From an uncultured virus (IMG/VR IMGVR_UViG_2061766007_000922) (lineage: Duplodnaviria > Heunggongvirae > Uroviricota > Caudoviricetes), in the IMG/VR virus record IMGVR_UViG_2061766007_000922: a stretch of 64,000 nucleotides of DNA. The stretch is one strand, 5' to 3'. The translations under genes and the position numbers were made by a program. Below are positions 1 to 64,000 of the stretch, one piece after another. Position 1 is the first letter of the stretch. Each line of letters begins with the position of its first letter. Below the pieces are notes generated by a model, which did no database searches, had not been told where the DNA came from, and saw only the letters and a program-made list of their open reading frames with translations.

Positions 1-1436
1 CCGTGACCGTATATGCCGAAGTAGTTCTGTATGCCAGTTCCGGCCTCGAACATGTCGGACAAGGCGCCATAAACAGACTGATCGTCACCGCCATTTTTTG
101 ACAGTTCTATAAGCCCGTTCAAAGTCTTGCTGTAACGGTCAACAGCCGTAAGGTTCCCGACAAATTCTTTTCGTTCAAGCCTTTCAAGTATATAGTCAAC
201 AAGTTTATTGCTTTCGCCATTTAAAAGAGCCTCGAACATGGACCTATCTTCAATGGCGCCTACAACTGTAATAATTTTCCTGTATTCATCCATGTTTTTT
301 GATGAATTTCGAACGGCCATTATCCAGTCGTATCGAGAAGAACCCGCCTTATTCAAAGAGTCCTTCAAGGCGGTCTTGCATTCCTTCGGGATTTCATTCA
401 ACAGCCTCTTGACAGTATCCTTGCGTTCGGATGTAACTGATTCGATAGTCGGAGTTACAAGTTCGTCCTTGACAATTTGGCCGAGGTTCCTATTGCCATA
501 TTTTGACAGCCTTATTTTCGAAGCATAAAGCGCGTTGTGCGCAATGCCTATCTTTCGGTCAAGTGCATGACCTAGCTCATGGACAATATCGCCACCGGTT
601 GTGCTGTTTTTCTTTATCTTGACCTCCTTGCCGAATAAGTCAAAAAAACTCCCTCTGCTACTTTTTACATTGCTGACAAAATTCGTAAATGTATCTGAAT
701 AGGCGAGCTGTACGGCTCCGTCAAGCCGCTTTATTCTTGAAAAGGCGTCTTTCTTTACTGAACTGGAAATCCTTGAGGAATCNNNNNNNNNNNNNNNNNN
801 NNNNNNNNNNNNNNNNNNNNNNNNNNNNNNNNNNNNNNNNNNNNNNNNNNNNNNNNNNNNNNNNNNNNNNNNNNNNNNNNNNNNNNNNNNNNNNNNNNNN
901 NNNNNNNNNNNNNNNNNNNNNNNNNNNNNNNNNNNNNNNNNAATACGGCGCATCGCCGGTACGCTTCACCCACTCGCCGTTCTCAAGCCATACGGTCGGA
1001 TCGTCCCAGCGGCAAATNNNNNNNNNNTAATACGGCGCATCGCCGGCACGCTTTACCCACTCGCCGTTTTCGAGCCACACGGTCGGATCGTCCCAGCGGC
1101 AAACTTTGCCGTTCATCGCATAATGGCTCGGCAACGCTTTAGNNNNNNNNNNNNNNNNNNNNNNNNNNNNNNNNNNNNNNNNNNNNNNNNNNNNNNNNNN
1201 NNNNNNNNNNNNNNNNNNNNNNNNNTTGGTCACGTGCAATGATGCGGGCGCGGCGATAGCTAATGCCCGGAAGGTCNNNNNNNNNNCAACGCTTTTGGAT
1301 AAAGGCCTGTAGGATTTCCTCTTACTCGCTCGTCATCGGACGTGCTCCAAATGTAGGTCTCTATTCCGGCGTCAGCCATTCTGCCATGCGTAAGCGCGGA
1401 GTTCAGCTTTGCGGTCTGGTCACGTGCGATGATTCT
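1..1436 (-). CDS. Fragmented second allele of the MuF minor head protein with C-terminal zincin metallopeptidase (runs off window start)
   Basis: Minus-strand pieces between N gaps translate to DLPGISYRRARIIARDQ, ARDQTAKLN..IETYIWSTSDDERVRG and LPSHYAMNGKVCRWDDPTV, all matching 48979..50748. 782->1 is open and contains IVHELGHALD (567-581) and ALSDMF..YGH. Confidence 0.8.
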
Positions 1437-1446
1437 NNNNNNNNNN

Positions 1447-1723
1447 ATTCCCCGGAGATGATGCCATTAAGCAGGCCATGGTCGAATGGGCCGAAAAGCA
1501 GTACACGCTTGGCAAGGATGTCATCCCGACAAGAATTCCGGGCGGCATCTACGAGCTCGTGGCGGGCGTAGGCGTTTCGATGGCGCACGTCGCCATTACG
1601 GACAGCCCGGACACGGTTCCTTCCTCCGGCGACTACTCGTGGGATACTGCGCTGGCTATCCCGCCGTTTGCGTATGCGGTTCTCGAAGAGGACCGGATCG
1701 AGACTATCCTCGAAAATGATTAA
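1447..1723 (+). CDS. Baseplate J-like protein, C-terminal fragment
   Basis: LGKDVIPTRI...IPPFAYAVLEEDRI is a typical J-like C-terminus. It precedes a wedge-type gene; the N-terminal part is at 63174..64000. Confidence 0.65.
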
Positions 1724-1751
1724 AGTTTATAGAAATTAGGGTGCAGGCATA

Positions 1752-2460
1752 ATGAGCGAAGTCATCACAAGCTATTCGGAAGCGCAGCGCAAGTATGTGC
1801 CCGAGCAATACAAGCGGAGCGAGAAGCTGCTCGGCTTGATAGATTGCGACCTTGCGATGGCAGACGAAATCGAGAAGGCCCTGCACGAAATCGGGGACTC
1901 GTTTACACTTGATGATGCCGTCGGTCCGATGCTCGATTTTTATGGAGCCTATGCCGGAGGATTTTCCCGCCGCGTGGGCGAAACTGACGACCAGTTCCGT
2001 GCCCGCATAAAGCTAGGAACCGGCACCGAGGACCTGCCTACTCTTGAGGCNNNNNNNNNNCGCCCGCATAAAGCTAGGAACCGGAACCGAGGACCTGCCT
2101 ACTCTTGAGGCGGTCTACAATTATTTCGAGCTTGCGCTCGGCATTACCGATGTCGGGCTTTTCCCGGTATGGCCCGCAGGGCTTTATTTTGTTATTTTGC
2201 AGGGCTCCCCGGAGATAGATGCCGAGGACCTGGAAAATATCGCGGCGGCTTCGGGTGTCGATTTTGGGCAGGGCACATTCCTCTCTTGCGAGGATGGTGA
2301 ACCCTGGGGGCTCATAGTCCTGGAGGACAACGGGCAACCGATTGTCGTGGACCAGCGGTGGCCGGATACTTTGTATGAACTTGTGGATGATGATGGAAAT
2401 TACCTAGTGGATAGCGAAGGGAATCACCTTGTAGCATTGGACTTTTTAACCACAACCTAG
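1752..2460 (+). CDS. Baseplate wedge/tail-I-like protein (DUF2612-like), split by an N gap with duplicated overlap
   Basis: PEQYKRSEKL, LDDAVGPMLDFYG, ETDDQFRARIK motifs; position after J. Confidence 0.6.
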
Positions 2461-2472
2461 TGGAGAAAAATT

Positions 2473-3060
2473 ATGGCAACGAAAAGAATCAAAGACCTCA
2501 CATCTACTGCAACGGCGGAAGACCTCCTATCCGGCCGATATGGAGTATTGGACACCCCGAACATAACTAAAAGGTTGCCTGGGAATTTATTGGGCGGCGG
2601 TGGCGGCGGCGGTGGAGATACAGGTATCGTAGTATTTGAGGTATCTTATTCCGAAAGTATTGCCGATTATGTTTACCCTACATATGAAGAAGTGGCTTCT
2701 GCTGTGTCGGCAGGTAAGATGCCTGTAATACTATTGTACGTGCATAATAGTCCGATTCGGCGTTGTTTTGTGTTTAGGTGGTTATCCGGGGGCTACGCCC
2801 ATTTTGACAATGACAGTCAGTGTGTTGAAATATCTAATGCAAATGTCGTGAAAACTGGATATATCAACGATAAGAACTTGGCAGCAGATTATGACCCGAC
2901 TGCTACTTATAATGTAGGCGATTATTGTATGTATCATAATGAGTTGTTTGTATGTACTACGGATATATCGGTTGCCGAAGAATGGGATGGTTCTCATTGG
3001 CAGCGTACACGTATGTCCGATATAGTTGGCAATGTGGAAACCCTCTTGGCTGCGTTGTAA
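2473..3060 (+). CDS. Tail-associated protein with poly-Gly linker and C-terminal CBM5/12-like module
   Basis: MATKRIKDL start; YDPTATYNVGDYCMYHNELFVC..EEWDGSHW; RBS ggaga. Confidence 0.55.
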   Translation: MATKRIKDLTSTATAEDLLSGRYGVLDTPNITKRLPGNLLGGGGGGGGDTGIVVFEVSYSESIADYVYPTYEEVASAVSAGKMPVILLYVHNSPIRRCFVFRWLSGGYAHFDNDSQCVEISNANVVKTGYINDKNLAADYDPTATYNVGDYCMYHNELFVCTTDISVAEEWDGSHWQRTRMSDIVGNVETLLAAL

Positions 3061-3072
3061 GGAGGTGATAAG

Positions 3073-3993
3073 ATGAGTATCGCAAGCGAAATTACAAGGT
3101 TGCAGGGCGTGAAGTCCGACATATTGCAGGCCATAAGCGATAAGGGCGTTGTGGTTCCTGCGGGTAGTGCGTTGGACGATTGTCCAGTCCTTATTGCTAG
3201 TATTAGTGGCGGTGGCGGTGGTGGCGGCAATGGTGTATATTTACAGGCGATTCTTCCGGTTTCCGGCGGAAGAGTGCTTGTCGTGGACGAAAATGGGTAT
3301 ATCGGTTGTAAAAGTCTCCCGACATATTATCCTTCAGCTTATACCAGTTATGCCTTTGTAGTAAGCGGTGCAGATTTTTCGAGTTCAGGTCTTGGCCAAG
3401 TAACTTTGGTTACTCCGGGAACGGCTGATATTGGAGGTCGTTCTTACCGAACTGTGTCTATTAACGGTGTCATTTGGATGGCTGAAAATCTTGACTTTAA
3501 GGCTTCTGGTATTGACATTGGGCCGTCTGGATCTCCTGGAACTCCCGCTGCATGGTACTACAATAACAGTGAAAGTACCTATGGCGAAAATGGCAATAAG
3601 TACGGGTTGCTCTATAATTGGCATGCAGTAAAGCATCTTAACGACAACCGTGAACTGTTGATGAACGGCTGGCATGTCCCTACAACAGCAGAGTGGGATG
3701 CTTTAGCCAATGCCGTTGGAGGTACTGGAGTAGCAGGTTCGAAGCTTAAATCATCTACAGGATGGTCATCTGGTAACGGAACCGACGACTTCGGCTTTGC
3801 GGCCTTTCCTGCTGGCCGCCGGCGCTCGGGCTCCTTCAACGATTTAGGCAGCTACGCGTACTTCTGGACGGCCACAGAGTACTCGTCCACCAGCGCCTAC
3901 AGCCGTTACTTTGATACGGGCGCATCGATGCTCTCGTACAACTACGATAAGGCTAGCTACGCCTTTTCTGTTCGTCTCGTCAAGGATTCCTAA
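3073..3993 (+). CDS. Tail fibre/receptor-binding protein with FISUMP (Fib_succ_major) domain; candidate DGR target
   Basis: YRTVSING..WMAENLDF, YGLLYNW, GWHVPTTAEWDAL, GTDDFGFAAFPAG, YFWTATE, FSVRLVKD. Confidence 0.85.
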   Translation: MSIASEITRLQGVKSDILQAISDKGVVVPAGSALDDCPVLIASISGGGGGGGNGVYLQAILPVSGGRVLVVDENGYIGCKSLPTYYPSAYTSYAFVVSGADFSSSGLGQVTLVTPGTADIGGRSYRTVSINGVIWMAENLDFKASGIDIGPSGSPGTPAAWYYNNSESTYGENGNKYGLLYNWHAVKHLNDNRELLMNGWHVPTTAEWDALANAVGGTGVAGSKLKSSTGWSSGNGTDDFGFAAFPAGRRRSGSFNDLGSYAYFWTATEYSSTSAYSRYFDTGASMLSYNYDKASYAFSVRLVKDS

Positions 3994-3999
3994 GTGAGC

Positions 4000-4056
4000 C
4001 TAGGCCCTTTGGGGCCTAGAGCGAACGGGACCGGAGCGCCGCAAGGCGCACGGTCC
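4000..4056 (+). other. Two GC-rich hairpins directly after the FISUMP gene (DGR-type hairpin/cruciform or terminator)
   Basis: CTAGGCCC-TTTG-GGGCCTAG (4000-4019) and GGACCG..GCGCC-GCAA-GGCGC..CGGTCC (4028-4056). Confidence 0.6.
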
Positions 4057-4090
4057 TGAATTTAATTAAATTTGCCCCCCNNNNNNNNNN

Positions 4091-6228
4091 TGGGAGCAAT
4101 AAGTACGCAAACTTTATTTCCAATGTGGCCGGAAATTACATTATTGAAATTTCCAGTAGTGAAGACTTGTTTATCAATGTTTTGCAAAATGCGACGCAGC
4201 CTTCGCAGTCCTATGTCAATGATACTATTGCAGAAAAGTTCAACGTAGGCGCAACGCCTATCCGTATTTTTTACGCTCCGACAACGACTACGAATAAAAT
4301 AAGGGTTGATGGAGCGGAAAATAAGACCCTGCATTTCAAACTCATAAAACTCATTTCTTCGGATGCGCTTCCGTTGACTAATGAACTTGTATCTACTGGG
4401 CATTCGCTTTCTTCTTCTACGGCTGTCGGAAACAACATCAGCGATAAGATAGGCGTGAACGCAGCATACGATATGTACAGGGTGAAAATTCCGACAGGGA
4501 AAATTCATCTGTTCGATGCTAAAAGCCCCGTAGCAATAACTGGAGTGACTTTTGCAGTTTGTACTTCTTCCGGAATTGTCACTAAAGTGTATAAGGGAAT
4601 TTATGGCTCTTACGACATAGATGCGACTGGCGACGACTACTGGATATACTATCAGGCTTCGGCTGGATTTGAACCTCAAAGACCGTATGCTGACACAAAC
4701 TCTTTTTCTCTTGTTTCCGATGCGATAAGTACTAAACGTAAAGTATCCGGCATTTCTGATTCTCTTGTAGGTGCTGAAAATAATGTAGTCCTTGACTTCA
4801 GCGGAACGACAGTAGGTAGTGCATATTGCTCTCTAGGTTATACATTTAAGAAGGGGTATACGTATCTTGTAGAATTGTCTACCGATGAAGATTTCATTAC
4901 ACCCAGAGTACAACTTGGCACAAGCCAAACTACCGCATCTATGGTAGATACTATCGGAGAAAATGTCAGTCTTTCTAGTTCTCCTACAAGGCTTCTTTAT
5001 AGGTGTAGTGGTAATTCGTCGCAACTGCGTATCCAGGACTACAAAAATAAAGGTTTTCGCATAAAGGTTTACGAACTTCTTGCCCTTGAACACAACTACA
5101 TTTACTCAACCGCAGACCAAAATATACACGCCTACGTAAATGGGCTGAAATTTAGAAGCGAACTTGACAACCACATCACCGACTTCAAGAAAGCGGGAGA
5201 CTTGATGGTTCACGTGTCGTCTTTCTGCATTATTTCGGACGTTGTTTATATGACATATTATGTCAATACACAACACGCAAGCGAGACTCCGGCGGAGCAT
5301 CGGGCACGCTTTGTTATCTGTTCGTTGAATGATGTAAACAATAAGCAGTATTTCGACCTTCAAGGAGCCAGGGACTCCGGTATGAGCGGGTCCGACATTG
5401 TGTTCGACGGCCACTCCGTTGACGCCTTGTATGACACCATATTGATGAAGATTGACAACGACACATTGTTCTTGATGTGGACCGCAAATCTTAATGGCGT
5501 AGGATATTGCAGGCTTTACCAGACCTACACAATTTCTACTGCAACGTTTAGTGATATACAATACAACCAGTTCAAGGTCGGCGAAAATGTCGGCACGTTC
5601 AGCACGACCAATATGAGCGCCTTCTTTGCTGATGCCGGAATCAATACAAAAGCGTTAAGCGGTGACATTGGGTTGATGCAAAAAATCACTTCCCGAGAAG
5701 AAGATGGCGTGACGTACTGGTACACCGGATGTTATGTCGGGGAGTTTAACTGCATCGTCAAGTCGTCGGACTTGATAACTTGGGAATTTGTCGCCCAGCC
5801 CGATTTCTTTAACCAATCGCAGTGGGAAAACTCGGTTTACGTTCTTGGTACAAAAATATATTACTTTGTGCGACAACTCCGAGAGGAGCCGTGTGCGTTC
5901 CTATCAACTTATGATTTGAACAAGAAAGTATGGTCAAAGCCGTTTTATATAAATGAAGCGCAAAGTCGTTATGACTTCTTTGAATATAACGGGTATTTGT
6001 ATCTTGTGCATTCTCCACACGATAGGGACCATCTTTCCATCATTTTTGTAGACACGTGGCAAAATTGCCGACACATAGAAATACAAACTGCACGTGTGCC
6101 GGACTATTTCTACCCATACGTGCAAGTCTACAACGGAGAATTGTATATGTCGTTCACGCAGACTAGGCAGCATATATGGTTGAGCAAGTTCACCATCAAT
6201 AGTATAAGCGACAGCACTATATCAAGCG
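4091..6228 (+). CDS. Large AT-rich tail spike/depolymerase-like protein, partial (bounded by gaps), with C-terminal Asp-box beta-propeller-like region
   Basis: >700 aa beta-rich ORF; KSSDLITWEF Asp-box-like motif; located in tail fibre region. Confidence 0.45.
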
Positions 6229-6734
6229 NNNNNNNNNNACGAACTCCATCTGTTTCGTGACAGACTGTTCTGGCAGGCTTGGGAACGTTCTGCGTTCCTT
6301 TTTTCAAAAATCTTTAGAAAATACAATTACAGCCCGCAGCCTTCGGTTTTGACTTCCTTGGTGTCCATATATTGCCCTATAGGGTATATCCTGGCACCAG
6401 GGTGCTTAAAAACTGCAAAAAGGCCGTTGTCAATCCAGACAACGACCAGGCTAAACAGGAGTCAAGAATCAATAGTTACGAAGGCATGTTTAAGCACTTG
6501 AATGGGACCAGTAAAATTCGTAAATTTATAGCCGATTCAAGGAAACCTCAATAACCGTTCAATCGGTTTTGTAATACAATTAAATTTTGTCTCACGAAAA
6601 GCGGTTAGCGTTCTCACGACAACCGCGCCGTTATAACGGGACCACCTGCTGAAAAAAAATATATATTTGGATTGTTCTCATTTGTATGTTTTTATTTATT
6701 GTGTTGTTACACCCTAACAAAAAGGAACTCCCCT

Positions 6735-7418
6735 ATGCCTTACAACAGACAAATACCCGATGCACCTATTGCTGGGTCCATGTTGCCCCGGCCCACGGCC
6801 CTAACCGCCCAGGACCTCTTGCTGCTAATCCAGCCCGGTAATAACCTGGGCCAAAAGAATAAGGCCCTAGAGTTGGGAGCACTGTTTAGTTCGGACTTGT
6901 TCAAGTTCGCTGGGCTCTACAATTCTCTAATCAAGTCTAATATCCTGGACTACTCCGGGGCACTTGCTTCTGCGTCTGCTAATTCGTTCACGGAGGTTTG
7001 CCACCTTGATGTAGACCCAAGAATGGATGTGGAGTTTCATGTTTGGGGAACATCCGACCAGGCAGGANNNNNNNNNNNNNNNNNNNNGCTGCGGGCTAAA
7101 ACCCGTCAAATGTATTTACCGGATGACCAGGACTGGGACCTGGTTGCCTTTGGCGGGTATGCCGGGAGAAAAGACTCGGACGGGGGACCTAATGCCCCAG
7201 CCTACAACGCGGTCTTTGGACTATATCCTATCAACTACAACCCGTCCGCAAACGACCTTGCTAACCACCCGACCAAACGGGTCACGTTGTTCCTGGCTGC
7301 TGGGGCAACTGTGAACCCTTTTCACGCCACCATCCCATCTGAGTTCAGCCTTAAAATCCAGGCCACAATTTTCCCAAGCAAGTATGTGAGCAACATTCTT
7401 GAGGCCGCCACCCCGTAA
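6735..7418 (+). CDS. Hypothetical tail-associated protein, allele 1
   Basis: RBS aaagga; strongly similar to 7446..8066; both end ATP* followed by identical ggtttaaaga. Confidence 0.6.
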   Translation: MPYNRQIPDAPIAGSMLPRPTALTAQDLLLLIQPGNNLGQKNKALELGALFSSDLFKFAGLYNSLIKSNILDYSGALASASANSFTEVCHLDVDPRMDVEFHVWGTSDQAGXXXXXXXLRAKTRQMYLPDDQDWDLVAFGGYAGRKDSDGGPNAPAYNAVFGLYPINYNPSANDLANHPTKRVTLFLAAGATVNPFHATIPSEFSLKIQATIFPSKYVSNILEAATP

Positions 7419-7445
7419 GGTTTAAAGANNNNNNNNNNAAGCCCT

Positions 7446-8066
7446 GTGGCGTCCGACTTGATTTATATAGCAAAGCCGAACGCCCCTATCAGGCAAAGAA
7501 GCAAGGCGGTTGAACTTTCTGCGCTTTTTGGAAGTGACCCCGCGAAATATGCCCCTAGGATAATTTGTTCTAATATCCTGGAATATTCCGGCGCGTTGGC
7601 GGCGACATCTACTGCATCACCACTTACGGAAGTTGCGCACGTCGATATTGACCCGCGTCTCGATGTTCAGTTCCATGTTTGGGGAACTTCGGACCCGGCT
7701 TCGGATGGTTCGGAATACAATACTTACTCGTATGGCTTGCGGGGCCGCGTGCGTATGATGTATCTGCCGGACGACCAGGACCGCGACCTTATGGCGATAG
7801 CTCCTTCTGGCTTTCGAAATTCGGACGGCTCAGGACCTGCACCGACTTATAACGCGTTCTTTGGGTGCTTGCCGTTCGATTATTCCCCGTCTCCGAACGA
7901 TCTGCTCCATTATCCTACAAAGCGTGTGACTTTGTTTTTGTCCAGCGGAGCTACTGAAAGTCCGTATCATGGAACCGAACCCTCATCTTTTGCGCTAAAT
8001 ATACAGGCGACGATTTTCCCGCGACAGATTGACACCACAATTTTAAAAGCCACCGCCACCCCGTAA
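7446..8066 (+). CDS. Hypothetical tail-associated protein, allele 2 (5' truncated by gap)
   Basis: Shares SNIL(D/E)YSGALA, FHVWGTSD, MYLPDDQD, PTKRVTLFL, IQATIFP with the previous ORF. Confidence 0.6.
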   Translation: MASDLIYIAKPNAPIRQRSKAVELSALFGSDPAKYAPRIICSNILEYSGALAATSTASPLTEVAHVDIDPRLDVQFHVWGTSDPASDGSEYNTYSYGLRGRVRMMYLPDDQDRDLMAIAPSGFRNSDGSGPAPTYNAFFGCLPFDYSPSPNDLLHYPTKRVTLFLSSGATESPYHGTEPSSFALNIQATIFPRQIDTTILKATATP

Positions 8067-8075
8067 GGTTTAAAG

Positions 8076-8456
8076 ATGGATATAACAGGCATCGACATAG
8101 CCGCAGTCGCGGGCTTGGTAGGAACGACGGGTACCGCCATCGTTTCCATCGTCAAGGCGGTCCAGGCGTCCCGAAAAGCTGGTGACGCGGACCGGCGTGC
8201 TCTCGACATCGAGCTCGCCCGCGAAAAGACTAAACGCGAACGCGACCAGGAATTGCAGTCGCTCAAGACCGAGGTCGCCGTTCTCAAGGCTTTACAGGAC
8301 GAAACGAACAAGCGGCTCGCCGAAGGTACGGACCAGTTCAAGGCGCTCGACGACAAGGTGGACAAGACGAACAGCCTGCTCCACGAAATTTTGGGCGCTC
8401 TCAATAACCGGGGGTTCGACGTTTCTAGGAAATCCGGGAACGGGGGGAACTTCTAG
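8076..8456 (+). CDS. Membrane-anchored coiled-coil protein (holin-like), allele 1
   Basis: N-terminal hydrophobic helix plus coiled coil; lysis-module position. Confidence 0.5.
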   Translation: MDITGIDIAAVAGLVGTTGTAIVSIVKAVQASRKAGDADRRALDIELAREKTKRERDQELQSLKTEVAVLKALQDETNKRLAEGTDQFKALDDKVDKTNSLLHEILGALNNRGFDVSRKSGNGGNF

Positions 8457-8458
8457 CC

Positions 8459-8826
8459 ATGAAGCGCCGGCTGCATGAATACGGCCTGCGGGTGCTCGAT
8501 TTTGAGTTCATCCAGGGCCGCGAAATTCTCGAAGGCTTGAAGCTGAACAAGGCCCGGCGCTATCCGTTCGGCGGTGTCGTCGAGGGCCGCATCTACACGA
8601 ACCAGGGCACCCTGTACTTCAAGACGGAGCTCGGGTTCGAGTGCGACATGCGGAGCGGCCCGAAGCTGGTCGACTGGTATGTGCCGAACCTGGGCACGCT
8701 CGAGGAACGTATCGCGTGGCTGGTGCATGACTTGAACGGGTACGGGCTCGACCTGTCCTTCGAAGACACGAACCTGCTGCTCTTCGCGATGCTCCGGGAC
8801 CTGGCAAAGTACAGGTACCCGAAGGC
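8459..8826 (+). CDS. DUF1353-like protein, allele 1 (truncated by gap)
   Basis: GFECDMRSGP..AWLVHDLNGY..EDTNLLL pattern. Confidence 0.55.
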
Positions 8827-8836
8827 NNNNNNNNNN

Positions 8837-9136
8837 GTGCGCAAGGCGGAAGCCGCAGACGCCCGCGCCATAGCCATAGAACTGCAACGGGAGCAGGCAA
8901 AGAAGGACCGCGACCGGGAAATTGAAAACCTAAAGTCCGAAGTAAAGGTGCTCCAGCACGAAAACAAGGAAGTGCGGGAGCGCTTGAGCGAAGGGAACGG
9001 ACACTTTGTGCGCCTAGAAGGCGAGGTCAAGGAAACGAACGGCCTGCTCCGTGAAATTATCGGGGCGCTGCGGAACAAGGGGCTTGTGATTTCCGAAACG
9101 CACAAGGTTGCACGCGACGCGGGGCTGGAACTATGA
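8837..9136 (+). CDS. Holin-like coiled-coil protein, allele 2 (5' truncated)
   Basis: RKAEAADARAIAIELQRE..RLSEG..TNGLLREIIGALRNKG parallels 8076..8456. Confidence 0.55.
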   Translation: MRKAEAADARAIAIELQREQAKKDRDREIENLKSEVKVLQHENKEVRERLSEGNGHFVRLEGEVKETNGLLREIIGALRNKGLVISETHKVARDAGLEL

Positions 9137-9636
9137 GAACGAAATGCAGCGTTAAGCGCGTGACAGTTTCCCCGTTTTTCACAACCGAAAGCCGCCCGTT
9201 CAAGTTTTTGGGATACGCCCGGATTTTGGTTTGGGTGGAACGCACCTACAAGGACGGCAGGGTTGAAAAGGCGCTGCTGGAAGTGGAATTGCTGCCGGGC
9301 TACAAAACCGACGGCGCTTCCACCTTTTGGCCGATTTCCAAACTGGTGCCGCAGTGGCGGGACGGGGACGACGAATACAACGCCGGACCGGTTGCGCACG
9401 ATGTGCTCTACCTGCTTGAAGGCATTGTTGAAGGCGAATTTGAGCCCGTTAAACTTTCCCGCGAAGAAGTGGACGACATACTGCGCGGGATTTGGCGGTG
9501 CTGGGGAATGGGCAGGTTCCTGGCTGGCTGCGCGGACAAGGGCGTTGAAATTTTTGCAGGCGGAAGGCGGCACTGGGGCTCGGATGGCTACGGGGTGCGC
9601 CAGTTCGCCCGCGCAAAGTGGACGGTCATGGAATGA
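9133..9636 (+). CDS. DUF1353 family protein
   Basis: PGYKTDGAS..VAHDVLY..SREEVDDIL. Confidence 0.7.
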   Translation: MRTKCSVKRVTVSPFFTTESRPFKFLGYARILVWVERTYKDGRVEKALLEVELLPGYKTDGASTFWPISKLVPQWRDGDDEYNAGPVAHDVLYLLEGIVEGEFEPVKLSREEVDDILRGIWRCWGMGRFLAGCADKGVEIFAGGRRHWGSDGYGVRQFARAKWTVME

Positions 9637-10046
9637 ACATTGTTGACTATGCCTTGAAGTTTGTTGGGCGCCCCTACGTTTGGGGCGGCGACGGAAGCGG
9701 AAGGTGCGGGGGCGGCTTTGACTGCTCCGGCCTTGTGGTGGAATGCTTGCAGGCCTTCGGGCTGGTGCAGGGCGATTTCACCGCGCAATCGCTTTATAGG
9801 CGGCTTTCCGCGCTGGGGTGGGTAAGTGTACCCCGTGGCCTGGAAACGGGCGCAGACGTTGTCTTTTGGGGCAAATCCGCCGCGTCCATAACGCACGTAT
9901 CGCTTGCGGTCGGAAACGGCCTGCACGTTGAAGCGGGCGGGGGCGGCAGCAAGTGCAAGACGGCGGAAGTTTCCACGGGCATGGTGCGGGTGCGCCCGCT
10001 TGCCGCGAGAGGTGATTGGGTTGCCGCGCTGCGCAGGCCTTTGTAG
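9633..10046 (+). CDS. NlpC/P60 peptidoglycan hydrolase (probable endolysin)
   Basis: GRPYVWGG, GFDCSGLV (catalytic Cys), DVVFW, ITHV (His). Confidence 0.85.
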   Translation: MNIVDYALKFVGRPYVWGGDGSGRCGGGFDCSGLVVECLQAFGLVQGDFTAQSLYRRLSALGWVSVPRGLETGADVVFWGKSAASITHVSLAVGNGLHVEAGGGGSKCKTAEVSTGMVRVRPLAARGDWVAALRRPL

Positions 10047-10070
10047 AATTTTGTTGACTGGGGAGGCAAC

Positions 10071-10105
10071 AAAAGGAGCGTCCGGGTTTTCCCGAACGCC
10101 TTTTT
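10071..10105. terminator. Probable bidirectional intrinsic terminator between convergent genes
   Basis: aaaaggagcg-tccggg-tttt-cccgaa-cgcc-ttttt imperfect stem with A/T tails. Confidence 0.5.
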
Positions 10106-10127
10106 GTGTGGGGGTTGAAAATCAAAT

Positions 10128-12386
10128 TTAGAAAAGTTCGTCGCCGCTTGCTTCCAGCGTCCGTTCCGCGCTTTCCAGGTTCTTCACCGCCTGCCGGAAA
10201 TAACTTTCCTTCAATTCGCAGCCAACGAACTGGCGCCCCATGGGCACGGCGCAGTATCCTTCGCTTCCAATTCCCATGAACGGGCTGAAAACAAGGTCGC
10301 CTGGCTTGCTCCAAAGTTGCAGGGCGCGTTCAATTACGTCAAGTTGCAGCGGGCAAATGTGCTTTTCGTCCTTTTCCTCGCGTGCGCTTTCCTTTTGCAG
10401 CGTGCGCGAAGCCCTAATGTCCATCCACACCGGGCTGGCGTAGCGCTGCCAAATTTCAATGGAATTTCGCGTCTTGTCTGCACCAAGTTCGGGCGGGTTT
10501 TCACCAACGAAACGGGTAAGTTCGCCTTCAATGCGGTCGGCGTTTTCGCCCGGCTTGCGCATGGTCACAAGGTAGTCGGGTATTCCGTTTCGGGAAATGG
10601 AACTGTCCTTTACAAGTTGCTTGTGCAGCAGGCCGATGGCCTTCGTGCGCTGCATGGCGGTCACCGGGTCCTTCCAAATGGTGACCTCGCTATGGTAAAT
10701 CCACCCGCATTCCGTGAAGAGCCGGATAAGTTCGCCACGGAAATCGCTAATGCCAATGAAGCCGTCCCGCGCCTTTGTGGTGGGCAGGTTCATGCAGTGG
10801 AACGAAACAAGCCTGCCCGGCTTTGTTATGCGGAAAAGTTCCCTTACAATGAAGCGGAAGTGTTCAATGAACTGGTCCGTGGTGTCGCAGTTGCCAAGGT
10901 CGCGCACGGAGTTGGAATAGGTGTAAAGGCTTGCAAACGGCGGGCTGAAAATGCTGAAGCCCACGGAATTGTCCTGCATTTCCTTGATAAGTTCGCAGGT
11001 GTCCCCCAGGTACGCGGTGTAGTTCTTGCCCCTTGCGCATTCTTGCATATACGTGTCCTCCATTTTGGCGGTTTTGTTTAGGTTCGTGTTTATGGTGCAG
11101 TTCGCAATCATGCAGTCCAGCATCTTCTTGAAGTTTTCGCCCTTGCGCACAATGTTCTCAAAAACAAAGCGCTCCTCGTTAGCCATTACAACCTGCACCG
11201 CCACCGGGCAGCGCTGCCCGAAGCGCCAGCACCTGCGGACGGCCTGGTAGTACATTTCGTAGGAATGGGAAACGCTGGAAAAGATTACGTTGTGGCAATT
11301 CTGCCAGTTCATGCCGAACCCGGCAATGGAAACCTTCGTGATAAGCACGCGGTACTTGCCGGAGGCGAAGCCAAGCAGGCGGTCAATTTTTGCGTCTTCC
11401 TGGGTTGACCCCGCAACCTGCACGGCGCCGGGAATAAGGCGCTCCAGCATGTCGCCTTCCTCGTTGCGTTCGCACCACACAAGGAACTGCTCCCGGCTTG
11501 CGTTCACAATTTCCGCAACCCTTGCGGCGCGGGCTTCCAGGCTTGCCTTCTTGATTTGCGAAAGTTCCGAAAGCGAGCAGTTGGTCACGAACAAGTCGTC
11601 GCTTTCCAGTTTTATTCCGGCGTCCACGTAAACCGGGTCCACCCGCAGTTCGGGCAGGTTGTACCCTTCCGCGCTATACCCAATTTCGGCGGGGTTCTTG
11701 AACATGACCGCCCAACTTGCAATCCACTTCCAAAATTCGTCCTCGGCGTGCCCCTTTATTGTCCACTTGCTTGTTTCCCCGCCATCGTGGAAAAAGAACT
11801 TTGAAAGCATACATTCGCGGGTCATTACCCCAAGGAACTCGGCATGGTTGCCCAGTTCCATGTAGTCGTTCGGGCTGGGCGTTGCGGTGCAGGCCAACTT
11901 GAACGGGGTTTTTGCGAACGTTTCAATTATTAGGGTGCGCATCTTGCCGTCAAACGATTTCAAAATGCTGCTTTCGTCCAGCACCACCCCGGCAAATTCT
12001 TCCGGGTTGAACTTTGCGATTTGCTCGTAGTTGGTGATGGTGATTTTGCCCTTCTTTTTTCCGTCGCGGGAAAGCAGCACGTCAATTCCGTACTTTTTGC
12101 CCTCGGCTATTGTCTGCTCGGCAACCGCAAGCGGGGAAACGACCAAGACGTCCCCCCCACTGGGGTTGTTTGCAACCTGCCAAGCCCACTGCAACTGCAT
12201 CATCGTCTTGCCAAGGCCGCAATCGGCAAAAATGGCGGCTTTCCCCAGGCGCAGCGCCCAGCGGACGACATCGTGCTGGAACTTGAACATTTGCGTCCCG
12301 TTCTGCGGAACAAGCGCCTCGTCAATTTCAAAGCCCACGGGCTTAAATTCAATGCTTTTGGATTTCAAAAATTCGGTATATTCCAT
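10128..12386 (-). CDS. SNF2-like helicase fused to beta-class N4/N6 DNA methyltransferase
   Basis: DCGLGKT, LDESS, TATPSPND, QAVRRCWRFGQ; then FSPPF and SPFMGIGS; ends GDELF. Confidence 0.85.
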   Translation of the reverse strand: MEYTEFLKSKSIEFKPVGFEIDEALVPQNGTQMFKFQHDVVRWALRLGKAAIFADCGLGKTMMQLQWAWQVANNPSGGDVLVVSPLAVAEQTIAEGKKYGIDVLLSRDGKKKGKITITNYEQIAKFNPEEFAGVVLDESSILKSFDGKMRTLIIETFAKTPFKLACTATPSPNDYMELGNHAEFLGVMTRECMLSKFFFHDGGETSKWTIKGHAEDEFWKWIASWAVMFKNPAEIGYSAEGYNLPELRVDPVYVDAGIKLESDDLFVTNCSLSELSQIKKASLEARAARVAEIVNASREQFLVWCERNEEGDMLERLIPGAVQVAGSTQEDAKIDRLLGFASGKYRVLITKVSIAGFGMNWQNCHNVIFSSVSHSYEMYYQAVRRCWRFGQRCPVAVQVVMANEERFVFENIVRKGENFKKMLDCMIANCTINTNLNKTAKMEDTYMQECARGKNYTAYLGDTCELIKEMQDNSVGFSIFSPPFASLYTYSNSVRDLGNCDTTDQFIEHFRFIVRELFRITKPGRLVSFHCMNLPTTKARDGFIGISDFRGELIRLFTECGWIYHSEVTIWKDPVTAMQRTKAIGLLHKQLVKDSSISRNGIPDYLVTMRKPGENADRIEGELTRFVGENPPELGADKTRNSIEIWQRYASPVWMDIRASRTLQKESAREEKDEKHICPLQLDVIERALQLWSKPGDLVFSPFMGIGSEGYCAVPMGRQFVGCELKESYFRQAVKNLESAERTLEASGDELF

Positions 12387-12395
12387 TTTAGTCTC

Positions 12396-12662
12396 CTATT
12401 TTTCCAGTTCGGCGGCAACCGCACGCAGCCTTTCAAGGAACGCCTTTGTGCAGGCCTTGGGTGCGCGTTTCACGCCCTGCAAGACCCCAATGCGGGTCAA
12501 AAGTTCCCTGGCAACCCTTGCCGTGGATGCCGCGTAAAACTTGCGCAACTTGTAGCGTCGGTCGCAGTTCTGCTGGGCGGTTCGCCCTTCTACGGAGCCG
12601 CCGTTGAACACAAGCGTGTCCTGCGCCGGGGTCCAGCCCATAGCCTTTCCGCGTTTAACCAT
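12396..12662 (-). CDS. Hypothetical protein
   Basis: RBS ggaggt; operon position. Confidence 0.55.
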   Translation of the reverse strand: MVKRGKAMGWTPAQDTLVFNGGSVEGRTAQQNCDRRYKLRKFYAASTARVARELLTRIGVLQGVKRAPKACTKAFLERLRAVAAELEK

Positions 12663-12675
12663 GCTTTACCTCCGT

Positions 12676-13683
12676 TTAGGAAAACGTTTCAATGGTGGCA
12701 AGGGTTAGGACATGCCACCCGTAATCTATATTGTTCGTGTCAAAGTGCTTGTCAAAGTTTTGCAGCACGCTCGCGGCCTGGCTAATGCGCGGGTCGCCAA
12801 GGTTTGCGCCGCCCTTGCCCAGCAAAATTCCGTTCGCCCAGGCCATTGCCATTTTGCCCAGGGTCATGCTGTCTTCCTTGCCCTCGGTTTTCATTTTCTT
12901 AATAAGCGTCAGCGCGTTCACAAGGCTGGGCTCCTGCCCCTTCCCGAAGCCGCCCATAAGTGCAAGGCAGAAATTTTTTGCATCCTCGCTTTCCGCTTCA
13001 ATGCAAACCTTGTTCGTGAGAACCTTAATTTGCTCTTCTTCGGTTGCAATGCCGCTCACGCTTTCCAGCGCAACCAGCAGTGCACGCGGGGAACCTTCGC
13101 CAACTTCCACAATTTTGTTAAACACGGCGTCGGAAATTTCAATGCCTTCCTTTGTTGCCACTTCGTCCACCAGTTGCATGGCTTCCTTTTTGGCAAGCGG
13201 TTCCACCTTCCACTGGGTGAGCCTGGTGGTCAACGCGCTAACCTTTTCCCCCTTGTCGCCCTTGAAGAACTTGTCCGGGTTTGTGGTGCAGAAAAAGATG
13301 TAGTTAAAGTCCGCGCCATCTTCGCAGGGTTTCAAAAGCAGGCTTTTGGCTGCGGGCGTTAGTTGCTGGCATTCGTCAATGATAAAAATGTTGTAGTTCC
13401 CAATGAGCGGGAGGCTTTTCATTGCCTCCTCCACGCCGCGCATTGCATCCACGCCGTTCAAACTGGAAGCGTTGATTTCGTCAATGTTTGCGTCCGTTGC
13501 GCCCAGGAACTCCTTGCTTACGGCACGCGCCAGGGTGGTTTTTCCGCAGCCGCTGGCGCCATAGAGCAGGATGGCGTGGTTGTGATTTTTCTTTGCAAAG
13601 TGCGCTTTAATTTGGCTGATGAGCGCGGTGTTGCCTTTCATTTCCGCAAGCGTTTGCGGGCGGTGTTTTTTGTAAAGCGACAT
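12676..13683 (-). CDS. dnaX: Clamp loader AAA+ ATPase (DNA pol III gamma/tau-like)
   Basis: MSLYKKHRPQTLAEM, GASGCGKTT, IIDEC, LLKPCED, FCTTN, GSPR. Confidence 0.85.
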   Translation of the reverse strand: MSLYKKHRPQTLAEMKGNTALISQIKAHFAKKNHNHAILLYGASGCGKTTLARAVSKEFLGATDANIDEINASSLNGVDAMRGVEEAMKSLPLIGNYNIFIIDECQQLTPAAKSLLLKPCEDGADFNYIFFCTTNPDKFFKGDKGEKVSALTTRLTQWKVEPLAKKEAMQLVDEVATKEGIEISDAVFNKIVEVGEGSPRALLVALESVSGIATEEEQIKVLTNKVCIEAESEDAKNFCLALMGGFGKGQEPSLVNALTLIKKMKTEGKEDSMTLGKMAMAWANGILLGKGGANLGDPRISQAASVLQNFDKHFDTNNIDYGWHVLTLATIETFS

Positions 13684-13703
13684 GTTTGTTTTTCCTTTTT
13701 GGT

Positions 13704-13937
13704 TTAAATAATTTCGCAGTTAAGGTTTATTTTTCTAATTGCGTTTGTTGAAATTTCCGGGCACCCGTTTTTAAAAAACCAGTAGCGGCAAAAGTCACAA
13801 ACTTCCTTCTGCATGGCCTTGTAGTTTTCTTCCGTCGCCTGCTGGCTTTCCCATCTTTTTAAAATGGTGTAAACCCCGGCTTCGAGCGTTTCTTGTTCAG
13901 CGGCGTCCGCTGCAATAAAAATTCTTTCTTGTTCCAT
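13704..13937 (-). CDS. Hypothetical protein (probably leaderless)
   Basis: ATG lies 5 nt after a TGCTATAAT element. Confidence 0.55.
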   Translation of the reverse strand: MEQERIFIAADAAEQETLEAGVYTILKRWESQQATEENYKAMQKEVCDFCRYWFFKNGCPEISTNAIRKINLNCEII

Positions 13938-13955
13938 GCCTTATTATAGCAAATG

Positions 13956-14327
13956 TTAGCAAGTCGCATTCTTTGCAGCCTTGCGGGCGGAGCGGCGTGT
14001 ACGCCTTATTTTGTGGTCCCATGTTTCTTCTATTACCATGTGCTTATTCGCACGGGCAACCGCTGCAATATAATCAACCCCAAGGCGCGTCCAGCAAACC
14101 TCCCGCACCCTTTCCGAATATTCAAAAATGCCCTTTTTGCGCAAGCCCTCAATGATGCCGCCTTGTGCGCCGCCCCGGTAAATTGAACCGGGGTTTACGC
14201 GGAGTTTGCGGTGGTGCCATCCGATGAGATTTGGTGTCGCTATTTGGTACGCCGCCCACGCAAGCACACGAATTTCTTCAAGCGTGCATTCTACTCCGTA
14301 AAATTTCAGCCGTGGTGATTTTGCCAT
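13956..14327 (-). CDS. Hypothetical protein
   Basis: RBS aaggag; 123 aa. Confidence 0.6.
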   Translation of the reverse strand: MAKSPRLKFYGVECTLEEIRVLAWAAYQIATPNLIGWHHRKLRVNPGSIYRGGAQGGIIEGLRKKGIFEYSERVREVCWTRLGVDYIAAVARANKHMVIEETWDHKIRRTRRSARKAAKNATC

Positions 14328-14342
14328 TTTGAAACTCCTTAT

Positions 14343-14774
14343 AAAATGGTATGGGCGCGGGCGTTGGTATCAGTTTCCAACCAGCCGCCCGCGCCCTAAC
14401 GATAGCGCTCTCGCGTTAGCCAACGCACCGTCGCTCGGTGGTGCATTCCCGCCCGGTATTTCGGACCCGGTGTCGGCTTCCTATTTGTGGGCAAGCAACG
14501 TTCCCAAGGGGTTCACCATTTGGAGGCGTTGGGTCGATGCGTCGCACTCCAATCATTTCACCCGTAACTTTTGGCGGCTTGTTTACTTTCGGGGCAAGTA
14601 TGAACCAGCCGTAAAAATATAGCCCTAATTTGTTCGCCGTACTAGGCAGCTCTTTTCCAAATGGTTCCTTGCTGGCAGCTAACCAACAAATTTTTCACTT
14701 TTGTACTAGGAGCCACTTTTCCGGCGCGGAGTTCCCTTGCAGTTAACAAGGCTCCAAAAACCTTTTTACACCAT
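14343..14774 (-). ncRNA. Candidate ~430-nt structured non-coding RNA / long leader
   Basis: Own TGCTATAAT promoter (14783-14775); no minus-strand ORF; consecutive hairpins; tandem covarying motif ending UAGUAC. Confidence 0.55.
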
Positions 14775-14802
14775 ATTATAGCAAAGTGCGTGCAAGTGCT
14801 TT

Positions 14803-15021
14803 TTATACGCGCACCGCCATAAAAAGTTCACCAGGCTGGTCAACCCCGTACAGAAAGGCGCGTTGAAAATGCACCCCGTCCGGGGTTGTGCCAAATTCCC
14901 AAACGCGCCGATAAATGTATTTCGCGGTGCTAAACTTTGGGAAAAGTCCGGCTGCGCTGGCACGCTGGTAAAATGTTTCCTTGTCAACGATTTGCGGTCC
15001 TATAAAATAGCGCTTTTGCAT
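14803..15021 (-). CDS. Hypothetical protein
   Basis: MQKRYFIG start with aagga RBS. Confidence 0.5.
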   Translation of the reverse strand: MQKRYFIGPQIVDKETFYQRASAAGLFPKFSTAKYIYRRVWEFGTTPDGVHFQRAFLYGVDQPGELFMAVRV

Positions 15022-15034
15022 TTTATTTCCTTCA

Positions 15035-15640
15035 TTACCTTGTTTTCCAGGCGCCTTGCACGGGCAGCACAAGCCCGTGAAGGGTAATTGCCCGCCCCTT
15101 TTCGTCCACGCCAATGTCGGCCTGCTTTTTGGCGGCTTCGTAAAGCCCCAGGATTTCGCGCATGAACATTTCCGAGGTGAAGTTTGCCTGGCGCAGTTCG
15201 TGCAGGCTAAAAACGCGGCCTGCGGAAAATTCCAGGATGTGCCCGGTTTCCACTTCCGGCTCCCCTGCGTCCGCCACGCTTGCCTTGCACCGCAGGAAAA
15301 CGCGGATGTTTACGCTGTCGCCATGGTAGAACCTATCCAGCCCGGCACCCTGCACCCGCAGGCGTTCTTCAATGCGTTCCAGTAGGCCGTCCAGGGCTTC
15401 CCGGTATTCAAAAACCCAGGCGCACCCGCCGCAACTTTTAAAGAACCCGGCGCGACGCGTTTTGCCGCAAATGGGGCAGGCCTTGAGTTTTGGTTGCTCG
15501 CGCTCTGCAAGCCCGTAGTCGCAAAACCTTCCGCGATACATTTGCACCCGGACGTCTTTTGTTTTAATTTTTGCGCCATGCCAAACCGGGCTTTTGCAAA
15601 ATTTGGCTTTGGCAATTTTCTTTTTAAGCCTTTTGTTCAT
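15035..15640 (-). CDS. Hypothetical protein with CxxC..CxxC zinc finger
   Basis: MNKRLKKK start; CPICG..SCGGC. Confidence 0.55.
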   Translation of the reverse strand: MNKRLKKKIAKAKFCKSPVWHGAKIKTKDVRVQMYRGRFCDYGLAEREQPKLKACPICGKTRRAGFFKSCGGCAWVFEYREALDGLLERIEERLRVQGAGLDRFYHGDSVNIRVFLRCKASVADAGEPEVETGHILEFSAGRVFSLHELRQANFTSEMFMREILGLYEAAKKQADIGVDEKGRAITLHGLVLPVQGAWKTR

Positions 15641-16013
15641 TGCCTGCTCCCTTGTTGTGAAATTCAATGCAAACAACGTGAATCGCAAGCGGCGACCCGT
15701 TTTCTTCCACCCTGGCAACGCGCTCCGTGGCGGTGGCCTTCCTAAACGCCAGCCCCATGGCTTGCAGCGCCTTGCCCACAAGTTCCACGGCGTTGGAAAC
15801 CGGGCGCAGGGTTATTTCAAGCGAATGCCGCCCTTCCCCGGTTAGCACCCAGGAAAAGCGCAGGCAATAAAGACCGAAGCCTTTGAGCAGGCCTTCCGCA
15901 CGCACCTGCACCTTCTTTTCGTATGCGCTCGGGACGAACGGCGGCTTGCGGTGCATCTTGGCAACCGCCGCCACAATTTGGTCCCAATCGCGTTTAATTC
16001 TTGGGTTGTACAT
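15624..16013 (-). CDS. Hypothetical protein
   Basis: Tightly packed early operon. Confidence 0.5.
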   Translation of the reverse strand: MYNPRIKRDWDQIVAAVAKMHRKPPFVPSAYEKKVQVRAEGLLKGFGLYCLRFSWVLTGEGRHSLEITLRPVSNAVELVGKALQAMGLAFRKATATERVARVEENGSPLAIHVVCIEFHNKGAGNEQKA

Positions 16014-16024
16014 TTGCCCGTCCC

Positions 16025-16309
16025 CTAGTTAAAGTATCCGGCTTCGGTAATGGCGTCCAGGCAAAGTTTCACCTGGTAGGCGAAATTATAGCCGGAAAGG
16101 TTTACTTCCTCGGCGCTGCCCGCCTTGAACAAAACGCTGCCGCCTTCGCTGCGGAAGGTAAAGTCTTCCGGGTTCCAGTGCGCCCGCACCACCATTTCGG
16201 CGACGGTGCTTGCAACCGGGGTCACGGAAATAATATGGTTCGCGGAAACGCCTGCGGCAATTTGCTTGAAGGTGTTCGCGGTTTTTACAATGAGTTCTTC
16301 GGGTGTCAT
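16025..16309 (-). CDS. Hypothetical protein
   Basis: RBS ggagg before MTPEELIVK. Confidence 0.55.
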   Translation of the reverse strand: MTPEELIVKTANTFKQIAAGVSANHIISVTPVASTVAEMVVRAHWNPEDFTFRSEGGSVLFKAGSAEEVNLSGYNFAYQVKLCLDAITEAGYFN

Positions 16310-16322
16310 TTTGTGCCTCCGT

Positions 16323-16478
16323 TTAGAAAAGATGCAGTTCTTGCTTAATGGCGTCCACCTTCGCCAAAACAATCATTTTCGCGTCGCCAGCAATGCCTGC
16401 TTCGGAAAACTGCGCCAGCACTTTTTCAAGTACCTGGCGCTGGTGGTTTAGTTCGTCTGTCCGGGTGTTCCTAACCAT
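16323..16478 (-). CDS. Small hypothetical protein (51 aa, ends QELHLF)
   Basis: MVRNTRTDEL..KQELHLF fills the gap in the operon. Confidence 0.45.
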   Translation of the reverse strand: MVRNTRTDELNHQRQVLEKVLAQFSEAGIAGDAKMIVLAKVDAIKQELHLF

Positions 16479-16489
16479 GCGCCCACCCC

Positions 16490-16736
16490 TTACTTGATTT
16501 TCTTCACCAGTACGGCGGCGTGCAGTTTCTTGATGTTCCAGCCGCCCTTTTCAATGGTGTAAATCCTGCACTTGCCGCCTTCACCGCTCACAACCCCGTT
16601 GAGCATGGGTGCGTAATGTGTTCCAAAGGTAAGTTCCACGTCGTCCCAGCAGGAAACCGCGCCAATGTGCTTCGCGCACTTCGGTGTAGTTTTTAACGAG
16701 CATTTCTTCAATTTGCTTTAAAAGTTCCGGCTTCAT
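16490..16736 (-). pseudogene. Early gene with apparent frameshift near 16680
   Basis: ATG with RBS at 16736 (MKPELLKQIEEMLVKNYTE) is out of frame with the C-terminal LNGVVSGEGGKCRIYTIEKGGWNIKKLH block. Confidence 0.45.
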
Positions 16737-16742
16737 GGTGGG

Positions 16743-16840
16743 CTCCTTGCTAATTGTTAATTGCTTATGACCTTAATATAGCATTTATTTGCTAGATGTG
16801 CAAGTGATTTTTTAAATTTTTATGTAAAAATTTTGTTTAC
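16743..16840 (-). promoter_or_regulatory. Repeated early promoter/leader cassette, copy A
   Basis: UP-like A/T tract, TTGCAC-17-TATATT, leader AAGCAATTAACAATTAGCAAGGAG. Confidence 0.85.
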
Positions 16841-16842
16841 AT

Positions 16843-17591
16843 TCATCGGCGGTGCCCAACCACCCAAAGCAAATCGCCCGGCTGCATGAACGGCACGCAC
16901 TTGGCCTCGTAAATTGGGTCAAGTTCCACGCCGCAAAGGCTTGTTTCCGCCGGGGCGTCATGGTAGTCCAGCGGGCTGGCAACCAGTTCAAAATCAACCT
17001 TGCAGCCCAGGAAGGGCTGGTAAAACTTTTCAAGGTTCTTGAGCGAGCGCCTTCCAACCTGGACGCCAAGGACGCGCACGTCGTAGCGCCGGAAAAGCGT
17101 GAGCCCGTTAAGCACGCAGGCCATGGACATTCCGCTGCCAAACGGCACGACAACGCGCCGGACGCCCTGGGGAACGTTTTGCGCCTGCTGCATGGTTGTC
17201 TTGACGTTTTCGGCGCATTCCATTCCGAAAGGAACGTAAAAGAGCCCGTTCTCCTTCGCGTATTCCCTGGCGTGCGCCGCGATGACGTTATTGTAGCCAA
17301 CCCTTTGAACCACCACCTGGGAAAACGTGTTTTGCGAAATGGTTTTTAGGACGCTTGTTTCCCTGCCCCGTGGCATGAACAAGAAGCACGGCACGCGCAG
17401 GGCTTCGCAAATGCAGGAAACAATTTCGCACTGCGGGCTTTCCCTTGCGCCTGCGGTTGCAATGCCCTTGAAGCCCTGCGCAAGCGCCTGGGAAATAAGT
17501 TGGAAGGCGGCTCGTGCCTTCCCCCCCTGGCGCCGTAAACTTCAAAAAGGTCGCCGCGCCGTTCAACCGGGGTCAGTTCTTCAACGTTCAT
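16843..17591 (-). CDS. PLP-dependent fold-type II enzyme (ACC deaminase/D-cysteine desulfhydrase-like), frameshifted at a G7 tract
   Basis: LTPVE; GGKAR once one G is added at 17521-17527; SPQ, VPFGSGMS, ELDPIYEAK. Confidence 0.75.
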
Positions 17592-17600
17592 TTTTGCCGC

Positions 17601-18938
17601 CTAGTCAAAGTTATCAAAAACCTTTTCAAAGCCCACGGCGTCTTCCGCCTCGGCTTCCGCCGCTTCCCACTTTTCAATCACCATTTCGCGCAGGCGCCTG
17701 CGGGCTTCGGGGTCGGAACCGCAAAGGGCGCGGAGTTCGTCGCGGGTCATTTTGCGCCCGAACTTTGCCCCGTATTCTTCCGGGCACGCCGGGGCTTCCA
17801 CAACGCTTCCATCTTCGGCCTTAATGCCAAGCGCCGCCCACTGGTAAACGACGTCCAGGTTCACGGCGCGGCGCCCGATTACCTTGTAGGCAAACTCCTT
17901 GTATTCCGCCATCTTCCCGGTGTCGTTCAACCAGGAGGTCACGGCCTTCAAATCCGGCATGGCGCCGCCCCAACTTACTTCATCGCTCACAAGGTTGCCA
18001 TCCTTGTCGCGCAGGTTGTAAAGGAAGTCAATATTTGAGCCAACGTTGTCAATTCCACGGGTGAAATAAACCACGTAGTAAACCTCGCGCCCCGGCCTTT
18101 CGGTTCGCGCCTTATTCTTTGTGCGTGCCCGCACCACGCTGCCAATCCACTTCCCGCCAACTTCAATTTTTCTAATTAGCGCAAGGTCCAGGATGGTGTG
18201 GCAATAGTATTTCAAGGAATAGCCGCCCGTGACCGTCTTCTGCCCAGGTATGGGCGAGCCAATTTTGGCGCGGTACTGGCTGGTCAAAATAAGGAGGCAG
18301 TTTTTGCGTTCCAGTTCGTCAACGTGGTCGGCAAAGAACGCGGAAAGGGATTTTTGCTTGCCCATGTTGTAGGAGCCCTTGTTCACCACTTCCTTTCCCT
18401 GCACCAGTTTGGAAAGGCGTTCCTGCATGGCTTCTTCCGCCCCGGCGTCCTTAACGCTGTCCAGGCTGTCCTGGGCGTAAATGGCATATTCGTCGTCCTT
18501 AAGGCCGGAAAGGAAAAGGGAAACGTGCGCGTCCATTTCCTGGACGGTGGTGGAGTGGTGGAAGGTAATGGTTGCGGGCTTAAGCGTTCCGCGCTCGCCC
18601 TTTACAAAGCCGGAAAGCGGCTTGCCTTCGCTGCTAATTTCAAAGCCGTACAATTTCGGGCAGTCAAACTTGTTCCCGTTTTCGCCGTCGCTATTAAGCC
18701 AGCGGAACTTCTTGGGGTTGCGGTAATGGTTGGCGGCAATCATTTCGTTAATTACAAAGGATTTGCCCGCGCCGCTGTCGCCCCAAACCCCCAAAATGGT
18801 TCCGGCTTCCAGGCCGTACGTCTTGGCCTTGCCGCCAAGCAAAATATCAAGCAGGTCGCAGCCCGTGCGGATGCGCGGGTGTTCCTGCGCGGCTTCCGGT
18901 TTCTTTGTAAGTGCGGCTTCCAGTTTCTTGTCCTTCAT
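17601..18938 (-). CDS. RecA/UvsX-like recombinase
   Basis: RTGCDLLDILLGG, GDSGAGKS, QDSLDS, ILTSQYR, TGGYSLKYY, KNK. Confidence 0.85.
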   Translation of the reverse strand: MKDKKLEAALTKKPEAAQEHPRIRTGCDLLDILLGGKAKTYGLEAGTILGVWGDSGAGKSFVINEMIAANHYRNPKKFRWLNSDGENGNKFDCPKLYGFEISSEGKPLSGFVKGERGTLKPATITFHHSTTVQEMDAHVSLFLSGLKDDEYAIYAQDSLDSVKDAGAEEAMQERLSKLVQGKEVVNKGSYNMGKQKSLSAFFADHVDELERKNCLLILTSQYRAKIGSPIPGQKTVTGGYSLKYYCHTILDLALIRKIEVGGKWIGSVVRARTKNKARTERPGREVYYVVYFTRGIDNVGSNIDFLYNLRDKDGNLVSDEVSWGGAMPDLKAVTSWLNDTGKMAEYKEFAYKVIGRRAVNLDVVYQWAALGIKAEDGSVVEAPACPEEYGAKFGRKMTRDELRALCGSDPEARRRLREMVIEKWEAAEAEAEDAVGFEKVFDNFD

Positions 18939-19009
18939 TTTAAAACTCCGTTATGCGTTAAAAGGGGCGCCCGTTTGTTGCAGGCGCCCCGTGGCTTTAA
19001 ATTGTACCT

Positions 19010-20227
19010 TTAGCGGCTTGCCCTTTCGCACTGGGCATATTGTGCGCAGTTGCAGCACTTGCGGCTTGTGGAAAAGTCCCTGCCGAACTGCAACCCGGCG
19101 TGGCAACCGCCTTGAGCCGGGGCGGCTGCGGGCTGCGGCTGCTCGCTGGGGAACGTGCGCTGCGGTTGCTGCGAATACGGGTCGCGGGCAAAGTCTTCTT
19201 CCGTGAGCGGACCGCCCGGAGCGGCGGGGCTGCTGCGGAAGCCCGTGGGAGCCTGCTGCGGCTGCGGTGTCGGAGGCGGCGCGGCCTGGAAGCCAGCGGG
19301 CTGCGGCTGGGCGTAGTGCGTGGCGGGCTGCGCGGCCTGGCGGAAGCCGCCCTGCTGCCCCTGCAAGGATTGTTCGCAGGCGCGTTCAAATTCTTCCTGC
19401 CTTTGCTCCTCGGTGTATGCCTGCGCGGGCGCCTGGGTGGCAGCGGGTGCGCCGGAGTTGTACGGGTCGGGCTCGCCGCCGTTCATGACGCGCTCCATTT
19501 CTTCGTAGGTGCCAAAGTTCAAAACTTCATTCCAGGGCACGCAGCGGTCGTAAAGTTCGTCCGCCGGGAGTTCCCTGCGCGGGAAAAAGTTCACGGCGCT
19601 GGCGGAATAGTATTCGTGCCCGCCGAAGGTGTCCTTTGCGGTGTTCACCTTCACAATTCGCCCGTCCTCGTTGGGGCTTGCAAAAGGAATCGGCAGGTTG
19701 CCTTCGCTCATTGCGGTGGCCTGCGCCATCAAGCGCTGGGGGAACGCGGCTTCGCCCTTCTGCTTGGCGGCGCATTCATGCAGCAAAATGTCGCTGGTGT
19801 TTTCCGGGTTCATGTAGTAAAGGACGCGGTCCTTGGGAATGAACGGCTTGATGCGGTCCCAGTTTTCGCCGCCCTTGCTGCCGTCGTCCAGTTGTTCCTT
19901 GCGTTCGCAGCACGGGCACGGCTTGCCGATAATCTTGAGGCAAGGGTACTGGTGCGGGTGCTTGGGGTCTGCCAGGTTGGGCAATTCGTGAACGGGAACC
20001 GCCTTGTAAAACTTGTATCCGGTATCGTCCGGGTCGGTTGCGTTGTTTTTTGCCAGGAGGATGTTGAAGCGCTCTTCCTTTTCGGTCCACTTGTGCCCCT
20101 TAATGCCACGGGGAAGGTGGAAGTAGGAACGCGAGCGGTTGTTGCTTTCGCTGGCTTCGCCACGGCTAACGGCTGCGGCGTGGGAGAACTGGTTGCCGAG
20201 GTTTACCCCGGAGCGGTTAAATGCCAT
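19010..20227 (-). CDS. gp32-like single-stranded DNA-binding protein with Gln/Pro/Ala tail and Cys-rich end
   Basis: H..CLKIIGKPCPCCE Zn motif; adjacent to recombinase; strong RBS. Confidence 0.65.
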   Translation of the reverse strand: MAFNRSGVNLGNQFSHAAAVSRGEASESNNRSRSYFHLPRGIKGHKWTEKEERFNILLAKNNATDPDDTGYKFYKAVPVHELPNLADPKHPHQYPCLKIIGKPCPCCERKEQLDDGSKGGENWDRIKPFIPKDRVLYYMNPENTSDILLHECAAKQKGEAAFPQRLMAQATAMSEGNLPIPFASPNEDGRIVKVNTAKDTFGGHEYYSASAVNFFPRRELPADELYDRCVPWNEVLNFGTYEEMERVMNGGEPDPYNSGAPAATQAPAQAYTEEQRQEEFERACEQSLQGQQGGFRQAAQPATHYAQPQPAGFQAAPPPTPQPQQAPTGFRSSPAAPGGPLTEEDFARDPYSQQPQRTFPSEQPQPAAAPAQGGCHAGLQFGRDFSTSRKCCNCAQYAQCERASR

Positions 20228-20334
20228 AGTAGGCTCCTTTTGTTGGTCTAGTCTAGGATTTGGTTTAGGTCTAGGTTAAAGTAAAAAGCACACCGGAACT
20301 TCCGGCGTGCTATATTATAGCAAAACGTGCGCAA

Positions 20335-20808
20335 CTACTTTTTCATGCTTTCCTGGGTGGCGCGTTCAACGGCTTCCGTTTGGGTTTCCAGTTTGGTGTC
20401 CGGTGCGCAGTCGCCCGAAATCATTGTGAACTTGGAAAGCACCAGGGCGCGTTCGTTTTCAATGCTGTCGCGCTTGTGGCGCATGGCTTCAACGGCGCTT
20501 TTAAGTTGCCCCAGGTATTCTTCCGCGTCCAAAATTTGCGCCTTAATTGCACGCAGTTCCGGGTCGGTTTCAATTTGGCAGTCCACTTCGTCCTGCACCA
20601 TTTTGATTTTTGCGGCTGCGGCGTTTGCGCGAATTTCAATCTTGCGCTGCGCGGTCTTGTAGGAAAGTTCGTTCTTAAGCCTTGCAACCACGCTTTCCTG
20701 GCGTGCGGCTTCCCCGGCATAGTGCTCAAAAAGGCTGGCCTGGGTAAGCACCGCGTCTTCCAGGTGCGTGCGGCTTAACTGGAAATGTTCCGCTTTAACT
20801 TCAATCAT
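20335..20808 (-). CDS. UvsY-like recombination mediator
   Basis: Helical protein LEDAVLTQASLF..AVEAMRHKRDSIE next to SSB and RecA. Confidence 0.55.
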   Translation of the reverse strand: MIEVKAEHFQLSRTHLEDAVLTQASLFEHYAGEAARQESVVARLKNELSYKTAQRKIEIRANAAAAKIKMVQDEVDCQIETDPELRAIKAQILDAEEYLGQLKSAVEAMRHKRDSIENERALVLSKFTMISGDCAPDTKLETQTEAVERATQESMKK

Positions 20809-20818
20809 GGGGAACCCC

Positions 20819-21094
20819 CTATTCGTCCAGCGCGGCCTTGATGCGGATGTTGAGGTGGAACTTGTAGTTGCACATTGCCTCCAACTGCTCGGCAATCGTT
20901 TTCTTGTCCGCAGCGTTGGGCGTTGCCTTGTATTCCTGCTCGGCTTCGGCAATGCGGTCGCAAAGGAAGTCGCGCTCCTTTGCAAGTTTGACCACGCGCT
21001 CGCCGTTGGTGGGTGCGGACTTCAACGAATCAAAAAATTCGGCGATGGACTTTGGGGCGTCCGGGTTCTTTTTTGTGGTTTTCTTTGTTGCCAT
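20819..21094 (-). CDS. Hypothetical protein (crAss001_48-like pattern)
   Basis: ERDFLCDRI..EQLEAMCNY..LNIRI. Confidence 0.45.
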   Translation of the reverse strand: MATKKTTKKNPDAPKSIAEFFDSLKSAPTNGERVVKLAKERDFLCDRIAEAEQEYKATPNAADKKTIAEQLEAMCNYKFHLNIRIKAALDE

Positions 21095-21264
21095 GTTGTT
21101 TTTCCTTTTTGGTTTATTGTGAATTTTCGTTTTTGGGCTTACGCGGCTTGTACGGTCCGCGCTTTTTGTGTCTGCGGTAGTATGTGCGCTCCTCGTGGCT
21201 TGGGTGTATATGCCGAACGGAAACCGGGGCGCCCTTTAGCGCTTCAAGCATTTGGCGCACTGGT

Positions 21265-21630
21265 TCAAGCGGTTGCGACCTTTTCACCAAACGCCTCCAG
21301 CAACCTGGCTTCCGCGAAGTGAACCGCGCCGGGCAGGTGCAGGCTTGCAACCATGCGGCAAAGTTCGGGGGAAAGCCTGGTTTTAAGTCCGGGCTGCTCC
21401 AGGTACCGCTTCAAGTACCTTTCCAGGCGGTCAATGTACTCTTCGTCCACCAGGGGCAGGAAGCCGCGTTGCTTGTATGCCTTAATGGTTTCGCAAAGGA
21501 GCCGCTTGTATGCCGGGCGGTCTTCTTCCTTGCCTTCGCCCGCCGCGTACCTAAAAAGCAGCGCCTGGGCGTGCGGCATAAGCGATTCCAAAAGGAAGGC
21601 GTCAAGGGTGTACGGCTTCTCGGTTTTCAC
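21265..21630 (-). CDS. Hypothetical protein
   Basis: Overlapping start/stop with neighbour. Confidence 0.5.
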   Translation of the reverse strand: MKTEKPYTLDAFLLESLMPHAQALLFRYAAGEGKEEDRPAYKRLLCETIKAYKQRGFLPLVDEEYIDRLERYLKRYLEQPGLKTRLSPELCRMVASLHLPGAVHFAEARLLEAFGEKVATA

Positions 21631-21857
21631 GGCACCACCCCGGCGCTAATGCCAAATTCCGAAACCAGGATTTCGGAAATCCGTTCCTTAAGCCTATCAA
21701 CTTCCCCGGCGCTTGGCTTGTGCCCGGTGTAGTTTTCCAGGAGGCGTTCGGCAGCATCTTCCGCGTCCAGCGGCGCGGTGTCGCAGTCGGGAGCGGTGTC
21801 GCAGTCGGGATAAAATACGTGTCCACACGCGGGGCACTCAATTTCTTCGTCGGGCAT
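21627..21857 (-). CDS. Small hypothetical protein with CPACG motif
   Basis: RBS aaggag; follows promoter at 21951. Confidence 0.55.
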   Translation of the reverse strand: MPDEEIECPACGHVFYPDCDTAPDCDTAPLDAEDAAERLLENYTGHKPSAGEVDRLKERISEILVSEFGISAGVVP

Positions 21858-21967
21858 TTTTCAACTCCTTGTAAATAGTAGCCCGCCGGGGTTGTGTTAT
21901 GGCGTTAGTTTGTGTGTCAAACTAGCATGAAGAACCCGGCGGGCTGGTTTATTATAGCAAAGTGCGT

Positions 21968-22312
21968 TTAATCGCAAAGCGCCATCATGCGCAGGGCAAC
22001 GGCGGCAACCTGGGCGAGTTCCTGCTTGCAGTGCTTCTTATCGCCTTCCAGCCACGCCGTGCGTGCTTCCGCAAGTTCTTCCAGCAGAATGCGGTCGGCA
22101 AAGAACGGGGCTTCCTCGTTCTTGCGCTTAAGAACGCGCTCGTCATACCTTGCATGAATTAGTGTTTGCTGCGTAAACTTGTCGCAGAACTTTGGGTGCT
22201 TTTCAAACGCCAGGCGCAATTCGTCCAGCACCATTTCCACGCTTTTGTCCACCCCTAAAAATTCGTTCTTTACAAAAATTTCCGGCATTCCGTTTCCCTC
22301 CGCTTGGTTCAT
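21968..22312 (-). CDS. MazG-like all-alpha NTP pyrophosphatase-like protein
   Basis: ILLEELAEA..ELAQVAAVALRMM. Confidence 0.5.
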   Translation of the reverse strand: MNQAEGNGMPEIFVKNEFLGVDKSVEMVLDELRLAFEKHPKFCDKFTQQTLIHARYDERVLKRKNEEAPFFADRILLEELAEARTAWLEGDKKHCKQELAQVAAVALRMMALCD

Positions 22313-22638
22313 TCGTTTAACTTTTTGAATGCGCATTTCGCGCAGTATGCCCTTCGCGATACCATGAACTGGTCCGGGAAAAATACCGGGCTTGTGGTTT
22401 TGCCGCCGCACTGCGTGCAGGTGTAGAGCAAATCCTTAATTTTATGCGTTGGGGCTGGGCTTTCAATTTTCACACTTGTCATGGACGAAACGTGTTCAAC
22501 GCAGTAGTCAAAGCCGTCCTGCAAGCCCAAAAGGTAGGCCTTAATATATCCAAGTTTTTGCTCGGCGTTTTCCCAACCTTCCTTTTTGTCAATAACTTCC
22601 ACCAACTTGGCGGCAAGTTCCTTCACCTTGTTTTCCAT
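22309..22638 (-). CDS. Hypothetical protein with C-terminal zinc ribbon
   Basis: CTQCG..YCAKC. Confidence 0.55.
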   Translation of the reverse strand: MENKVKELAAKLVEVIDKKEGWENAEQKLGYIKAYLLGLQDGFDYCVEHVSSMTSVKIESPAPTHKIKDLLYTCTQCGGKTTSPVFFPDQFMVSRRAYCAKCAFKKLNE

Positions 22639-22639
22639 T

Positions 22640-22798
22640 TTAGCACCCCTTTATTAGTTTATACAAAAACAGACAAATGGAACCGACCCAAACAACAAAG
22701 GCGCAAAAGCCCATTATTGAAAAGGCTATTGCAATAAACCAAAGCCAGGCGTCTTCCAGCGCCCCGGCCTTCATTTTTAACTTGTGCAAAATTCCCAT
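22640..22798 (-). CDS. Small membrane protein (52 aa)
   Basis: Long hydrophobic stretch; stop abuts the next ATG. Confidence 0.4.
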   Translation of the reverse strand: MGILHKLKMKAGALEDAWLWFIAIAFSIMGFCAFVVWVGSICLFLYKLIKGC

Positions 22799-22870
22799 TT
22801 TTGGCTTCCTTTGAATTGCAGGGTTCTTTTTCGCGTCGCGGCCTGCACGGCGCGAAGAGGAAACCTGCCC

Positions 22871-22921
22871 CTACTTTTTGGGCGGCTTCTTGGTGCTGGG
22901 TGTTTTTGTTCCGCAGGCCAT
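22871..22921 (-). CDS. 16-aa basic micropeptide MACGTKTPSTKKPPKK
   Basis: Strong RBS aaaggagcaagac. Confidence 0.4.
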   Translation of the reverse strand: MACGTKTPSTKKPPKK

Positions 22922-22951
22922 GTCTTGCTCCTTTGTTTGTGGTTTAACGTG

Positions 22952-23467
22952 TTAAAGTTTTTCGCGCCTTGCCCATTCTGCAATCAAAAGTGCGTCCGCG
23001 TCTTTGTGCTTGCGAATGATTTGTTCGGTTGGTCCGCCGGGGTAAAGGCGGCAACCGATGTCAAGGCTTGCCTTCTTAAGTTCGTCGCCCTTGCAGCCGT
23101 GCGGCAAAAGCGCCTTTTGCCATGCGCGGCTGTCCACGTACATTCGCGGCAACCCCAGCCGTTCAATCACGCAAAGTGTGGCTTCCAGGCTGCGGGCTGC
23201 GCTTACGCTTGCGACGAAGCGCATGGGGTTAATCATGGGACGTTCAATTACTACCAGGCACTCCGCCGGGTTGCCAGTTCCAACCACGTCCGCCAGCAGC
23301 GCCTCCAGCCTGGGGGCGTCTATGCGGGTGATGTTTTTCTTTTCCCTGGTATAACTTTGTTCGCTTTTTACCGGGGTTTCCCAAATGCCGGGGCAAAGGT
23401 TTTCACCGACCCAACCAATAGTTCCGGTCACGCCGTTGTCAATTCCGATGTAAATTTTGTGAGCCAT
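22952..23467 (-). CDS. RuvC-like Holliday junction resolvase
   Basis: IYIGIDNG, VIERP, WQK, DADALLIAE. Confidence 0.75.
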   Translation of the reverse strand: MAHKIYIGIDNGVTGTIGWVGENLCPGIWETPVKSEQSYTREKKNITRIDAPRLEALLADVVGTGNPAECLVVIERPMINPMRFVASVSAARSLEATLCVIERLGLPRMYVDSRAWQKALLPHGCKGDELKKASLDIGCRLYPGGPTEQIIRKHKDADALLIAEWARREKL

Positions 23468-23469
23468 TT

Positions 23470-24342
23470 TTACTTCTTGAAAACTAAAATGTTTTGATGC
23501 AGTTTGACAAGTTTTTGGTTGTACATATTCCGCCGGGCACGAATTGCCGCAGTTCCGACCGAGTTCAAAAGAACGGCCTCGTTGTAGTAGTGCATTCCGG
23601 TTTCCATGAAGGCCTTAATTGTGTCCGGCACAAAACCAATATAATTCCCATTCTTGTCGCGTACTTCGCCAACCACAAAGCAGGCAAGCGCACCGGGCTT
23701 CAACTTGGCGCAGGCCTTTTTAATGATACTTCGGTACGCCTGCAAAAATTCCGGGTAAGGCATATTTGAAATGTCGCCTTCCAGTTCGCTATACACTTCT
23801 AGGTCTGCATAGGGCGGGCAACTGAACACAAAATCAAAACCGCCGTCAACCCCATCCAGCACCTTGTCGCTGTCACCACAAATCCACTCGGGCATGGTTC
23901 CACGTTTACAAATTTCCGCAGCCTGCTCGCGGTTGCTTTCCACCTGCTCCGGGCGAATGTCAATTCCGGTGTACTTAAAACCCAGGTGGCTGGCAACTAT
24001 GCCTCGCACGCTGCCACCAGCAAACGGGTCAAGGATTTTGCCGCCTTCCGGGCAGAACCACTTATAAAGAACTTCGCAAAGTGCAGGGTCAAAAATGGAA
24101 ATTCCTTCGTTGATGTCACCGTTTTTAATGCCGTACTTTTCGCCGAAACTGGTGTGCATACACTTGGCGTCGCGCCCAGCTTCGCTCTTTATGCCAAGCG
24201 TTTTCCAAAGGTTTGCGCGGTCGCGCCAGGAGCCGCTTTTTGTGTCAAGCACGCTAAACGGGGGCTCAATGAAATCGTCGCGCAGAATTGCGTCGGCTTC
24301 AATGGGGTTTCCAAAAACATCGTATTCTTCAAATTTTGCCAT
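23470..24342 (-). CDS. SAM-dependent amino-DNA-methyltransferase-like protein
   Basis: PPFSVLD, SIFDPALCE, LDPFAGGSVRG (motif I), FSCPPY (motif IV). Confidence 0.8.
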   Translation of the reverse strand: MAKFEEYDVFGNPIEADAILRDDFIEPPFSVLDTKSGSWRDRANLWKTLGIKSEAGRDAKCMHTSFGEKYGIKNGDINEGISIFDPALCEVLYKWFCPEGGKILDPFAGGSVRGIVASHLGFKYTGIDIRPEQVESNREQAAEICKRGTMPEWICGDSDKVLDGVDGGFDFVFSCPPYADLEVYSELEGDISNMPYPEFLQAYRSIIKKACAKLKPGALACFVVGEVRDKNGNYIGFVPDTIKAFMETGMHYYNEAVLLNSVGTAAIRARRNMYNQKLVKLHQNILVFKK

Positions 24343-24378
24343 GGGTTGTTCCTTTTTTTGTTTCCATATTATAGCAAA

Positions 24379-26100
24379 CTACAAACGCAAGCCCCTCCTG
24401 GCGGCAATGGTTGCAATTAGGTCAAGGTCGGAAGCCTGCTTGCCATCAAGCACGCTGGCAAGCACCTTTTTCTTTTCGTCCAAGGCTTCCGCCATGTCTT
24501 CGTCTATTGTGCCGCTGGCGATAAGGTAGTAAACGGACACCGGGCGTTCCTGCCCGCCCCGGTGCAGGCGGTCTTCGGCCTGCTCCATGTCGGTGGACGT
24601 TTCGGCAAATTCCGCGAAGGCCACGTTGCAGCAAACATTTTGAAAGCCGTCAATGCCCGTCCCGCCGCTTTGAATGTTGCACACCATAAGGCGGCATTCC
24701 GGGTCGCCCATGAACCGCTCCTTTTCCCTTTCGCGCTGCTGCAAGGCCACTCCGCCGTAAATTTTGGCGGGTTTAAATTCTGCAAGTTCCTCGCAAAGGC
24801 GGTCAACGACATCGCGGTGCCATGCAAAAAGCAAAAGTTTTTCTTCGCCTTCCATGAAGCAGCGCACCCAGTTCAAAAGCGCCTTTTCCTTCACCATATA
24901 GGCGGTGCGGGTAAGGTTTGCCAGGCGTTCGCGTGCTTCAATGCCCTGCAAGTCCGCAATGGAACTTTCCTCGCTTTCGTATTCCGCAAGGGCGCCCGCG
25001 TCGGCTTCAAGCGGAACAACGTCCAAAATTTTGGGCGGCAAGTCCTTCATCACGTCTTCCTTTGTGCGGCGCAGCATAACTGAAACAAGTTTTGCGTGCA
25101 GTTCCCGCACGTTCCTGGCGCCGTTGAACTGGATGCCCCACTGCGTTGCGGTTGGCCTTGTGTAGCGCCACAAATACGCCTTATAGGTCGGGAACATTTG
25201 CGGCTCCACGCAGGAAACCATTGTCCAAAACTGCGCAGGCCGCGAACGCGCCGGGGTGCCGCTCATAACTATGCACTCGGGTATCACGGCGGCAAGGTGT
25301 CGGAACGCCAGCGCCCTTTTTGTTTCCGGGTTTCCTATGGCCTGGGCTTCGTCGCCAATAATGCACTCAAAGCCGTGTTCCGCAAGCGCGTCCTGCCAGT
25401 AGGTAAGAATGTCCCAGTTTATAATGTAGGAACACCCGCGTTCCAGCCTGCGCGTGCGGGTTCCGTAAAGTATTTGAACGCGGGTGTCGCAGCCCGGCAC
25501 CTGCGAAAGCCAGCGCCGATATTCCCTTTGCCATTGAAGTTTCGTGGGCGCGTTCACTACAATCAACGCCGGGAAGGATTTGTTGTACGCAAGCCACGCA
25601 AGCGATTGAAGGGTTTTGCCCGTTCCCATGCCGTCCCCAAGCGCGACGCGCCCGTTGCGCATTGCCGCGAACTTGACAAAGTCCACCTGGTAGGGGCGCA
25701 GGCCGGGAACCAAATCGCGGCTTTCGTCAAGCGCATAGGCCGCAATGGCTTCGCGCTGGGCAACCACCGGGTCAACGTCCGGCACCTCTTCCGGCTTCGC
25801 CATATATTCGGCGTACTTTTTGGGAACCGGAATGGAGCCGAACGCCTGCATGGGGTCGGCCTTCACAAGCGACTTTTTGGTTGCCCGCCAGCCGCTTTGT
25901 GCCAGGCTTTCAATGTTTTCCTGGGTTGCCGGAATGTACCATTTTTTGGTCTCCGCATCAAACACGCGGCGGGGTATTTGGCGCACCAGGGCAAGCATCC
26001 TCGCCCACCCGCCACGGTCGCGGCAGAACCACGAAAGTTCAATGGTGCCGTCTTCCAGCACCGAGTAGGAACCATAACAATTCGGAAGGCGCAGGTTCAA
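24379..26100 (-). CDS. SNF2-family (SMARCAL1/HARP-like) helicase
   Basis: LRPYQ, DGMGTGKT, DEAQ, MSGTP, MLRRTKEDV, QAEDRLHRGGQ. Confidence 0.85.
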   Translation of the reverse strand: MNLRLPNCYGSYSVLEDGTIELSWFCRDRGGWARMLALVRQIPRRVFDAETKKWYIPATQENIESLAQSGWRATKKSLVKADPMQAFGSIPVPKKYAEYMAKPEEVPDVDPVVAQREAIAAYALDESRDLVPGLRPYQVDFVKFAAMRNGRVALGDGMGTGKTLQSLAWLAYNKSFPALIVVNAPTKLQWQREYRRWLSQVPGCDTRVQILYGTRTRRLERGCSYIINWDILTYWQDALAEHGFECIIGDEAQAIGNPETKRALAFRHLAAVIPECIVMSGTPARSRPAQFWTMVSCVEPQMFPTYKAYLWRYTRPTATQWGIQFNGARNVRELHAKLVSVMLRRTKEDVMKDLPPKILDVVPLEADAGALAEYESEESSIADLQGIEARERLANLTRTAYMVKEKALLNWVRCFMEGEEKLLLFAWHRDVVDRLCEELAEFKPAKIYGGVALQQREREKERFMGDPECRLMVCNIQSGGTGIDGFQNVCCNVAFAEFAETSTDMEQAEDRLHRGGQERPVSVYYLIASGTIDEDMAEALDEKKKVLASVLDGKQASDLDLIATIAARRGLRL

Positions 26101-27008
26101 AGCAGCACCCCGTGAACGTTTTTAAACCAATCCTTCAGGACGCACCACTTGGCCGTCCACGGACCAACAAACGCCGGACCAACGCACCCGGTTTCCTCGT
26201 TGCACTGCGCAACCCCTTCCAGCATTGCCTGGAAGGATGAAAGGCGGTAGTTGTTCTCGGTGCAGCGTGCCGCCAGCGCGGCGGCGTTTTCCGCGTGCCA
26301 GCGCTTAAGGTCGGAAACGCCCTTGTAAAACTTGAGCATGGTTGCAAAATCCTTCTGCCACCACACCCGTTCAAGTATGCGGTCAAGTATTTTGCAAACG
26401 CCCGGACCCAGCGCGTTGCGGTACATTTTGGGCGTTGCGCAATCGCCGCAGGCAATTTCCAAGAACGGGCTCCACCAGCCGCCGTTCTTCATGGTCACCG
26501 CCAGGAAACTTGCAAGGCTAACCTTTTCCGCCCTGCCGTTGCGTTTCGCCGGGTACCAGTAGCCGTAATTTTGGCGTTCTTCAACGTACCCAAGCACGTC
26601 GTCAATTCGGGCAATAAGTTCTTCGCGTGCTCCGAACCTTACGTCCTGCACCGGGCTGGACGCCGAAACGCGGCTCCACCAGTTTTTATCCCAGGCGTAT
26701 GCGTAAAGGAACTCCCCGGCTTCAAGTTGGGCGAGCCGCAGGAAGGTAGCTTCCATTGTTTTGGTGCCCCGGCGGGTCACGCTTAAAATTTTCTTGTGCC
26801 TTTCCATAAGGGAAAGCACCGGGTCAAGTTCTTCGGCCTGCCCCGGTACGTGGCTCCCGTCAAACAGTTCATCGCAGGCGCATTCCGGCGCCGCTGGCGG
26901 GGTTTTGCGTGCCGACCGTGTAGTTATTACCCCAAACCCGTTTTCGGGCTTGTCGTGCGCGGACGGCGTGAACGTGGTTGTTTCTTCCGGGTTTGCAAAT
27001 GCTAACAT
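26097..27008 (-). CDS. Hypothetical protein
   Basis: 303 aa; own TGCTATAAT promoter and RBS. Confidence 0.65.
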   Translation of the reverse strand: MLAFANPEETTTFTPSAHDKPENGFGVITTRSARKTPPAAPECACDELFDGSHVPGQAEELDPVLSLMERHKKILSVTRRGTKTMEATFLRLAQLEAGEFLYAYAWDKNWWSRVSASSPVQDVRFGAREELIARIDDVLGYVEERQNYGYWYPAKRNGRAEKVSLASFLAVTMKNGGWWSPFLEIACGDCATPKMYRNALGPGVCKILDRILERVWWQKDFATMLKFYKGVSDLKRWHAENAAALAARCTENNYRLSSFQAMLEGVAQCNEETGCVGPAFVGPWTAKWCVLKDWFKNVHGVLL

Positions 27009-27038
27009 GGTAATTTCCTCGGAACATTATAGCAAAAA

Positions 27039-27386
27039 CTACACCCGCAGCGCCTTCCGCTGCCGTTCCACCGGGTCAAAGGCAATGGCCTCAAGTTCGC
27101 GCAGGTGCCCGCTTTCCTTTCCGTATTCGCCCGGCGCGGGTTCCTTGTTTTTTCCCCGGTACGAATAGTCCAGCCATTTCACCAGCACGCGCCACCCGCG
27201 CCCCTGCATTTCCCTAATGACGAGCGAATGGTACCAAACCAGGCAACCCCAGGAAAGGTTATAGTACCAAGTTTTTGCCGTTGGCTTTCCCCACGGGCGG
27301 GAACGCACGCGGCAAAGCGAGGCGTGCAGGGTTGAAAGTTTTTTGTCGGGGAGTTCTTGTAAAAGTGCAGGGTGCCAAAGCCTCAT
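27039..27386 (-). CDS. Pyrimidine-dimer glycosylase/endonuclease V-like protein (TIGR02328-like), catalytic Glu position substituted
   Basis: MRLWHPALLQELP..PWGK..YHSLVIREMQGRGW..WLDYSYRG; own RBS aaaggagg, although in frame with the upstream ORF. Confidence 0.65.
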   Translation of the reverse strand: MRLWHPALLQELPDKKLSTLHASLCRVRSRPWGKPTAKTWYYNLSWGCLVWYHSLVIREMQGRGWRVLVKWLDYSYRGKNKEPAPGEYGKESGHLRELEAIAFDPVERQRKALRV

Positions 27387-28562
27387 TTCCGGCCTCCTTT
27401 GTTGCATATCAAACCGGTCTCGCCATACGTTCCAGCAGGGAAAGGTTGGTTGGTTTGTTGCCCCGCATTGGTTGCCCGGTAATTGTTGCACATCAAAATG
27501 CAATTTATAACTATGTCTTCTTTTACCATTTGCAGTTTGTTCTGCAACAATTATTTTTTCCGAATTTTGCGTTGTTTCGGCGGGTTTTGCGGGTTTCCGC
27601 CCGCGTTTTGGCTCCGGGCAGGCTTCAAAAAGTTCCTTGTGGCGGCTTTTGAAGCAGGTTTCCGCCCTGGTAAGGGCTTCTCCGCGCAGCAACTTTTCCC
27701 GCAGCGCCTGCGCCCGGTTCATGGTGCTTTCAAACGTCCCGCGTTCCCTGGCTTCCCGGCGTATTTCCGAAAGTTCTTCCTTTTGCCACGGACTAATCAC
27801 CACCTCGCCCGTTTCGGCGTCGTAGTACCTGCAAAGGAGTTTCAAAATGGCGCCCGCAGCGCCCTGCTTTAGACGGTCGTTCGCTCCAATCCAGCGCCAA
27901 ACGAACGCTTCCTGCTCGCCCCTTGTGGGGAGTTCCGCAATGCCCGCGTCCACAATTTGCTGGGCAATTTCGCGCCGCGCCTTCCGGTCGCTCCACCCCC
28001 TGCGCCTGCTGCGGCAATCGTAGCCCGGCATATTTACAACAATTCGCTCCGCAGCCCCAAGGCCTGCCCGGTTTAGCGGGCGCCAGGTTGCCCCGAGGTG
28101 GTTTTTAACAACCCCGAAGAAGTCCTGGGCAAGCGTGCCGATTTTCCTTATGGTTTCCCGGTCGTTTAGGTTGGAGTAGTGTTCAAGTTCGTCCTCCACC
28201 CGCAGCCGCACGGCGTCCCGGTTTAGCAGGCGCCCGGTCACAAATTCCGCAAGCAAGCCCTGCCAAACGCAGGAACGCACCAGTTTCATCATCGCCAGGT
28301 GGCTGAACCTGCACACCTGCAACTTTCCGTCCGTTTTCTTGAACCAGTGCTTGAAGTAGCAGGTATATTCGTCGTGTTCCGTGCGGACCCCTTCGTGCCA
28401 TAACTGGGTCGTGCAGGGCGATTTTTCAAGCCCGTTTTCGTCCCAACTTGCAACGACTTCGTCGCACTTTAGCGTCCTTTTAAGTTCTTCAACGCGGAAG
28501 CGCAGCCGCTCCGCCGCTTCCTGCCACAACTGGGCGGAAACGCAAGTAATCAAGGCCTTCAT
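27387..28562 (-). CDS. Hypothetical (possibly replication-related) protein, in frame with the downstream endoV-like gene
   Basis: Long ORF, first gene of the leftward arm. Confidence 0.5.
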
Positions 28563-28706
28563 TTTGAAGCCCCTTTGGTGGTTTGGTATTTGGTGGAAAT
28601 TTTATAAAGCAAAAGTTCGCCTCCAGTTCGGTGTAGCCAACGGCAGCGCTGCTACACCGAACCGAGGCTAAATGTTATGACAAGGCCGTCGCCCTGCTTG
28701 CCCCAT

Positions 28707-28750
28707 ATTATAGCAAAGGAAAAATTCTTTGTAAAGGGTTCTGCTATAAT
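28707..28750. promoter_or_regulatory. Divergent extended -10 promoters at the strand switch
   Basis: TGCTATAAT on minus (28715-28707) and plus (28742-28750). Confidence 0.75.
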
Positions 28751-28778
28751 ACGCCAGGCAAATTTAAGGATTTTTGCA

Positions 28779-29981
28779 ATGCTTGAAAAAATTTCAATTA
28801 AAAACTTTCAAAGCCACAAGGCCACGTCCATGGAACTTTCCCCGCTGGTGAACACCTTGCAGGGAAATTCCGACTGCGGCAAAAGCGCGGTAATGCGTGC
28901 CGTTTGCTGGCTTTTGTTTAACCCGGCGGGGGACTACTTTGTAAGCGATTGGGCGAAGAAGGGCAAAACCATTTCCGCCCCCTGCGAAGTTTCCGTTGTG
29001 GCGAACGGGCACACAATAACGCGCCGACGCGACAAGGATTTCAACGGGTACACCATGGACGGGCAGGTGTTTGAAGCGACTCGCAATAGCGTTCCGTCGC
29101 AAATACTGGAAGCGCTAGGGCTTGGCGAAGTGAACGTGCAGCGCCAACTGGACGCCCCGTTTTTGCTTTCCATGAGCGCCGGGGACGTTTCCCGGTACAT
29201 TAACTCCCTTGTGAACCTTTCCAGGATTGACCGCTGGACCGTTGCGGTGAACGGGCGCGGGCGCAGGTTGCAGCAGGACGCCGATGCAGCGCAGGAACGC
29301 GAAGAAAAGGCGCGTGCCGTGGTGGAATCGTTCGCGTACCTTGAAGGCCTGGAAGCATTAAGCACGCAGGCCACGGAACTGGAAGGCAAACTTGCCGCGC
29401 TGGAAGCCGCCGGGGACGAACTTGAAAATTCCGTTGTTAGGTACGACACCGAGCGCATTGTTTTGGAAGGGTTGCCGGATGTTGATAAGGTGTTTAATTT
29501 GTTGAATGGCGCGAGCGATTTGGCCTGCGGGGTTGAACGCCTGGGAACCATGGCGGCGGAACTTGCCGGGCAGGTTGAACACCACGGGGAAACGCAGGCC
29601 GCGATTGCCGCGCTCCCGAATATTGAACGGGCGCAGGAAGTGCTTAAGGAAGCCCAGGAAATTGCAGCCAGGCGCGAGCAGGTGGAAGGCAAGTTGGTCG
29701 CGCTTTCGGCGGACATAAACCGCAGGCTTTCGGTCAAGGTGCCGGAAGTGCCGGAAAGTTTGTTTGATGGCCTTGCCGAACTTGGGCGATGGAAGGGCGT
29801 GCTGCAAAACATGGACGCCCGCGTGCAGGCCTTGCAGAATGAACTTGCAAACCATGAAAAGGCAACGGCCTGGGCTTCGGAAGCCGGGGCGGAACTTGAA
29901 CCCGTACTGCGCCAACTGGACGGCATGGTTTGCCCCATGTGCGGGCGCAGCGGCGTGCATACGCACCAGGAGGAAAAATGA
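28779..29981 (+). CDS. SbcC/Rad50/gp46-like ATPase, N-terminal half ending at the zinc hook
   Basis: IKNFQSH, GNSDCGKS, Q-loop VQRQLD, coiled coil, CPMCG. Confidence 0.85.
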   Translation: MLEKISIKNFQSHKATSMELSPLVNTLQGNSDCGKSAVMRAVCWLLFNPAGDYFVSDWAKKGKTISAPCEVSVVANGHTITRRRDKDFNGYTMDGQVFEATRNSVPSQILEALGLGEVNVQRQLDAPFLLSMSAGDVSRYINSLVNLSRIDRWTVAVNGRGRRLQQDADAAQEREEKARAVVESFAYLEGLEALSTQATELEGKLAALEAAGDELENSVVRYDTERIVLEGLPDVDKVFNLLNGASDLACGVERLGTMAAELAGQVEHHGETQAAIAALPNIERAQEVLKEAQEIAARREQVEGKLVALSADINRRLSVKVPEVPESLFDGLAELGRWKGVLQNMDARVQALQNELANHEKATAWASEAGAELEPVLRQLDGMVCPMCGRSGVHTHQEEK

Positions 29982-30904
29982 AAATCTTAATTACCGCAGA
30001 CTGGCACGTTAGGGGCGAGCGCCCTTTGTGCCGCCTTGACGAAGACTGGATTGAAAGCCAGCGCAAAACAATTTCCGAAATTCGCTCCGTGTTTGAAAAT
30101 AACGGCTGCGACCAAATTTGGATTTTGGGTGACGTTTTTGACGCGCCGCGCTGCGCAACCGCCGCCGTGAATATGCTAATTGGGGAACTTAAAAAATTCC
30201 CGTTTGACAGCGTGAAAATTTTGTGCGGCAACCACGACCTAAAGGACCACAACTATGGCAACCTGGAAGAGTGCAGTATTGGCACCCTAAAGAAAATTTT
30301 TGGCGACGTGCCGGATGTTATTGCAAACGATGGAATTGGTTCCATGTCCGTTTCCGCAAAGCCCTTCGCGCTTGATGACCTGCAAAGTACCGCTGATGTA
30401 ATTTGTACGCACCAACTAACCTTCCCGAACGCGGAAGCCAGGCCGATGCCGGATTGCGGAGTGCTTGCGCAGGACCTGCTTGACCGGTGGCGTGAAGCGG
30501 AAGTTATTTTTACCGGGGACTATCATCACGGATATGTTTTTAAGGAAGACTGGGACACGCTGCCGGGGCGCTACGTTGTGACGCCGGGCTGCATTAACAT
30601 TCAAAAGGCGGACGAATTGGATTACCAGCCTTTTGTGGTGGTTTGGGACACGAAAAGCGCTTCCGGGGATTATGCCTTTGAAAAGTTCTACCTTGACCCC
30701 CAGCGCGAAAACTGCACCCGCGACCACATTGAAGCACGCGAACAAAACGAGGAGCAACTTGCGCAGGTGGTGGAAACCATTAAGGGCGGCGCGGAAATAA
30801 CGCTGGACTTTGACAGCAACCTTGCGGCGGCGGTTGCCAAGTGCGATGCGAATGTGGTGGAAGAATATGGGCTTGTGCGGCAGGAAGTGAACGCGGAAAA
30901 ATAA
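29978..30904 (+). CDS. SbcD/Mre11/gp47-like nuclease
   Basis: ITADWH, LGDVFD, GNHD, THQ, GDYHH, TPG. Confidence 0.9.
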   Translation: MKILITADWHVRGERPLCRLDEDWIESQRKTISEIRSVFENNGCDQIWILGDVFDAPRCATAAVNMLIGELKKFPFDSVKILCGNHDLKDHNYGNLEECSIGTLKKIFGDVPDVIANDGIGSMSVSAKPFALDDLQSTADVICTHQLTFPNAEARPMPDCGVLAQDLLDRWREAEVIFTGDYHHGYVFKEDWDTLPGRYVVTPGCINIQKADELDYQPFVVVWDTKSASGDYAFEKFYLDPQRENCTRDHIEAREQNEEQLAQVVETIKGGAEITLDFDSNLAAAVAKCDANVVEEYGLVRQEVNAEK

Positions 30905-30952
30905 ACGTGCCTGCTATAATATGCCATGAACAATTAACAAGGAAAAAACAAA

Positions 30953-31591
30953 ATGCGATATTTAGTTGTGGACATTAGCACCACCGCCCAGCCGGGCGTA
31001 GAAAATTCAACTTATCTTTCATGGGTGAACAAGCGCGGGAACTTTACGCCGGAGGAGGCGTATTCAAAGGCCGGGCTGCATCCGGAATATGGCATGATTT
31101 GCGGGCTTGCCGCCTGGTGGGTTTCGTTTGATGCCGGGTTTGAAAACTACACGCTTCACAAGGCGTATTCCGCAACCGCCAGCACGCCGGAAGAAGAGGA
31201 GCAGTTGCTGCTTGGCCTGGAAGAAAACCTGGGCGAGGATGTTGTGCTGGTTGGGCACAACGCGCAGGACTTTATCATTCCGTTCATTGCGAAGCGCTAC
31301 CTGGGGAACGGCCTGCGCCTGCCCGCCTGCATTTGGGAAGCAATTAACGACAAAACCTTTTATGACACCATGCGCGAACTTGCCTGCGGTGGCGCAAGCG
31401 TGATGAGCCTGCGTGCAAGCGCGTGGATGTTTGGCATTGACGACCCGCGTTCCGGCGTTGCGAGCCCGCGCTTTTACCAACTTTGCCAGGCGCACCGCAT
31501 GGGCGAAATTGAAGAACTTACCAACCAAAACGCAAAGGTCGCGGCAAAGGTTTTCGCGAACTGCGTTTTGGGCAACCTAATTCAACTTTAA
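30953..31591 (+). CDS. PolB-type 3'-5' exonuclease-like protein, probably inactive
   Basis: VVDIST, AGLHPEYGMI, LVGHNAQDFIIPF, YDTM; several DEDD acidic residues missing. Confidence 0.6.
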   Translation: MRYLVVDISTTAQPGVENSTYLSWVNKRGNFTPEEAYSKAGLHPEYGMICGLAAWWVSFDAGFENYTLHKAYSATASTPEEEEQLLLGLEENLGEDVVLVGHNAQDFIIPFIAKRYLGNGLRLPACIWEAINDKTFYDTMRELACGGASVMSLRASAWMFGIDDPRSGVASPRFYQLCQAHRMGEIEELTNQNAKVAAKVFANCVLGNLIQL

Positions 31592-31608
31592 AACAAGGAA
31601 AAAGAAAC

Positions 31609-31848
31609 ATGGCTGCAACGTTTGAAGAACTTAAAAGCAAGGCGGACGCGCTTAAAAGCAAGCGCGACCAATCCCTGGGCGTGATTAAAAGCATTGAAGA
31701 CGGCTGGGAGCAGAAGTACGGCACCCGCAACGCCGACGAACTTCGGGAACGCTTGAAGGGCATGGAAAAGGAACGCAACGAACTCAAGGCGGATTTTGAC
31801 GCCAAGTTGCAGGAAGCCGAGAAAATTTTGGAAGGTGCAAGCGTATGA
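31609..31848 (+). CDS. Small coiled-coil protein (likely middle piece of split SbcC)
   Basis: Heptad pattern; coupled to the SbcC C-terminal gene. Confidence 0.55.
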   Translation: MAATFEELKSKADALKSKRDQSLGVIKSIEDGWEQKYGTRNADELRERLKGMEKERNELKADFDAKLQEAEKILEGASV

Positions 31849-32447
31849 ACGCCGCGCAACTTGCGAGCAGGGTTTCCGAACTAAAGGGCAGGAAGTGGGC
31901 TGCGGAAAAGGAACTGGCGGAGGCTTCTGTCGCCCTGGGTTCCGCCCGTTCCCACCTTGCCGCCACAAACTCGCTCAAGGCGGTTGTGCAGCAGGTTGCA
32001 AAGGAAACCCAGGACAAACTCCGCCTTCGCTTTGAAGCCATTGTGCAGGCCTGCCTGGACGCGGTGTTCCCCGGCGCCTACAAGTTCATGATGGAATTTA
32101 TTTCCAGGCGTGGACAGGTGGAAGTGGACATGTGGCTGGACAAGGAAGGGACGCGCATGGACCCGCTTGATAGCAACGGCGGCGGAGTTGTGGATGTGAT
32201 GAGCATTGCGCTGCGCCTTTGCTGCCTTACGCTTTCGTCCAACGCCCGCGTTCTTTTGCTGGACGAACCTTTTGGGCACCTGCGCGGGGAAGCACGCGAA
32301 CGCCTTGGGGCGTTGCTTGCTATAATTTCCGAGCGGCTTAACGTGCAGATTTTAATGGTTGGCGATGTTGCCGGGAACGTTGTAAGTGGAAAGGAATTTC
32401 GCATTTCAAAGGTTGCCGGAATTAGCGTTGTAAAGGAAAGCGCATGA
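31845..32447 (+). CDS. SbcC/Rad50-like ATPase, C-terminal half
   Basis: Signature SNGGG; Walker B LLLDEPF. Confidence 0.85.
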   Translation: MNAAQLASRVSELKGRKWAAEKELAEASVALGSARSHLAATNSLKAVVQQVAKETQDKLRLRFEAIVQACLDAVFPGAYKFMMEFISRRGQVEVDMWLDKEGTRMDPLDSNGGGVVDVMSIALRLCCLTLSSNARVLLLDEPFGHLRGEARERLGALLAIISERLNVQILMVGDVAGNVVSGKEFRISKVAGISVVKESA

Positions 32448-32701
32448 CACGAAAGGAAGTTGAAATTTACGCGGTTGAACACGGGCTGGAATTGCCCGTT
32501 TTAACCGACGGCGATGATGCCATTGTTGGGGTGGTTTGCGAAGGCGGCGTGCCCCGCGTGGTGTATTCAAAGGGTCGTTTTATTGCTGCGCTTCAAGTTG
32601 GCGGCATGACGGAAGAAGAAGCGTTGGAATGGTTTGATTATAATACCGCCCACTCCCTGCCGTACATGGGCGAAAACCATCCGGTCTTTGTGGAGCCGTA
32701 A
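32444..32701 (+). CDS. Conserved phage hypothetical protein
   Basis: DDAIVGV..VYS..MTEEEALEWFDYN..P pattern. Confidence 0.6.
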   Translation: MTRKEVEIYAVEHGLELPVLTDGDDAIVGVVCEGGVPRVVYSKGRFIAALQVGGMTEEEALEWFDYNTAHSLPYMGENHPVFVEP

Positions 32702-33637
32702 ATGGTTGACTTTGAAGCAATATGCAAGCAACTGGACATTCCCTACTGGACAAGTGGCAAGAACAATGCGCCCGGCTGCATAACTATTCATTGCCCTTGC
32801 TGCCCGCCGGAAAGCCCCGACCCCAGCAGGCACGGCAACCTAAACCCGGAAGACGGCTCTTATGCGTGCTGGCGCTGCAAGGGTTCACACCCGGCGGTCG
32901 TTATTGCACGCGCAGGGCGTTGCAGCGTGCAGGCCGCAAGCGATTTAATTCGCAAGTACACAACTGGCGCCGCAAGAACAAAGCGCGAAGCGGTGCAAAT
33001 GGCGGAAAGCATTTCACTTCCCGGAAGCCATACGCCCCAGCAAATGCACACAAAGTATCTAGAGGGGCGCGGCTTTGATGTTGGCGAACTTGAATTTTAT
33101 CACGGCATACGCTACACCGGAATGATGGAAAAGTGGAACGGCGTGGATTGGGGCTGGCGCGTCATTATACCAGTATTTGACCGCCGGAACAAACTTGTTT
33201 CGTTCCAGGGGCGTGCCATTTTCCCGCAGCAGGACCCGCGCTACCTTTTCCCGCCGAAGGAGCGCCAGGTGCGCGATTGCAAAACCCTGCTTTATGGGGC
33301 AGAACTTTGCGGCGGCGCTTCCGACCTGCTGGTGGTGGAAGGCGTGATGGACGCGTGGAAACTTGGCGCTGGCGCGGTTTGTACCTTTGGCAGCAGCGTC
33401 ACAAAGGAGCAGGTGCTTGAAATGGCGTCCTGGCGCCGGGTTTTCCTTGCGTTTGACAACGAGCCCGCAGCGCAGGAGCACGCCCGCGACGTGGCAATGC
33501 AACTTTCCGCCCTGGGCGTGGATGCCTACGTGGTGAACACCGACTTTGGCTTGAACCAGGACGGCAGCGTGCGAGACGTTGGCGACCTGCCCATGGACGA
33601 CGCCCGTGCGTTTAGGCGCCAGGTTTTGGGTAAATGA
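32702..33637 (+). CDS. DNA primase (Zn finger + Toprim)
   Basis: CPCC..H..CWRC, YLEGRG, FQGR, VVEGVMD, FDNE. Confidence 0.85.
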   Translation: MVDFEAICKQLDIPYWTSGKNNAPGCITIHCPCCPPESPDPSRHGNLNPEDGSYACWRCKGSHPAVVIARAGRCSVQAASDLIRKYTTGAARTKREAVQMAESISLPGSHTPQQMHTKYLEGRGFDVGELEFYHGIRYTGMMEKWNGVDWGWRVIIPVFDRRNKLVSFQGRAIFPQQDPRYLFPPKERQVRDCKTLLYGAELCGGASDLLVVEGVMDAWKLGAGAVCTFGSSVTKEQVLEMASWRRVFLAFDNEPAAQEHARDVAMQLSALGVDAYVVNTDFGLNQDGSVRDVGDLPMDDARAFRRQVLGK

Positions 33638-33676
33638 CGCTATAATAACGCACAACCACAAAAGGAAAAACTAAAA

Positions 33677-34460
33677 ATGGAAATTAAAGGAAAGGTTCAT
33701 TGCTTCTTTGAACAAAGCGGCACATTCAAGAACGAATTTATCAAGTTGGGCATACCTGCGGAAGATTACGACATACAAAACAACTTCGGGCAAACCGACC
33801 ACACCGATGACCTATTTGCCGAAATAGAAAAGGCGTGGGAAAATAAACCTAGTATTTTTGATAACATAACAAAGGACGACCTAATTGTGGCGTTCTTCCC
33901 GTGCATCAAGTTCTGCAACATTGCGGAATATAATCAACGCAGTGCCCAGGAGCATTTAAGGCGAATCGGTAAACCAATAAAGGATATATATATATCTTAA
34001 GAAGGAAAGTGATGAAAGGTACTTTTTTTATCAAAAGTGCTTAAAACTGCATGGCATTGTGGAAATGCGCGGGCTTCGGATGATTATGGAAAACCCGTGG
34101 AATGAAACAAATTATACAAACTATTTTTGGTTCAAAAATGTGTCCCTCATAGATAGGGATAGAACGCAGCGCGGGGATTTTTTCAAAAAGCCTACCGGAT
34201 ACTGGTTTACGAACTGCGAACCTACAAATGGGTTTTCTTACCAGCAAACACCAAAGGAAAAAATTAGGAACACGGATATTGGATACTGGAAGAAAAAACC
34301 AAATTCAAAGCCTAAAAATTTGAGGGCAAAAGGTAGTTCGGAAGCAGGCTTGTGCAGCGAAGAACGCTCAATGATTAGCCCGGACTATGCAAGAAACTTT
34401 ATTTGCGACTTTATACTTGGCAAGGAGCAGGGGACGCCGAAGGAAGTGGAGTTGTGGTAA
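33677..34460 (+). CDS. C5-cytosine methyltransferase-like protein, frameshifted at (AT)6
   Basis: HCFFEQSG, AFFPC (PC motif), MENP, KKPT; the two halves join across 33984-33995; AT-rich. Confidence 0.65.
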
Positions 34461-34518
34461 ATAAACACAACTTGCTATAATGTGTTAAACCTAAAAACAA
34501 CCAAAAGGAAAAACAAAA

Positions 34519-35643
34519 ATGATTCAAACCGAAAAAACGAAAATGGTGGACGCCATGCGTGCAGTTATGCCGGGCGTTGAAAAGGGAACGAGCGGCATTG
34601 AAGGCGCAAACCTTTTCCTCTTCAAGGACAACCGAATTTTCACCTACAACGGCGTGACTTCCGTTAGCGTGCCCTTTGACATGGGCGGCGCCAAGTTCGG
34701 CGTGAAGGCTGCGGACCTTTTTGCGTTTGTTAGCAAGTTGAACGACCTGCTGGTGAACGTGGAACTTGTTATGGACAAGGAAAACCCGGAGCGCGTGAAA
34801 TCCGTCAAGGTGACCAGCGGCAAGGCGAAGGCAAACTTTGCGCTTGCGGACACGACTGAAATTGAAAAGTACCTGGAAGGCATTGCGTTTGAAGAAGGCA
34901 AGCCGTGCCCGGAAAACTTTGCGGAAGCCTTTGCGCTTACCATTATCAAAAACAACATTCACGCCGAAATGAAGGGCGTTGTGACCACCAAAATCGGCGA
35001 CAAGACCTTCCTTGCCGCAAGCGACAAGCGCCGAATTTCCGTGCATGAACTGAACGGCGAAATGGAAGAATTTAAGGTGGACGATGATGTGCTTGCGGAT
35101 GCCTTGAAGTTGGGCAACCCCAAAACATACGCCGTCGTCGGACCCTGGCTTCACCTGGGCTTTGATGGGAACGTGACCTTTAGTTGCATTCGCCAGGACA
35201 TTTCCCAGTTCAACGCCCCGGCAATGTTGCAGGCGATGGACAGGCTTTACACCATTGCCCCGGCGGTGGAAGGCAAGTTGCCCAAGGAGCTGCCGGAAGC
35301 CATTGCCCGCGTTTCCGCACTTGCCGACGTTGCCAACGCGAACACGGGCTTGACCGCACGCCTTACGTTCACGGCGGAGGGAATTACCGCCTACACCGAA
35401 AAGCAGGGCAGCGGCAACGCCGAAGAACTGGTGCCGTGGGACGCCGAGGTGAAGTTTGGCGAACCGGGCGCCGAGGTGCAGGCCTGGGTTTCCATTAACA
35501 TTTTGCTGGAAGCCGGAAACAAGGTGACGGACTTTAAGGTGGTTTGCACCAACCCGCAGCGCAAATCCTACGCCTTCCTTTTCACTGGCGAAAACTACAA
35601 GGCGCTGGTGGGCGGCATTACCTTGAAGGACGAGCAGAAGTAG
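34519..35643 (+). CDS. Beta-type sliding clamp
   Basis: 374 aa; AASDKRRI (ATD-like); three-domain spacing; adjacent to polymerase; clamp loader present. Confidence 0.65.
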   Translation: MIQTEKTKMVDAMRAVMPGVEKGTSGIEGANLFLFKDNRIFTYNGVTSVSVPFDMGGAKFGVKAADLFAFVSKLNDLLVNVELVMDKENPERVKSVKVTSGKAKANFALADTTEIEKYLEGIAFEEGKPCPENFAEAFALTIIKNNIHAEMKGVVTTKIGDKTFLAASDKRRISVHELNGEMEEFKVDDDVLADALKLGNPKTYAVVGPWLHLGFDGNVTFSCIRQDISQFNAPAMLQAMDRLYTIAPAVEGKLPKELPEAIARVSALADVANANTGLTARLTFTAEGITAYTEKQGSGNAEELVPWDAEVKFGEPGAEVQAWVSINILLEAGNKVTDFKVVCTNPQRKSYAFLFTGENYKALVGGITLKDEQK

Positions 35644-35722
35644 GGCTTTCCTGGTTGCCATAGGAGAAGGGGCGGTTTTGCTATAATACGGCAAAGCCGC
35701 CTTTTTACTTGGAGAATTTTTA

Positions 35723-37642
35723 ATGGTGGACACAAAAAAGCGAATAACGTTTGACATTGAAACATACAACGCCGCCTTCATTGTGACGGCGCTTATTAAC
35801 GGCAGCGAGTGGCAGGAATACGTTGTTTGCCCCAGCGTGCAGGGCTACCCGCAGCAAGTGGACTGTTCGGTGGTGCGCGGCTGGCTGCGCAGCCTTCAAG
35901 GTAGTTGGGCGGTCACGTATAACGGCAAAAGTTTTGACCTTCGCGTGCTTTCGTGGATTGCGAACTGCGGAAAGGAAACGCTTACAACCGAAGAAATTGC
36001 GCAGGCCGCTGGCAAACTTATTTCCGACCTAAACGCAAAGTTCGGCCACCCCAAAACGTCACCCTGCTGGGACGTAAAGTATTCCGAAATTGCAAGGGTG
36101 CGCAGGCAGCACTTTGACGTTTTGAAGTGCTACACCATAGAACATTCCCTTAAGTGGTGGGAAATGCGGCGCGGCTGGGCAATTAAGGAAACCAGCGTGC
36201 CGTGGGACAAGCCCACGCTCACGGAAAAGGAATTGCTGGACTGCCGCCGCTATTGCAGGCATGACGTTTATTGCACCGACCGCCTTTACATGGAAAAGGA
36301 TTGCCAGGAGCACATTGAAGCCCGCCAGTGGGTAATTGATAACGCCGACTGCGAAATTTTCCCGGACGTGCCGAACGCGGAACTTGCGGAACTTTATTGC
36401 TACGGGGACGGCGAAACCGCCGACGAAATTGAAACCTGCTTTGACCTGGTGCCGTGGGACACGTTTAAGGTTCCCGAAGATTTTTTGTACAAAATGATGC
36501 AAATTGCACGCCACGAAATTGAAAGTTTTGAGTGGCGCGGCATTACCTACGGGGCGGGCGGTGCGCACTATGCAAAGCCGGGGCGCCACAAGGGCGTGAA
36601 AATTTTTGACGTTGCTTCGCTTTACCCTCATATTATTTGGTTTATTACAAAGTTAAAAACGCCGCAGGCGCTGGAGCGATATGTTGGCTGCATTTTGAAG
36701 CGCCTGGAAAACAAGCGCAAGAAGGGGACGCCGGAATATAGCAAGAGCGCGGACAAGGGCTTGAAACTGGTGCTTAATAGTTTGTCCGGAAAGTTTGGGC
36801 AAAAGGGCTCCAAGGCATACGCGCCGGAACACCGCCTTGCAATGTGCATTATTGGGCAAACCCTAATCACGGAAGCGGCCTGCGCCGCCTGCGGGGACAA
36901 CTTTGAAAACCTAATTGAAATTAACACCGATTCCTTCGCGGTGCTGGGCGAAAAGGAAATTGAACGAGCCCGCGCATACTGCGACACAAAGCCGCACGGC
37001 TTCACCTTTGAAGAAGACGACTTTGCGGATAGTTATTGGAAGGATGTAAACAATTACTTTGTTTACAAGTTTGGCGAAGGTGGCCTGTCGCTTAAGGAAG
37101 CGCACGGCAAGGTCGGCACCAACCTGGACGAAGACCACTCCGAAACCATTGTGACCGAAAGCCTGGCGCTGGCGGTGCGCATGGAAGTGGGTGCGGAGTT
37201 GGCGCTGGCGGAAATTAAAAACCCGGCGCCAGCCCTGCGCGTGGAAAACTGCGTGGTCAAGTATTCCAAGGCGGTGTCCGCAGTGAATGCCGCAATAGGC
37301 GGCAAGCCGCTGGACTGCAAATACTATTATTTCCTTTGGACTACACCGGAATGCCCCAATTCCTGCCGCGTGCAGTTTTCCGGCGAAAAAATTGACAAGT
37401 ACGGAACGGTCGCGGTGCGTCATGGGGTTTATGGCTTTAGCCTGGAAGAATTGCGAAAGTACGAACAATATATTGACCCGGAGCAGTACCTGGAAGACCT
37501 TAAAAAGCAACTTGCAGTGTGGGGGCGCAAGGATTTGTTCACCCCCGTAAAGGCGCGGAACGTGCCGGAACACTGCACAACGTTCCACGAGGTGCGGCAG
37601 GTCGCTGGCGGCTTTTTTGACATGCCCGATGATTTGTTTTAA
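35723..37642 (+). CDS. Family B DNA polymerase
   Basis: FDIETY, YNGKSFD, YCRHDV, FDVASLYP, KLVLNSLSGK, INTDS; ends DDLF. Confidence 0.9.
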   Translation: MVDTKKRITFDIETYNAAFIVTALINGSEWQEYVVCPSVQGYPQQVDCSVVRGWLRSLQGSWAVTYNGKSFDLRVLSWIANCGKETLTTEEIAQAAGKLISDLNAKFGHPKTSPCWDVKYSEIARVRRQHFDVLKCYTIEHSLKWWEMRRGWAIKETSVPWDKPTLTEKELLDCRRYCRHDVYCTDRLYMEKDCQEHIEARQWVIDNADCEIFPDVPNAELAELYCYGDGETADEIETCFDLVPWDTFKVPEDFLYKMMQIARHEIESFEWRGITYGAGGAHYAKPGRHKGVKIFDVASLYPHIIWFITKLKTPQALERYVGCILKRLENKRKKGTPEYSKSADKGLKLVLNSLSGKFGQKGSKAYAPEHRLAMCIIGQTLITEAACAACGDNFENLIEINTDSFAVLGEKEIERARAYCDTKPHGFTFEEDDFADSYWKDVNNYFVYKFGEGGLSLKEAHGKVGTNLDEDHSETIVTESLALAVRMEVGAELALAEIKNPAPALRVENCVVKYSKAVSAVNAAIGGKPLDCKYYYFLWTTPECPNSCRVQFSGEKIDKYGTVAVRHGVYGFSLEELRKYEQYIDPEQYLEDLKKQLAVWGRKDLFTPVKARNVPEHCTTFHEVRQVAGGFFDMPDDLF

Positions 37643-37647
37643 CGTTC

Positions 37648-37673
37648 AAGCCCGGCACATTTGCCGGGTTTTT
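37648..37673 (+). terminator. Intrinsic terminator after polymerase
   Basis: CCCGGCA-CATT-TGCCGGG-TTTTT. Confidence 0.75.
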
Positions 37674-37675
37674 GT

Positions 37676-37777
37676 GTAAACAAAATTTTTACATAAAAAT
37701 TTAAAAAAATCGCTTGCATATCTAGCAAATAAATGCTATATTAAGGTCATAAGCAATTAACAATTAACCACAAGGAG
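37676..37777 (+). promoter_or_regulatory. Repeated early promoter/leader cassette, copy B
   Basis: TTGCAT (37714)-17-TATATT (37737). Confidence 0.85.
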
Positions 37778-37783
37778 CCAACC

Positions 37784-38071
37784 ATGAGCACACCCTGCAT
37801 CATTACCCGCAAAGAAAACCCCACCATCGCAGTTTACATTCACTGGGACGGCTACGATAAGCAGATGGTTCAAGACATTGTAAACATTGCGAAGAAAAAC
37901 AACGCCCGCAACCCGAACAACGACGAAGCCTACGGAATAGCCCGCCTGGTTTGCGCCTGCCAGGAGTATTTCCAGGACCAAACCACGGGCTTCGGTGTGG
38001 GCACGCCGAGCAGTTTTTACTATGACTTTCACTGGGTTGTAGACGAAGACTGGAACGTTAGGGAAGCCTAA
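37784..38071 (+). CDS. Early hypothetical protein (YxHWDGY family)
   Basis: MST..VYIHWDGY. Confidence 0.65.
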   Translation: MSTPCIITRKENPTIAVYIHWDGYDKQMVQDIVNIAKKNNARNPNNDEAYGIARLVCACQEYFQDQTTGFGVGTPSSFYYDFHWVVDEDWNVREA

Positions 38072-38074
38072 ACC

Positions 38075-38139
38075 TGCCGAAACGCCCTGCCGGGCGTCCG
38101 CAGCCGGGTGGCACCCGCTGCGCCGATGATGGCAAGCCA
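38075..38139 (+). ncRNA. Type II hammerhead ribozyme (variant core CCGAUGA)
   Basis: Stem II UGCC/GGCA, GAAA, stem III CGCCC/GGGCG, GUC triplet, stem I CGCAGC/GCUGCG, CCGAUGA, loop-I UGGC / 3' GCCA pseudoknot. Confidence 0.75.
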
Positions 38140-38168
38140 AGAATTAACAATTAGCAAGGAGCAAGACC

Positions 38169-38522
38169 ATGGCAATGAAAATCGTTTCGCAGCAGACCAA
38201 GAAGTTCACCATTAACGGGAAGGAAGTTGAGTGCGTTGTGACCCGCCGCGAGGGCAAGGTGCGCAGGCGCGACGGGTGGCGCCAGTGCGTTTCCACCGAA
38301 GGCCATTGCAGCCTTTACGAAAATTGCTACTGGTTCCCGGAAAACACCGATGGAAACGAAACCGCCGCCTTTAGTTGCGACGGGTGGGAACCGCGTGAGC
38401 CGGAATTTGCGGACGTGGATGCGGTTGTGACCGCCATGGTTCGCGAAATGAAGGGCTGGGGCGATGCTGGCGAAGCCGACCGGGAAATTGAACGCATTGC
38501 AAAGGAGGCTCAAAATGCTTAA
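38169..38522 (+). CDS. Early hypothetical protein
   Basis: Preceded by the leader copy AATTAACAATTAGCAAGGAG. Confidence 0.65.
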   Translation: MAMKIVSQQTKKFTINGKEVECVVTRREGKVRRRDGWRQCVSTEGHCSLYENCYWFPENTDGNETAAFSCDGWEPREPEFADVDAVVTAMVREMKGWGDAGEADREIERIAKEAQNA

Positions 38523-38676
38523 TTTCAACGAATACATCCCGGCAGGTGGCTGGGTTAGGTTTAACAAGCGCAGGGCGTTCAAGCGCCGCGTTTTCCGCGT
38601 GGCTTGCAGCGCACTGGGCTGCGCCGTGCTGCTTGGCTTTTACGCCCTTGTGGGCTATGTTGAAAGGGGGATTTAG
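38515..38676 (+). CDS. Small membrane protein
   Basis: RBS aaggagg; hydrophobic C-terminus. Confidence 0.45.
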   Translation: MLNFNEYIPAGGWVRFNKRRAFKRRVFRVACSALGCAVLLGFYALVGYVERGI

Positions 38677-38677
38677 C

Positions 38678-38845
38678 GTGACGAACCTGGACCATTTTAA
38701 GCGCGGCATTACCGCCGAAAACCTTTGTGATAAAATTATGTGCAGCGAGTGCCCGTTTTTCGGCACCCGTGGGAACGCCCCTTGCACCGCCAGGCTTGCG
38801 GAATGGGCGCGGCAGGAATACAAGCCAGCAAAAAGGGAGGCATAG
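38678..38845 (+). CDS. Small Cys-rich hypothetical protein
   Basis: CSECPF..C..EWARQEY. Confidence 0.45.
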   Translation: MTNLDHFKRGITAENLCDKIMCSECPFFGTRGNAPCTARLAEWARQEYKPAKREA

Positions 38846-38846
38846 C

Positions 38847-39080
38847 ATGGCAACCAAAACGCAGAAGGAACTGATTAGGGAATACCTGGAACGCGGCAAT
38901 TCCCTCACGCCGATGGATGCCCTGGAATTGTTCGGGTGCTTTAGGCTTGCCACCCGCATCTTTGAACTCAAGCGGGAAGGGCTGGACATTGTGACGGACA
39001 TGGTGGAAAACAAGGCCACGGGCAAGCGATACGCCAGTTATCGCCTCGTGCCCGCCCCGGTGTGCAGTGACCCGCTTTGA
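38847..39080 (+). CDS. Winged helix-turn-helix protein (HTH_39-like)
   Basis: SLTPMDALELFGCFRLATRIFELK..YASYRL. Confidence 0.75.
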   Translation: MATKTQKELIREYLERGNSLTPMDALELFGCFRLATRIFELKREGLDIVTDMVENKATGKRYASYRLVPAPVCSDPL

Positions 39081-39105
39081 CAACGGAAAGCGCGAACTTT
39101 ACATT
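39077..39105 (+). promoter_or_regulatory. Sigma70-like promoter
   Basis: TTGACA-17-TACATT. Confidence 0.6.
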
Positions 39106-39167
39106 GTGCCCGTTGCTGGAAAGGGCTCCCCGGTTAGCGTTTCCCTTCCTTCCGTGAGGGGCTAACC

Positions 39168-39314
39168 ATGAAGCCAGTTTGCCGCAACCGCTTGACTATT
39201 GACTACACCGCCCGCGACGCCATTGAAGACCTTGAACTGGCAATTCGCAAGGCTGAACTGCAACGGAACAAGGAACCAGCCCGCAACGGCTTCCGCATTT
39301 GGAGGAAATGGTAA
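39168..39314 (+). CDS. Small hypothetical protein (48 aa)
   Basis: TAATG coupling to the next gene. Confidence 0.45.
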   Translation: MKPVCRNRLTIDYTARDAIEDLELAIRKAELQRNKEPARNGFRIWRKW

Positions 39315-40030
39315 TGGAACACAAACTTGAAGCCACAAACGAACTTTACTTGCAGTGCCGTGGCACCATTGAAAAGGCCTGCTGGGACGCCTGGCGCAAA
39401 AACCCGCTTTTGGAACTTGACGATTACCGCAGTTATGCAAATGAGGTTTTCATGGACGCGGTGAACTCCTTTGACCCGAATGCCGGGGTCAAGTTCAATT
39501 CCTGGCTCACCACGCAACTCCTGCGCCTTAAGCCATACGCGAACCGGGGCGGCGTTATGACCACCGACAGCCGTGGCACCGCCGAAAGCCTGGTTTTAAG
39601 CCTTGACGCGGCTGCAAGTGTGGACGGCAAGCCCTGCACCCTGCTGGACAAGAAGCAGCCCGCAAATGACGCCTATTCCGCCGAACTGGGGCTTCCCGCA
39701 TGGGCGACCAGTTGGGAACACCGCATGGCGAACTTGAAGCCGTACATGGGCGCCTTAAGCCCGGACGCCCGCACCATGGTGGACGACATTTTGGACGGCA
39801 ACGCGGCGAAGAAGGACGAACACGGCGTGCCCAAACTTGAACACGGGCGCCGCCTTTACGTGAAACTTACCCCGCGCCAGTTGTATGTTAGGCTTTACCG
39901 CCGCAGGGGGTGGAACTTTGAGCGCGTGCGTGACGCCCGCATTGAAGTGGAAAATATGCTTCGCAGGTGGGAGCCCTGCAAGTTGCCCGAGCCCGGCGAA
40001 CTTGTGCAGGTGCAGGAAGAACTTTTTTAG
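39314..40030 (+). CDS. Phage sigma-factor-like protein
   Basis: Region-2-like FMDAVNSFDPNAGVKFNSWL; LSLD; LSPDAR; ends QEELF. Confidence 0.7.
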   Translation: MEHKLEATNELYLQCRGTIEKACWDAWRKNPLLELDDYRSYANEVFMDAVNSFDPNAGVKFNSWLTTQLLRLKPYANRGGVMTTDSRGTAESLVLSLDAAASVDGKPCTLLDKKQPANDAYSAELGLPAWATSWEHRMANLKPYMGALSPDARTMVDDILDGNAAKKDEHGVPKLEHGRRLYVKLTPRQLYVRLYRRRGWNFERVRDARIEVENMLRRWEPCKLPEPGELVQVQEELF

Positions 40031-40049
40031 TTTTTTGCTATAATATGCC

Positions 40050-40388
40050 ATGGAACGAAAAATGCAGTTTTACCGAACAACCTGCTCCTTTGACGCGCAT
40101 GGCGGAAGAACCCATGTGGAAGGGCGCCTGCACGTTGAACTTGCGGACAGCCCCGAGGATGCAACCGCCAAGTCAATCGCCTACCTGGAATCGTGCCATT
40201 ATACGAACGTGAAGGTTCACGAATGCCACCCGGAAAGCGATGCGGAAAAGTACACCAAGGCGCGGGCAATTTGGAACGCGCCGGAAGGCCTTAAGGGAGC
40301 AGCCGACCGGGTTGCCGCAAAGGCCGAACAAAAGCCGGAACCGCAGCCCCAGGTGCCTGCCGGGGAATATAGCGACGATTTGTTTTAA
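40050..40388 (+). CDS. Hypothetical protein with Pro/Gln linker and C-terminal SDDLF
   Basis: ATG 5 nt after TGCTATAAT. Confidence 0.6.
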   Translation: MERKMQFYRTTCSFDAHGGRTHVEGRLHVELADSPEDATAKSIAYLESCHYTNVKVHECHPESDAEKYTKARAIWNAPEGLKGAADRVAAKAEQKPEPQPQVPAGEYSDDLF

Positions 40389-40401
40389 CGGAGTTTTTGG
40401 A

Positions 40402-40575
40402 ATGATAAAGTTTAGTTTTGGACCCAACGGCGAATTTTTCATGGAAAGCAGCGAAGCCCTTTCCGCCGAAGCGGTGGACCTTGCGGAGTTGCTTTACAAG
40501 CGCATAATGAACGCCCGCAGCGAATGCGACATTATACATGACGCCAGGCGCGGAATGTACGGGGACGAAGACTGA
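40402..40575 (+). CDS. Small hypothetical protein
   Basis: RBS ggag; TGATG coupling to helicase. Confidence 0.45.
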   Translation: MIKFSFGPNGEFFMESSEALSAEAVDLAELLYKRIMNARSECDIIHDARRGMYGDED

Positions 40576-41999
40576 TGGCCGGGGAAGTGGAGCGCGTTGA
40601 CGTAAGCGTGGAAGGCCGCATTTTGGGCAACCTAATCACCTCCGGGGAACTGCTCGGCAAGGTGCGCCCAATAGTTGACCCGACACTTTTTGAAAGCCCG
40701 GTGAGCCGCATTGTGGCGCAGTGGGTGCTTGACTACTTTGACCGTCTGCATGAAGCGCCGGGCAAGGCAATCACGGACGTGTACATTGCCAGGCGCGAAG
40801 AACTGAACGAGGCGGACGCCGGGCTTGTGAAGGCCTTTTTGAAAAACTGCTCCGCAACCTGGAAGCCGACGAACGTGGCATTTGCCGAAGGCATGGCGAC
40901 CAGGTTTTTCCAGGGGCGTTCCCTGGACCGCTTGATTGAAAACCTAAAAACAAAGGCCGGAGGCGGGAACATTGAAGGCGCCCAGCGGCTCATCGCGGAA
41001 TACGTGAAGCCGGAACTGGTGCATTCCCGTTCCATTGACCTGCTGCGCGGCGGCAGCGCTTCCGTGTCCGCAATCCAGCACGCATTCCAAAACGAGGACG
41101 AAGAACTTTTTGCACTGCGCGGCGGAATGAACAAACTTGTGGGCGGACCCTTGTGCCGTGGCGAACTGGTGGCTTTCCTTGCGCCGCCCAAAAGCGGGAA
41201 AACCTGGTGGATGATTGATACCGCCATTGCGGCAATGACGCGCGGGCAAAGGGTGCTTTTTGTTAGCCTGGAAATGACGGAAGACCAGGTTGTGCGCAGG
41301 TTTTGGCAAAACCTTTCCGCCCGCAGCCGCTTCGGGGAAAAGGCGCCCGGCAGCGCGTTCCAGCAGAACGGGAACAAGTGGGACCTGGTGGAAGGGGAAC
41401 GCAGCACCGCCCGCGTGGAACTTGACGGCGCCAGCATTGAGGCGGTTCAAAAAACGTACCTGCAAACCGGGGACGGCGATTTGAAAATTCGCTGCTACCC
41501 GCCGCGCACCCTTACGCTTCAAAAGTTGCGCAGCGAGTTGAAGGTGCTGGAAGTTTTTGAAAACTTTGTGCCGGACGTGATTGTGCTGGACTACGGCGAT
41601 ATTATGGCGTTGCCGCCCGGCAGGGAACGCCGCCTGCAACTGGACGAACTTTGGCTGGGCTTGCGAAACATTACCCTGGAAATGAACAACTTAATTGTCA
41701 CGGCAAGCCAAACCAACCGCGAAACCATTGGGGGCAAGCGCGACGCAGACGAAACGAACACGGCGGAATGCGCCAGCAAGGTGAACCACGTGACGCGCAT
41801 GATAACAATTAACCGCAGCCCCAGGGACAAGAAACTGGGCATTTACCGAATGTCCTGCCAAACTATGCGCGACGGCCGAGAGTGCTTTGAAAGCCTTGTG
41901 GTGGTGAATTGCCTGGAAATAGGGCGCCCGTGGATGGACGACCGCTTCATGGACGAGGTGAATTTCCCGCGTGAACACGGCGAAGAAGACGAAAACTAG
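40575..41999 (+). CDS. DnaB-like replicative helicase
   Basis: APPKSGKT, FVSLEM, VLDYGD, TASQTNR. Confidence 0.9.
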   Translation: MAGEVERVDVSVEGRILGNLITSGELLGKVRPIVDPTLFESPVSRIVAQWVLDYFDRLHEAPGKAITDVYIARREELNEADAGLVKAFLKNCSATWKPTNVAFAEGMATRFFQGRSLDRLIENLKTKAGGGNIEGAQRLIAEYVKPELVHSRSIDLLRGGSASVSAIQHAFQNEDEELFALRGGMNKLVGGPLCRGELVAFLAPPKSGKTWWMIDTAIAAMTRGQRVLFVSLEMTEDQVVRRFWQNLSARSRFGEKAPGSAFQQNGNKWDLVEGERSTARVELDGASIEAVQKTYLQTGDGDLKIRCYPPRTLTLQKLRSELKVLEVFENFVPDVIVLDYGDIMALPPGRERRLQLDELWLGLRNITLEMNNLIVTASQTNRETIGGKRDADETNTAECASKVNHVTRMITINRSPRDKKLGIYRMSCQTMRDGRECFESLVVVNCLEIGRPWMDDRFMDEVNFPREHGEEDEN

Positions 42000-42012
42000 C
42001 AAGGAGTGTAAA

Positions 42013-42408
42013 ATGGATTTAGAAGAAATTAAGCGCGGCCTTCGCGCCGAAATTAAGAAAAGGGAAAATGAGCAGTATGCTACATTCCAGTGCAATGTTC
42101 GGCAGATGTGCAAGGATGTGCTTGCCAAACTTGAAGAGCAGGAATCGGTGATTGCGGAACTGAAAGCCGATTATAAGGAAGCCTGCGGACGCTTGCAAAC
42201 TGCAAACCTCATCAAGGATGAACAACTTGCAGCAACTCGCCACTCCAAATATAAGCGGTGTCTTAACAAGGCCGAATGGTGCGAAGAACGAAGTGCGCGA
42301 TATGATGCCTTGCAGGAACGAACGGGTTTTGATTGGAGTAGGGAAATTGGCTTTTATTTTAACTGGTGCCAGCGTTGGCTGGACCTTGCAAAGAAATTCA
42401 AGGAGTAA
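42013..42408 (+). CDS. Hypothetical coiled-coil protein
   Basis: RBS aaggag. Confidence 0.6.
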   Translation: MDLEEIKRGLRAEIKKRENEQYATFQCNVRQMCKDVLAKLEEQESVIAELKADYKEACGRLQTANLIKDEQLAATRHSKYKRCLNKAEWCEERSARYDALQERTGFDWSREIGFYFNWCQRWLDLAKKFKE

Positions 42409-42412
42409 TGCA

Positions 42413-42730
42413 ATGCAGAACCAAAACAACAAGACCGCCGACGGTTCCTACTACGACGGCAAGTTTGAAACCATTGAATACATTGAGCACGTAGTGGACG
42501 CGCTTGTTAAAAACGGGCTTGAACCAAAACGCGCCTACTGCGTGGGGCAGGCGCTCAAGTACCTTTCCAGCCGCCTGGGCGCCAAATCGGACACCCCGGT
42601 GGAACTGGACTTGCAGAAGGCCGAAAACTACGTTTACCGCGCTTTGTGGGGCGAATGGATTGACCCGGAATTTTTGTGGAAGCCCGCCACGCCCAAGGAA
42701 GGCAAAAAGCGCCGCGAAGGGGCACGCTGA
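42413..42730 (+). CDS. DUF3310 (T7 gp1.7 nucleotide-kinase-like) protein
   Basis: YY..ETIEYIE..YCVGQALKY..RLGAK..DLQKAENY. Confidence 0.7.
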   Translation: MQNQNNKTADGSYYDGKFETIEYIEHVVDALVKNGLEPKRAYCVGQALKYLSSRLGAKSDTPVELDLQKAENYVYRALWGEWIDPEFLWKPATPKEGKKRREGAR

Positions 42731-42840
42731 CGCCCGTTTCGCGCCCATGCCCGCCTTGTTATGTGCCCAGGTGCAAAACGCCCGGCACGCGCACGGAAAC
42801 CGTCTTTGTGTCCCCGGCTTCCGTGCGTTTTTTTGTTTGC

Positions 42841-42931
42841 AAAATTTTACATAAAAATTTAAAAAATCACTTGCATATCTAGCAAATAAATGCTATATTA
42901 AGGCTATAAGCAATTAACAATTAGCAAGGAG
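42841..42931 (+). promoter_or_regulatory. Repeated early promoter/leader cassette, copy C
   Basis: TTGCAT (42871)-17-TATATT (42894); preceded by terminator hairpin 42789-42834. Confidence 0.85.
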
Positions 42932-42938
42932 TTGAACC

Positions 42939-43205
42939 ATGACACCGATTGAAAAACTTGACGCCTACTTCCACCGCCACGATGGCGAAATTTTGGTGCC
43001 GTGCTGCGGCTGGCGCCCGGCAAAGCCCGCAAGGGACTTCAAGGCCGGGGACGTTATGGTTTGCACTGGCGGCGCAACGCAGGAAGTTGTAGAAGTTGCC
43101 CAGTGCGGAAAGACGATGGTTCACCTTTTTGTTAAGTGCGGCGACGGCAACGTTTACGACAAGCGCTGCAAGGCCGCAACCCTTTACGCATACCAGGAGG
43201 CATAA
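42939..43205 (+). CDS. Early hypothetical protein
   Basis: Directly under cassette C. Confidence 0.6.
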   Translation: MTPIEKLDAYFHRHDGEILVPCCGWRPAKPARDFKAGDVMVCTGGATQEVVEVAQCGKTMVHLFVKCGDGNVYDKRCKAATLYAYQEA

Positions 43206-43351
43206 AATGAAAAAGCGCTGCGCAACCTACATTTCCACCCGCACCGGGGTTTCCCTTCGGTTTAAACGCTGGCTGGAAATTATTTCGGACACCGNNNNNN
43301 NNNNTAAGCGCTGCAAGGCTGCAACCCTTTACGCATACCAGGAGGCATAAA

Positions 43352-43543
43352 ATGAAAAAGCACTGCGGACGCTACACTTCCACGAAAACCGGAATCACCA
43401 TGGGCTTCAAACGCTGGCTGGAGTGCATTTGCCAGGTGGAGTTCAAGACCGAACTTTGCATGACCGCCCCCAGCCTTTGGGCTGGTGTGGTTGACCGATT
43501 TGACCAGTACGTTGCGGAAGGGATTTTGGTGCCAGTTTTGTAA
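43352..43543 (+). CDS. Early hypothetical protein (second allele begins at 43207, cut by gap)
   Basis: MKKHCGRYTSTKTG vs MKKRCATYISTRTG. Confidence 0.55.
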   Translation: MKKHCGRYTSTKTGITMGFKRWLECICQVEFKTELCMTAPSLWAGVVDRFDQYVAEGILVPVL

Positions 43544-43627
43544 ATAAAAATTTTACAAAAAATCACTTGCACATCTAGCAAATAAATGCTATATTAAGGT
43601 CATAAGCAATTAACAATTAGCAAGGAG
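43540..43627 (+). promoter_or_regulatory. Repeated early promoter/leader cassette, copy D
   Basis: TTGCAC (43567)-17-TATATT (43590). Confidence 0.85.
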
Positions 43628-43634
43628 CAAGACC

Positions 43635-44614
43635 ATGAACCACGAAGAAATTATTGCCAAGGTGAACGCAGCCCTGGACGAAAAGAACCTCAACTTTGAA
43701 GCCAAAATGGCGGAAACCTTTGCCATGGTGGACGGCGTTTACGTGCCGACCGGCAAGTTTACCCCGGTGCGCACGGACAAGCAGGGAAAGGACGCCGTTA
43801 TTGGCGGGGGNNNNNNNNNNNNNNNNNNNNNNNNNNNNNNNNNNNNNNNNNNNNNNNNNNNNNNNNNNNCGAAATGGCGGAGGTTGCCGACATTGAATTT
43901 GTGAACGTTGGCTCCTGGGGCAACGGCGCGGGCGTTTTTGCGCAGATTAGCCTTGGGGAAATGGACGCGATTGGCTCCAGCGGCGACCGCGTTGGCAAGT
44001 ACCTTTCGCTCGTAAATAGCCACGACGGCTCCCGCTCGTTGCAGTTGCTGGTGACGCCCTTCCGCTTCTTTTGCAGCAACCAAATTTCCAAGGCAATAGG
44101 CGACGCCGCGAAGAACAACCGCATTATTTTCATTTACCACAACGCCCACGGCGCCGACCGCCTGCGCGAACTTGCCGAGGCCATGCACACCGCCCAGGGC
44201 GTGCTGGAAAGCAGCGAGGTGGCCTACAAGCGCCTGGCGGACCGCCGCATTACCCTGGACGAAGCCCGCGAGGCCATGTTCCGCCTCTTCCCGGTGCCCG
44301 TGGACAGCCGCACCGGAACCACCGAGCGCATTCGCCGCACCTGGGAAAACAAGGTGCGCGGCCTGGTTGGGCGCTTCAACGATGCCGACGGCGGCAGGAT
44401 GGAACGCCTTACGGGATGGAACCTTTACAACGCCATCCAGGGCACCTTCCAGCACGACACCAAAAAGACGGCAATGTACGAAAAATCCGTGCTGCTGGGC
44501 GACATTCGCACCAAATCGGAACTTTCCCTGGCGGTGGTGAACGATGTTTTGTTTAACGGCTACGCCAAGACCAGCGACGAAAACTTTGACCGCTTGTTCG
44601 CCAGCGTGGCATAA
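43635..44614 (+). CDS. DUF932 family protein (spans an N gap)
   Basis: LNFEA..RTD; YLSLVNSHDGS..TPFRFFCSNQ..H; TGWNLYNAI. Confidence 0.8.
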
Positions 44615-44634
44615 TGTCAAAAGGAGAAACCAAA

Positions 44635-45246
44635 ATGGACCCGCGCAAAATTTTGAAGGACCTAAACTACCGCATTGAAACCGCCGAAGAAAACGACCCG
44701 GAACGCGAAAACGCAATCCGCCTCCGCGACCGCCTTTTGCAACGCTTTGGACTGCAACTTTCCGACATTTGCGATGTACGCACGTGTCGGGCTTTCGGCA
44801 AGTACAACTTCAACGAGACAATTATTGCCTTTCAATACTTCCGCAAGCGCCTGGGCATTGCAAAAAGCGGAACTGCGCCCTTTATGCTGGAATCGTACAT
44901 TTACGGCAATGCAGCCAAAACAAATCGGAACCGCATCATAGAAATAGACCTTACCGATGAGGAATACGCGCAGCACAAGCCCATAGTTGAGAATTTCGTG
45001 AAAATGTTTGCCGGGTGCATGAAGAAACTTGAGGCCGACCTAAAGGCGGAAGCCAACCGCAGGCGCGAGGCCACCAGGTACGCATTTTGTGAAAAGGCCA
45101 ACCTGCTGAACGACCCAAGCCCGGAAGATGCGCCAAAGAAGCCTTCCTGGGGCTTGTCCGAGGCCATGAAGGCGGCAAGGGATTTGGATGGGCTGGTGTT
45201 CCCCGAATCGCACCTTGGGCAAGAACTTAAAATGCTGCCGGGCTAA
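44635..45246 (+). CDS. Hypothetical protein
   Basis: RBS aaaggagaaaccaaa, same as before the portal. Confidence 0.6.
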   Translation: MDPRKILKDLNYRIETAEENDPERENAIRLRDRLLQRFGLQLSDICDVRTCRAFGKYNFNETIIAFQYFRKRLGIAKSGTAPFMLESYIYGNAAKTNRNRIIEIDLTDEEYAQHKPIVENFVKMFAGCMKKLEADLKAEANRRREATRYAFCEKANLLNDPSPEDAPKKPSWGLSEAMKAARDLDGLVFPESHLGQELKMLPG

Positions 45247-45317
45247 ATTTTAAAATATGGTGTAAAGTTTTATTAACAAAGCAAAAAATCCGGGAAATAA
45301 AATGTAAATTTGCGTAC

Positions 45318-46124
45318 ATGACGCTAAAGCCAAGCAAGCCGCAAAAGAAGTATCGGGCACGCACCAAGAAACTGGGCGAGCAGCCCCTGCACATAGGGGA
45401 CACCCTCCCGCCCCTTTCCGATGGAACCCTGCGCACCGCCGCCGACGTGTTCCCGGATTGGAAAAAACTTGGCGCAAGCATGGACGAAGTCTACTTTGCC
45501 GCCGAATACCTTTTGAACGGGTTCAATGCAAGCGAAGCCGCCAGGTACGTGCATCCGGAGGCGAGCCCAAATAGTTGGGGCTCCTTCGGTTCCCAGTACC
45601 TTCGCCGCCCCGTGGTGCAGCAACTACTGAACGACTACACTTCGGCATGGCTGCGCGGAAAGGCCTTTGAACTGGAACACAACCTGATGGAAACCCTGGA
45701 GGCCTTGGCGTTCTACGATGTGTCAAGGTTTTTAAATCCCGATGGAACTTTAGCCTTCAAGAACTGGAACGAGTTGCCCGAACCCCTGCGCCGCTGCGTT
45801 GAAGGGGTGGAGGTGAAGTTCTTTGGCGCCAACGCCCAGCGGCAGACCGTTTCCCTGCAACTTGCCAAGCGTGCGGACGCCCTTAAGGCCATCGCCAACT
45901 ACGTGGCAATTATGCGGAACGGACCGCTTGCCCAGGGCGCAAGCAACGGCGCAAGCGTAAGCGCCGAGGCCGAACTGGTGCTGAACGCCGTTTTCAATTC
46001 CGGGCGCAAACTGGACCGCCGCACCCCGGCGCAAATAAGGGCTGACAAGGCACGCGAGGAAGCGCAGGCGGCTGACGCCGCGCCCATGCCGGAAAACGCC
46101 GTGTCCTTTAGCGGGTTGGGGTGA
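45318..46124 (+). CDS. terS: Terminase small subunit
   Basis: FAAEYLLNGFNASEAAR..LRRPVVQ; ALAFYD; precedes TerL. Confidence 0.8.
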   Translation: MTLKPSKPQKKYRARTKKLGEQPLHIGDTLPPLSDGTLRTAADVFPDWKKLGASMDEVYFAAEYLLNGFNASEAARYVHPEASPNSWGSFGSQYLRRPVVQQLLNDYTSAWLRGKAFELEHNLMETLEALAFYDVSRFLNPDGTLAFKNWNELPEPLRRCVEGVEVKFFGANAQRQTVSLQLAKRADALKAIANYVAIMRNGPLAQGASNGASVSAEAELVLNAVFNSGRKLDRRTPAQIRADKAREEAQAADAAPMPENAVSFSGLG

Positions 46125-46127
46125 TGC

Positions 46128-47456
46128 ATGGCCTTCAAGTGGACGCCGGAACTTTTGTGCAGGGTTCGCGATTACCCGCACCTGCTGGGGCACATGGTGG
46201 GCAAGGACAAACTCACCGAACTGCACTCCGATTGGATTAAACTCATTTGGGACACCCCGCCTGGCGAACACGCCAGCCTTATGTCCCATCGCGGCGCCTA
46301 CAAAACCACCGCAATCACCGAATGCGGAATTATTTACCACCTGCTTTTCCACCCTTCCGACCGAATTGCACTAATTCGCGAAACCTGGACGGAAGCCGCA
46401 AAAACCCTGGACACCATTAAAAAGTACATGGAAAGCCCGGCAATAAAGTCCCTTTTTGCCTATGCGCACCAGGGAAAGGAGCCAAAGGCGGTTAAAAGCC
46501 CGGAGGGCAGCGTGCTTTTCAACTTCAAGCAAAGCATAACAAAGGAAAATTCCATTGACGCCTACGGAATAAACCAGGTGCCAACGGGTTCCCACTACGA
46601 CCGCATTTTGTGCGACGACATTGTGACCATAAATTCCCGGCTTTCCCGTGCAAGGCGCGAAATGGTGAAGCAGGGCGTGCTGGAAATTGTGACCAACATT
46701 ATAGACCCCGGCAAAAGTTGCTTCTTTGTTGGAACGCCGTGGCACTACGATGACGCCTGGGCAATGAAGAACGACGACGGGGAACTTATTATTCCCGAGC
46801 CGTGGAAGTACCGTCCCTCCGACACTGGCATTTTAAGCCCCGAGGAATTGCAGAAAAAGCGCAAAAGCACCACCTCCAGCCTATTCGCGATTAACTATAT
46901 GCTGGACGCAAGCGTGCGCGACGAAGGCCAAATTTTTGACGAGCCCATTTACGGAACCTGGGACTGGAACCTGCGCCCCACGCGCATTCACGCCCACCTG
47001 GATGCGGCATGGGACGGCACCTGCACCAACGCGCTCACCATTATGGCGGAACGCCCGGACGGGCTTATCCAGGCCTTCGGCAAGGTTTACCCCGGCACCT
47101 TTAACGAATGCAAGCGCGACGTGGCGGTGCAGTGCGCCGAACGGCACGCCCGCACCTTCCACATTGAAAAGAACCCGGACAAGGGAATGGCTGCGGGCGA
47201 ACTGCGTGCAATTCCCGGCTTCCCGGTTGTGCGTGCATACCAGGAGCGCATGAACAAGGACATCAAAATTGTTTCCTACCTTAAGCGCTACTGGAACCGC
47301 ATTGTTTGGGACCCGAATACCGACCCGAACTACCTAAACCAAATTAACGACTACCGACCTGGGCAGGACCCGCGTGATGCCCCGGACAGCGCTTCTTCGC
47401 TTTTGCGCGAAGCCTTCTACAAGGGCGGCGGCGCTTCGGCACTTTACACGCTTTAA
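46128..47456 (+). CDS. terL: Terminase large subunit
   Basis: HRGAYKTT, TGSHYDRILCDD, GTPWHYDD, HLDAA, RDAPDS. Confidence 0.9.
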   Translation: MAFKWTPELLCRVRDYPHLLGHMVGKDKLTELHSDWIKLIWDTPPGEHASLMSHRGAYKTTAITECGIIYHLLFHPSDRIALIRETWTEAAKTLDTIKKYMESPAIKSLFAYAHQGKEPKAVKSPEGSVLFNFKQSITKENSIDAYGINQVPTGSHYDRILCDDIVTINSRLSRARREMVKQGVLEIVTNIIDPGKSCFFVGTPWHYDDAWAMKNDDGELIIPEPWKYRPSDTGILSPEELQKKRKSTTSSLFAINYMLDASVRDEGQIFDEPIYGTWDWNLRPTRIHAHLDAAWDGTCTNALTIMAERPDGLIQAFGKVYPGTFNECKRDVAVQCAERHARTFHIEKNPDKGMAAGELRAIPGFPVVRAYQERMNKDIKIVSYLKRYWNRIVWDPNTDPNYLNQINDYRPGQDPRDAPDSASSLLREAFYKGGGASALYTL

Positions 47457-47470
47457 AAGGAGAAACCAAA

Positions 47471-48977
47471 ATGGGAATGAACCTTTTTAGAATTGACGGC
47501 TGGAAGAAGTTGCTCACGGGCTTCGGAATGCTAAAGGACAAATCCACGCAGCAGCACGGGCACCCCACCTTCGGGCGCCTTACCCCGTGGGAACTGGAAG
47601 TGCTTTACTATGCGGGCGGCGTGGCGAAGAACGCCGTAAACATACCCGCCGAAAGCATGGTGCAGCACGGGTTTGAAGTGCAGGGCGATGACGGTTCGCT
47701 TTACGCCCGCTTTGAAGAAATTGACGGCGCCAAGCAAATGGAACTCGCCCTTAAGTGGACGCGAATGCTGGGCGGCGCCCTGGTAATAATGGACGTTGCC
47801 GGGGCTGGCGATTGGGACACGCCCTGGTATCCGGAAAGGGGCGGCAAAATTCGCGGCCTGCGCGTTTANNNNNNNNNNCGACGGTTCGCTTTACGCACGC
47901 TTTGAAGAAATTGACGGCGCCAAGCAAATGGAACTCGCCATTAAGTGGACGCGAATGCTGGGCGGCGCCCTGGTAATAATGGACGTATCCGGGGCGGGCG
48001 ACTGGGATACGCCCTGGTACCCGGAAAGGGGCGGCAAAATTCGCGGCCTGCGCGTTTACCCTTGCGAGCGCGTTATGCTGGGCGAAATGATGGTTTCCAG
48101 CATACCCGAAAGCATTTACTTTGAAGATTACGAGCGCTTTGTGGTGCGCAAGGCCGACGGGAACACGTTCACCGTCCACGCAAGCCGCTGCCTTGTGTTC
48201 AAATCCGCGACCCCGGTTGACCCCACGTTCCCCGGCTGGCTGGAATATGAACGCTACTGGGGGCTTTCCAGCATTTACGAAGGCCTGGAAGACGCCAGGA
48301 ACTACGACATTGGAAAGCAGGGCGTTGCGCACTTGATGCAGGAGTGCAGCGTTGGCAAGTACACAATTTCCAACCTTGAGCAACTGGTGGCCGAAAGCAA
48401 CTACAAGGCGCTGGACAACCGCCTGGAAGCCATGGACGAACAAAAGAGCGTTATTAACGGAATTTTCCTGGGCGAAGGCGAAAACTACACCCGCGAAAAT
48501 GTCACCTTTGCGGGCGTGCCGGAAATTATGGACAGGCAAATGATGGCCGTTTCCGGTTCCTACCGCATACCCGTGACCAAGTTGTTCGGGCGCAGCGCCG
48601 CAGGCATGAACGCCACGGGCGAAGGCGACGATGACAACTACAACGCAACCATCGCGGGCTTGCAGAAGGTGCAGTTGCTGCCGCCGCTTAAGCGCTTGAT
48701 GTGGTGTCTCAACTGCGAAACAAAAACCATCAAGGGCGAGGGCAAGAACCCGCCGAAAATTTGCATTGACTTCCTGCCGCTTTCCAAGCGCGACCAGTTG
48801 AAGGATGCCCAGGTGCGCGAAACCATGAGCCGCGCCGACCGCAACTACGTGGAAGCGGGCATTTTGCCGCCGGATGAAATTATACGCAACCGCTTCGCGG
48901 GCGGCTATAATATAGACACCGCCGTGGACAGCGATTACGTGCCGGACTTTGGTGCAGGTGCAGAAACCGAGGAATAG
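47471..48977 (+). CDS. Portal protein (DUF1073/HI1409-like), with duplicated overlap across a gap
   Basis: IPVTKLFGRSAAGMNATGEGDDDNYN; position after TerL. Confidence 0.85.
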
Positions 48978-48978
48978 C

Positions 48979-50748
48979 ATGGACAAAACGCGCAAGTTTG
49001 CAACCGCACTTTCCCAGGCCGGGGGAATAACAAAGGGCAAACTCCGCAGGCTTAAGGGCAGGCGGTGGAAGTACCCGCTTTCCCTTGAGTTGCGCTACGC
49101 CACCGCAATAAACCGCTACATGACGAAGCGGTGGAAGGAATACATGGCGCAGGCCGTTGCCATGATGGTTCCGCGCAACGACGCGGCGGTTGACCTTGAA
49201 CCCGCTCCGGGCGAATACGGACCGGCGCTTGTCGCCATTGTTGGGCTTGCCCGCAACATTTCCGAATTTAACAAAAAGGAAATGGATGCCTTCCGCCAAA
49301 TAGCGGTCGGCGATGCGTTTGTGCAGGACGAGCCGTGGGTTGCAAAAACGCTGAACGACTGGGCTCAAAACCAGGTTTCGCTAATTACAAAGGCGACCCA
49401 GGATATGCTTGACAAGGTTGCCGCCAGGGTGCGCACCGGGGTCAAGGAAGGCCAAACGAACCGGGAAATAACAAGGAAAATAATGTCCGACCTCCCCGGC
49501 ATTAGTTTCCGCCGAGCCCGCATTATTGCCCGCGACCAGGCCTCCAAGTTGAACGGGGAACTTTCCCAGGGGCGCATGACGGACGCCGGGCTGGAAACCT
49601 ACATTTGGGAAACCGCCTACGACGAGCGCGTGCGCGGCAGGCCTGGCGGCAGGTACCCGCACGTCCTGCCCAGTCACTGGGAAATGCAGGGGAAAATTTG
49701 CCGCTGGGACGACCCGACCGTTTGCCGCAGCACTTCGGGCGAATGGGAAAAGCGCCCGGCAAACGCGCCCTACAACCATCCTGGAATGGAAATAATGTGC
49801 CGCTGCGTTGCCCTGCCGAACTGGGACGAACTGGAAGAAGTTGTGCCAGCCGAGCCGCTGCCGGAAGTTGCGCGGCAGGTGGAAGTTCCCGCTCCCCCGG
49901 CTGTCCCGCAGGTGCCGGAAGTGCAGGACGCCGAACGCATACAAAAGAACGCCGAAAAGTTTGCCAAAACCCTTGTGTCCAAGGGGCTTGTTCCCGACGT
50001 GTACCTTGCGGACAAGACGGCCGAAATTAAAACGGCGCTGGAAACCATGCCAGCGGGCTGGCGCAAGCACTGGATGGACACCTTTGAAAAGACCAAAATC
50101 TACAAAAAGGCTCGCGGAGTTTCTTCCTTTGATACGGAAACAAAGGCGGTGAAGTTTACCACCGCAAGAACGGCAACCCTATTCCACGAACTTGGACACG
50201 CCACGATGGACAGGCTGGGCGACCCGGCATGGCTTGAGTCCATGTACGCCAAACTGGAAGCCCGTGGAGGCATTCACGAACGTATCGCCCAAATGTACCG
50301 CAAGGGCAACGGGTACGGCATGAACGACCGAATGTTGCAGGTGAACCTTGGCAAAACCCTAAAGGAAGAATTTTTGGATGACTTTATTGCCAAGGCGCGG
50401 GCAAGCGGAGCCCGGACCGATGCGGAGCGAATGGCGTTTTTCAAGACGTTTATTGCCGAGCGCGGGGTTGGCTTTGACCAGGCCACGGCCTACGCGGTGA
50501 GCGACTGGATGTCCCTTACAAGAAATTCTCACATGGGCTGGATGCACCCGGCTTCCTACGTGCGCAGTCAAGCCGCCCAGGCCGTGCAGTTTGGCTTTGA
50601 ATACGAGGAGGCGCAACTTGCCGCGCTAAACGTTGAACTGGGCGCCGAATTGTACCAAATTGCTATAACAAGGGAGGGGCAGGCGTTTTTAAAGGCTTTC
50701 CTGCCCAAAACCATGGAACGATTTGAAAAGGAAGTGCTTAAACTATGA
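48979..50748 (+). CDS. MuF (SPP1 gp7-like) minor head protein with C-terminal zincin metallopeptidase extension
   Basis: RARIIARDQ, YIWET..DERVR, HPG..CRC; Pro-rich linker; HELGH (50185-50199), SD..H..Y, ELGAE. Confidence 0.85.
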   Translation: MDKTRKFATALSQAGGITKGKLRRLKGRRWKYPLSLELRYATAINRYMTKRWKEYMAQAVAMMVPRNDAAVDLEPAPGEYGPALVAIVGLARNISEFNKKEMDAFRQIAVGDAFVQDEPWVAKTLNDWAQNQVSLITKATQDMLDKVAARVRTGVKEGQTNREITRKIMSDLPGISFRRARIIARDQASKLNGELSQGRMTDAGLETYIWETAYDERVRGRPGGRYPHVLPSHWEMQGKICRWDDPTVCRSTSGEWEKRPANAPYNHPGMEIMCRCVALPNWDELEEVVPAEPLPEVARQVEVPAPPAVPQVPEVQDAERIQKNAEKFAKTLVSKGLVPDVYLADKTAEIKTALETMPAGWRKHWMDTFEKTKIYKKARGVSSFDTETKAVKFTTARTATLFHELGHATMDRLGDPAWLESMYAKLEARGGIHERIAQMYRKGNGYGMNDRMLQVNLGKTLKEEFLDDFIAKARASGARTDAERMAFFKTFIAERGVGFDQATAYAVSDWMSLTRNSHMGWMHPASYVRSQAAQAVQFGFEYEEAQLAALNVELGAELYQIAITREGQAFLKAFLPKTMERFEKEVLKL

Positions 50749-51005
50749 CCTTGGAAGAATACATTTTGAGCGAAAGTGTGCAGGCCTGGGCAACCGCCCA
50801 GGGATACGATTCTTTTTCCCTTTACCCAACGGGCGACCCGTGTGTTGAACGCGGAGGCAAAACCTACGCCAGCGCGGTGCCGCTTGAAGATCTCCAGGCG
50901 GCGCTTGAGTCCGCAGTTGCCGCAGGCGAAGACTTGGCACCCGGCACGCTTGAAGAAGAAGCGGAACCGGACGACGGGGAAATTTCTATTCCTAAAATAA
51001 TATGA
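50745..51005 (+). CDS. Small acidic protein, candidate immunity paralog 1
   Basis: ATGA overlap with MuF; similar to the next ORF. Confidence 0.55.
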   Translation: MTLEEYILSESVQAWATAQGYDSFSLYPTGDPCVERGGKTYASAVPLEDLQAALESAVAAGEDLAPGTLEEEAEPDDGEISIPKII

Positions 51006-51262
51006 AAGCCCCGCAAATAACATTCCGCTCCCTGCTGGAAAACGAAACCTTTTGCGAAGCCTGCACCGCCAACGGGTACGAAGCCGGGTGGGACGATGAA
51101 CTAAACGCTCCATTTTTGGAAGACGTGACCGGGCGCAGGTATTTCAAGCGCGGCCTTCGCGCCGCCGTGGTGCTTTCCAAAATCCAGGCCGACGGTGGTG
51201 CAGTTTCCCTTTCCGCCATGCTTTCGGAGCCAGTGGTTGCCGAAGAAATGGATTATTTTTAA
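51002..51262 (+). CDS. Small acidic protein, candidate immunity paralog 2
   Basis: ATGA overlap; TAxGY..P.[VL]E..G[KR].Y shared. Confidence 0.55.
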   Translation: MKAPQITFRSLLENETFCEACTANGYEAGWDDELNAPFLEDVTGRRYFKRGLRAAVVLSKIQADGGAVSLSAMLSEPVVAEEMDYF

Positions 51263-51306
51263 TTTGCTATTGCATTTTTAAAAAAAATTTTATTTATATT
51301 TTGGGC

Positions 51307-52500
51307 ATGGCAAAGAAAAAGGACACCGAATTGTCGCAAACCCGCCTTGATTGGTGGGCTGATGGCATTGACTACGAAACAAGCCCGGCAGAAAAAACCG
51401 CCGAGGGCTTTTTGATTGCCCGCGCACCGCTTACCAGCATCGGGGTGTTTACATACCGCAACGCAGACGGGACGCCCCGCCACGAACTGCGTCTGCCGGA
51501 AGAAGTTTTTTCCGAGGAAAGCCTGGCAACGCTGCGCATGAAGCCCCTCACGCTTTTGCACCCGGACGGCGCGGTGACCCCCGAAAACATTGAAGAACTT
51601 TCCGTTGGAAGCGTTGGAACCGACATTTCCACCGATTCATATCGCGTTTACGGCTCCGTCGCCGTGACCAAGGCCGACGGCATTGACGCGGTTGAAGCAA
51701 GAACCGCACGCGGCCTTTCCTGCGGCTACACCTGCGATATTGAATGGACAAGCGGAACGTGGATGGGTGTGCCCTACGATTGCATCCAGCGAAACATTCG
51801 CTACAACCACGTCGCCCTTGTGCCCGTGCCCCGCGCAGGGGACGGCAACGAAATCCGCATGGATGGCGCTGGCACGCCCACGCCCCGCGAAAACTACAAA
51901 CAAAACAACGAGGAAGATATGGACCTTAAAACATACCATATTGACGGGGCTGATTACAAGGCTGAGCCCCAGGTGATTGCAGCCTTGGACAAGGCCGTTG
52001 CCCGTGCGGACGCGGCTGAAAAGGAACTGGAGCAGGTACGCGCCGATTCCAAAACCGCCGCTGAAAAGTTTGCCAGAGAAAAGGCCACCATTGAAGGCGA
52101 ACGCGACACCTACAAGGAACGCATTGACGCCATGGAAAAGGAATTGCCGGGCAAGATTGAAGCCGCCGTGAAGGGACGCATGGAAGTGGTTGCAAAGGCC
52201 ACCGCCGCAGGCGTTGAAGTGCGTGACGACATGGCCGAGGCCGACATTAAGAAGGCGGTTATCATGAAGCAGTTCCCGAACGCGGAACTGGAAGGCAAGG
52301 AACCCGCCTACATTAACGCACGCTTTGACTGCGCCTGCGAACTTGTTAAGGCCGAAGCCGAAAGCAAGAGCCGCCAGGACGCTGCCGAAACCCACAACGT
52401 GAACCCCTCTGCCGAGGAAAAACTTGAAGCCGCCCGCAAGGCATACAATGCCCGAATGGACAGCGCCTGGCAGGATGAACCCAACAACAAGGAGGCCTAA
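51307..52500 (+). CDS. DUF2213 head maturation protease/scaffold
   Basis: TAEGFL, RLPEEVFSEESL, LSCGY, IRYNHVALV..RAG; coiled-coil tail. Confidence 0.85.
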   Translation: MAKKKDTELSQTRLDWWADGIDYETSPAEKTAEGFLIARAPLTSIGVFTYRNADGTPRHELRLPEEVFSEESLATLRMKPLTLLHPDGAVTPENIEELSVGSVGTDISTDSYRVYGSVAVTKADGIDAVEARTARGLSCGYTCDIEWTSGTWMGVPYDCIQRNIRYNHVALVPVPRAGDGNEIRMDGAGTPTPRENYKQNNEEDMDLKTYHIDGADYKAEPQVIAALDKAVARADAAEKELEQVRADSKTAAEKFAREKATIEGERDTYKERIDAMEKELPGKIEAAVKGRMEVVAKATAAGVEVRDDMAEADIKKAVIMKQFPNAELEGKEPAYINARFDCACELVKAEAESKSRQDAAETHNVNPSAEEKLEAARKAYNARMDSAWQDEPNNKEA

Positions 52501-52502
52501 TC

Positions 52503-53231
52503 ATGGCTGCTTACGGAAACATGGACAAGGGTCTGCCGGGTCTTTTGGACGGGCTGACCGAAACGCATCAAATTGACTCCCGCCTTGCCGATGGCGAAAT
52601 CGGCTTTGGCGTGCCGGGCTTTGGCGCTGGCGATGGCGCCCAGGTGAAGGCCAAGGGCGACGCCGCCCTGCTTGGCATTACCGCCCGCACCGATTACGAC
52701 TTCCCCGGCTACCGCGACGGCGACGCCGTGAACGTGGTGAAGACCGGCAAGGTTTGGGCAAAGGCTGGCGAAGCCATTTCCGCCGACGCCGAAGTTAGCG
52801 TCAACGGCGCGACCGGCAAGATTATCGCCAAGACCAGCGCAGCCGCTGGCGCCAAGCGCGTGGTGACCATCACCGCTTCCGGCACTAGCGCCGCCGACAA
52901 GGTTGTGACCGTTGTGGTTGGCGACAAGGTTTTCCAGTTGACCACCACCGCCGACGTGAAGGCCGCGAACGATGTTGCAGCCGCCATTAAGGCAGGCCTG
53001 GAAGCGCTGGACATTCCGTTTGTGCCGACGGTTTCTTCCGCCGTTGTGACCCTTACCGCAAAGGAAAAGGGCGTTGAAAACACGGCAATCACCGCCAGCA
53101 CCACCGACGGCACGCAGACGCTGACGGTCGCGCAGACCGCCGCAGGCAGCGACCCGGTGCTGAACCCTGGCTGGCACGCACGTTCCACCGCCGAAGCCGC
53201 AGATGACCTCATCCTTGTGGACCTTGGCTAA
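52503..53231 (+). CDS. Capsid decoration/cement protein with inserted beta domain
   Basis: IGFGV, YRDGDAVNVVKTGKVW; lies between scaffold and MCP. Confidence 0.7.
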   Translation: MAAYGNMDKGLPGLLDGLTETHQIDSRLADGEIGFGVPGFGAGDGAQVKAKGDAALLGITARTDYDFPGYRDGDAVNVVKTGKVWAKAGEAISADAEVSVNGATGKIIAKTSAAAGAKRVVTITASGTSAADKVVTVVVGDKVFQLTTTADVKAANDVAAAIKAGLEALDIPFVPTVSSAVVTLTAKEKGVENTAITASTTDGTQTLTVAQTAAGSDPVLNPGWHARSTAEAADDLILVDLG

Positions 53232-53248
53232 TTTAAGGAGACAAAAAC

Positions 53249-54175
53249 ATGGACCCGAAAAACGAAATGCGCTTGGACGGAATGGAGCAGGTTTTCTTTG
53301 ACGAACAACTTGCGCTCATCAAAGCCCGCACCTATGACGTTCGCCACAAGGCGCTGAAGGCACTCACCCTTCTTCCCGTGAGCACCGAGCAGGACCCCGG
53401 CGCCGAACACATTATTTGGCGCTCCTTTGACCAGGTTGGCATTGCCAAGTTGGTTTCCGACTACGCCAACGATTACCCCCGCGTGGACATTGGCGGCGAA
53501 GAACACACCAGCCCCATCAAGGAAATTGGCGCTTCCTACGGCTACTCCATCAAGGAAATCCGCCGTGCGCAGAAGGCTGGCATTTCCCTGGATGCCAAGA
53601 AGGCCGAAGCCTGCCGCCGCGCCATTGACGAAAAGCAGGACAGCATTGCCTGGAAGGGCGACGCCAAGGGCAAACTCCCCGGCTTCTTCAACCACCCCGG
53701 AATCACGGAATACGTTGCCCCGAACGGCGCAGGCGGTTCCAAGACCTGGGCAAGCAAGACGGCCGACGAAATTGTTGCGGACTTTGCCGCAATTATTTCC
53801 ACTGCACCGGAAAGCACGAACGGCATTGAGCAGCCGGACACGGTCATCATGCCGCTTTCGCTTTACAACAAGTTGCAGAACACGCCGTATGGTAGCAACC
53901 GCGACAAGACCATCCTGGGCTTCATTCGCGAAAACTACCCGCAGATTACCCGCATTGACTGGGTGCAGGACCTGGTTGGCGCTGGTGCCGGAAACACAAG
54001 CCGCGTGATGGCCTATGCCCGCGACCCGATGAAGGTTGAGGTGCAGATTCCGCAGCGCTTTGAACAAATGCCGCCGCAGTTGACCGGCAAGGCATACGAC
54101 ATCATCTGCTCGCAGAGCACTGGCGGCACGCTGGTGTACTACCCGCAGAGCGTTGTATTCTGCGACGGGCTCTAG
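53249..54175 (+). CDS. Major capsid protein (DUF2184/encapsulin-like HK97 fold)
   Basis: YGYSIKEIRRA, GFFNHP, WASKTADEI, PDTVIMP, GGTLVYYP. Confidence 0.9.
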   Translation: MDPKNEMRLDGMEQVFFDEQLALIKARTYDVRHKALKALTLLPVSTEQDPGAEHIIWRSFDQVGIAKLVSDYANDYPRVDIGGEEHTSPIKEIGASYGYSIKEIRRAQKAGISLDAKKAEACRRAIDEKQDSIAWKGDAKGKLPGFFNHPGITEYVAPNGAGGSKTWASKTADEIVADFAAIISTAPESTNGIEQPDTVIMPLSLYNKLQNTPYGSNRDKTILGFIRENYPQITRIDWVQDLVGAGAGNTSRVMAYARDPMKVEVQIPQRFEQMPPQLTGKAYDIICSQSTGGTLVYYPQSVVFCDGL

Positions 54176-54396
54176 TTCAACTCCTGAAGAGAGCACCCCG
54201 GCGGGCGGGGATAATAGCCCGCCACACTATTGAAACGGGTTGCCGGGCAACGCCCGCCCGGCAACCTTATTTTTTAGGGCGAGAAACCGCGCCTGCGGCC
54301 TTGTTTTGGTTTTGCCAGCACCCTTGTGCTTCTATGCCGCGAACCGGGCTTGTAGGGGCTTAAAAACAAGAAAACCATCTACTCAGGAGATGAACC

Positions 54397-54774
54397 ATGC
54401 TTGTAAACTACAAAAACGCGAACGTGCTCGCTGCCGAATGCGGCAAGGGCGAACCGAAACTGATTTTGGTGCCGGGCTTGAACGTGGTGGACGATGCCCA
54501 CTGGGAAAAGGCCAAGGCCACCCTGGAAGGCCACATTAAGCGCGGCCTGGTGGTGCCCATTGAAAAGGTGACCAAGAAGGACGGCAAGGAAGTGAAAAGC
54601 CCGGCAACCCCGGACGAAATTCCGAACGACCAAATTGACGACGTTGTAAACGAACTCAAATCCGAAGCGCAGGCCGACAAGTTTGTGAAGGCCGCGACCA
54701 AGGAAAGCGTCCGCGCCAAGGGCATGAACCGCAAGGAAGCGATTAAAAAGGAAGTTGAGGAAAGCCGTAAATAA
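54397..54774 (+). CDS. Head-associated hypothetical protein
   Basis: LVPGLNVV; after MCP. Confidence 0.65.
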   Translation: MLVNYKNANVLAAECGKGEPKLILVPGLNVVDDAHWEKAKATLEGHIKRGLVVPIEKVTKKDGKEVKSPATPDEIPNDQIDDVVNELKSEAQADKFVKAATKESVRAKGMNRKEAIKKEVEESRK

Positions 54775-54789
54775 GGAGCATTTGTAGCC

Positions 54790-55218
54790 ATGTCCGCCCC
54801 GCTTACCATTGACCAGTATTTGGCAGCAATAGCGCCCGCCCTTGCGACGGACGCGAACAAGGCCGTTTACATTGAAATGGCAACGGAGCGGACAAACAAG
54901 TGCTTTTATGGCGGAAAGTACAACCAGGCCGTCGCCCTGCTTGCCGCGCACATTGCCTTCCTTTTGAACGCCCAGGCCGGGGCAATGGGAACCGGAAGCG
55001 GCTCCGCCGATGCCGGAAGCGTGGGCACAATTACCAGCAAGCGGGAAGGCGACCTTTCGGTTTCCTATGGCGCGGGTGCGGTTTCCGTTTCCGATGCCGG
55101 GGTTTCCGACGCCGAACTGGCACAAACCCGCTTCGGCCTCATGCTTTTGGCACTCCGCAAGGGGTGCCGCCCGTTCATGGGCGTGATAAACGGGGGACGG
55201 GGTTGTGGCAGATGTTAA
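54790..55218 (+). CDS. Head-tail adaptor (DUF4054-like)
   Basis: ALLAAHI, ITSKREGDLSVSY, TRFG. Confidence 0.8.
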   Translation: MSAPLTIDQYLAAIAPALATDANKAVYIEMATERTNKCFYGGKYNQAVALLAAHIAFLLNAQAGAMGTGSGSADAGSVGTITSKREGDLSVSYGAGAVSVSDAGVSDAELAQTRFGLMLLALRKGCRPFMGVINGGRGCGRC

Positions 55219-55735
55219 ATTTAAAACCATTGACCGGGGTGCCCTGCGCATCCGCAGGGAACTGAAAGTCGCAGCCGGGAAGGTTGCGCTTGTAGGCGTT
55301 CCCGGAACCGCCGACCCGGTACTTGACGCAAACGGGAAGCCTGCCGAAATTAGCATGGCGCAACTTGCCTTTATTATGGAAAAGGGCAGCGACGTGAACA
55401 AAATTCCAGCCCGCCCGTTCATGGAACGCACCAGGCAGCGCTGCACCCCCGACATTGCAAAGTATTCCCGCAAACTTTATTCCGCAGTCCTTTCCGGCAG
55501 AATTGGGGCAAACCAGGCTCTCAAACTTTTGGGCGAACGCTATGAAGGCGAAATGAAGCAAACCTTTACAAAGGAAACCTTCGCACCCAACGCCCCGATT
55601 ACAATTAACGGCGGCTGGATGCGGAACAAGGTAAACGGAAAGGTCTTCAAGGTAAAGGGCAAGGGCAGCAGCCGCCCGCTGGTTGACGAAGGGCGCCTGC
55701 GCGGTTCAATTATTCACAAGGTGGCGAAGGTATGA
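55205..55735 (+). CDS. Neck/tail-completion protein
   Basis: IPARPFM, PNAPITI, KGSSRPLVDEGRLRGSI. Confidence 0.75.
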   Translation: MADVKFKTIDRGALRIRRELKVAAGKVALVGVPGTADPVLDANGKPAEISMAQLAFIMEKGSDVNKIPARPFMERTRQRCTPDIAKYSRKLYSAVLSGRIGANQALKLLGERYEGEMKQTFTKETFAPNAPITINGGWMRNKVNGKVFKVKGKGSSRPLVDEGRLRGSIIHKVAKV

Positions 55736-56076
55736 GCACGCTATTTCCCCATGTCATTGCAGTGCTGCGCCGCACCGGGAGCCGCGTGAACGGGCGCTGG
55801 GTTTCCACGCCCGAAACCAGGGTCAACGTGACGGGCAGCGTGCAGCCAGTAAGCGGCAAGGACACGCAGTTCCTGCCGGAAGGCAGGCGCGACGTTGGAG
55901 TTGTGAAAATTTACTGCAACTCCCCGCTTAACGTAAGCGTGGAAGGCAGCGCGGACAGCGGCGATATAGTTATTTGGCACGGCAAGAAGTGGGAAGTGTT
56001 CCAGGAACTTGCCTTTGCGAACGGGCTAATTAACCATTACAAGTATTTGGCGGGCTACGTTGGGGAGGCGACATAA
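55732..56076 (+). CDS. Head closure protein
   Basis: GSVQPV..LPEGRR..DIVIWHGKKWEV..HYK. Confidence 0.75.
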   Translation: MSTLFPHVIAVLRRTGSRVNGRWVSTPETRVNVTGSVQPVSGKDTQFLPEGRRDVGVVKIYCNSPLNVSVEGSADSGDIVIWHGKKWEVFQELAFANGLINHYKYLAGYVGEAT

Positions 56077-56557
56077 TGGCTGCAACCGCAACGGGAACAA
56101 TTACCGCCCTTTGGGACCTGCTTTACAACTGGATGCACGGCGTGCTTCCTTCCGTTCAAATTTGCGAAAGCCACGAAAACGCTCCCACCCCAAAAGGCAA
56201 CTTTATTTCGGTGGAATACGCGGGCAACTGGCAATTCGCGGGAACCGCACCCAGCAAAATGGTGGACGGCCGCGAAGACCTGCCGTCGCCCCGCCTCTAC
56301 GTTTACCGGGGCTCCGTGCAGGTGCGCGATGTGGACGGCAACGGGGAAAACCTGCTGGCGCTTATTGAAAGCCTGGACACCGAACCCGTTTTGCAAATGT
56401 TCGGGGACGCAGGTGTTTCCGTTCTTCGGACAACCGGACCCGTGGCGATGCCAGCCTTGCAGCAAACGCGCTGGCGCCGCGAAAGCATTTTGACCCTTGA
56501 AATGGCCTGGGCGCGTGCGTACACCGGGAGCGACCTTACCATTGAAAGCGTGGAAAT
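56076..56557 (+). CDS. Tail terminator/neck protein (truncated by gap)
   Basis: Gene order; IESVE end. Confidence 0.6.
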
Positions 56558-56567
56558 NNNNNNNNNN

Positions 56568-57057
56568 CTTCCCGTATGAACCTGGTACATCGACATGGGC
56601 GTACAAGACGCTCAACGGCGTTACTCCCGATACGCTTCTTGCAAGCCAGGAAACAGCGCTCAAGAACAAGAACTGCAACTATTACATGACCGTCGGCGGC
56701 GTGTCCATCACGCAGGAAGGCAAGGTTGCAAGCGGCGAATACATCGACATCATCATCGGTACGGACTGGATCGAAGCCCGCCTCCGTGAAGCCGTATATT
56801 CCGCACTTGTGAACAACCGCAAGATTCCGTATGACGACACGGGCATCGCCATGATTGAAGGTCTTGTAAAGGGCGTCCTCAACGAAGCCGCAAGCAAGGG
56901 CATCTTGCAGGCGGATTCTATCGCCGTTACGGTTCCGAAGTACGCGGACATCCCGCAAGCAGACAAACTTGCAAGAAAGTTGCCCGATGTCAAGTTCTCT
57001 GCACTCTATCAGGGCGCAATCCACAGCGTAACAATCAACGGCACGATTTCCGTGTAA
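56568..57057 (+). CDS. Tail sheath (DUF3383-like), C-terminal fragment
   Basis: TWAYKTLNGV, GEYIDIIIGTDW, KIPYDDTG, GAIHSVTING. Confidence 0.85.
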
Positions 57058-57074
57058 ACTAAAAGGAGTCTATC

Positions 57075-57506
57075 ATGGCAGACTTGACCGTAAAGACTTA
57101 CGACCCGAAGCAGGTCGTCATTACATTCGGCGTCATTCCAATCAGCGGTTATGCCGATGGAACGTTTGTTTCCGTCAACCGCTCCGGCGACGCTTTCACC
57201 AAGAAAAAGGGCGCAGCCGGTGATGTCGAACGCGTGAACAAGAACCAGGGCGATTTCGAAGTCACCGTTACGCTCTTGCAGACCGCGGCTGTCAATGCCG
57301 AACTGTCCGCAGCACTCGCCGCAGACCAGCTCACCAACGCCGGCGTTTTCCCGCTCACTATCAAGGACCTGCTCGGCAATACGTTGTTCTTTGCTCCGCA
57401 GGCCTGGATCCGCAAGGACCCGGAATGGGAAGATGGCGACGATACGAACAGCCGTGCATGGGTCTTTGACACCGGCATCGGTTCAAACCTCGTCGGAGGT
57501 AACTAG
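57075..57506 (+). CDS. Tail tube protein (DUF3277-like)
   Basis: TYDPKQV, GYADGTF, GAAG, VTLLQT. Confidence 0.85.
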   Translation: MADLTVKTYDPKQVVITFGVIPISGYADGTFVSVNRSGDAFTKKKGAAGDVERVNKNQGDFEVTVTLLQTAAVNAELSAALAADQLTNAGVFPLTIKDLLGNTLFFAPQAWIRKDPEWEDGDDTNSRAWVFDTGIGSNLVGGN

Positions 57507-57508
57507 TA

Positions 57509-58012
57509 ATGCTCTCCCCGATTACTAAGGACATTTCCGACTACTCCGTCCATTTCAGACCGCTTCCGGCAACAAGGGCTTTCGTTCTTGCAAAGAGGGT
57601 GGGCGCCTTTGCGCTTCCCGTCTTGAAGTCTATCGACCTCTCGAACCTTGGCGGCGAAATCGACTTGAACAAGATAATCGACGGAATATCGAACGCACTT
57701 GCATCGTTGCCCGATGACGAGGCCGTTGACATCATCGTTGACAGCCTCCGCGGTTCCACTATCACGGCGCCCGGACAGGCCCCGGTCGAGATTACGGACA
57801 GGGCTCAAGTCGATGCGCTTTTTGCAGGAGACCTTGAAACCATGTACCAGATTGTTTTCGAGGCGTGGAAATACAACAAGCTCGCCCCTTTCAAGTTGGC
57901 GGCTCGCTTTGGTCTGCAAACGAAAGTAACAGATACCTCAAGCGAAGCCGCAGGCACAGAGACGAAACGTGGGCCGCGATTGGCAATGTCGGGAGTCTCG
58001 CCGATGAAGTAG
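57509..58012 (+). CDS. Tail assembly chaperone
   Basis: Between tube and tape measure. Confidence 0.7.
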   Translation: MLSPITKDISDYSVHFRPLPATRAFVLAKRVGAFALPVLKSIDLSNLGGEIDLNKIIDGISNALASLPDDEAVDIIVDSLRGSTITAPGQAPVEITDRAQVDALFAGDLETMYQIVFEAWKYNKLAPFKLAARFGLQTKVTDTSSEAAGTETKRGPRLAMSGVSPMK

Positions 58013-58209
58013 AGGACAGGTGGCCCATATTGCGTTTGGTCGTAGATATGGGCGTTTCCTTGTCCGAGGTCGAGAAATGGGACCTTGACGATATAAGGCA
58101 CTTCAATTCAATACTTGACATGCGGCAGGATTGCGAGAGCGCGGCTGACGCATACCAGGCAGAACAGATGAAGAAGTCGCAACAACAGAGCAATGAACGG
58201 AGACGCTAG
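57886..58209 (+). CDS. -1 frameshift extension of tail assembly chaperone
   Basis: In-frame C CCT TTC heptamer at 57886-57892; -1 frame encodes SLSEVEKWDLDDI..ILD. Confidence 0.6.
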   Translation, partial: PFQVGGSLWSANESNRYLKRSRRHRDETWAAIGNVGSLADEVEDRWPILRLVVDMGVSLSEVEKWDLDDIRHFNSILDMRQDCESAADAYQAEQMKKSQQQSNERRR

Positions 58210-58211
58210 GC

Positions 58212-60269
58212 ATGGTTATCGAGGAACTATTTACACGGCTCGGCTTTCNNNNNNNNNNAGGCCTGATTTCTCTTGCAAAGACGGGCGTAGAAGCCGCAAT
58301 GACGATGGAAGGGCTTAACGCCCAATTTACCGTCATGACCGGGAGCGCTGAAAAGGCGCGTGACGTAATCGCACAGATTGCGGACTTTGCGGCACATACT
58401 CCGTTCGACAAGCTCGGTCTTTCAAGTGCAGCAAAGACATTGATNNNNNNNNNNAGGTAGACCCGAAGGGAATCGACAAGGCGAAGGACGCGCTTGGTAG
58501 TTTCAAGAAGTGGGTCGGCGGTCTCGCTCTAGGCGCGGGCTTGATTTCGCTTGCAAAGACAGGCGTAGAAGCCGCAATGACGATGGAAGGGCTAAACGCC
58601 CAATTTACCGTCATGACCGGGAGCGCTGAAAAGGCGCGTGACGTAATCGCACAGATTGCGGACTTCGCGGCCCATACTCCGTTCGACAAGCTCGGTCTTT
58701 CAAGTGCAGCAAAGACGTTGATGGCGTTCGGCCTTGAATCCGAAAAGGTGGTCCCGACGCTAAAGATGCTCGGTGACGTTGCTGGTGCAGACCAGAACAA
58801 GCTAAACGGTCTCGCTCTCGTTTTCGGTCAAATTCAGAGCACAGGCAAGCTGATGGGGCAGGACTTGCTCCAGCTCATCAACCAGGGCTTCAACCCTCTT
58901 ACGGAAATATCGAAGCAGACCGGCATTTCTGTAGCCGACCTCAAGGACAAGATGTCGCAGGGCGCAATTAGCGCCGACATGGTGACGCTCGCATTCAAGA
59001 GCGCCACAAGCGCTGGAGGCCTGTTCTACGGAAACCTTGAATCACAGAGCCAGACATTGCAGGGTCGCATTTCGACGCTAAAGGACAACTTTGTTACGGC
59101 GTTGCAGAACATGGCNNNNNNNNNNGGGTGGCCTGTTCTACGGAAACCTCGAATCACAGAGCCAGACCTTGCAGGGCCGCATTTCGACGCTAAAGGACAA
59201 CTTTGTTACGGCGTTGCAGAACATGGCGGAGGCGTTCCTTCCGCTGCTAAAGAACGGCGTCGATATGCTTGTTGCGTATGATTGGACGCCCATTGTCGAA
59301 ACGGTAAAATCTTTCGGAAACGCCTTGACATCAATTCCNNNNNNNNNNCCCGATCGGTATTGCGTTGGTCGCTATAGAAGGCTTTGTAGCGGCGTACAAC
59401 TGGCTTGAAGGNNNNNNNNNNTTGATGAAAGCCGGAGTTGACGTTCTTGTTGCTTTTGAATGGAAGCCTATAATAGCAGAAGTAAGGCATATAGCATACG
59501 AAGTAGGGGTATTTGTCGAGGAATTGGGAACCGTTGTAAAATGGCTAAAAATTCTTTCACCGCTTCTACTGGCTGTTTTTGGTCCTAAATTGATCGCTAT
59601 GCTATTGTCTGCTATTAGCGGTACTAGACTATATGCAGGGGCTTTAACATTTGTTCAAAGAGCGCAGCTTGCTGCTGGAGCTTCGGCTAACTATCATCTT
59701 ACTGCTTTGGGCATGCTTAAAGCGGGTATGTACTCNNNNNNNNNNNNNNNNNNGCGGAGCATTAAAAGGCGCTTTCAAAGCCGCGTTAAGTCCTATGATG
59801 CTTGCTCTCGAAACATTGTTGTCTATAAAGTTGATGTATGATTATTTTATAGAAGATGCCGCTGAAAACCTAAAGAAAGAATTTGAAGAAAAAGACATAA
59901 AGCGTTTCAGAAAAGGTGGAACTGCTGAATATGAGACCGGAATGAGTGAAATGGTGTATAAGTCTGAAAAGAAGAAATATACTAAGTTGATTCTTTCGAC
60001 AGAACCCATATCGGACGAAGAATTAGAAAAAGCACGTAAGAGTTACGAAGATTCAAAAAGACAGTATCAAGAAAATGTAGCTCTTTATAAGGCTGCTAGG
60101 GGTATAGATTGGAGAACATACAAGAATAAACTAGGCAAAAGCGACAAAAGAAGCACGTTCGAACAAATTACAGGAAATGTTAGCATTGGCGGAGATTCCG
60201 ACTTGGCAAAACAAATCGTCGAAATGACGAAGGCGCTAAACGAAAGTTCTAAATCGACGAAAAAGAACA
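58212..60269 (+). CDS. Tape measure protein (fragmented, duplicated pieces)
   Basis: MVIEELFTRLGF, FAAHTPF, GKLMGQDLLQL, SQTLQGRISTLKDN. Confidence 0.85.
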
Positions 60270-60516
60270 NNNNNNNNNNNNNNNNNNNNNNNNNNNNNNN
60301 NNNNNNNNNNNNNNNNNNNNNNNNNNNNNNNNNNNNNNNNNNNNNNNNNNNNNNNNNNNNNNNNNNNNNNNNNNNNNNNNNNNNNNNNNNNNNNNNNNNN
60401 NNNNNNNNNNNNNNNNNNNNNNNNNNNNNNNNNNNNNNNNNNNNNNNNNNNNNNNNNNNNNNNNNNNNNNNNNNNNNNNNNNNNNNNNNNNNNNNNNNNN
60501 NNNNNNNNNNNNNNNN

Positions 60517-61599
60517 CAACGGAACGGACACGGTGACTACTATTCGTTCCATAGCTATGCGCTCTCTCAAGCGTCCGTTCACTTGCACTCCAGTATGTCT
60601 TGGATTCAAGCCCGGTGCAACCGCTGCCGATGTAATCGACTCCATTTGCGCAATATTGGGGCTTGTGCCGTATGGCAAGGAAATGGCTACAGAAGTTTCT
60701 TTCCCGTCCGGGTGGACTTTTGTAGGAAACGTGATAAACGCCATGAAGAAGCTCGCGCAGGATTTGGAAACAAAGGGAATTGGCATATATGTAGACCTTG
60801 CCGAAATGGTCGTTTTCCGTCACAGGACNNNNNNNNNNATTTGTAGGCAACGTGATGAACGCCATGAAGAAGCTTGCGCAGGATTTGGAAACAAAGGGCA
60901 TGGGCATATATGTAGACCTTGCCGAAATGGTCGTTTTCCGTCACAGGACGGACAGTTCCTATTCCATTGCGTACCTTACGCCAGACAGTGGCCTTCTTAA
61001 CCTCGAAAACACCACAGACTATGTAGGATTCGCGAGGACAAGCATTGAAGACATGGCGAGCAAGGTAGGCGAGAAACCGAAGAGTGGCGAAGTAGTCTTG
61101 AAGCCAGAAGATGTAGACGATGTTTACGCGCAGCTNNNNNNNNNNCGAAGATGTAGACGATGTTTACTCGCAGCTGGACAAGATTTTCACGAACATGAAA
61201 AAGACCTATTCCGCGAAAACGATGGTCATACCGAAATTGCGACCTAACGCTCTTGTGCGTATAAACGACGAACGGCGCGGTGTGCATGACGGCCTGTTCG
61301 TAGTTGACAAGATGGAGGTAAGCGTGGGCAACGGCCCCAATTCTGCCTTCTCGATGGACCTTAACCTGATTGAGGCNNNNNNNNNNTCGCAACTGGACAA
61401 GATTTTTACGAACATGAAAAAGACCTATTCCGCGAAAACGATGGTCATCCCGAAATTGCGCCCTAACGCTCTTGTGCGTATAAACGACGAACGGCGCGGG
61501 GTGCATGACGGCCTGTTCGTAGTTGACAAAATGGAGGTAAGCGTTGGCAACGGCCCAAATTCTGCCTTCTCGATGGACCTTAACCTGATTGAGGCGTAG
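60517..61599 (+). CDS. Baseplate hub protein (fragmented)
   Basis: LTPDSGLL, IPKLRPNALVRI..GLFVV. Confidence 0.65.
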
Positions 61600-61601
61600 C
61601 T

Positions 61602-62399
61602 ATGAGTTTGCCATCAATGCTAGACGCTTATTTAGCGAACGCCTTGAGCGGAGTCCACACATCGCTTGTGGCGACCGTCACGGCATACGACGAGAAAACG
61701 CATAGGGCCACTGTAAAGCCTTCCGTGCGAATGCTGATGGATAACGGAATACAGATTGAATTNNNNNNNNNNCATGCTGATGGATAACGGAATACAGATT
61801 GAATTGCCGGAGCTTGTCGATGTACCGGTGGTGTTCCCTAGTTCTAAGGCTTTTGACATGGAGTTTCCTTTGGACAAGGGCGACGGGGTGCTTCTCGTAT
61901 TCCAGGAGCAGGATATTTCCGCGTGGAAGAACGGAGACAANNNNNNNNNNATTCCCTAGTTCAAAGGCGTTTGACATGGAATTTCCTTTGGACAAGGGCG
62001 ACGGTGTACTTCTCGTATTCCAGGAGCAGGATATTTCCGCATGGAAAAACGGAGACAGGAACGCGGCTCCTTCCGTATCTTCTAGATTCGGCCTTGATTC
62101 CGCCATTGCCATTCCTGGATGTTTCCCGAAGCCGACGAAGGGAAAGGCGCGCATTGTGGTGGACTCGGACGGTGTGATTACCTGGGAAGCGAAGAAGATG
62201 GTATTTAACGAGCAAGTCGTTTTCAACGATGATGTAATCGCCCGTACTGATGTGTACGTAGGCGCTGGGGTCGGCCCCGGCGTATCGCTAAAGCAGCACA
62301 CNNNNNNNNNNTGTATCGCTCAAGCAGCACACGCACATAACGCCTGCGGGACCGTCTAACGCACCGTCACCACTTACACCCATACCGCCGGAGAAATAG
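61602..62399 (+). CDS. Baseplate spike (Gp138-like; fragmented)
   Basis: VHTSL, LVDVPVVFP, FPLDKGDGVLLVF, C-terminal SLKQHTH. Confidence 0.8.
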
Positions 62400-62402
62400 A
62401 AC

Positions 62403-62678
62403 ATGGCATTGAACTTGACACAATTCAAGAAAGACCTAAAGGCGTCAATGAAAGCCGCCGCAGAGTCCAACAAGGAGCTTTCTCCGAACGACCCGGCAGC
62501 GGCTCTCGACAAGGCGATGGAAAACATTGCGAACGCCATAGCGGAAAAGGTGGACGCCTACATAAAGACAATGACGATAACGATTCCAATCGGTGGCGTT
62601 GTTGTTACGCAGACAACTACTTCGCCATCGCCACAGTCAAACGTCGATCCTATAGTCGTTACAGACTGCGTATCATGA
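62403..62678 (+). CDS. Hypothetical baseplate-region protein
   Basis: MALN..IANAIAEKVDAYIK. Confidence 0.6.
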   Translation: MALNLTQFKKDLKASMKAAAESNKELSPNDPAAALDKAMENIANAIAEKVDAYIKTMTITIPIGGVVVTQTTTSPSPQSNVDPIVVTDCVS

Positions 62679-62807
62679 CGGATTAAGTCCGGGCAGGGTG
62701 AGCGCCAGCCCGGATTCGGGAGGCCATCTTGTCCGGGCGCCTTTTTAGGTAAAAAATTTTGTCATATATAGGAACGAAATAAGTTATATTTAAAAACGGA
62801 TAAGACT

Positions 62808-63170
62808 ATGGAACTATCACTCGACAAAGACACATGGGACTTGCATCTTGACGCAACGGGCAATATCGCCACCGTTGGCGAAGCCGATTTTCCGTCGTTG
62901 CTTTCGCAGCGCATTACGCACAGATTGCAGACTTTCAAGGGCGAGTGTTTCCTTGACCGTGAAATAGGGGTTCCCTATTATGAGGAAATCCTAAAGAAAA
63001 ACCCGGACCTTGGACGCATACGATCGCTTCTATCTTCCGTAATTTCGGGTGTTGACGGAGTGGACAAGATACTATCGCTTGATTTGTCGTTTGACAGAAA
63101 AACAAGACTGCTGTCTGTCACATTCCGAGTACTGGATCAAGACGGATCAATCGCTACAGGAGAAGTTTAG
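62808..63170 (+). CDS. Baseplate wedge/sheath initiator (gp25-like)
   Basis: RLQTFKGECFLD..GVPY..GVDGV. Confidence 0.8.
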   Translation: MELSLDKDTWDLHLDATGNIATVGEADFPSLLSQRITHRLQTFKGECFLDREIGVPYYEEILKKNPDLGRIRSLLSSVISGVDGVDKILSLDLSFDRKTRLLSVTFRVLDQDGSIATGEV

Positions 63171-63173
63171 ATT

Positions 63174-64000
63174 ATGGGAACTTATGTAACCGAAAGCGGT
63201 CTCAAGAGAAAGACCTTGCAGGAGTTGCGCGTCGAGTTTGAAAACAAGTTCAAGCAAGTTTTCGGCGTAACCTTCGAAACCGCCGTGGACAGCCCTAACG
63301 GGCTCCTCGTTTCGCAGCTCGCCCTGTCCTATAACGACCTTTGGGAACTCGCACAGGAGATTTACTCCAGCCTCGACCCGAACCAGGCCGTAGGCGCGGA
63401 GCTCGACGCACGTGCTGCCTTCAACGGCGTTTCGCGTAAACCGGCGCTGCCCTGCACAGTCGATGCCGTCCTCTATACTAGCGGTGACAGCGCGACGATC
63501 CCGGCCGGATCACTCGCAAAGCGGCAACGCGGCAACCTGAATTTCTCGCTTGACGAGACCGTGACAATTTCCCGCGCCTCTTGCGACGAACTCATGATTG
63601 TGGATAACAGCTCCGCGAAAAACACGGAATACGTTTTCCATTTCACGTTTGGCGATGTGACGCTGAACAACTCAACCTCGGCGTCCAACATTTCCGTTCT
63701 CGCGTCCGCAATCGCATCAGCGGGCGGCACAGCGACCGAAACGGCACGCGGGCTTCGGGTCTATGACGAAGACTGCACGCCCGTGGGAATCACCGGGACC
63801 ATGCCAGACGATTTCATCATATTGTCCGGCAAAAATGGCGACTTTACTGCAGTCGATCTGGGCTACCAGACTTGCGAAATTGGCGAGCTTGATACCATTG
63901 CCGTCGGCGTAAGCGGCTGGAACTCCGTCTACAACTACGTGGCCGGTGACCCTGGCGAGGACTTGGAATCCGACGAATCTTTGAGGGTTCGCCGTGCAGC
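63174..64000 (+). CDS. Baseplate J-like protein, N-terminal part (runs off window)
   Basis: MGTYVTESGLKRKTL..DSPNG..LDPNQAVGAELD..ESDESLRVRR; absent from the ORF track. Confidence 0.85.
   Translation, partial: MGTYVTESGLKRKTLQELRVEFENKFKQVFGVTFETAVDSPNGLLVSQLALSYNDLWELAQEIYSSLDPNQAVGAELDARAAFNGVSRKPALPCTVDAVLYTSGDSATIPAGSLAKRQRGNLNFSLDETVTISRASCDELMIVDNSSAKNTEYVFHFTFGDVTLNNSTSASNISVLASAIASAGGTATETARGLRVYDEDCTPVGITGTMPDDFIILSGKNGDFTAVDLGYQTCEIGELDTIAVGVSGWNSVYNYVAGDPGEDLESDESLRVRRA

Follow-up and report, generated by a model that had tools for sequence, protein, structure and literature searches.

Directly upstream of a gene for a 123-aa protein, in the replication module of an uncultured phage, lies a stretch of about 248 nt that appears to encode a conserved structured RNA; the evidence for this is good, but thin in that it comes from two lineages. 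Because this core is tightly linked to the gene that follows it, we favour the reading, at a probability of roughly 0.45, that it acts as a cis-acting regulatory leader RNA of a new family. An earlier note on the window (by which we mean the whole 64,000-nt stretch analysed) had proposed a novel phage structured RNA at this position and had seen its heart in a tandem covarying motif at 14755-14639. Conservation, compensatory changes, the lack of an Rfam match and a promoter all speak for the first part of that proposal; the heart, however, was misplaced, and the finding centres not on the tandem motif but on the 3' core (14590-14343), which had been summarised as five more hairpins. Where the note had thought of a scaffold, a decoy or a tandem aptamer leader, the close linkage of core and gene speaks rather for action in cis. 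The features to which we refer are the following.

End at 14803, minus strand: 72-aa ORF, the upstream neighbour of the leader
14775-14785, minus strand: phage promoter of the extended -10 type, TTTGCTATAAT, identified from motif counts; likely start site near 14768
14591-14768, minus strand: variable 5' leader with both units of the tandem motif, delimited by shuffle tests and comparison with the homologous loci L015 and L011
14616-14624, minus strand: weak promoter-like site, GGCTATATT, two mismatches from the phage consensus, read from the sequence; possible start near 14610
14343-14590, minus strand: putative conserved structured RNA core, ~248 nt, from L015 homology, compensatory changes and covariance model R1
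14353-14396, minus strand: terminal hairpin, an 11-bp GC stem plus an inner 4-bp helix capped by a conserved UGGAAA loop, pair probability 1.00
14324-14349, minus strand: small start-codon hairpin, in which CCAUUUU (14349-14343) pairs with AAAAUGG (14330-14324)
13956-14327, minus strand: 123-aa ORF, the RNA-linked gene, starting at 14327

The phage itself is tailed, roughly 60 kb in length and equipped with its own replication genes, its gene set including a UvsX-like recombinase, a clamp loader, helicases, a DNA polymerase, a DnaB-like helicase, methyltransferases and a terminase. Part of the window was present in 20 of the 24 sequencing rows listed, from 11 studies, and the run labels give bovine and sheep gut and wastewater as the habitat. 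On the minus strand, about 475 nt separate the end of the 72-aa ORF (14803) from the start of the 123-aa gene (14327). No sense-strand ORF longer than 46 aa occurs in this leader region and, by our own reading of the variant tables, the leader variants found among relatives are not synonymous-like with respect to the antisense ORF.

Among close relatives, a scan of metagenomes returned one near-identical locus, a contig (L011) whose protein is 96% identical to that of the window and which differs at 82 of 1319 aligned nucleotides (94% identity). The differences fall as follows.

Upstream ORF: 30/219
Promoter stretch: 0/34
5' leader: 4/129
3' leader (14639-14343): 1/297
123-aa ORF: 13/372
Beyond the ORF: 33/246

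Set against the two flanking ORFs, the RNA carries 5 differences in 426 nt compared with 43 in 591 (Fisher p = 1.6e-6), and these substitution counts point to purifying selection on the RNA among close relatives. A genome scan likewise returned one near-identical locus, a 1.6-kb contig binned in a MAG (L037), with seven changes in the RNA; C14391G in this contig breaks a pair of the terminal stem. The protein family was not found in the 399 genomes scored from the class of that MAG. A contig from run X15 also keeps the region, with at least six RNA changes and at least 11 ORF changes among the rows listed.

Might the low divergence reflect no RNA function at all? The locus could be a recently exchanged block of DNA on which covariation has arisen by chance or through optimisation of the alignment, or it could work at the DNA level, as inverted repeats bound by protein. 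In keeping with an exchanged block, the low-divergence stretch of L011 includes the 123-aa ORF (3.5% compared with 13-14% in the outer flanks). Within that block, however, the divergence of the core is about a tenth of that of the ORF (1/297 versus 13/372), and further observations bearing on this reading come from a more distant lineage.

Scanning IMG/VR with an alignment of the protein (A3) uncovered two contigs, L014 and L015, with a protein 31% identical to that of the window. The RNA directly upstream of the L015 gene is 63% identical to the core over ~248 nt, with a local score of 88 as opposed to 17.5 +/- 2.5 in shuffles, and between window and L015 the core has invariant stretches of 9-19 nt. 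Note that L014 and L015 are identical in the aligned stretch; the comparison is one of two diverged lineages, the first made up of the window, L011, L037 and X15, the second of L014/L015. Applied to a four-row alignment of the core, RNAalifold gave 69 pairs in 9-10 helices. The consensus helices, all on the minus strand, are these.

14579-14576 with 14421-14418
14574-14568 with 14508-14503
14563-14560 with 14512-14509
14556-14545 with 14528-14515
14499-14490 with 14481-14472
14470-14462 with 14455-14448
14447-14440 with 14429-14422
14414-14411 with 14402-14399
14396-14380 with 14368-14353

Between window and L015, 18 of the 69 pairs are kept through two-sided changes and 5-6 through one-sided changes, and 10 are broken. 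Sliding the partners by one to three columns left between zero and four two-sided changes, and 500 shuffles gave 4.6 +/- 1.8, none of them reaching 18. Because the structure had been derived from the same alignment, we also refolded 200 column-shuffled two-row alignments: these yielded 7.4 +/- 2.1 two-sided changes (maximum 13) compared with 16 observed, and a consensus energy of -25.5 +/- 4.5 compared with -62.9. All 18 compensatory pairs come from one comparison between lineages, on the alignment that also supplied the structure. Single-sequence energies are less telling: on L015 the consensus structure reaches -40.3 kcal/mol against an MFE of -91.8, and the MFE of L015 is no better than that of shuffles (z = -0.59). 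Sense and antisense alignments fold equally well (-79.6 and -80.7) and, for that reason, the choice of folded strand rests on the promoter, on the direction of the gene and on the counts of G.U versus A.C cells in the alignment (9 versus 3, by our own count).

The reading without RNA function draws on the same data, in that the covariation derives from a single independent comparison, the two strands fold equally well, and the outer 8 bp of the terminal stem make up an inverted repeat conserved in sequence. Nonetheless, the 18 two-sided compensations exceed every control, the RNA remains 63% identical in a phage whose proteins are 31-39% identical, and nested long-range helices would not be expected of DNA operators. 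We therefore regard the absence of any RNA function as quite improbable, and return to the core as a structured RNA.

The 11-bp GC stem described in the earlier note is confirmed: 14396-14386 pairs with 14363-14353 at a probability of 1.00 and forms the outer part of the last consensus helix. In L015 its outer 8 bp are identical, and inner pairs change from G-C to A-U and from U-A to A-U. No canonical terminator is listed on the minus strand at the element, where the U-run begins 7 nt past the terminal stem, and no recognisable terminator/anti-terminator pair was found there. Nor does the RNA resemble a catalogued family, as the earlier note had already surmised. An Infernal-type search of the 64-kb window against Rfam 15 (4227 models) gave no match at the gathering score and, at E <= 10, a single chance match (mir-1323) outside the element; the same models gave no match on 14320-14620 and only a tRNA on L015 1400-2050. 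Judged by these searches, the RNA would be new relative to Rfam 15. A full-text literature search, assessed from its listings, returned general rumen-virome papers and no description of the RNA.

The core is attached to one gene. RNA and family protein always co-occur, with the RNA directly upstream and on the same strand in the window, L011, L037 and L015/L014, and covariance model R1 (176 positions) finds exactly one copy each in the window, L011, L037 and L015/G007. The window holds no further copy, its best other match to the model scoring 13.6 bits (E 0.035), and the model finds none in the whole records G002-G005 or in locus L005. RNA, family protein, a 70-77-aa ORF and the clamp loader follow one another in this order in both window and L015; the clamp loaders of the two phages are 39% identical, and the 77-aa ORF of the window and the 70-aa ORF of L015 show no likeness. 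In both lineages the core ends at most 3 nt before the SD sequence. A cis-acting leader is thus matched in two respects, by compensatory changes between two lineages and by the constant place of the RNA before one gene family, with RNA and gene on one strand and, as shown for the window's lineage, behind a promoter of the phage family.

Upstream of the RNA, L015 carries a DNA polymerase gene and, just before the RNA, a tRNA-Arg(ccg) together with a terminator-like hairpin and other hairpins. In L011 (3116-4376) and in run X15 (joint 13683/13757) an extra 1.0-1.26 kb lies between the 77-aa ORF and the clamp loader, and in L011 this segment contains a tRNA-Leu(tag); ARAGORN lists no tRNA or tmRNA in the window. 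The slot near the 77-aa ORF, the clamp loader and the RNA is a collector of tRNA genes and small accessory ORFs.

Outside the two lineages the element was not recovered. The close relatives L004-L008 (G002-G005 and the record behind L005) gave no match to RNA or protein by blastn and tblastn, and BLAST over the four whole records G002-G005 did not find the element. In relatives with clamp loaders 77-81% identical, among them a complete genome, the slot is occupied by different small ORFs; because these close relatives are without both RNA and protein, the element is dispensable for this type of phage. Against 50,697 phage records, neither blastn of the region in 'distant' mode nor tblastn of the window and L015 proteins gave a match. 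IMG/VR motif scans returned 21, 10 and 7 stretches, all of which, beyond the window and the L014/L015 contigs, were chance matches in coding DNA; an exact 23-mer scan returned the window's own contig only, and a scan with P0030 gave no match.

Transcription of the element would begin at a promoter that the earlier note had identified correctly: TGCTATAAT is present at 14783-14775 on the minus strand, one of 13 exact copies in the window.

Minus strand, exact copies of TGCTATAAT: 13951, 14783, 20322, 21959, 24376, 27034, 28715
Plus strand, exact copies of TGCTATAAT: 28742, 30912, 32318, 34473, 35679, 40036

With at most one mismatch allowed, the longer motif TTTGCTATAAT occurs 12 times where 1.09 matches are expected, a number reached in none of 100 shuffles. 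Exact copies of the shorter motif, often with TT before and AT after, mostly sit 25-50 nt ahead of start codons; the copy at 14783 lies ~450 nt from the next ATG. It is of the extended -10 type and has no -35 element, which is why a generic promoter scan missed it. The promoter is unchanged in L011 and L037, and the bases just upstream of it vary. The same motif is found in the relatives L004-L008. The promoter family is demonstrated for the window's lineage only. At 14616-14624, GGCTATATT might serve as a second promoter, as its position fits the 5' limits of the RNA-library contigs described below (14603 and 14573).

Other copies of the motif have surroundings of their own. Those at 28715 (minus) and 28742 (plus) stand back to back where the minus- and plus-strand gene blocks diverge, and a ~150-nt leader with GC-rich inverted repeats (28563-28706, minus strand) separates the former from a 507-aa ORF (27039-28562) that has no PHROG match. 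Right after the 20322 promoter, at 20228-20313 (minus strand), a terminator-like GC hairpin followed by a U-run precedes a 405-aa ORF (19010-20227) and could act as an attenuator. A leader of ~100 nt at 21858-21950 (minus strand), containing the long-range inverted repeat CCCGCCGGG ... CCCGGCGGG, precedes an ATG at 21857; the stretch 20985-21959 behind this promoter copy proved to be coding past the ~100-nt leader.

Between promoter and core lies the tandem motif to which the earlier note had given pride of place. Its letters and coordinates were reported correctly (unit 1 at 14755-14703, unit 2 at 14684-14639), and the units do share GGAAAAG.GCU.CCUAGUAC, 64 nt apart. The units, as a pair of three-way junctions, could be imagined as the functional heart of the RNA, be it as a tandem aptamer, a decoy or a repeat-type antitoxin RNA; type III toxin-antitoxin loci have a superficially similar layout, in which a promoter, repeats, a strong hairpin and a small ORF follow one another. 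However, no direct repeat in the region scores better than an imperfect one of ~21 nt, which is absent in L015 and whose score is matched by 7 of 200 dinucleotide shuffles; a ToxIN-like system would have tandem near-identical repeats and an endoribonuclease toxin, and the protein here has no PADLOC match. The units also fold no better than shuffles: unit 1 alone adopts a fold other than the one proposed (z = -1.67), unit 2 alone gives z = +0.15 and both together z = -1.02. In the full fold, moreover, a competing hairpin that pairs 14690-14682 with 14676-14668 has a probability of 0.98. In close relatives, G14721A (in the UCCG/CGGA stem) and A14662C break pairs proposed for the units, and U14715C turns a G.U into a G-C pair in another, long-range helix of the MFE fold. 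Similarity between the 5' leader and its counterpart in L015 is not significant, the observed score being reached by 19 of 300 shuffles, and the region of the units (14755-14639) is the least conserved part of the element. The tandem covarying motif is not supported by these comparisons, and we consider a functional heart in the units highly improbable.

Two lesser parts of the earlier description concern the same stretch. The 5' and 3' ends had been said to pair through AUGGUGU and AUACCAU; AUGGUGU (14774-14768) comes after the -10 element but ahead of the probable start site (near 14768), and is therefore probably absent from the RNA, which makes the pairing doubtful. The element had also been said to retain AGCT and TCGA sites avoided elsewhere. 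The avoidance holds for AGCT, of which the window has 48 copies where 163.7 are expected; the two in the region (14648 and 14677) fall in the non-conserved 5' part; TCGA has one copy in the region, but its avoidance is only mild (ratio 0.62). Other palindromes are likewise strongly under-represented across the whole window, with 18 GATC observed and 68.9 expected, and 209 GGCC observed and 425.1 expected. The gene complement of the phage includes at least two DNA methyltransferase domains (10128-12386 and 23470-24342). As a whole, the region folds somewhat better than shuffles (z = -2.91, with 1 of 100 shuffles as good).

Is the core transcribed? Four runs were examined over 13600-15200, two of which are RNA libraries from different studies, and each of these two has one contig in this interval, at 14302-14603 and 14373-14573. 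Both coincide with the core: the shorter (201 nt) lies wholly inside it, and the longer (302 nt) reaches 26 nt into the ORF. By rough arithmetic, random placement would match this pattern a few times per thousand. The contigs have a depth of ~5.6x, from which strand, ends and level cannot be read, and the libraries may contain DNA; we treat them as a hint of expression. No RNA-library contig covers 14604-14768 or the body of the ORF, which is not evidence of absence.

The gene behind the RNA encodes a protein without a match in Pfam, PHROG, PADLOC or NCBIfam. A search of 1.84 billion representatives returned 12 relatives at E <= 0.001, most of them 32-41% identical by the search's own measure (alignment A3). 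The AF2 model, with a pLDDT of 72.8 (41.6 with only three sequences), has a long basic C-terminal helix. Its matches to MarR-type winged-helix structures (Foldseek E 0.06-0.4, best 0.057; VIA Z 6-7.8) are at background level; the model suggests a winged-helix-like protein, and the ESM Atlas offers unnamed clusters only. The last 75 residues recur (91% identical) at the end of a longer product, P0003 (261 aa), which may be a fusion or a miscalled ORF.

Together, contigs and protein raise an alternative to a leader acting in cis, namely that the core is a stable non-coding RNA that acts in trans, forms a ribonucleoprotein with the basic, winged-helix-like protein and is released by termination or processing after the GC hairpin and U-run. 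Under this scenario it would make sense that the RNA-library contigs cover the core only, that a conserved AUACCAUUUU comes after a 3' hairpin of high stability, and that RNA and protein, the latter with its long basic helix, always travel together. In L015, furthermore, a tRNA gene and a terminator-like hairpin precede the RNA, and phage tRNA regions, such as that of T4, hold other stable RNAs. Several observations fit this scenario poorly. With 7 nt between stem and U-run the hairpin is no canonical terminator, and in neither lineage does a spacer or separate promoter intervene between the RNA and the SD sequence of the ORF. The RNA (63%) is far more conserved than its supposed protein partner (31%), and the ends of the RNA are not something that contigs can reveal. 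A trans-acting RNA is thus possible but doubtful.

The position of the core, promoter-proximal and within the replication module upstream of the clamp loader in two phages whose clamp loaders are 39% identical, might instead suggest that the transcript serves replication or read-through, either as a put/nut-like antitermination RNA or as an origin transcript of the ColE1 RNA II or T4 R-loop type working with a winged-helix initiator. The succession of long structured leader and small basic protein is reminiscent of lambda pL-nutL-N, replication initiators are often winged-helix proteins, and RNA and protein behave as an exchangeable cassette. Yet with a promoter copy at 13951, between the 123-aa gene and the clamp loader, read-through would be unneeded. 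As for an origin, the core has a G+C content of 0.61 and, in alignment A5, neither an A+T-rich unwinding stretch nor iterons, and the cumulative GC skew is monotonic, without a turn at 12-18 kb. A complete close relative does without the element, and there is no match among the Rfam 15 models, whichever antitermination and primer families these may include. On balance we find a role of this kind unlikely.

This leaves the cis-acting leader as the reading we prefer, and there are a number of ways in which such a leader might work. Transcription would start at the phage promoter at 14783-14775, and perhaps also at the weaker site near 14620; the transcript would cross the poorly conserved 5' stretch and then form the ~250-nt multi-helix domain of 14590-14343. 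This domain would bind something conserved and thereby set either translation of the downstream gene or read-through into it. Its partner might be found among small molecules, host components or, as the product of the gene itself, in the 123-aa protein. We infer the cis action, the binding partner and the switch mechanism, and the evidence on mechanism is only suggestive. That the partner is invariant is proposed because the loops and junctions of the core are more conserved than the accompanying protein, as is usual where an RNA recognises an unchanging ligand or host machine, for example in riboswitches.

The nearest candidate for a switch is the small hairpin that holds the start codon in its stem, with the SD sequence AAGGAG (14340-14335) in its loop. 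It has the same architecture and almost the same energy in both lineages (-4.8 kcal/mol in the window, -4.9 in L015). Both of its strands are conserved in sequence, so that it is without covariation, and in L015 its z is -0.05; as an output switch it is only a hint.

Taking the argument one step further, the 250-nt core might be a new class of RNA, riboswitch-like or else bound to the ribosome or RNA polymerase, that senses a ligand or the host machinery and times expression of a replication-module regulator in uncultured gut phages. Here the invariant loops CCGAAAUAC, ACCGAG, GGCUAACG and UGGAAA would form a conserved binding pocket, in phages whose proteins are ~30-40% identical. We put this forward as a tentative idea. 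The catalogue of structured regulatory RNAs from phages is, to our knowledge, short, and uncultured phages of the gut or rumen have contributed next to nothing to it. The present element is large, more conserved than the protein that accompanies it and fixed in place in a replication module. Sensing of a metabolite or host machine would make it a new class of RNA and a handle on the timing of replication genes; binding to the product of its own gene would make it one half of a new RNA-protein pair, for a protein family that is without annotation. Either way, the alignment-ready motif and its covariance model make a concrete target that can be tested cheaply.

How does the element compare with known systems? 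ToxI-like arrays of type III toxin-antitoxin systems share with it a promoter, repeated units, a strong hairpin and a small ORF, but the repeats here are neither near-identical nor conserved, and the protein has no defence-family match. With the ROOL and GOLLD RNAs it has in common its location in phage DNA, a structured length above 200 nt and, in relatives, the proximity of tRNA genes; the core, however, has only a half to a third of their size, keeps strictly to one protein-coding gene and has no match to ROOL, GOLLD or any other Rfam family at E <= 10. ColE1 RNA II and the T4 R-loop transcripts are likewise promoter-driven structured transcripts in or next to replication functions, from which our element differs in having no A+T-rich unwinding element or skew inflection and in being absent from close relatives. 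In processive antitermination, as known from the lambda N leader with nutL and from the HK022 put RNAs, the similarity lies in the succession of promoter, long structured leader, small basic protein and replication/recombination genes; against it stand the much larger fold here, a protein predicted to be winged-helix rather than disordered, and another promoter after the gene. The remaining class of comparison consists of riboswitches and of protein-binding mRNA leaders, such as those of ribosomal-protein genes and the translational operators of phage T4. Unlike these, the core matches no Rfam family and has no terminator/anti-terminator pair, and at ~250 nt it is long compared with riboswitch aptamers. 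Like them, it is promoter-proximal and multi-helical, it combines invariant loops and junctions with covarying stems, and it sits directly before a ribosome-binding site, with a small hairpin at the start codon.

What the first reader, a model, noticed from the sequence alone, without database searches (positions are those of the whole stretch)
16843..24342. PLP enzyme plus atypical methylase-like protein: candidate undescribed DNA hypermodification pathway
Seen: an ACC-deaminase-like PLP enzyme (GGKAR Lys, PFGSGMS, LDPIYEAK) directly after the recombinase, and a CPPY MTase-like gene with an unusual PPFSVLD/SIFDP N-terminus. Two further MTase-like genes, MazG-like and DUF3310 genes are also present. 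Known: PLP enzymes tailor amino-acid-modified thymidines in phages such as ViI and M6, and some Rossmann MTase homologs transfer the aminocarboxypropyl group of SAM. No hmdU synthase, kinase or amino-acid transferase is recognisable here. Inference: the MTase-like enzyme may add a SAM-derived aminocarboxypropyl group to a base, which the PLP enzyme then decarboxylates or deaminates.
Basis: inference. Interest (0 to 1): 0.7.

Follow-up and report, generated by a model that had tools for sequence, protein, structure and literature searches.

The report
Phage methylase-like enzyme with PLP partner
A rumen phage carries the two separated halves of a widespread, apparently undescribed phage module (a DNA-methylase-like enzyme plus a vitamin-B6 enzyme related to known trimmers of amino acids attached to phage DNA) that probably puts a new kind of mark on DNA, although the B6 gene is damaged in this copy.

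Summary
Both genes are real. The methylase-like gene (23470-24342, minus strand) is intact. The PLP gene (16843-17591, minus strand) is not. It is frame-broken at a G7 run and lacks 7 residues that include two invariant ones.

Of the 120 listed longer homologs of the PLP protein, 115 also carry this methylase-like domain, in at least three fusion topologies. 16 of 18 viral loci with the PLP gene also hold the methylase-like gene. The reverse is not true: only 2 of 79 loci with the closest methylase relatives hold the PLP gene.

The PLP protein belongs to the family of Salmonella phage ViI gp226 and is related to Pseudomonas phage M6 gp52. Both are proven PLP decarboxylases of amino acids tethered to phage DNA. 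In two PLP-free phages the methylase-like gene overlaps a SAM-decarboxylase gene.

Best reading (about 0.45): an aminocarboxypropyl group from SAM is put on a base amine and then decarboxylated to aminopropyl. The chemistry is untested.

My literature searches found no description of this module. This scan noted it twice before on other DNA.

The parts
16843..17591 (-). PLP (PALP-fold) gene of the ViI gp226 family (phrog_3650), damaged. The ATG is at 17591. The frame breaks in the G-run. The downstream frame is open from 17541 to 16846, with the stop at 16843-16845.
   Evidence: three-frame translations and DNA; PF00291 6.3e-12; phrog_3650 3.4e-27; P0001, 256 aa, 99% identical, intact.
17521..17527 (-). 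G7 homopolymer at which the reading frame breaks. G8 restores the frame.
   Evidence: sequence; contigs of three runs (X4, X6, X8) have one more G and one run (X5) has one fewer.
17549..17550 (-). Site of a 21-nt in-frame deletion that removes YWFKRDD. These residues form strand E15-19 of the model and include the invariant K18 and D21.
   Evidence: P0001; invariant columns; model; the 21 nt are present in X5, X6 and X8 and absent in X4, a run from the same sample as the source; a KRDD-like motif is present in 148 of 150 representatives.
23470..24342 (-). Intact methylase-like gene, 290 aa. It is an amino-methyltransferase fold with motif order X-I-II-III-IV, SCPPY as motif IV, and no ParB domain.
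   Evidence: two stretches permuted relative to 2zie; invariant residues; model pLDDT 84.5; Trm11/Trm14/TrmN, Z 18.4-18.7.
17601..18938 (-). RecA/UvsX-like recombinase directly upstream of the PLP gene (context only).
   Evidence: PF00154 9e-9; phrog_97 1.9e-23.
20287..20311 (-). Terminator-like hairpin (11-bp stem) between the methylase-like gene and the PLP gene.
   Evidence: This is a consensus scan only; the total number of such sites does not exceed the shuffled expectation.
16771..16804 (-). Promoter-like repeat (TTGCAC, 17 nt, TATATT) just downstream of the PLP stop. It is one of four copies in the window and marks the end of the operon that holds the PLP gene.
   Evidence: 4 matches; 0 expected in 100 shuffles.
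10128..12386 (-). SNF2-type helicase fused to a PF01555 DNA methylase.
   Evidence: PF01555 6.9e-17, Helicase_C 3e-9; phrog_16, phrog_67.
33677..34457 (+). phrog_757 DNA methyltransferase split into two ORFs (33677-33997 and 34059-34457). Not part of the module.
   Evidence: 7.1e-12 on profile positions 14-90; 2.3e-5 on positions 134-224; AT-rich spacer.

Best explanation
The two genes are the separated parts of a widespread two-enzyme phage module that modifies DNA bases beyond plain methylation.

Step 1 (inferred): the methylase-like enzyme binds SAM and a flipped-out base through its amino-methyltransferase site, (S/T)CPPY. It transfers the 3-amino-3-carboxypropyl end of SAM, not the methyl group, to an exocyclic amino group.

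Step 2 (inferred from homology to enzymes with shown activity): the PLP enzyme forms a Schiff base with the free alpha-amine of that tethered amino acid and decarboxylates it. This leaves a positively charged 3-aminopropyl group on the base. The order could be reversed, with decarboxylation of SAM first and aminopropyl transfer second.

In some PLP-free phages a pyruvoyl AdoMet decarboxylase homolog would do the decarboxylation.

In this window the methylase-like gene is intact but the PLP gene is damaged, so this strain probably performs at most step 1.

My odds: the pair works together on DNA, 0.9. The PLP enzyme acts on a DNA-tethered or SAM-derived amino acid, 0.6. The full aminocarboxypropyl-to-aminopropyl route, 0.45.
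For: Fusion:
- A search for longer homologs of the PLP protein found 145 proteins.
- Of the 120 listed, I counted 104 with both PF00291 and PF01555 in the precomputed Pfam column.
- My own HMM finds a methylase-like segment in 115 of the 120. The topologies are 79 with PALP inserted between motifs II and III, 20 with PALP C-terminal and 4 with PALP N-terminal.
- Among the 150 best 50%-identity representatives, 93 are fused.
- Named examples: Pam4 gp70, Erythrobacter phage ZS04_7, and AlanGrant genes 1 and 2.

Co-occurrence:
- The methylase-like gene is present in 16 of 18 non-self viral loci that hold the PLP gene. L022 and L023 look like duplicates.
- It is present in 5 of 8 genome loci, plus 1 weak case.
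- The other recurrent neighbours are replication genes only.

Homology to shown enzymes:
- The window protein hits phrog_3650 at 3.4e-27.
- Cba120 orf228 hits the same family at 7.5e-242 and is 94% identical to ViI gp226.
- hhalign of A1 against ViI gp226 gives probability 98.65 and E 4.7e-16, with K32 aligned to K92.
- P0001 and P0053 hit the M6 gp52 family, phrog_7093, at 4.3e-10 and 8.5e-19 over nearly full length.
- Purified gp226 and gp52 decarboxylate O-seryl- and C-alpha-glycinyl-thymidine in DNA (PMC8989533, passages).

SAM end:
- An AdoMet_dc gene (PF02675, 1.6e-23) overlaps the 3' end of the methylase-like gene in Pseudomonas phage ZRG1.
- The same arrangement is found in Croceibacter phage P2559S.

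Other fused partners act on amines or amino acids: GNAT (P0190, P0217, P0321) and Asp/Arg-hydroxylase-like domains (P0133, P0327).

The catalytic residues of both proteins are conserved.
Against: - No chemical data exist for any member.
- The methylase-like protein has every canonical methyltransferase motif.
- No alignment column separates 109 PLP-linked from 85 PLP-free members.
- Only 2 of the 79 loci with the closest methylase relatives hold a PLP gene within 6 kb.
- In the family tree the window's methylase sits among PLP-free relatives.
- From my own recall, no PF01555-type enzyme or DNA enzyme is known to transfer aminocarboxypropyl.
- Phage AdoMetDC homologs can be arginine or ornithine decarboxylases (PMC10407285, abstract and passages).
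- AdoMetDC adjacency was seen in only 2 phages and in none of the other fetched loci.
- The PLP domain is also fused to SET domains in 2 proteins. That would fit a role tied to SAM or SAH itself.
- The structural neighbours of the PLP protein are deaminating lyases: D-cysteine desulfhydrase and ACC deaminase.
- In this window the PLP gene is broken.
Confidence: 0.45

Rival explanations
1. The methylase-like enzyme is an ordinary orphan phage DNA N6-adenine or N4-cytosine methyltransferase. The PLP domain serves methylation indirectly, for example by destroying the inhibitory product S-adenosylhomocysteine or by altering SAM. No new base is made.
For: - All methyltransferase motifs are present, and the sequence is the same in PLP-linked and PLP-free members.
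- 77 of the 79 closest loci lack the PLP gene.
- The family sits next to terminase genes like other packaging-linked methylases (PMC4738411 passages).
- The PLP domain is also fused to the unrelated SAM-using SET fold in P0303 and P0338.
- The nearest solved folds of the PLP protein are elimination/deamination enzymes that yield 2-oxo acids.
Against: - The PLP family is tied almost only to this one methylase family and not to the many other phage methylases.
- Its characterised relatives act on DNA-tethered amino acids, not on cofactors.
- From my recall, no PLP enzyme that degrades SAH is known.
- AdoMetDC adjacency is hard to explain for a plain methylase.
Confidence: 0.25
2. A base adduct is made, but the amino acid does not come from SAM. 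Another route supplies it, for example aminoacyl-tRNA or GNAT-type transfer, or PLP beta-replacement from a serine derivative. The methylase-like domain methylates separately or only holds the flipped base.
For: - Some PLP homologs are fused to GNAT, and one weakly to an LPG_synthase_C-type (aminoacyl-tRNA transferase) domain. One protein, P0160, has a degenerate methylase domain without motif IV but an intact PLP domain.
- The earlier scan note e1-5846765 reports a tRNA-type transferase beside the pair.
Against: - These extra partners are rare. I saw 3 GNAT fusions and 1 weak LPG_synthase_C.
- They are absent from this window and from the recurrent neighbours of 18 viral loci.
- The PLP protein belongs to the ACC-deaminase/gp226 branch, not the cysteine-synthase branch that does beta-replacement.
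Confidence: 0.12
3. This point concerns only this copy and is independent of the readings above. In this phage strain the PLP gene is a decaying remnant, so only the methylase-like enzyme is active.
For: - The 21-nt deletion removes a beta-strand with the invariant K18 and D21.
- The deletion is also present in an independent run of the same sample at depth 54 (X4).
- The G-run is 6, 7 or 8 long in different assemblies.
- The related protein P0003 (88% identical) is called only as a 169-aa C-terminal piece.
- The window's methylase groups with PLP-free relatives.
Against: - Contigs from three other studies carry the 21 nt, and two of them (X6, X8) also have the in-frame G8.
- P0001 and P0002 are intact.
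- The frameshift itself may be an assembly error, because X4 has G8.
- A protein without the 7 residues has not been tested.
Confidence: 0.5

Closest known systems
Salmonella phage ViI gp226 (YP_004327553.1) and Pseudomonas phage M6 gp52 (YP_001294560.1): PLP-dependent decarboxylases of amino-acid:nucleobase conjugates in DNA (PMC8989533)
   Same: - Same PHROG as gp226, phrog_3650.
- hhalign probability 98.65, with the Schiff-base lysines aligned.
- Near full-length match to the gp52 family.
- Short phage-specific PALP proteins, modelled on the same template, 1j0a.
   Different: - About 254 aa against 424 aa for gp226.
- The partner genes here are not a 5-hmdU kinase and aGPT-Pplase but a SAM-binding methylase-like enzyme, often in the same polypeptide.
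- No hydroxymethyl-dU pathway is visible.
- The substrate and the target base are unknown.
ParB-methyltransferases of phage ParB-terminase loci, for example Listeria phage B054 gp77 and Enterococcus phage phiFL3A gp36 (family noted in PMC4738411)
   Same: - The methylase domain is homologous, 49-50% identical over 96-97% of the protein.
- Same motif order and the same (S/T)CPPY motif.
   Different: - The window protein has no ParB domain and is not next to the terminase gene.
- These relatives have no PLP partner.
- I found no experimental product for the family.
ACC deaminase and D-cysteine desulfhydrase (PDB 1f2d, 1j0a, 4d8t)
   Same: - Best solved folds (TM 0.77-0.80).
- The PLP lysine, the serine loop and the DPxYExK motif are shared. 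The Y-E pair is as in ACC deaminase, whereas the desulfhydrase has Y-T.
   Different: - About 80 residues shorter.
- Phage-specific: the ESM Atlas clusters are 76-100% viral.
- Fused to a DNA enzyme.
- The characterised phage relatives decarboxylate rather than deaminate.
tRNA guanine-N2 methyltransferases Trm11, Trm14 and TrmN (PDB 5e72, 3tlj, 3tma)
   Same: Best structural matches of the methylase-like model (Z 18.4-18.7, 176-182 residues aligned, rmsd 2.2-2.8). They have the same motif order and a PP(Y/F) motif IV directed at an exocyclic amine.
   Different: - 17-21% identity.
- They carry RNA-binding THUMP-type N-terminal domains that are absent here.
- The window family is phage-borne, often ParB-fused, and scores as a Pfam DNA methylase.
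M.EcoGIX and M.BceJIII, plasmid single-strand-specific adenine methyltransferases found beside ParB homologs (PMC7736820)
   Same: They are orphan anti-defence DNA methyltransferases of mobile elements.
   Different: They are classical beta-class enzymes with DPPY (passages). They do not belong to this permuted (S/T)CPPY family and have no PLP partner.

Membership tests
phrog_3650 / ViI gp226-type PLP decarboxylases acting on DNA-tethered amino acids | Significant profile match to the family that holds gp226 | tested here: met
   Window protein 3.4e-27; P0001 2.5e-31; Cba120 orf228 7.5e-242, which is 94% identical to ViI gp226; hhalign probability 98.65.
phrog_3650 / ViI gp226-type PLP decarboxylases acting on DNA-tethered amino acids | Schiff-base lysine and phosphate-binding glycine loop | tested here: met
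   K32 aligns with gp226 K92. GGK and GSGMS are invariant or nearly so in 39 sequences. Both are present in the window's downstream frame.
phrog_3650 / ViI gp226-type PLP decarboxylases acting on DNA-tethered amino acids | Intact open reading frame in this window | tested here: not met
   Frame break at the G7 run and a 7-residue deletion.
phrog_3650 / ViI gp226-type PLP decarboxylases acting on DNA-tethered amino acids | Gene neighbourhood with 5-hmdU DNA kinase and aGPT-Pplase | tested here: not met
   No such family among the window ORFs scanned or among the recurrent neighbours in 18 viral loci. The partner is the methylase-like gene.
phrog_3650 / ViI gp226-type PLP decarboxylases acting on DNA-tethered amino acids | Decarboxylase activity on a DNA-bound amino acid | not testable with these tools
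   Needs enzyme assays.
ACC deaminase / D-cysteine desulfhydrase | Fold type II with the K51, S78 and Y294-E295 equivalents | tested here: met
   alignments to 1f2d and 4d8t; TM 0.77-0.80.
ACC deaminase / D-cysteine desulfhydrase | Full-size enzyme of about 325-342 residues acting on a free substrate | tested here: not met
   The family is 245-280 aa when stand-alone and is mostly fused to a DNA enzyme.
N6/N4 amino DNA methyltransferases (Pfam PF01555) | Pfam score above the gathering threshold | tested here: met
   42.8 bits against 26.7, but only profile positions 168-218, the motif I part.
N6/N4 amino DNA methyltransferases (Pfam PF01555) | Motif IV (D/N/S)PP(Y/F) | tested here: inconclusive
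   The motif is SCPPY, with cysteine in the first position. C175 is invariant in 34 sequences. One relative, phiCTP1 gp51, has SPPY.
N6/N4 amino DNA methyltransferases (Pfam PF01555) | Beta-class order (motif IV before motif I) | tested here: not met
   Here motif I (residues 102-111) precedes motif IV (175-178). The two matched stretches are swapped relative to 2zie.
ParB-methyltransferases of phage ParB-terminase loci | Homologous methylase domain | tested here: met
   49-50% identity to B054 gp77 and phiFL3A gp36; phrog_498 8.2e-72.
ParB-methyltransferases of phage ParB-terminase loci | N-terminal ParB domain and a position next to the terminase gene | tested here: not met
   No PF02195 in the 290-aa protein. 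The terminase large subunit lies at 46128-47453.
SAM-dependent aminocarboxypropyl transferases (Tyw2, Tsr3 and TapT types) | Sequence or fold relationship to a known aminocarboxypropyl transferase | tested here: inconclusive
   None appears among the 50 rows shown by either fold search. Absence from a top list does not exclude a relationship.

The most novel reading that the evidence does not exclude
The whole (S/T)CPPY methylase-like family is a family of DNA aminocarboxypropyl (or aminopropyl) transferases. The family has at least 530 relatives in viral contigs. Its hosts include Listeria, Enterococcus, Clostridium, Mycobacterium, cyanobacteria and haloarchaea. Under this reading, N-aminocarboxypropyl and N-aminopropyl purines or cytosines are a widespread, so far unseen class of phage DNA modification. 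PLP decarboxylase, AdoMet decarboxylase, acetyltransferase and oxygenase would be interchangeable tailoring steps.
Probability: 0.35. Interest if true: 0.9.

Novelty: new variant of a known kind. Interest (0 to 1): 0.7.

Why it matters
Known amino-acid-derived phage DNA hypermodifications all start from 5-hydroxymethyl-pyrimidines. Here a relative of their PLP decarboxylase is welded to a SAM-dependent amino-methyltransferase-like enzyme in hundreds of diverse phages. That points to a second entry route, in which SAM supplies more than a methyl group, and to a new adduct on an exocyclic amine.

If true, this would add a new base or bases to natural DNA chemistry. It would explain a large family of 'orphan methylases'. 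It would also matter for restriction evasion, for reading phage DNA by nanopore or PacBio sequencing, and for enzymatic DNA labelling.

The test is direct: one or two genes, E. coli expression, and nucleoside mass spectrometry.

Tried and rejected
- Nucleotide search of the 7.5-kb region against phage records: no match.
- Whole genome of the window: none is held.
- AdoMetDC homologs in all other fetched loci and in the window: none. The fecal fragment L118 has AdoMetDC but no methylase-like gene within its 4.3 kb.
- Columns that separate PLP-linked from PLP-free methylase-like sequences: none at the thresholds I used.
- M.EcoGIX and M.BceJIII were considered as characterised relatives and rejected. 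They are the DPPY beta class.
- The portal gene split was considered as a sign of homopolymer errors and rejected. It is caused by a run of N at 47870-47879.
- A third constant partner gene near the pair was sought. The recurrent neighbours are DNA polymerase A with a UDG domain, sliding clamp, clamp loader, DnaB and primase, that is, a replication module.
- Ten literature searches, plus passages of PMC8989533, PMC5463345, PMC9382816, PMC13219725 and PMC13458397: none describes a PLP-methylase fusion or aminocarboxypropyl or aminopropyl DNA. Subscription-only papers and supplements were not seen.
- A Foldseek search of the methylase model did not rank DNA methylases first. That is expected for a permuted fold, and I draw nothing from it.

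Full report
**What is in the window.**
- The window is a scaffolded phage genome. It has capsid, portal, terminase, tail and baseplate genes on the plus strand from about 45 kb, and replication and recombination genes on both arms.
- Contigs of bovine gut metagenomes from 12 studies hold the stretch.
- The genes between about 10 kb and 28.5 kb read on the minus strand.
- The finding spans two genes, from a PALP-fold gene (16843-17591) to a 290-aa methylase-like gene (23470-24342).
- Between them lie a RecA/UvsX-like recombinase, a 405-aa protein with no family hit, small ORFs, and a RuvC-like resolvase (phrog_1770).

**The PLP gene is damaged.**
- Its ATG (17591) and the frame that carries GGKAR, PFGSGMS and LDPIYEAK differ by one base at a G7 run at 17521-17527.
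- A 99%-identical metagenome protein, P0001 (256 aa), is intact. It shows that the window also lacks seven residues, YWFKRDD.
- In an alignment of 39 family members, K18 and D21 of that stretch are invariant. A KRDD-like motif is present in 148 of 150 representatives.
- The stretch forms strand 15-19 of a confident model with pLDDT 92.2.
- I laid public contigs on positions 17300-17700:

| Run | Relation to the source | G-run | 21 nt present |
|---|---|---|---|
| X4 | same sample, another run, depth 54 | G8 (frame restored) | no |
| X6 | other study | G8 | yes |
| X8 | other study | G8 | yes |
| X5 | other study | G6 | yes |

- So the frameshift is an assembly error or a slippage variant, but the deletion is real in the source population.
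- A further relative, P0003, is called only as a 169-aa C-terminal piece.

**The methylase-like gene is intact and typical of its family.**
- Pfam PF01555 matches only its motif I part.
- phrog_12517 (7e-94) and phrog_498 (8.2e-72) match nearly all of it.
- The motif order is X, I, II, III, IV. This is permuted relative to the beta-class structure 2zie.
- Motif IV is SCPPY.
- The 'unusual' PPFSVLD and SIFDP motifs are invariant family features.
- The model (pLDDT 84.5) is closest to the tRNA guanine-N2 methyltransferases Trm11, Trm14 and TrmN (Z 18.4-18.7). These are enzymes aimed at exocyclic amines.
- Relatives in cultured phages are mostly ParB fusions beside terminase genes. This fits the ParB-terminase locus methylases described in PMC4738411 (passages read).

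**The two families are functionally coupled.**
- A search for longer homologs of the PLP protein gave 145 proteins.
  - Of the 120 listed, I count 104 with both PF00291 and PF01555.
  - My HMM finds a methylase-like segment in 115 of the 120.
  - In 79 the PLP domain is inserted between motifs II and III. In 20 it follows the methylase domain, and in 4 it precedes it.
- An exhaustive profile search found 445 representatives at E 1e-30 or better. Of the best 150, 93 are fused.
- Pam4 gp70 and Erythrobacter ZS04_7 are cultured examples. AlanGrant genes 1 and 2 are adjacent.
- Of 18 non-self viral loci found with the PLP profile, 16 hold the methylase-like gene. It is fused, adjacent or up to 9 kb away. 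L022 and L023 look like duplicates.
- Of 8 genome loci, 5 hold it clearly and 1 weakly.

**The coupling is one-sided.**
- At least 530 viral stretches encode the methylase-like family. Among the 79 loci closest to the window's gene, only 2 have a PLP gene within 6 kb.
- I built a tree of 194 sequences. Of 223 hits, 29 that covered fewer than 230 of the 277 profile columns were dropped.
  - PLP linkage is clustered: 22 changes against a mean of 64.6 in 200 shuffles.
  - It is not one clade, and the window's gene lies among PLP-free relatives.
  - Sampling was biased, because the fused rows came from the PLP search and the free rows from the methylase search.
- No alignment column separates the 109 PLP-linked from the 85 free sequences.

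**What the PLP enzyme is.**
- By sequence and fold it is nearest to ACC deaminase and D-cysteine desulfhydrase.
- More telling, it belongs to phrog_3650.
  - Cba120 orf228 matches that family at 7.5e-242.
  - orf228 is 94% identical to ViI gp226.
  - The family profile aligns to gp226 with probability 98.65 and E 4.7e-16, with K32 on the predicted Schiff-base lysine K92.
- Family members also match the M6 gp52 family, phrog_7093, over nearly full length, at E 4.3e-10 to 8.5e-19.
- Lee et al. (PMC8989533; I read the passages found for PLP and for methyltransferase) purified both proteins.
  - They showed that gp226 and gp52 decarboxylate O-seryl-thymidine and C-alpha-glycinyl-thymidine in DNA.
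  - They do not mention methylase fusions.
- ESM Atlas clusters of the family are 76-100% viral.

**A second hint at the amino-acid end of SAM.**
- In Pseudomonas phage ZRG1 and Croceibacter phage P2559S, which lack the PLP gene, an AdoMet-decarboxylase homolog overlaps the 3' end of the methylase-like gene.
- It was not found in the other loci.
- Phage homologs of this enzyme can act on arginine or ornithine (PMC10407285).
- Rare further fusions of the PLP domain are to GNAT, Asp/Arg-hydroxylase-like, SET, DUF3102 and DUF3109 domains.

**Reading.**
- Shown: the genes, the lesions, the fusions, the co-occurrence and the homology to gp226 and gp52.
- Inferred: that the methylase-like enzyme supplies the tethered amino acid, most simply the aminocarboxypropyl group of SAM, and that the PLP enzyme decarboxylates it to aminopropyl.
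- The main rival is a plain methylase with a PLP helper.
- In this strain the PLP step is probably lost.

**Novelty.**
- Ten full-text searches found no description of the module.
- Two earlier notes of this scan on other genomes describe what seems to be the same module.
- One of those notes named gp226 and gp52 as closest known. I tested that here.

Noticed in passing
window 16771-16804 (-), 37713-37746 (+), 42870-42903 (+), 43566-43599 (+): Four copies of a conserved element of about 90 nt. It contains a near-consensus promoter (TTGCAC/T, 17 nt, TATATT), a shared leader and an AAGGAG ribosome-binding site before an ATG. Each copy points in the direction of local transcription. This is probably a phage promoter class.
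   Followed up: partly
window 17521-17527: The G-run in the PLP gene is 6, 7 or 8 bases long in assemblies from different rumen samples. This could be slippage-driven on/off switching, or sequencing error.
   Followed up: partly
window 47870-47879: A run of N (a scaffold gap) splits the portal gene into two ORFs (47471-47902 and 47796-48974).
   Followed up: yes
window 33677-33997 and 34059-34457: A phrog_757 DNA methyltransferase is split into two ORFs by an AT-rich 60-nt spacer. It could be a split gene, a pseudogene or an insertion remnant.
   Followed up: no
L029:1042-2884 (Pseudomonas phage ZRG1); L117:2527-4168 (Croceibacter phage P2559S): An AdoMet-decarboxylase homolog with an intact ESH self-cleavage motif overlaps the end of the ParB-methylase-like gene in two unrelated phages.
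   Followed up: partly
proteins P0303, P0338, P0160, P0133, P0327: Odd architectures of the PLP domain. Two are fused to SET domains. One (P0160) is fused to a ParB-methylase whose motifs I and IV are degenerate. Two are fused to an Asp/Arg-hydroxylase-like oxygenase.
   Followed up: partly
window 3667-8837 compared with L004 (IMG/VR contig, otherwise 100% identical): The viral-contig copy lacks or replaces three segments of the window (about 8169-8836, 6767-7438 and 4081-6238) in the tail-fibre region. These may be variable cassettes or assembly differences.
   Followed up: no
window 27039-28562 (-): A 507-aa protein whose last 70 residues match the T4 endonuclease V-type pyrimidine-dimer glycosylase family (PF03013, 2.8e-9). 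The large N-terminal part has no family hit.
   Followed up: no
L010:8218-11025 and relatives (11 of the PLP-bearing loci): The family A DNA polymerases of these phages carry an N-terminal uracil-DNA-glycosylase-superfamily domain (PF03167, 2.1e-36).
   Followed up: no
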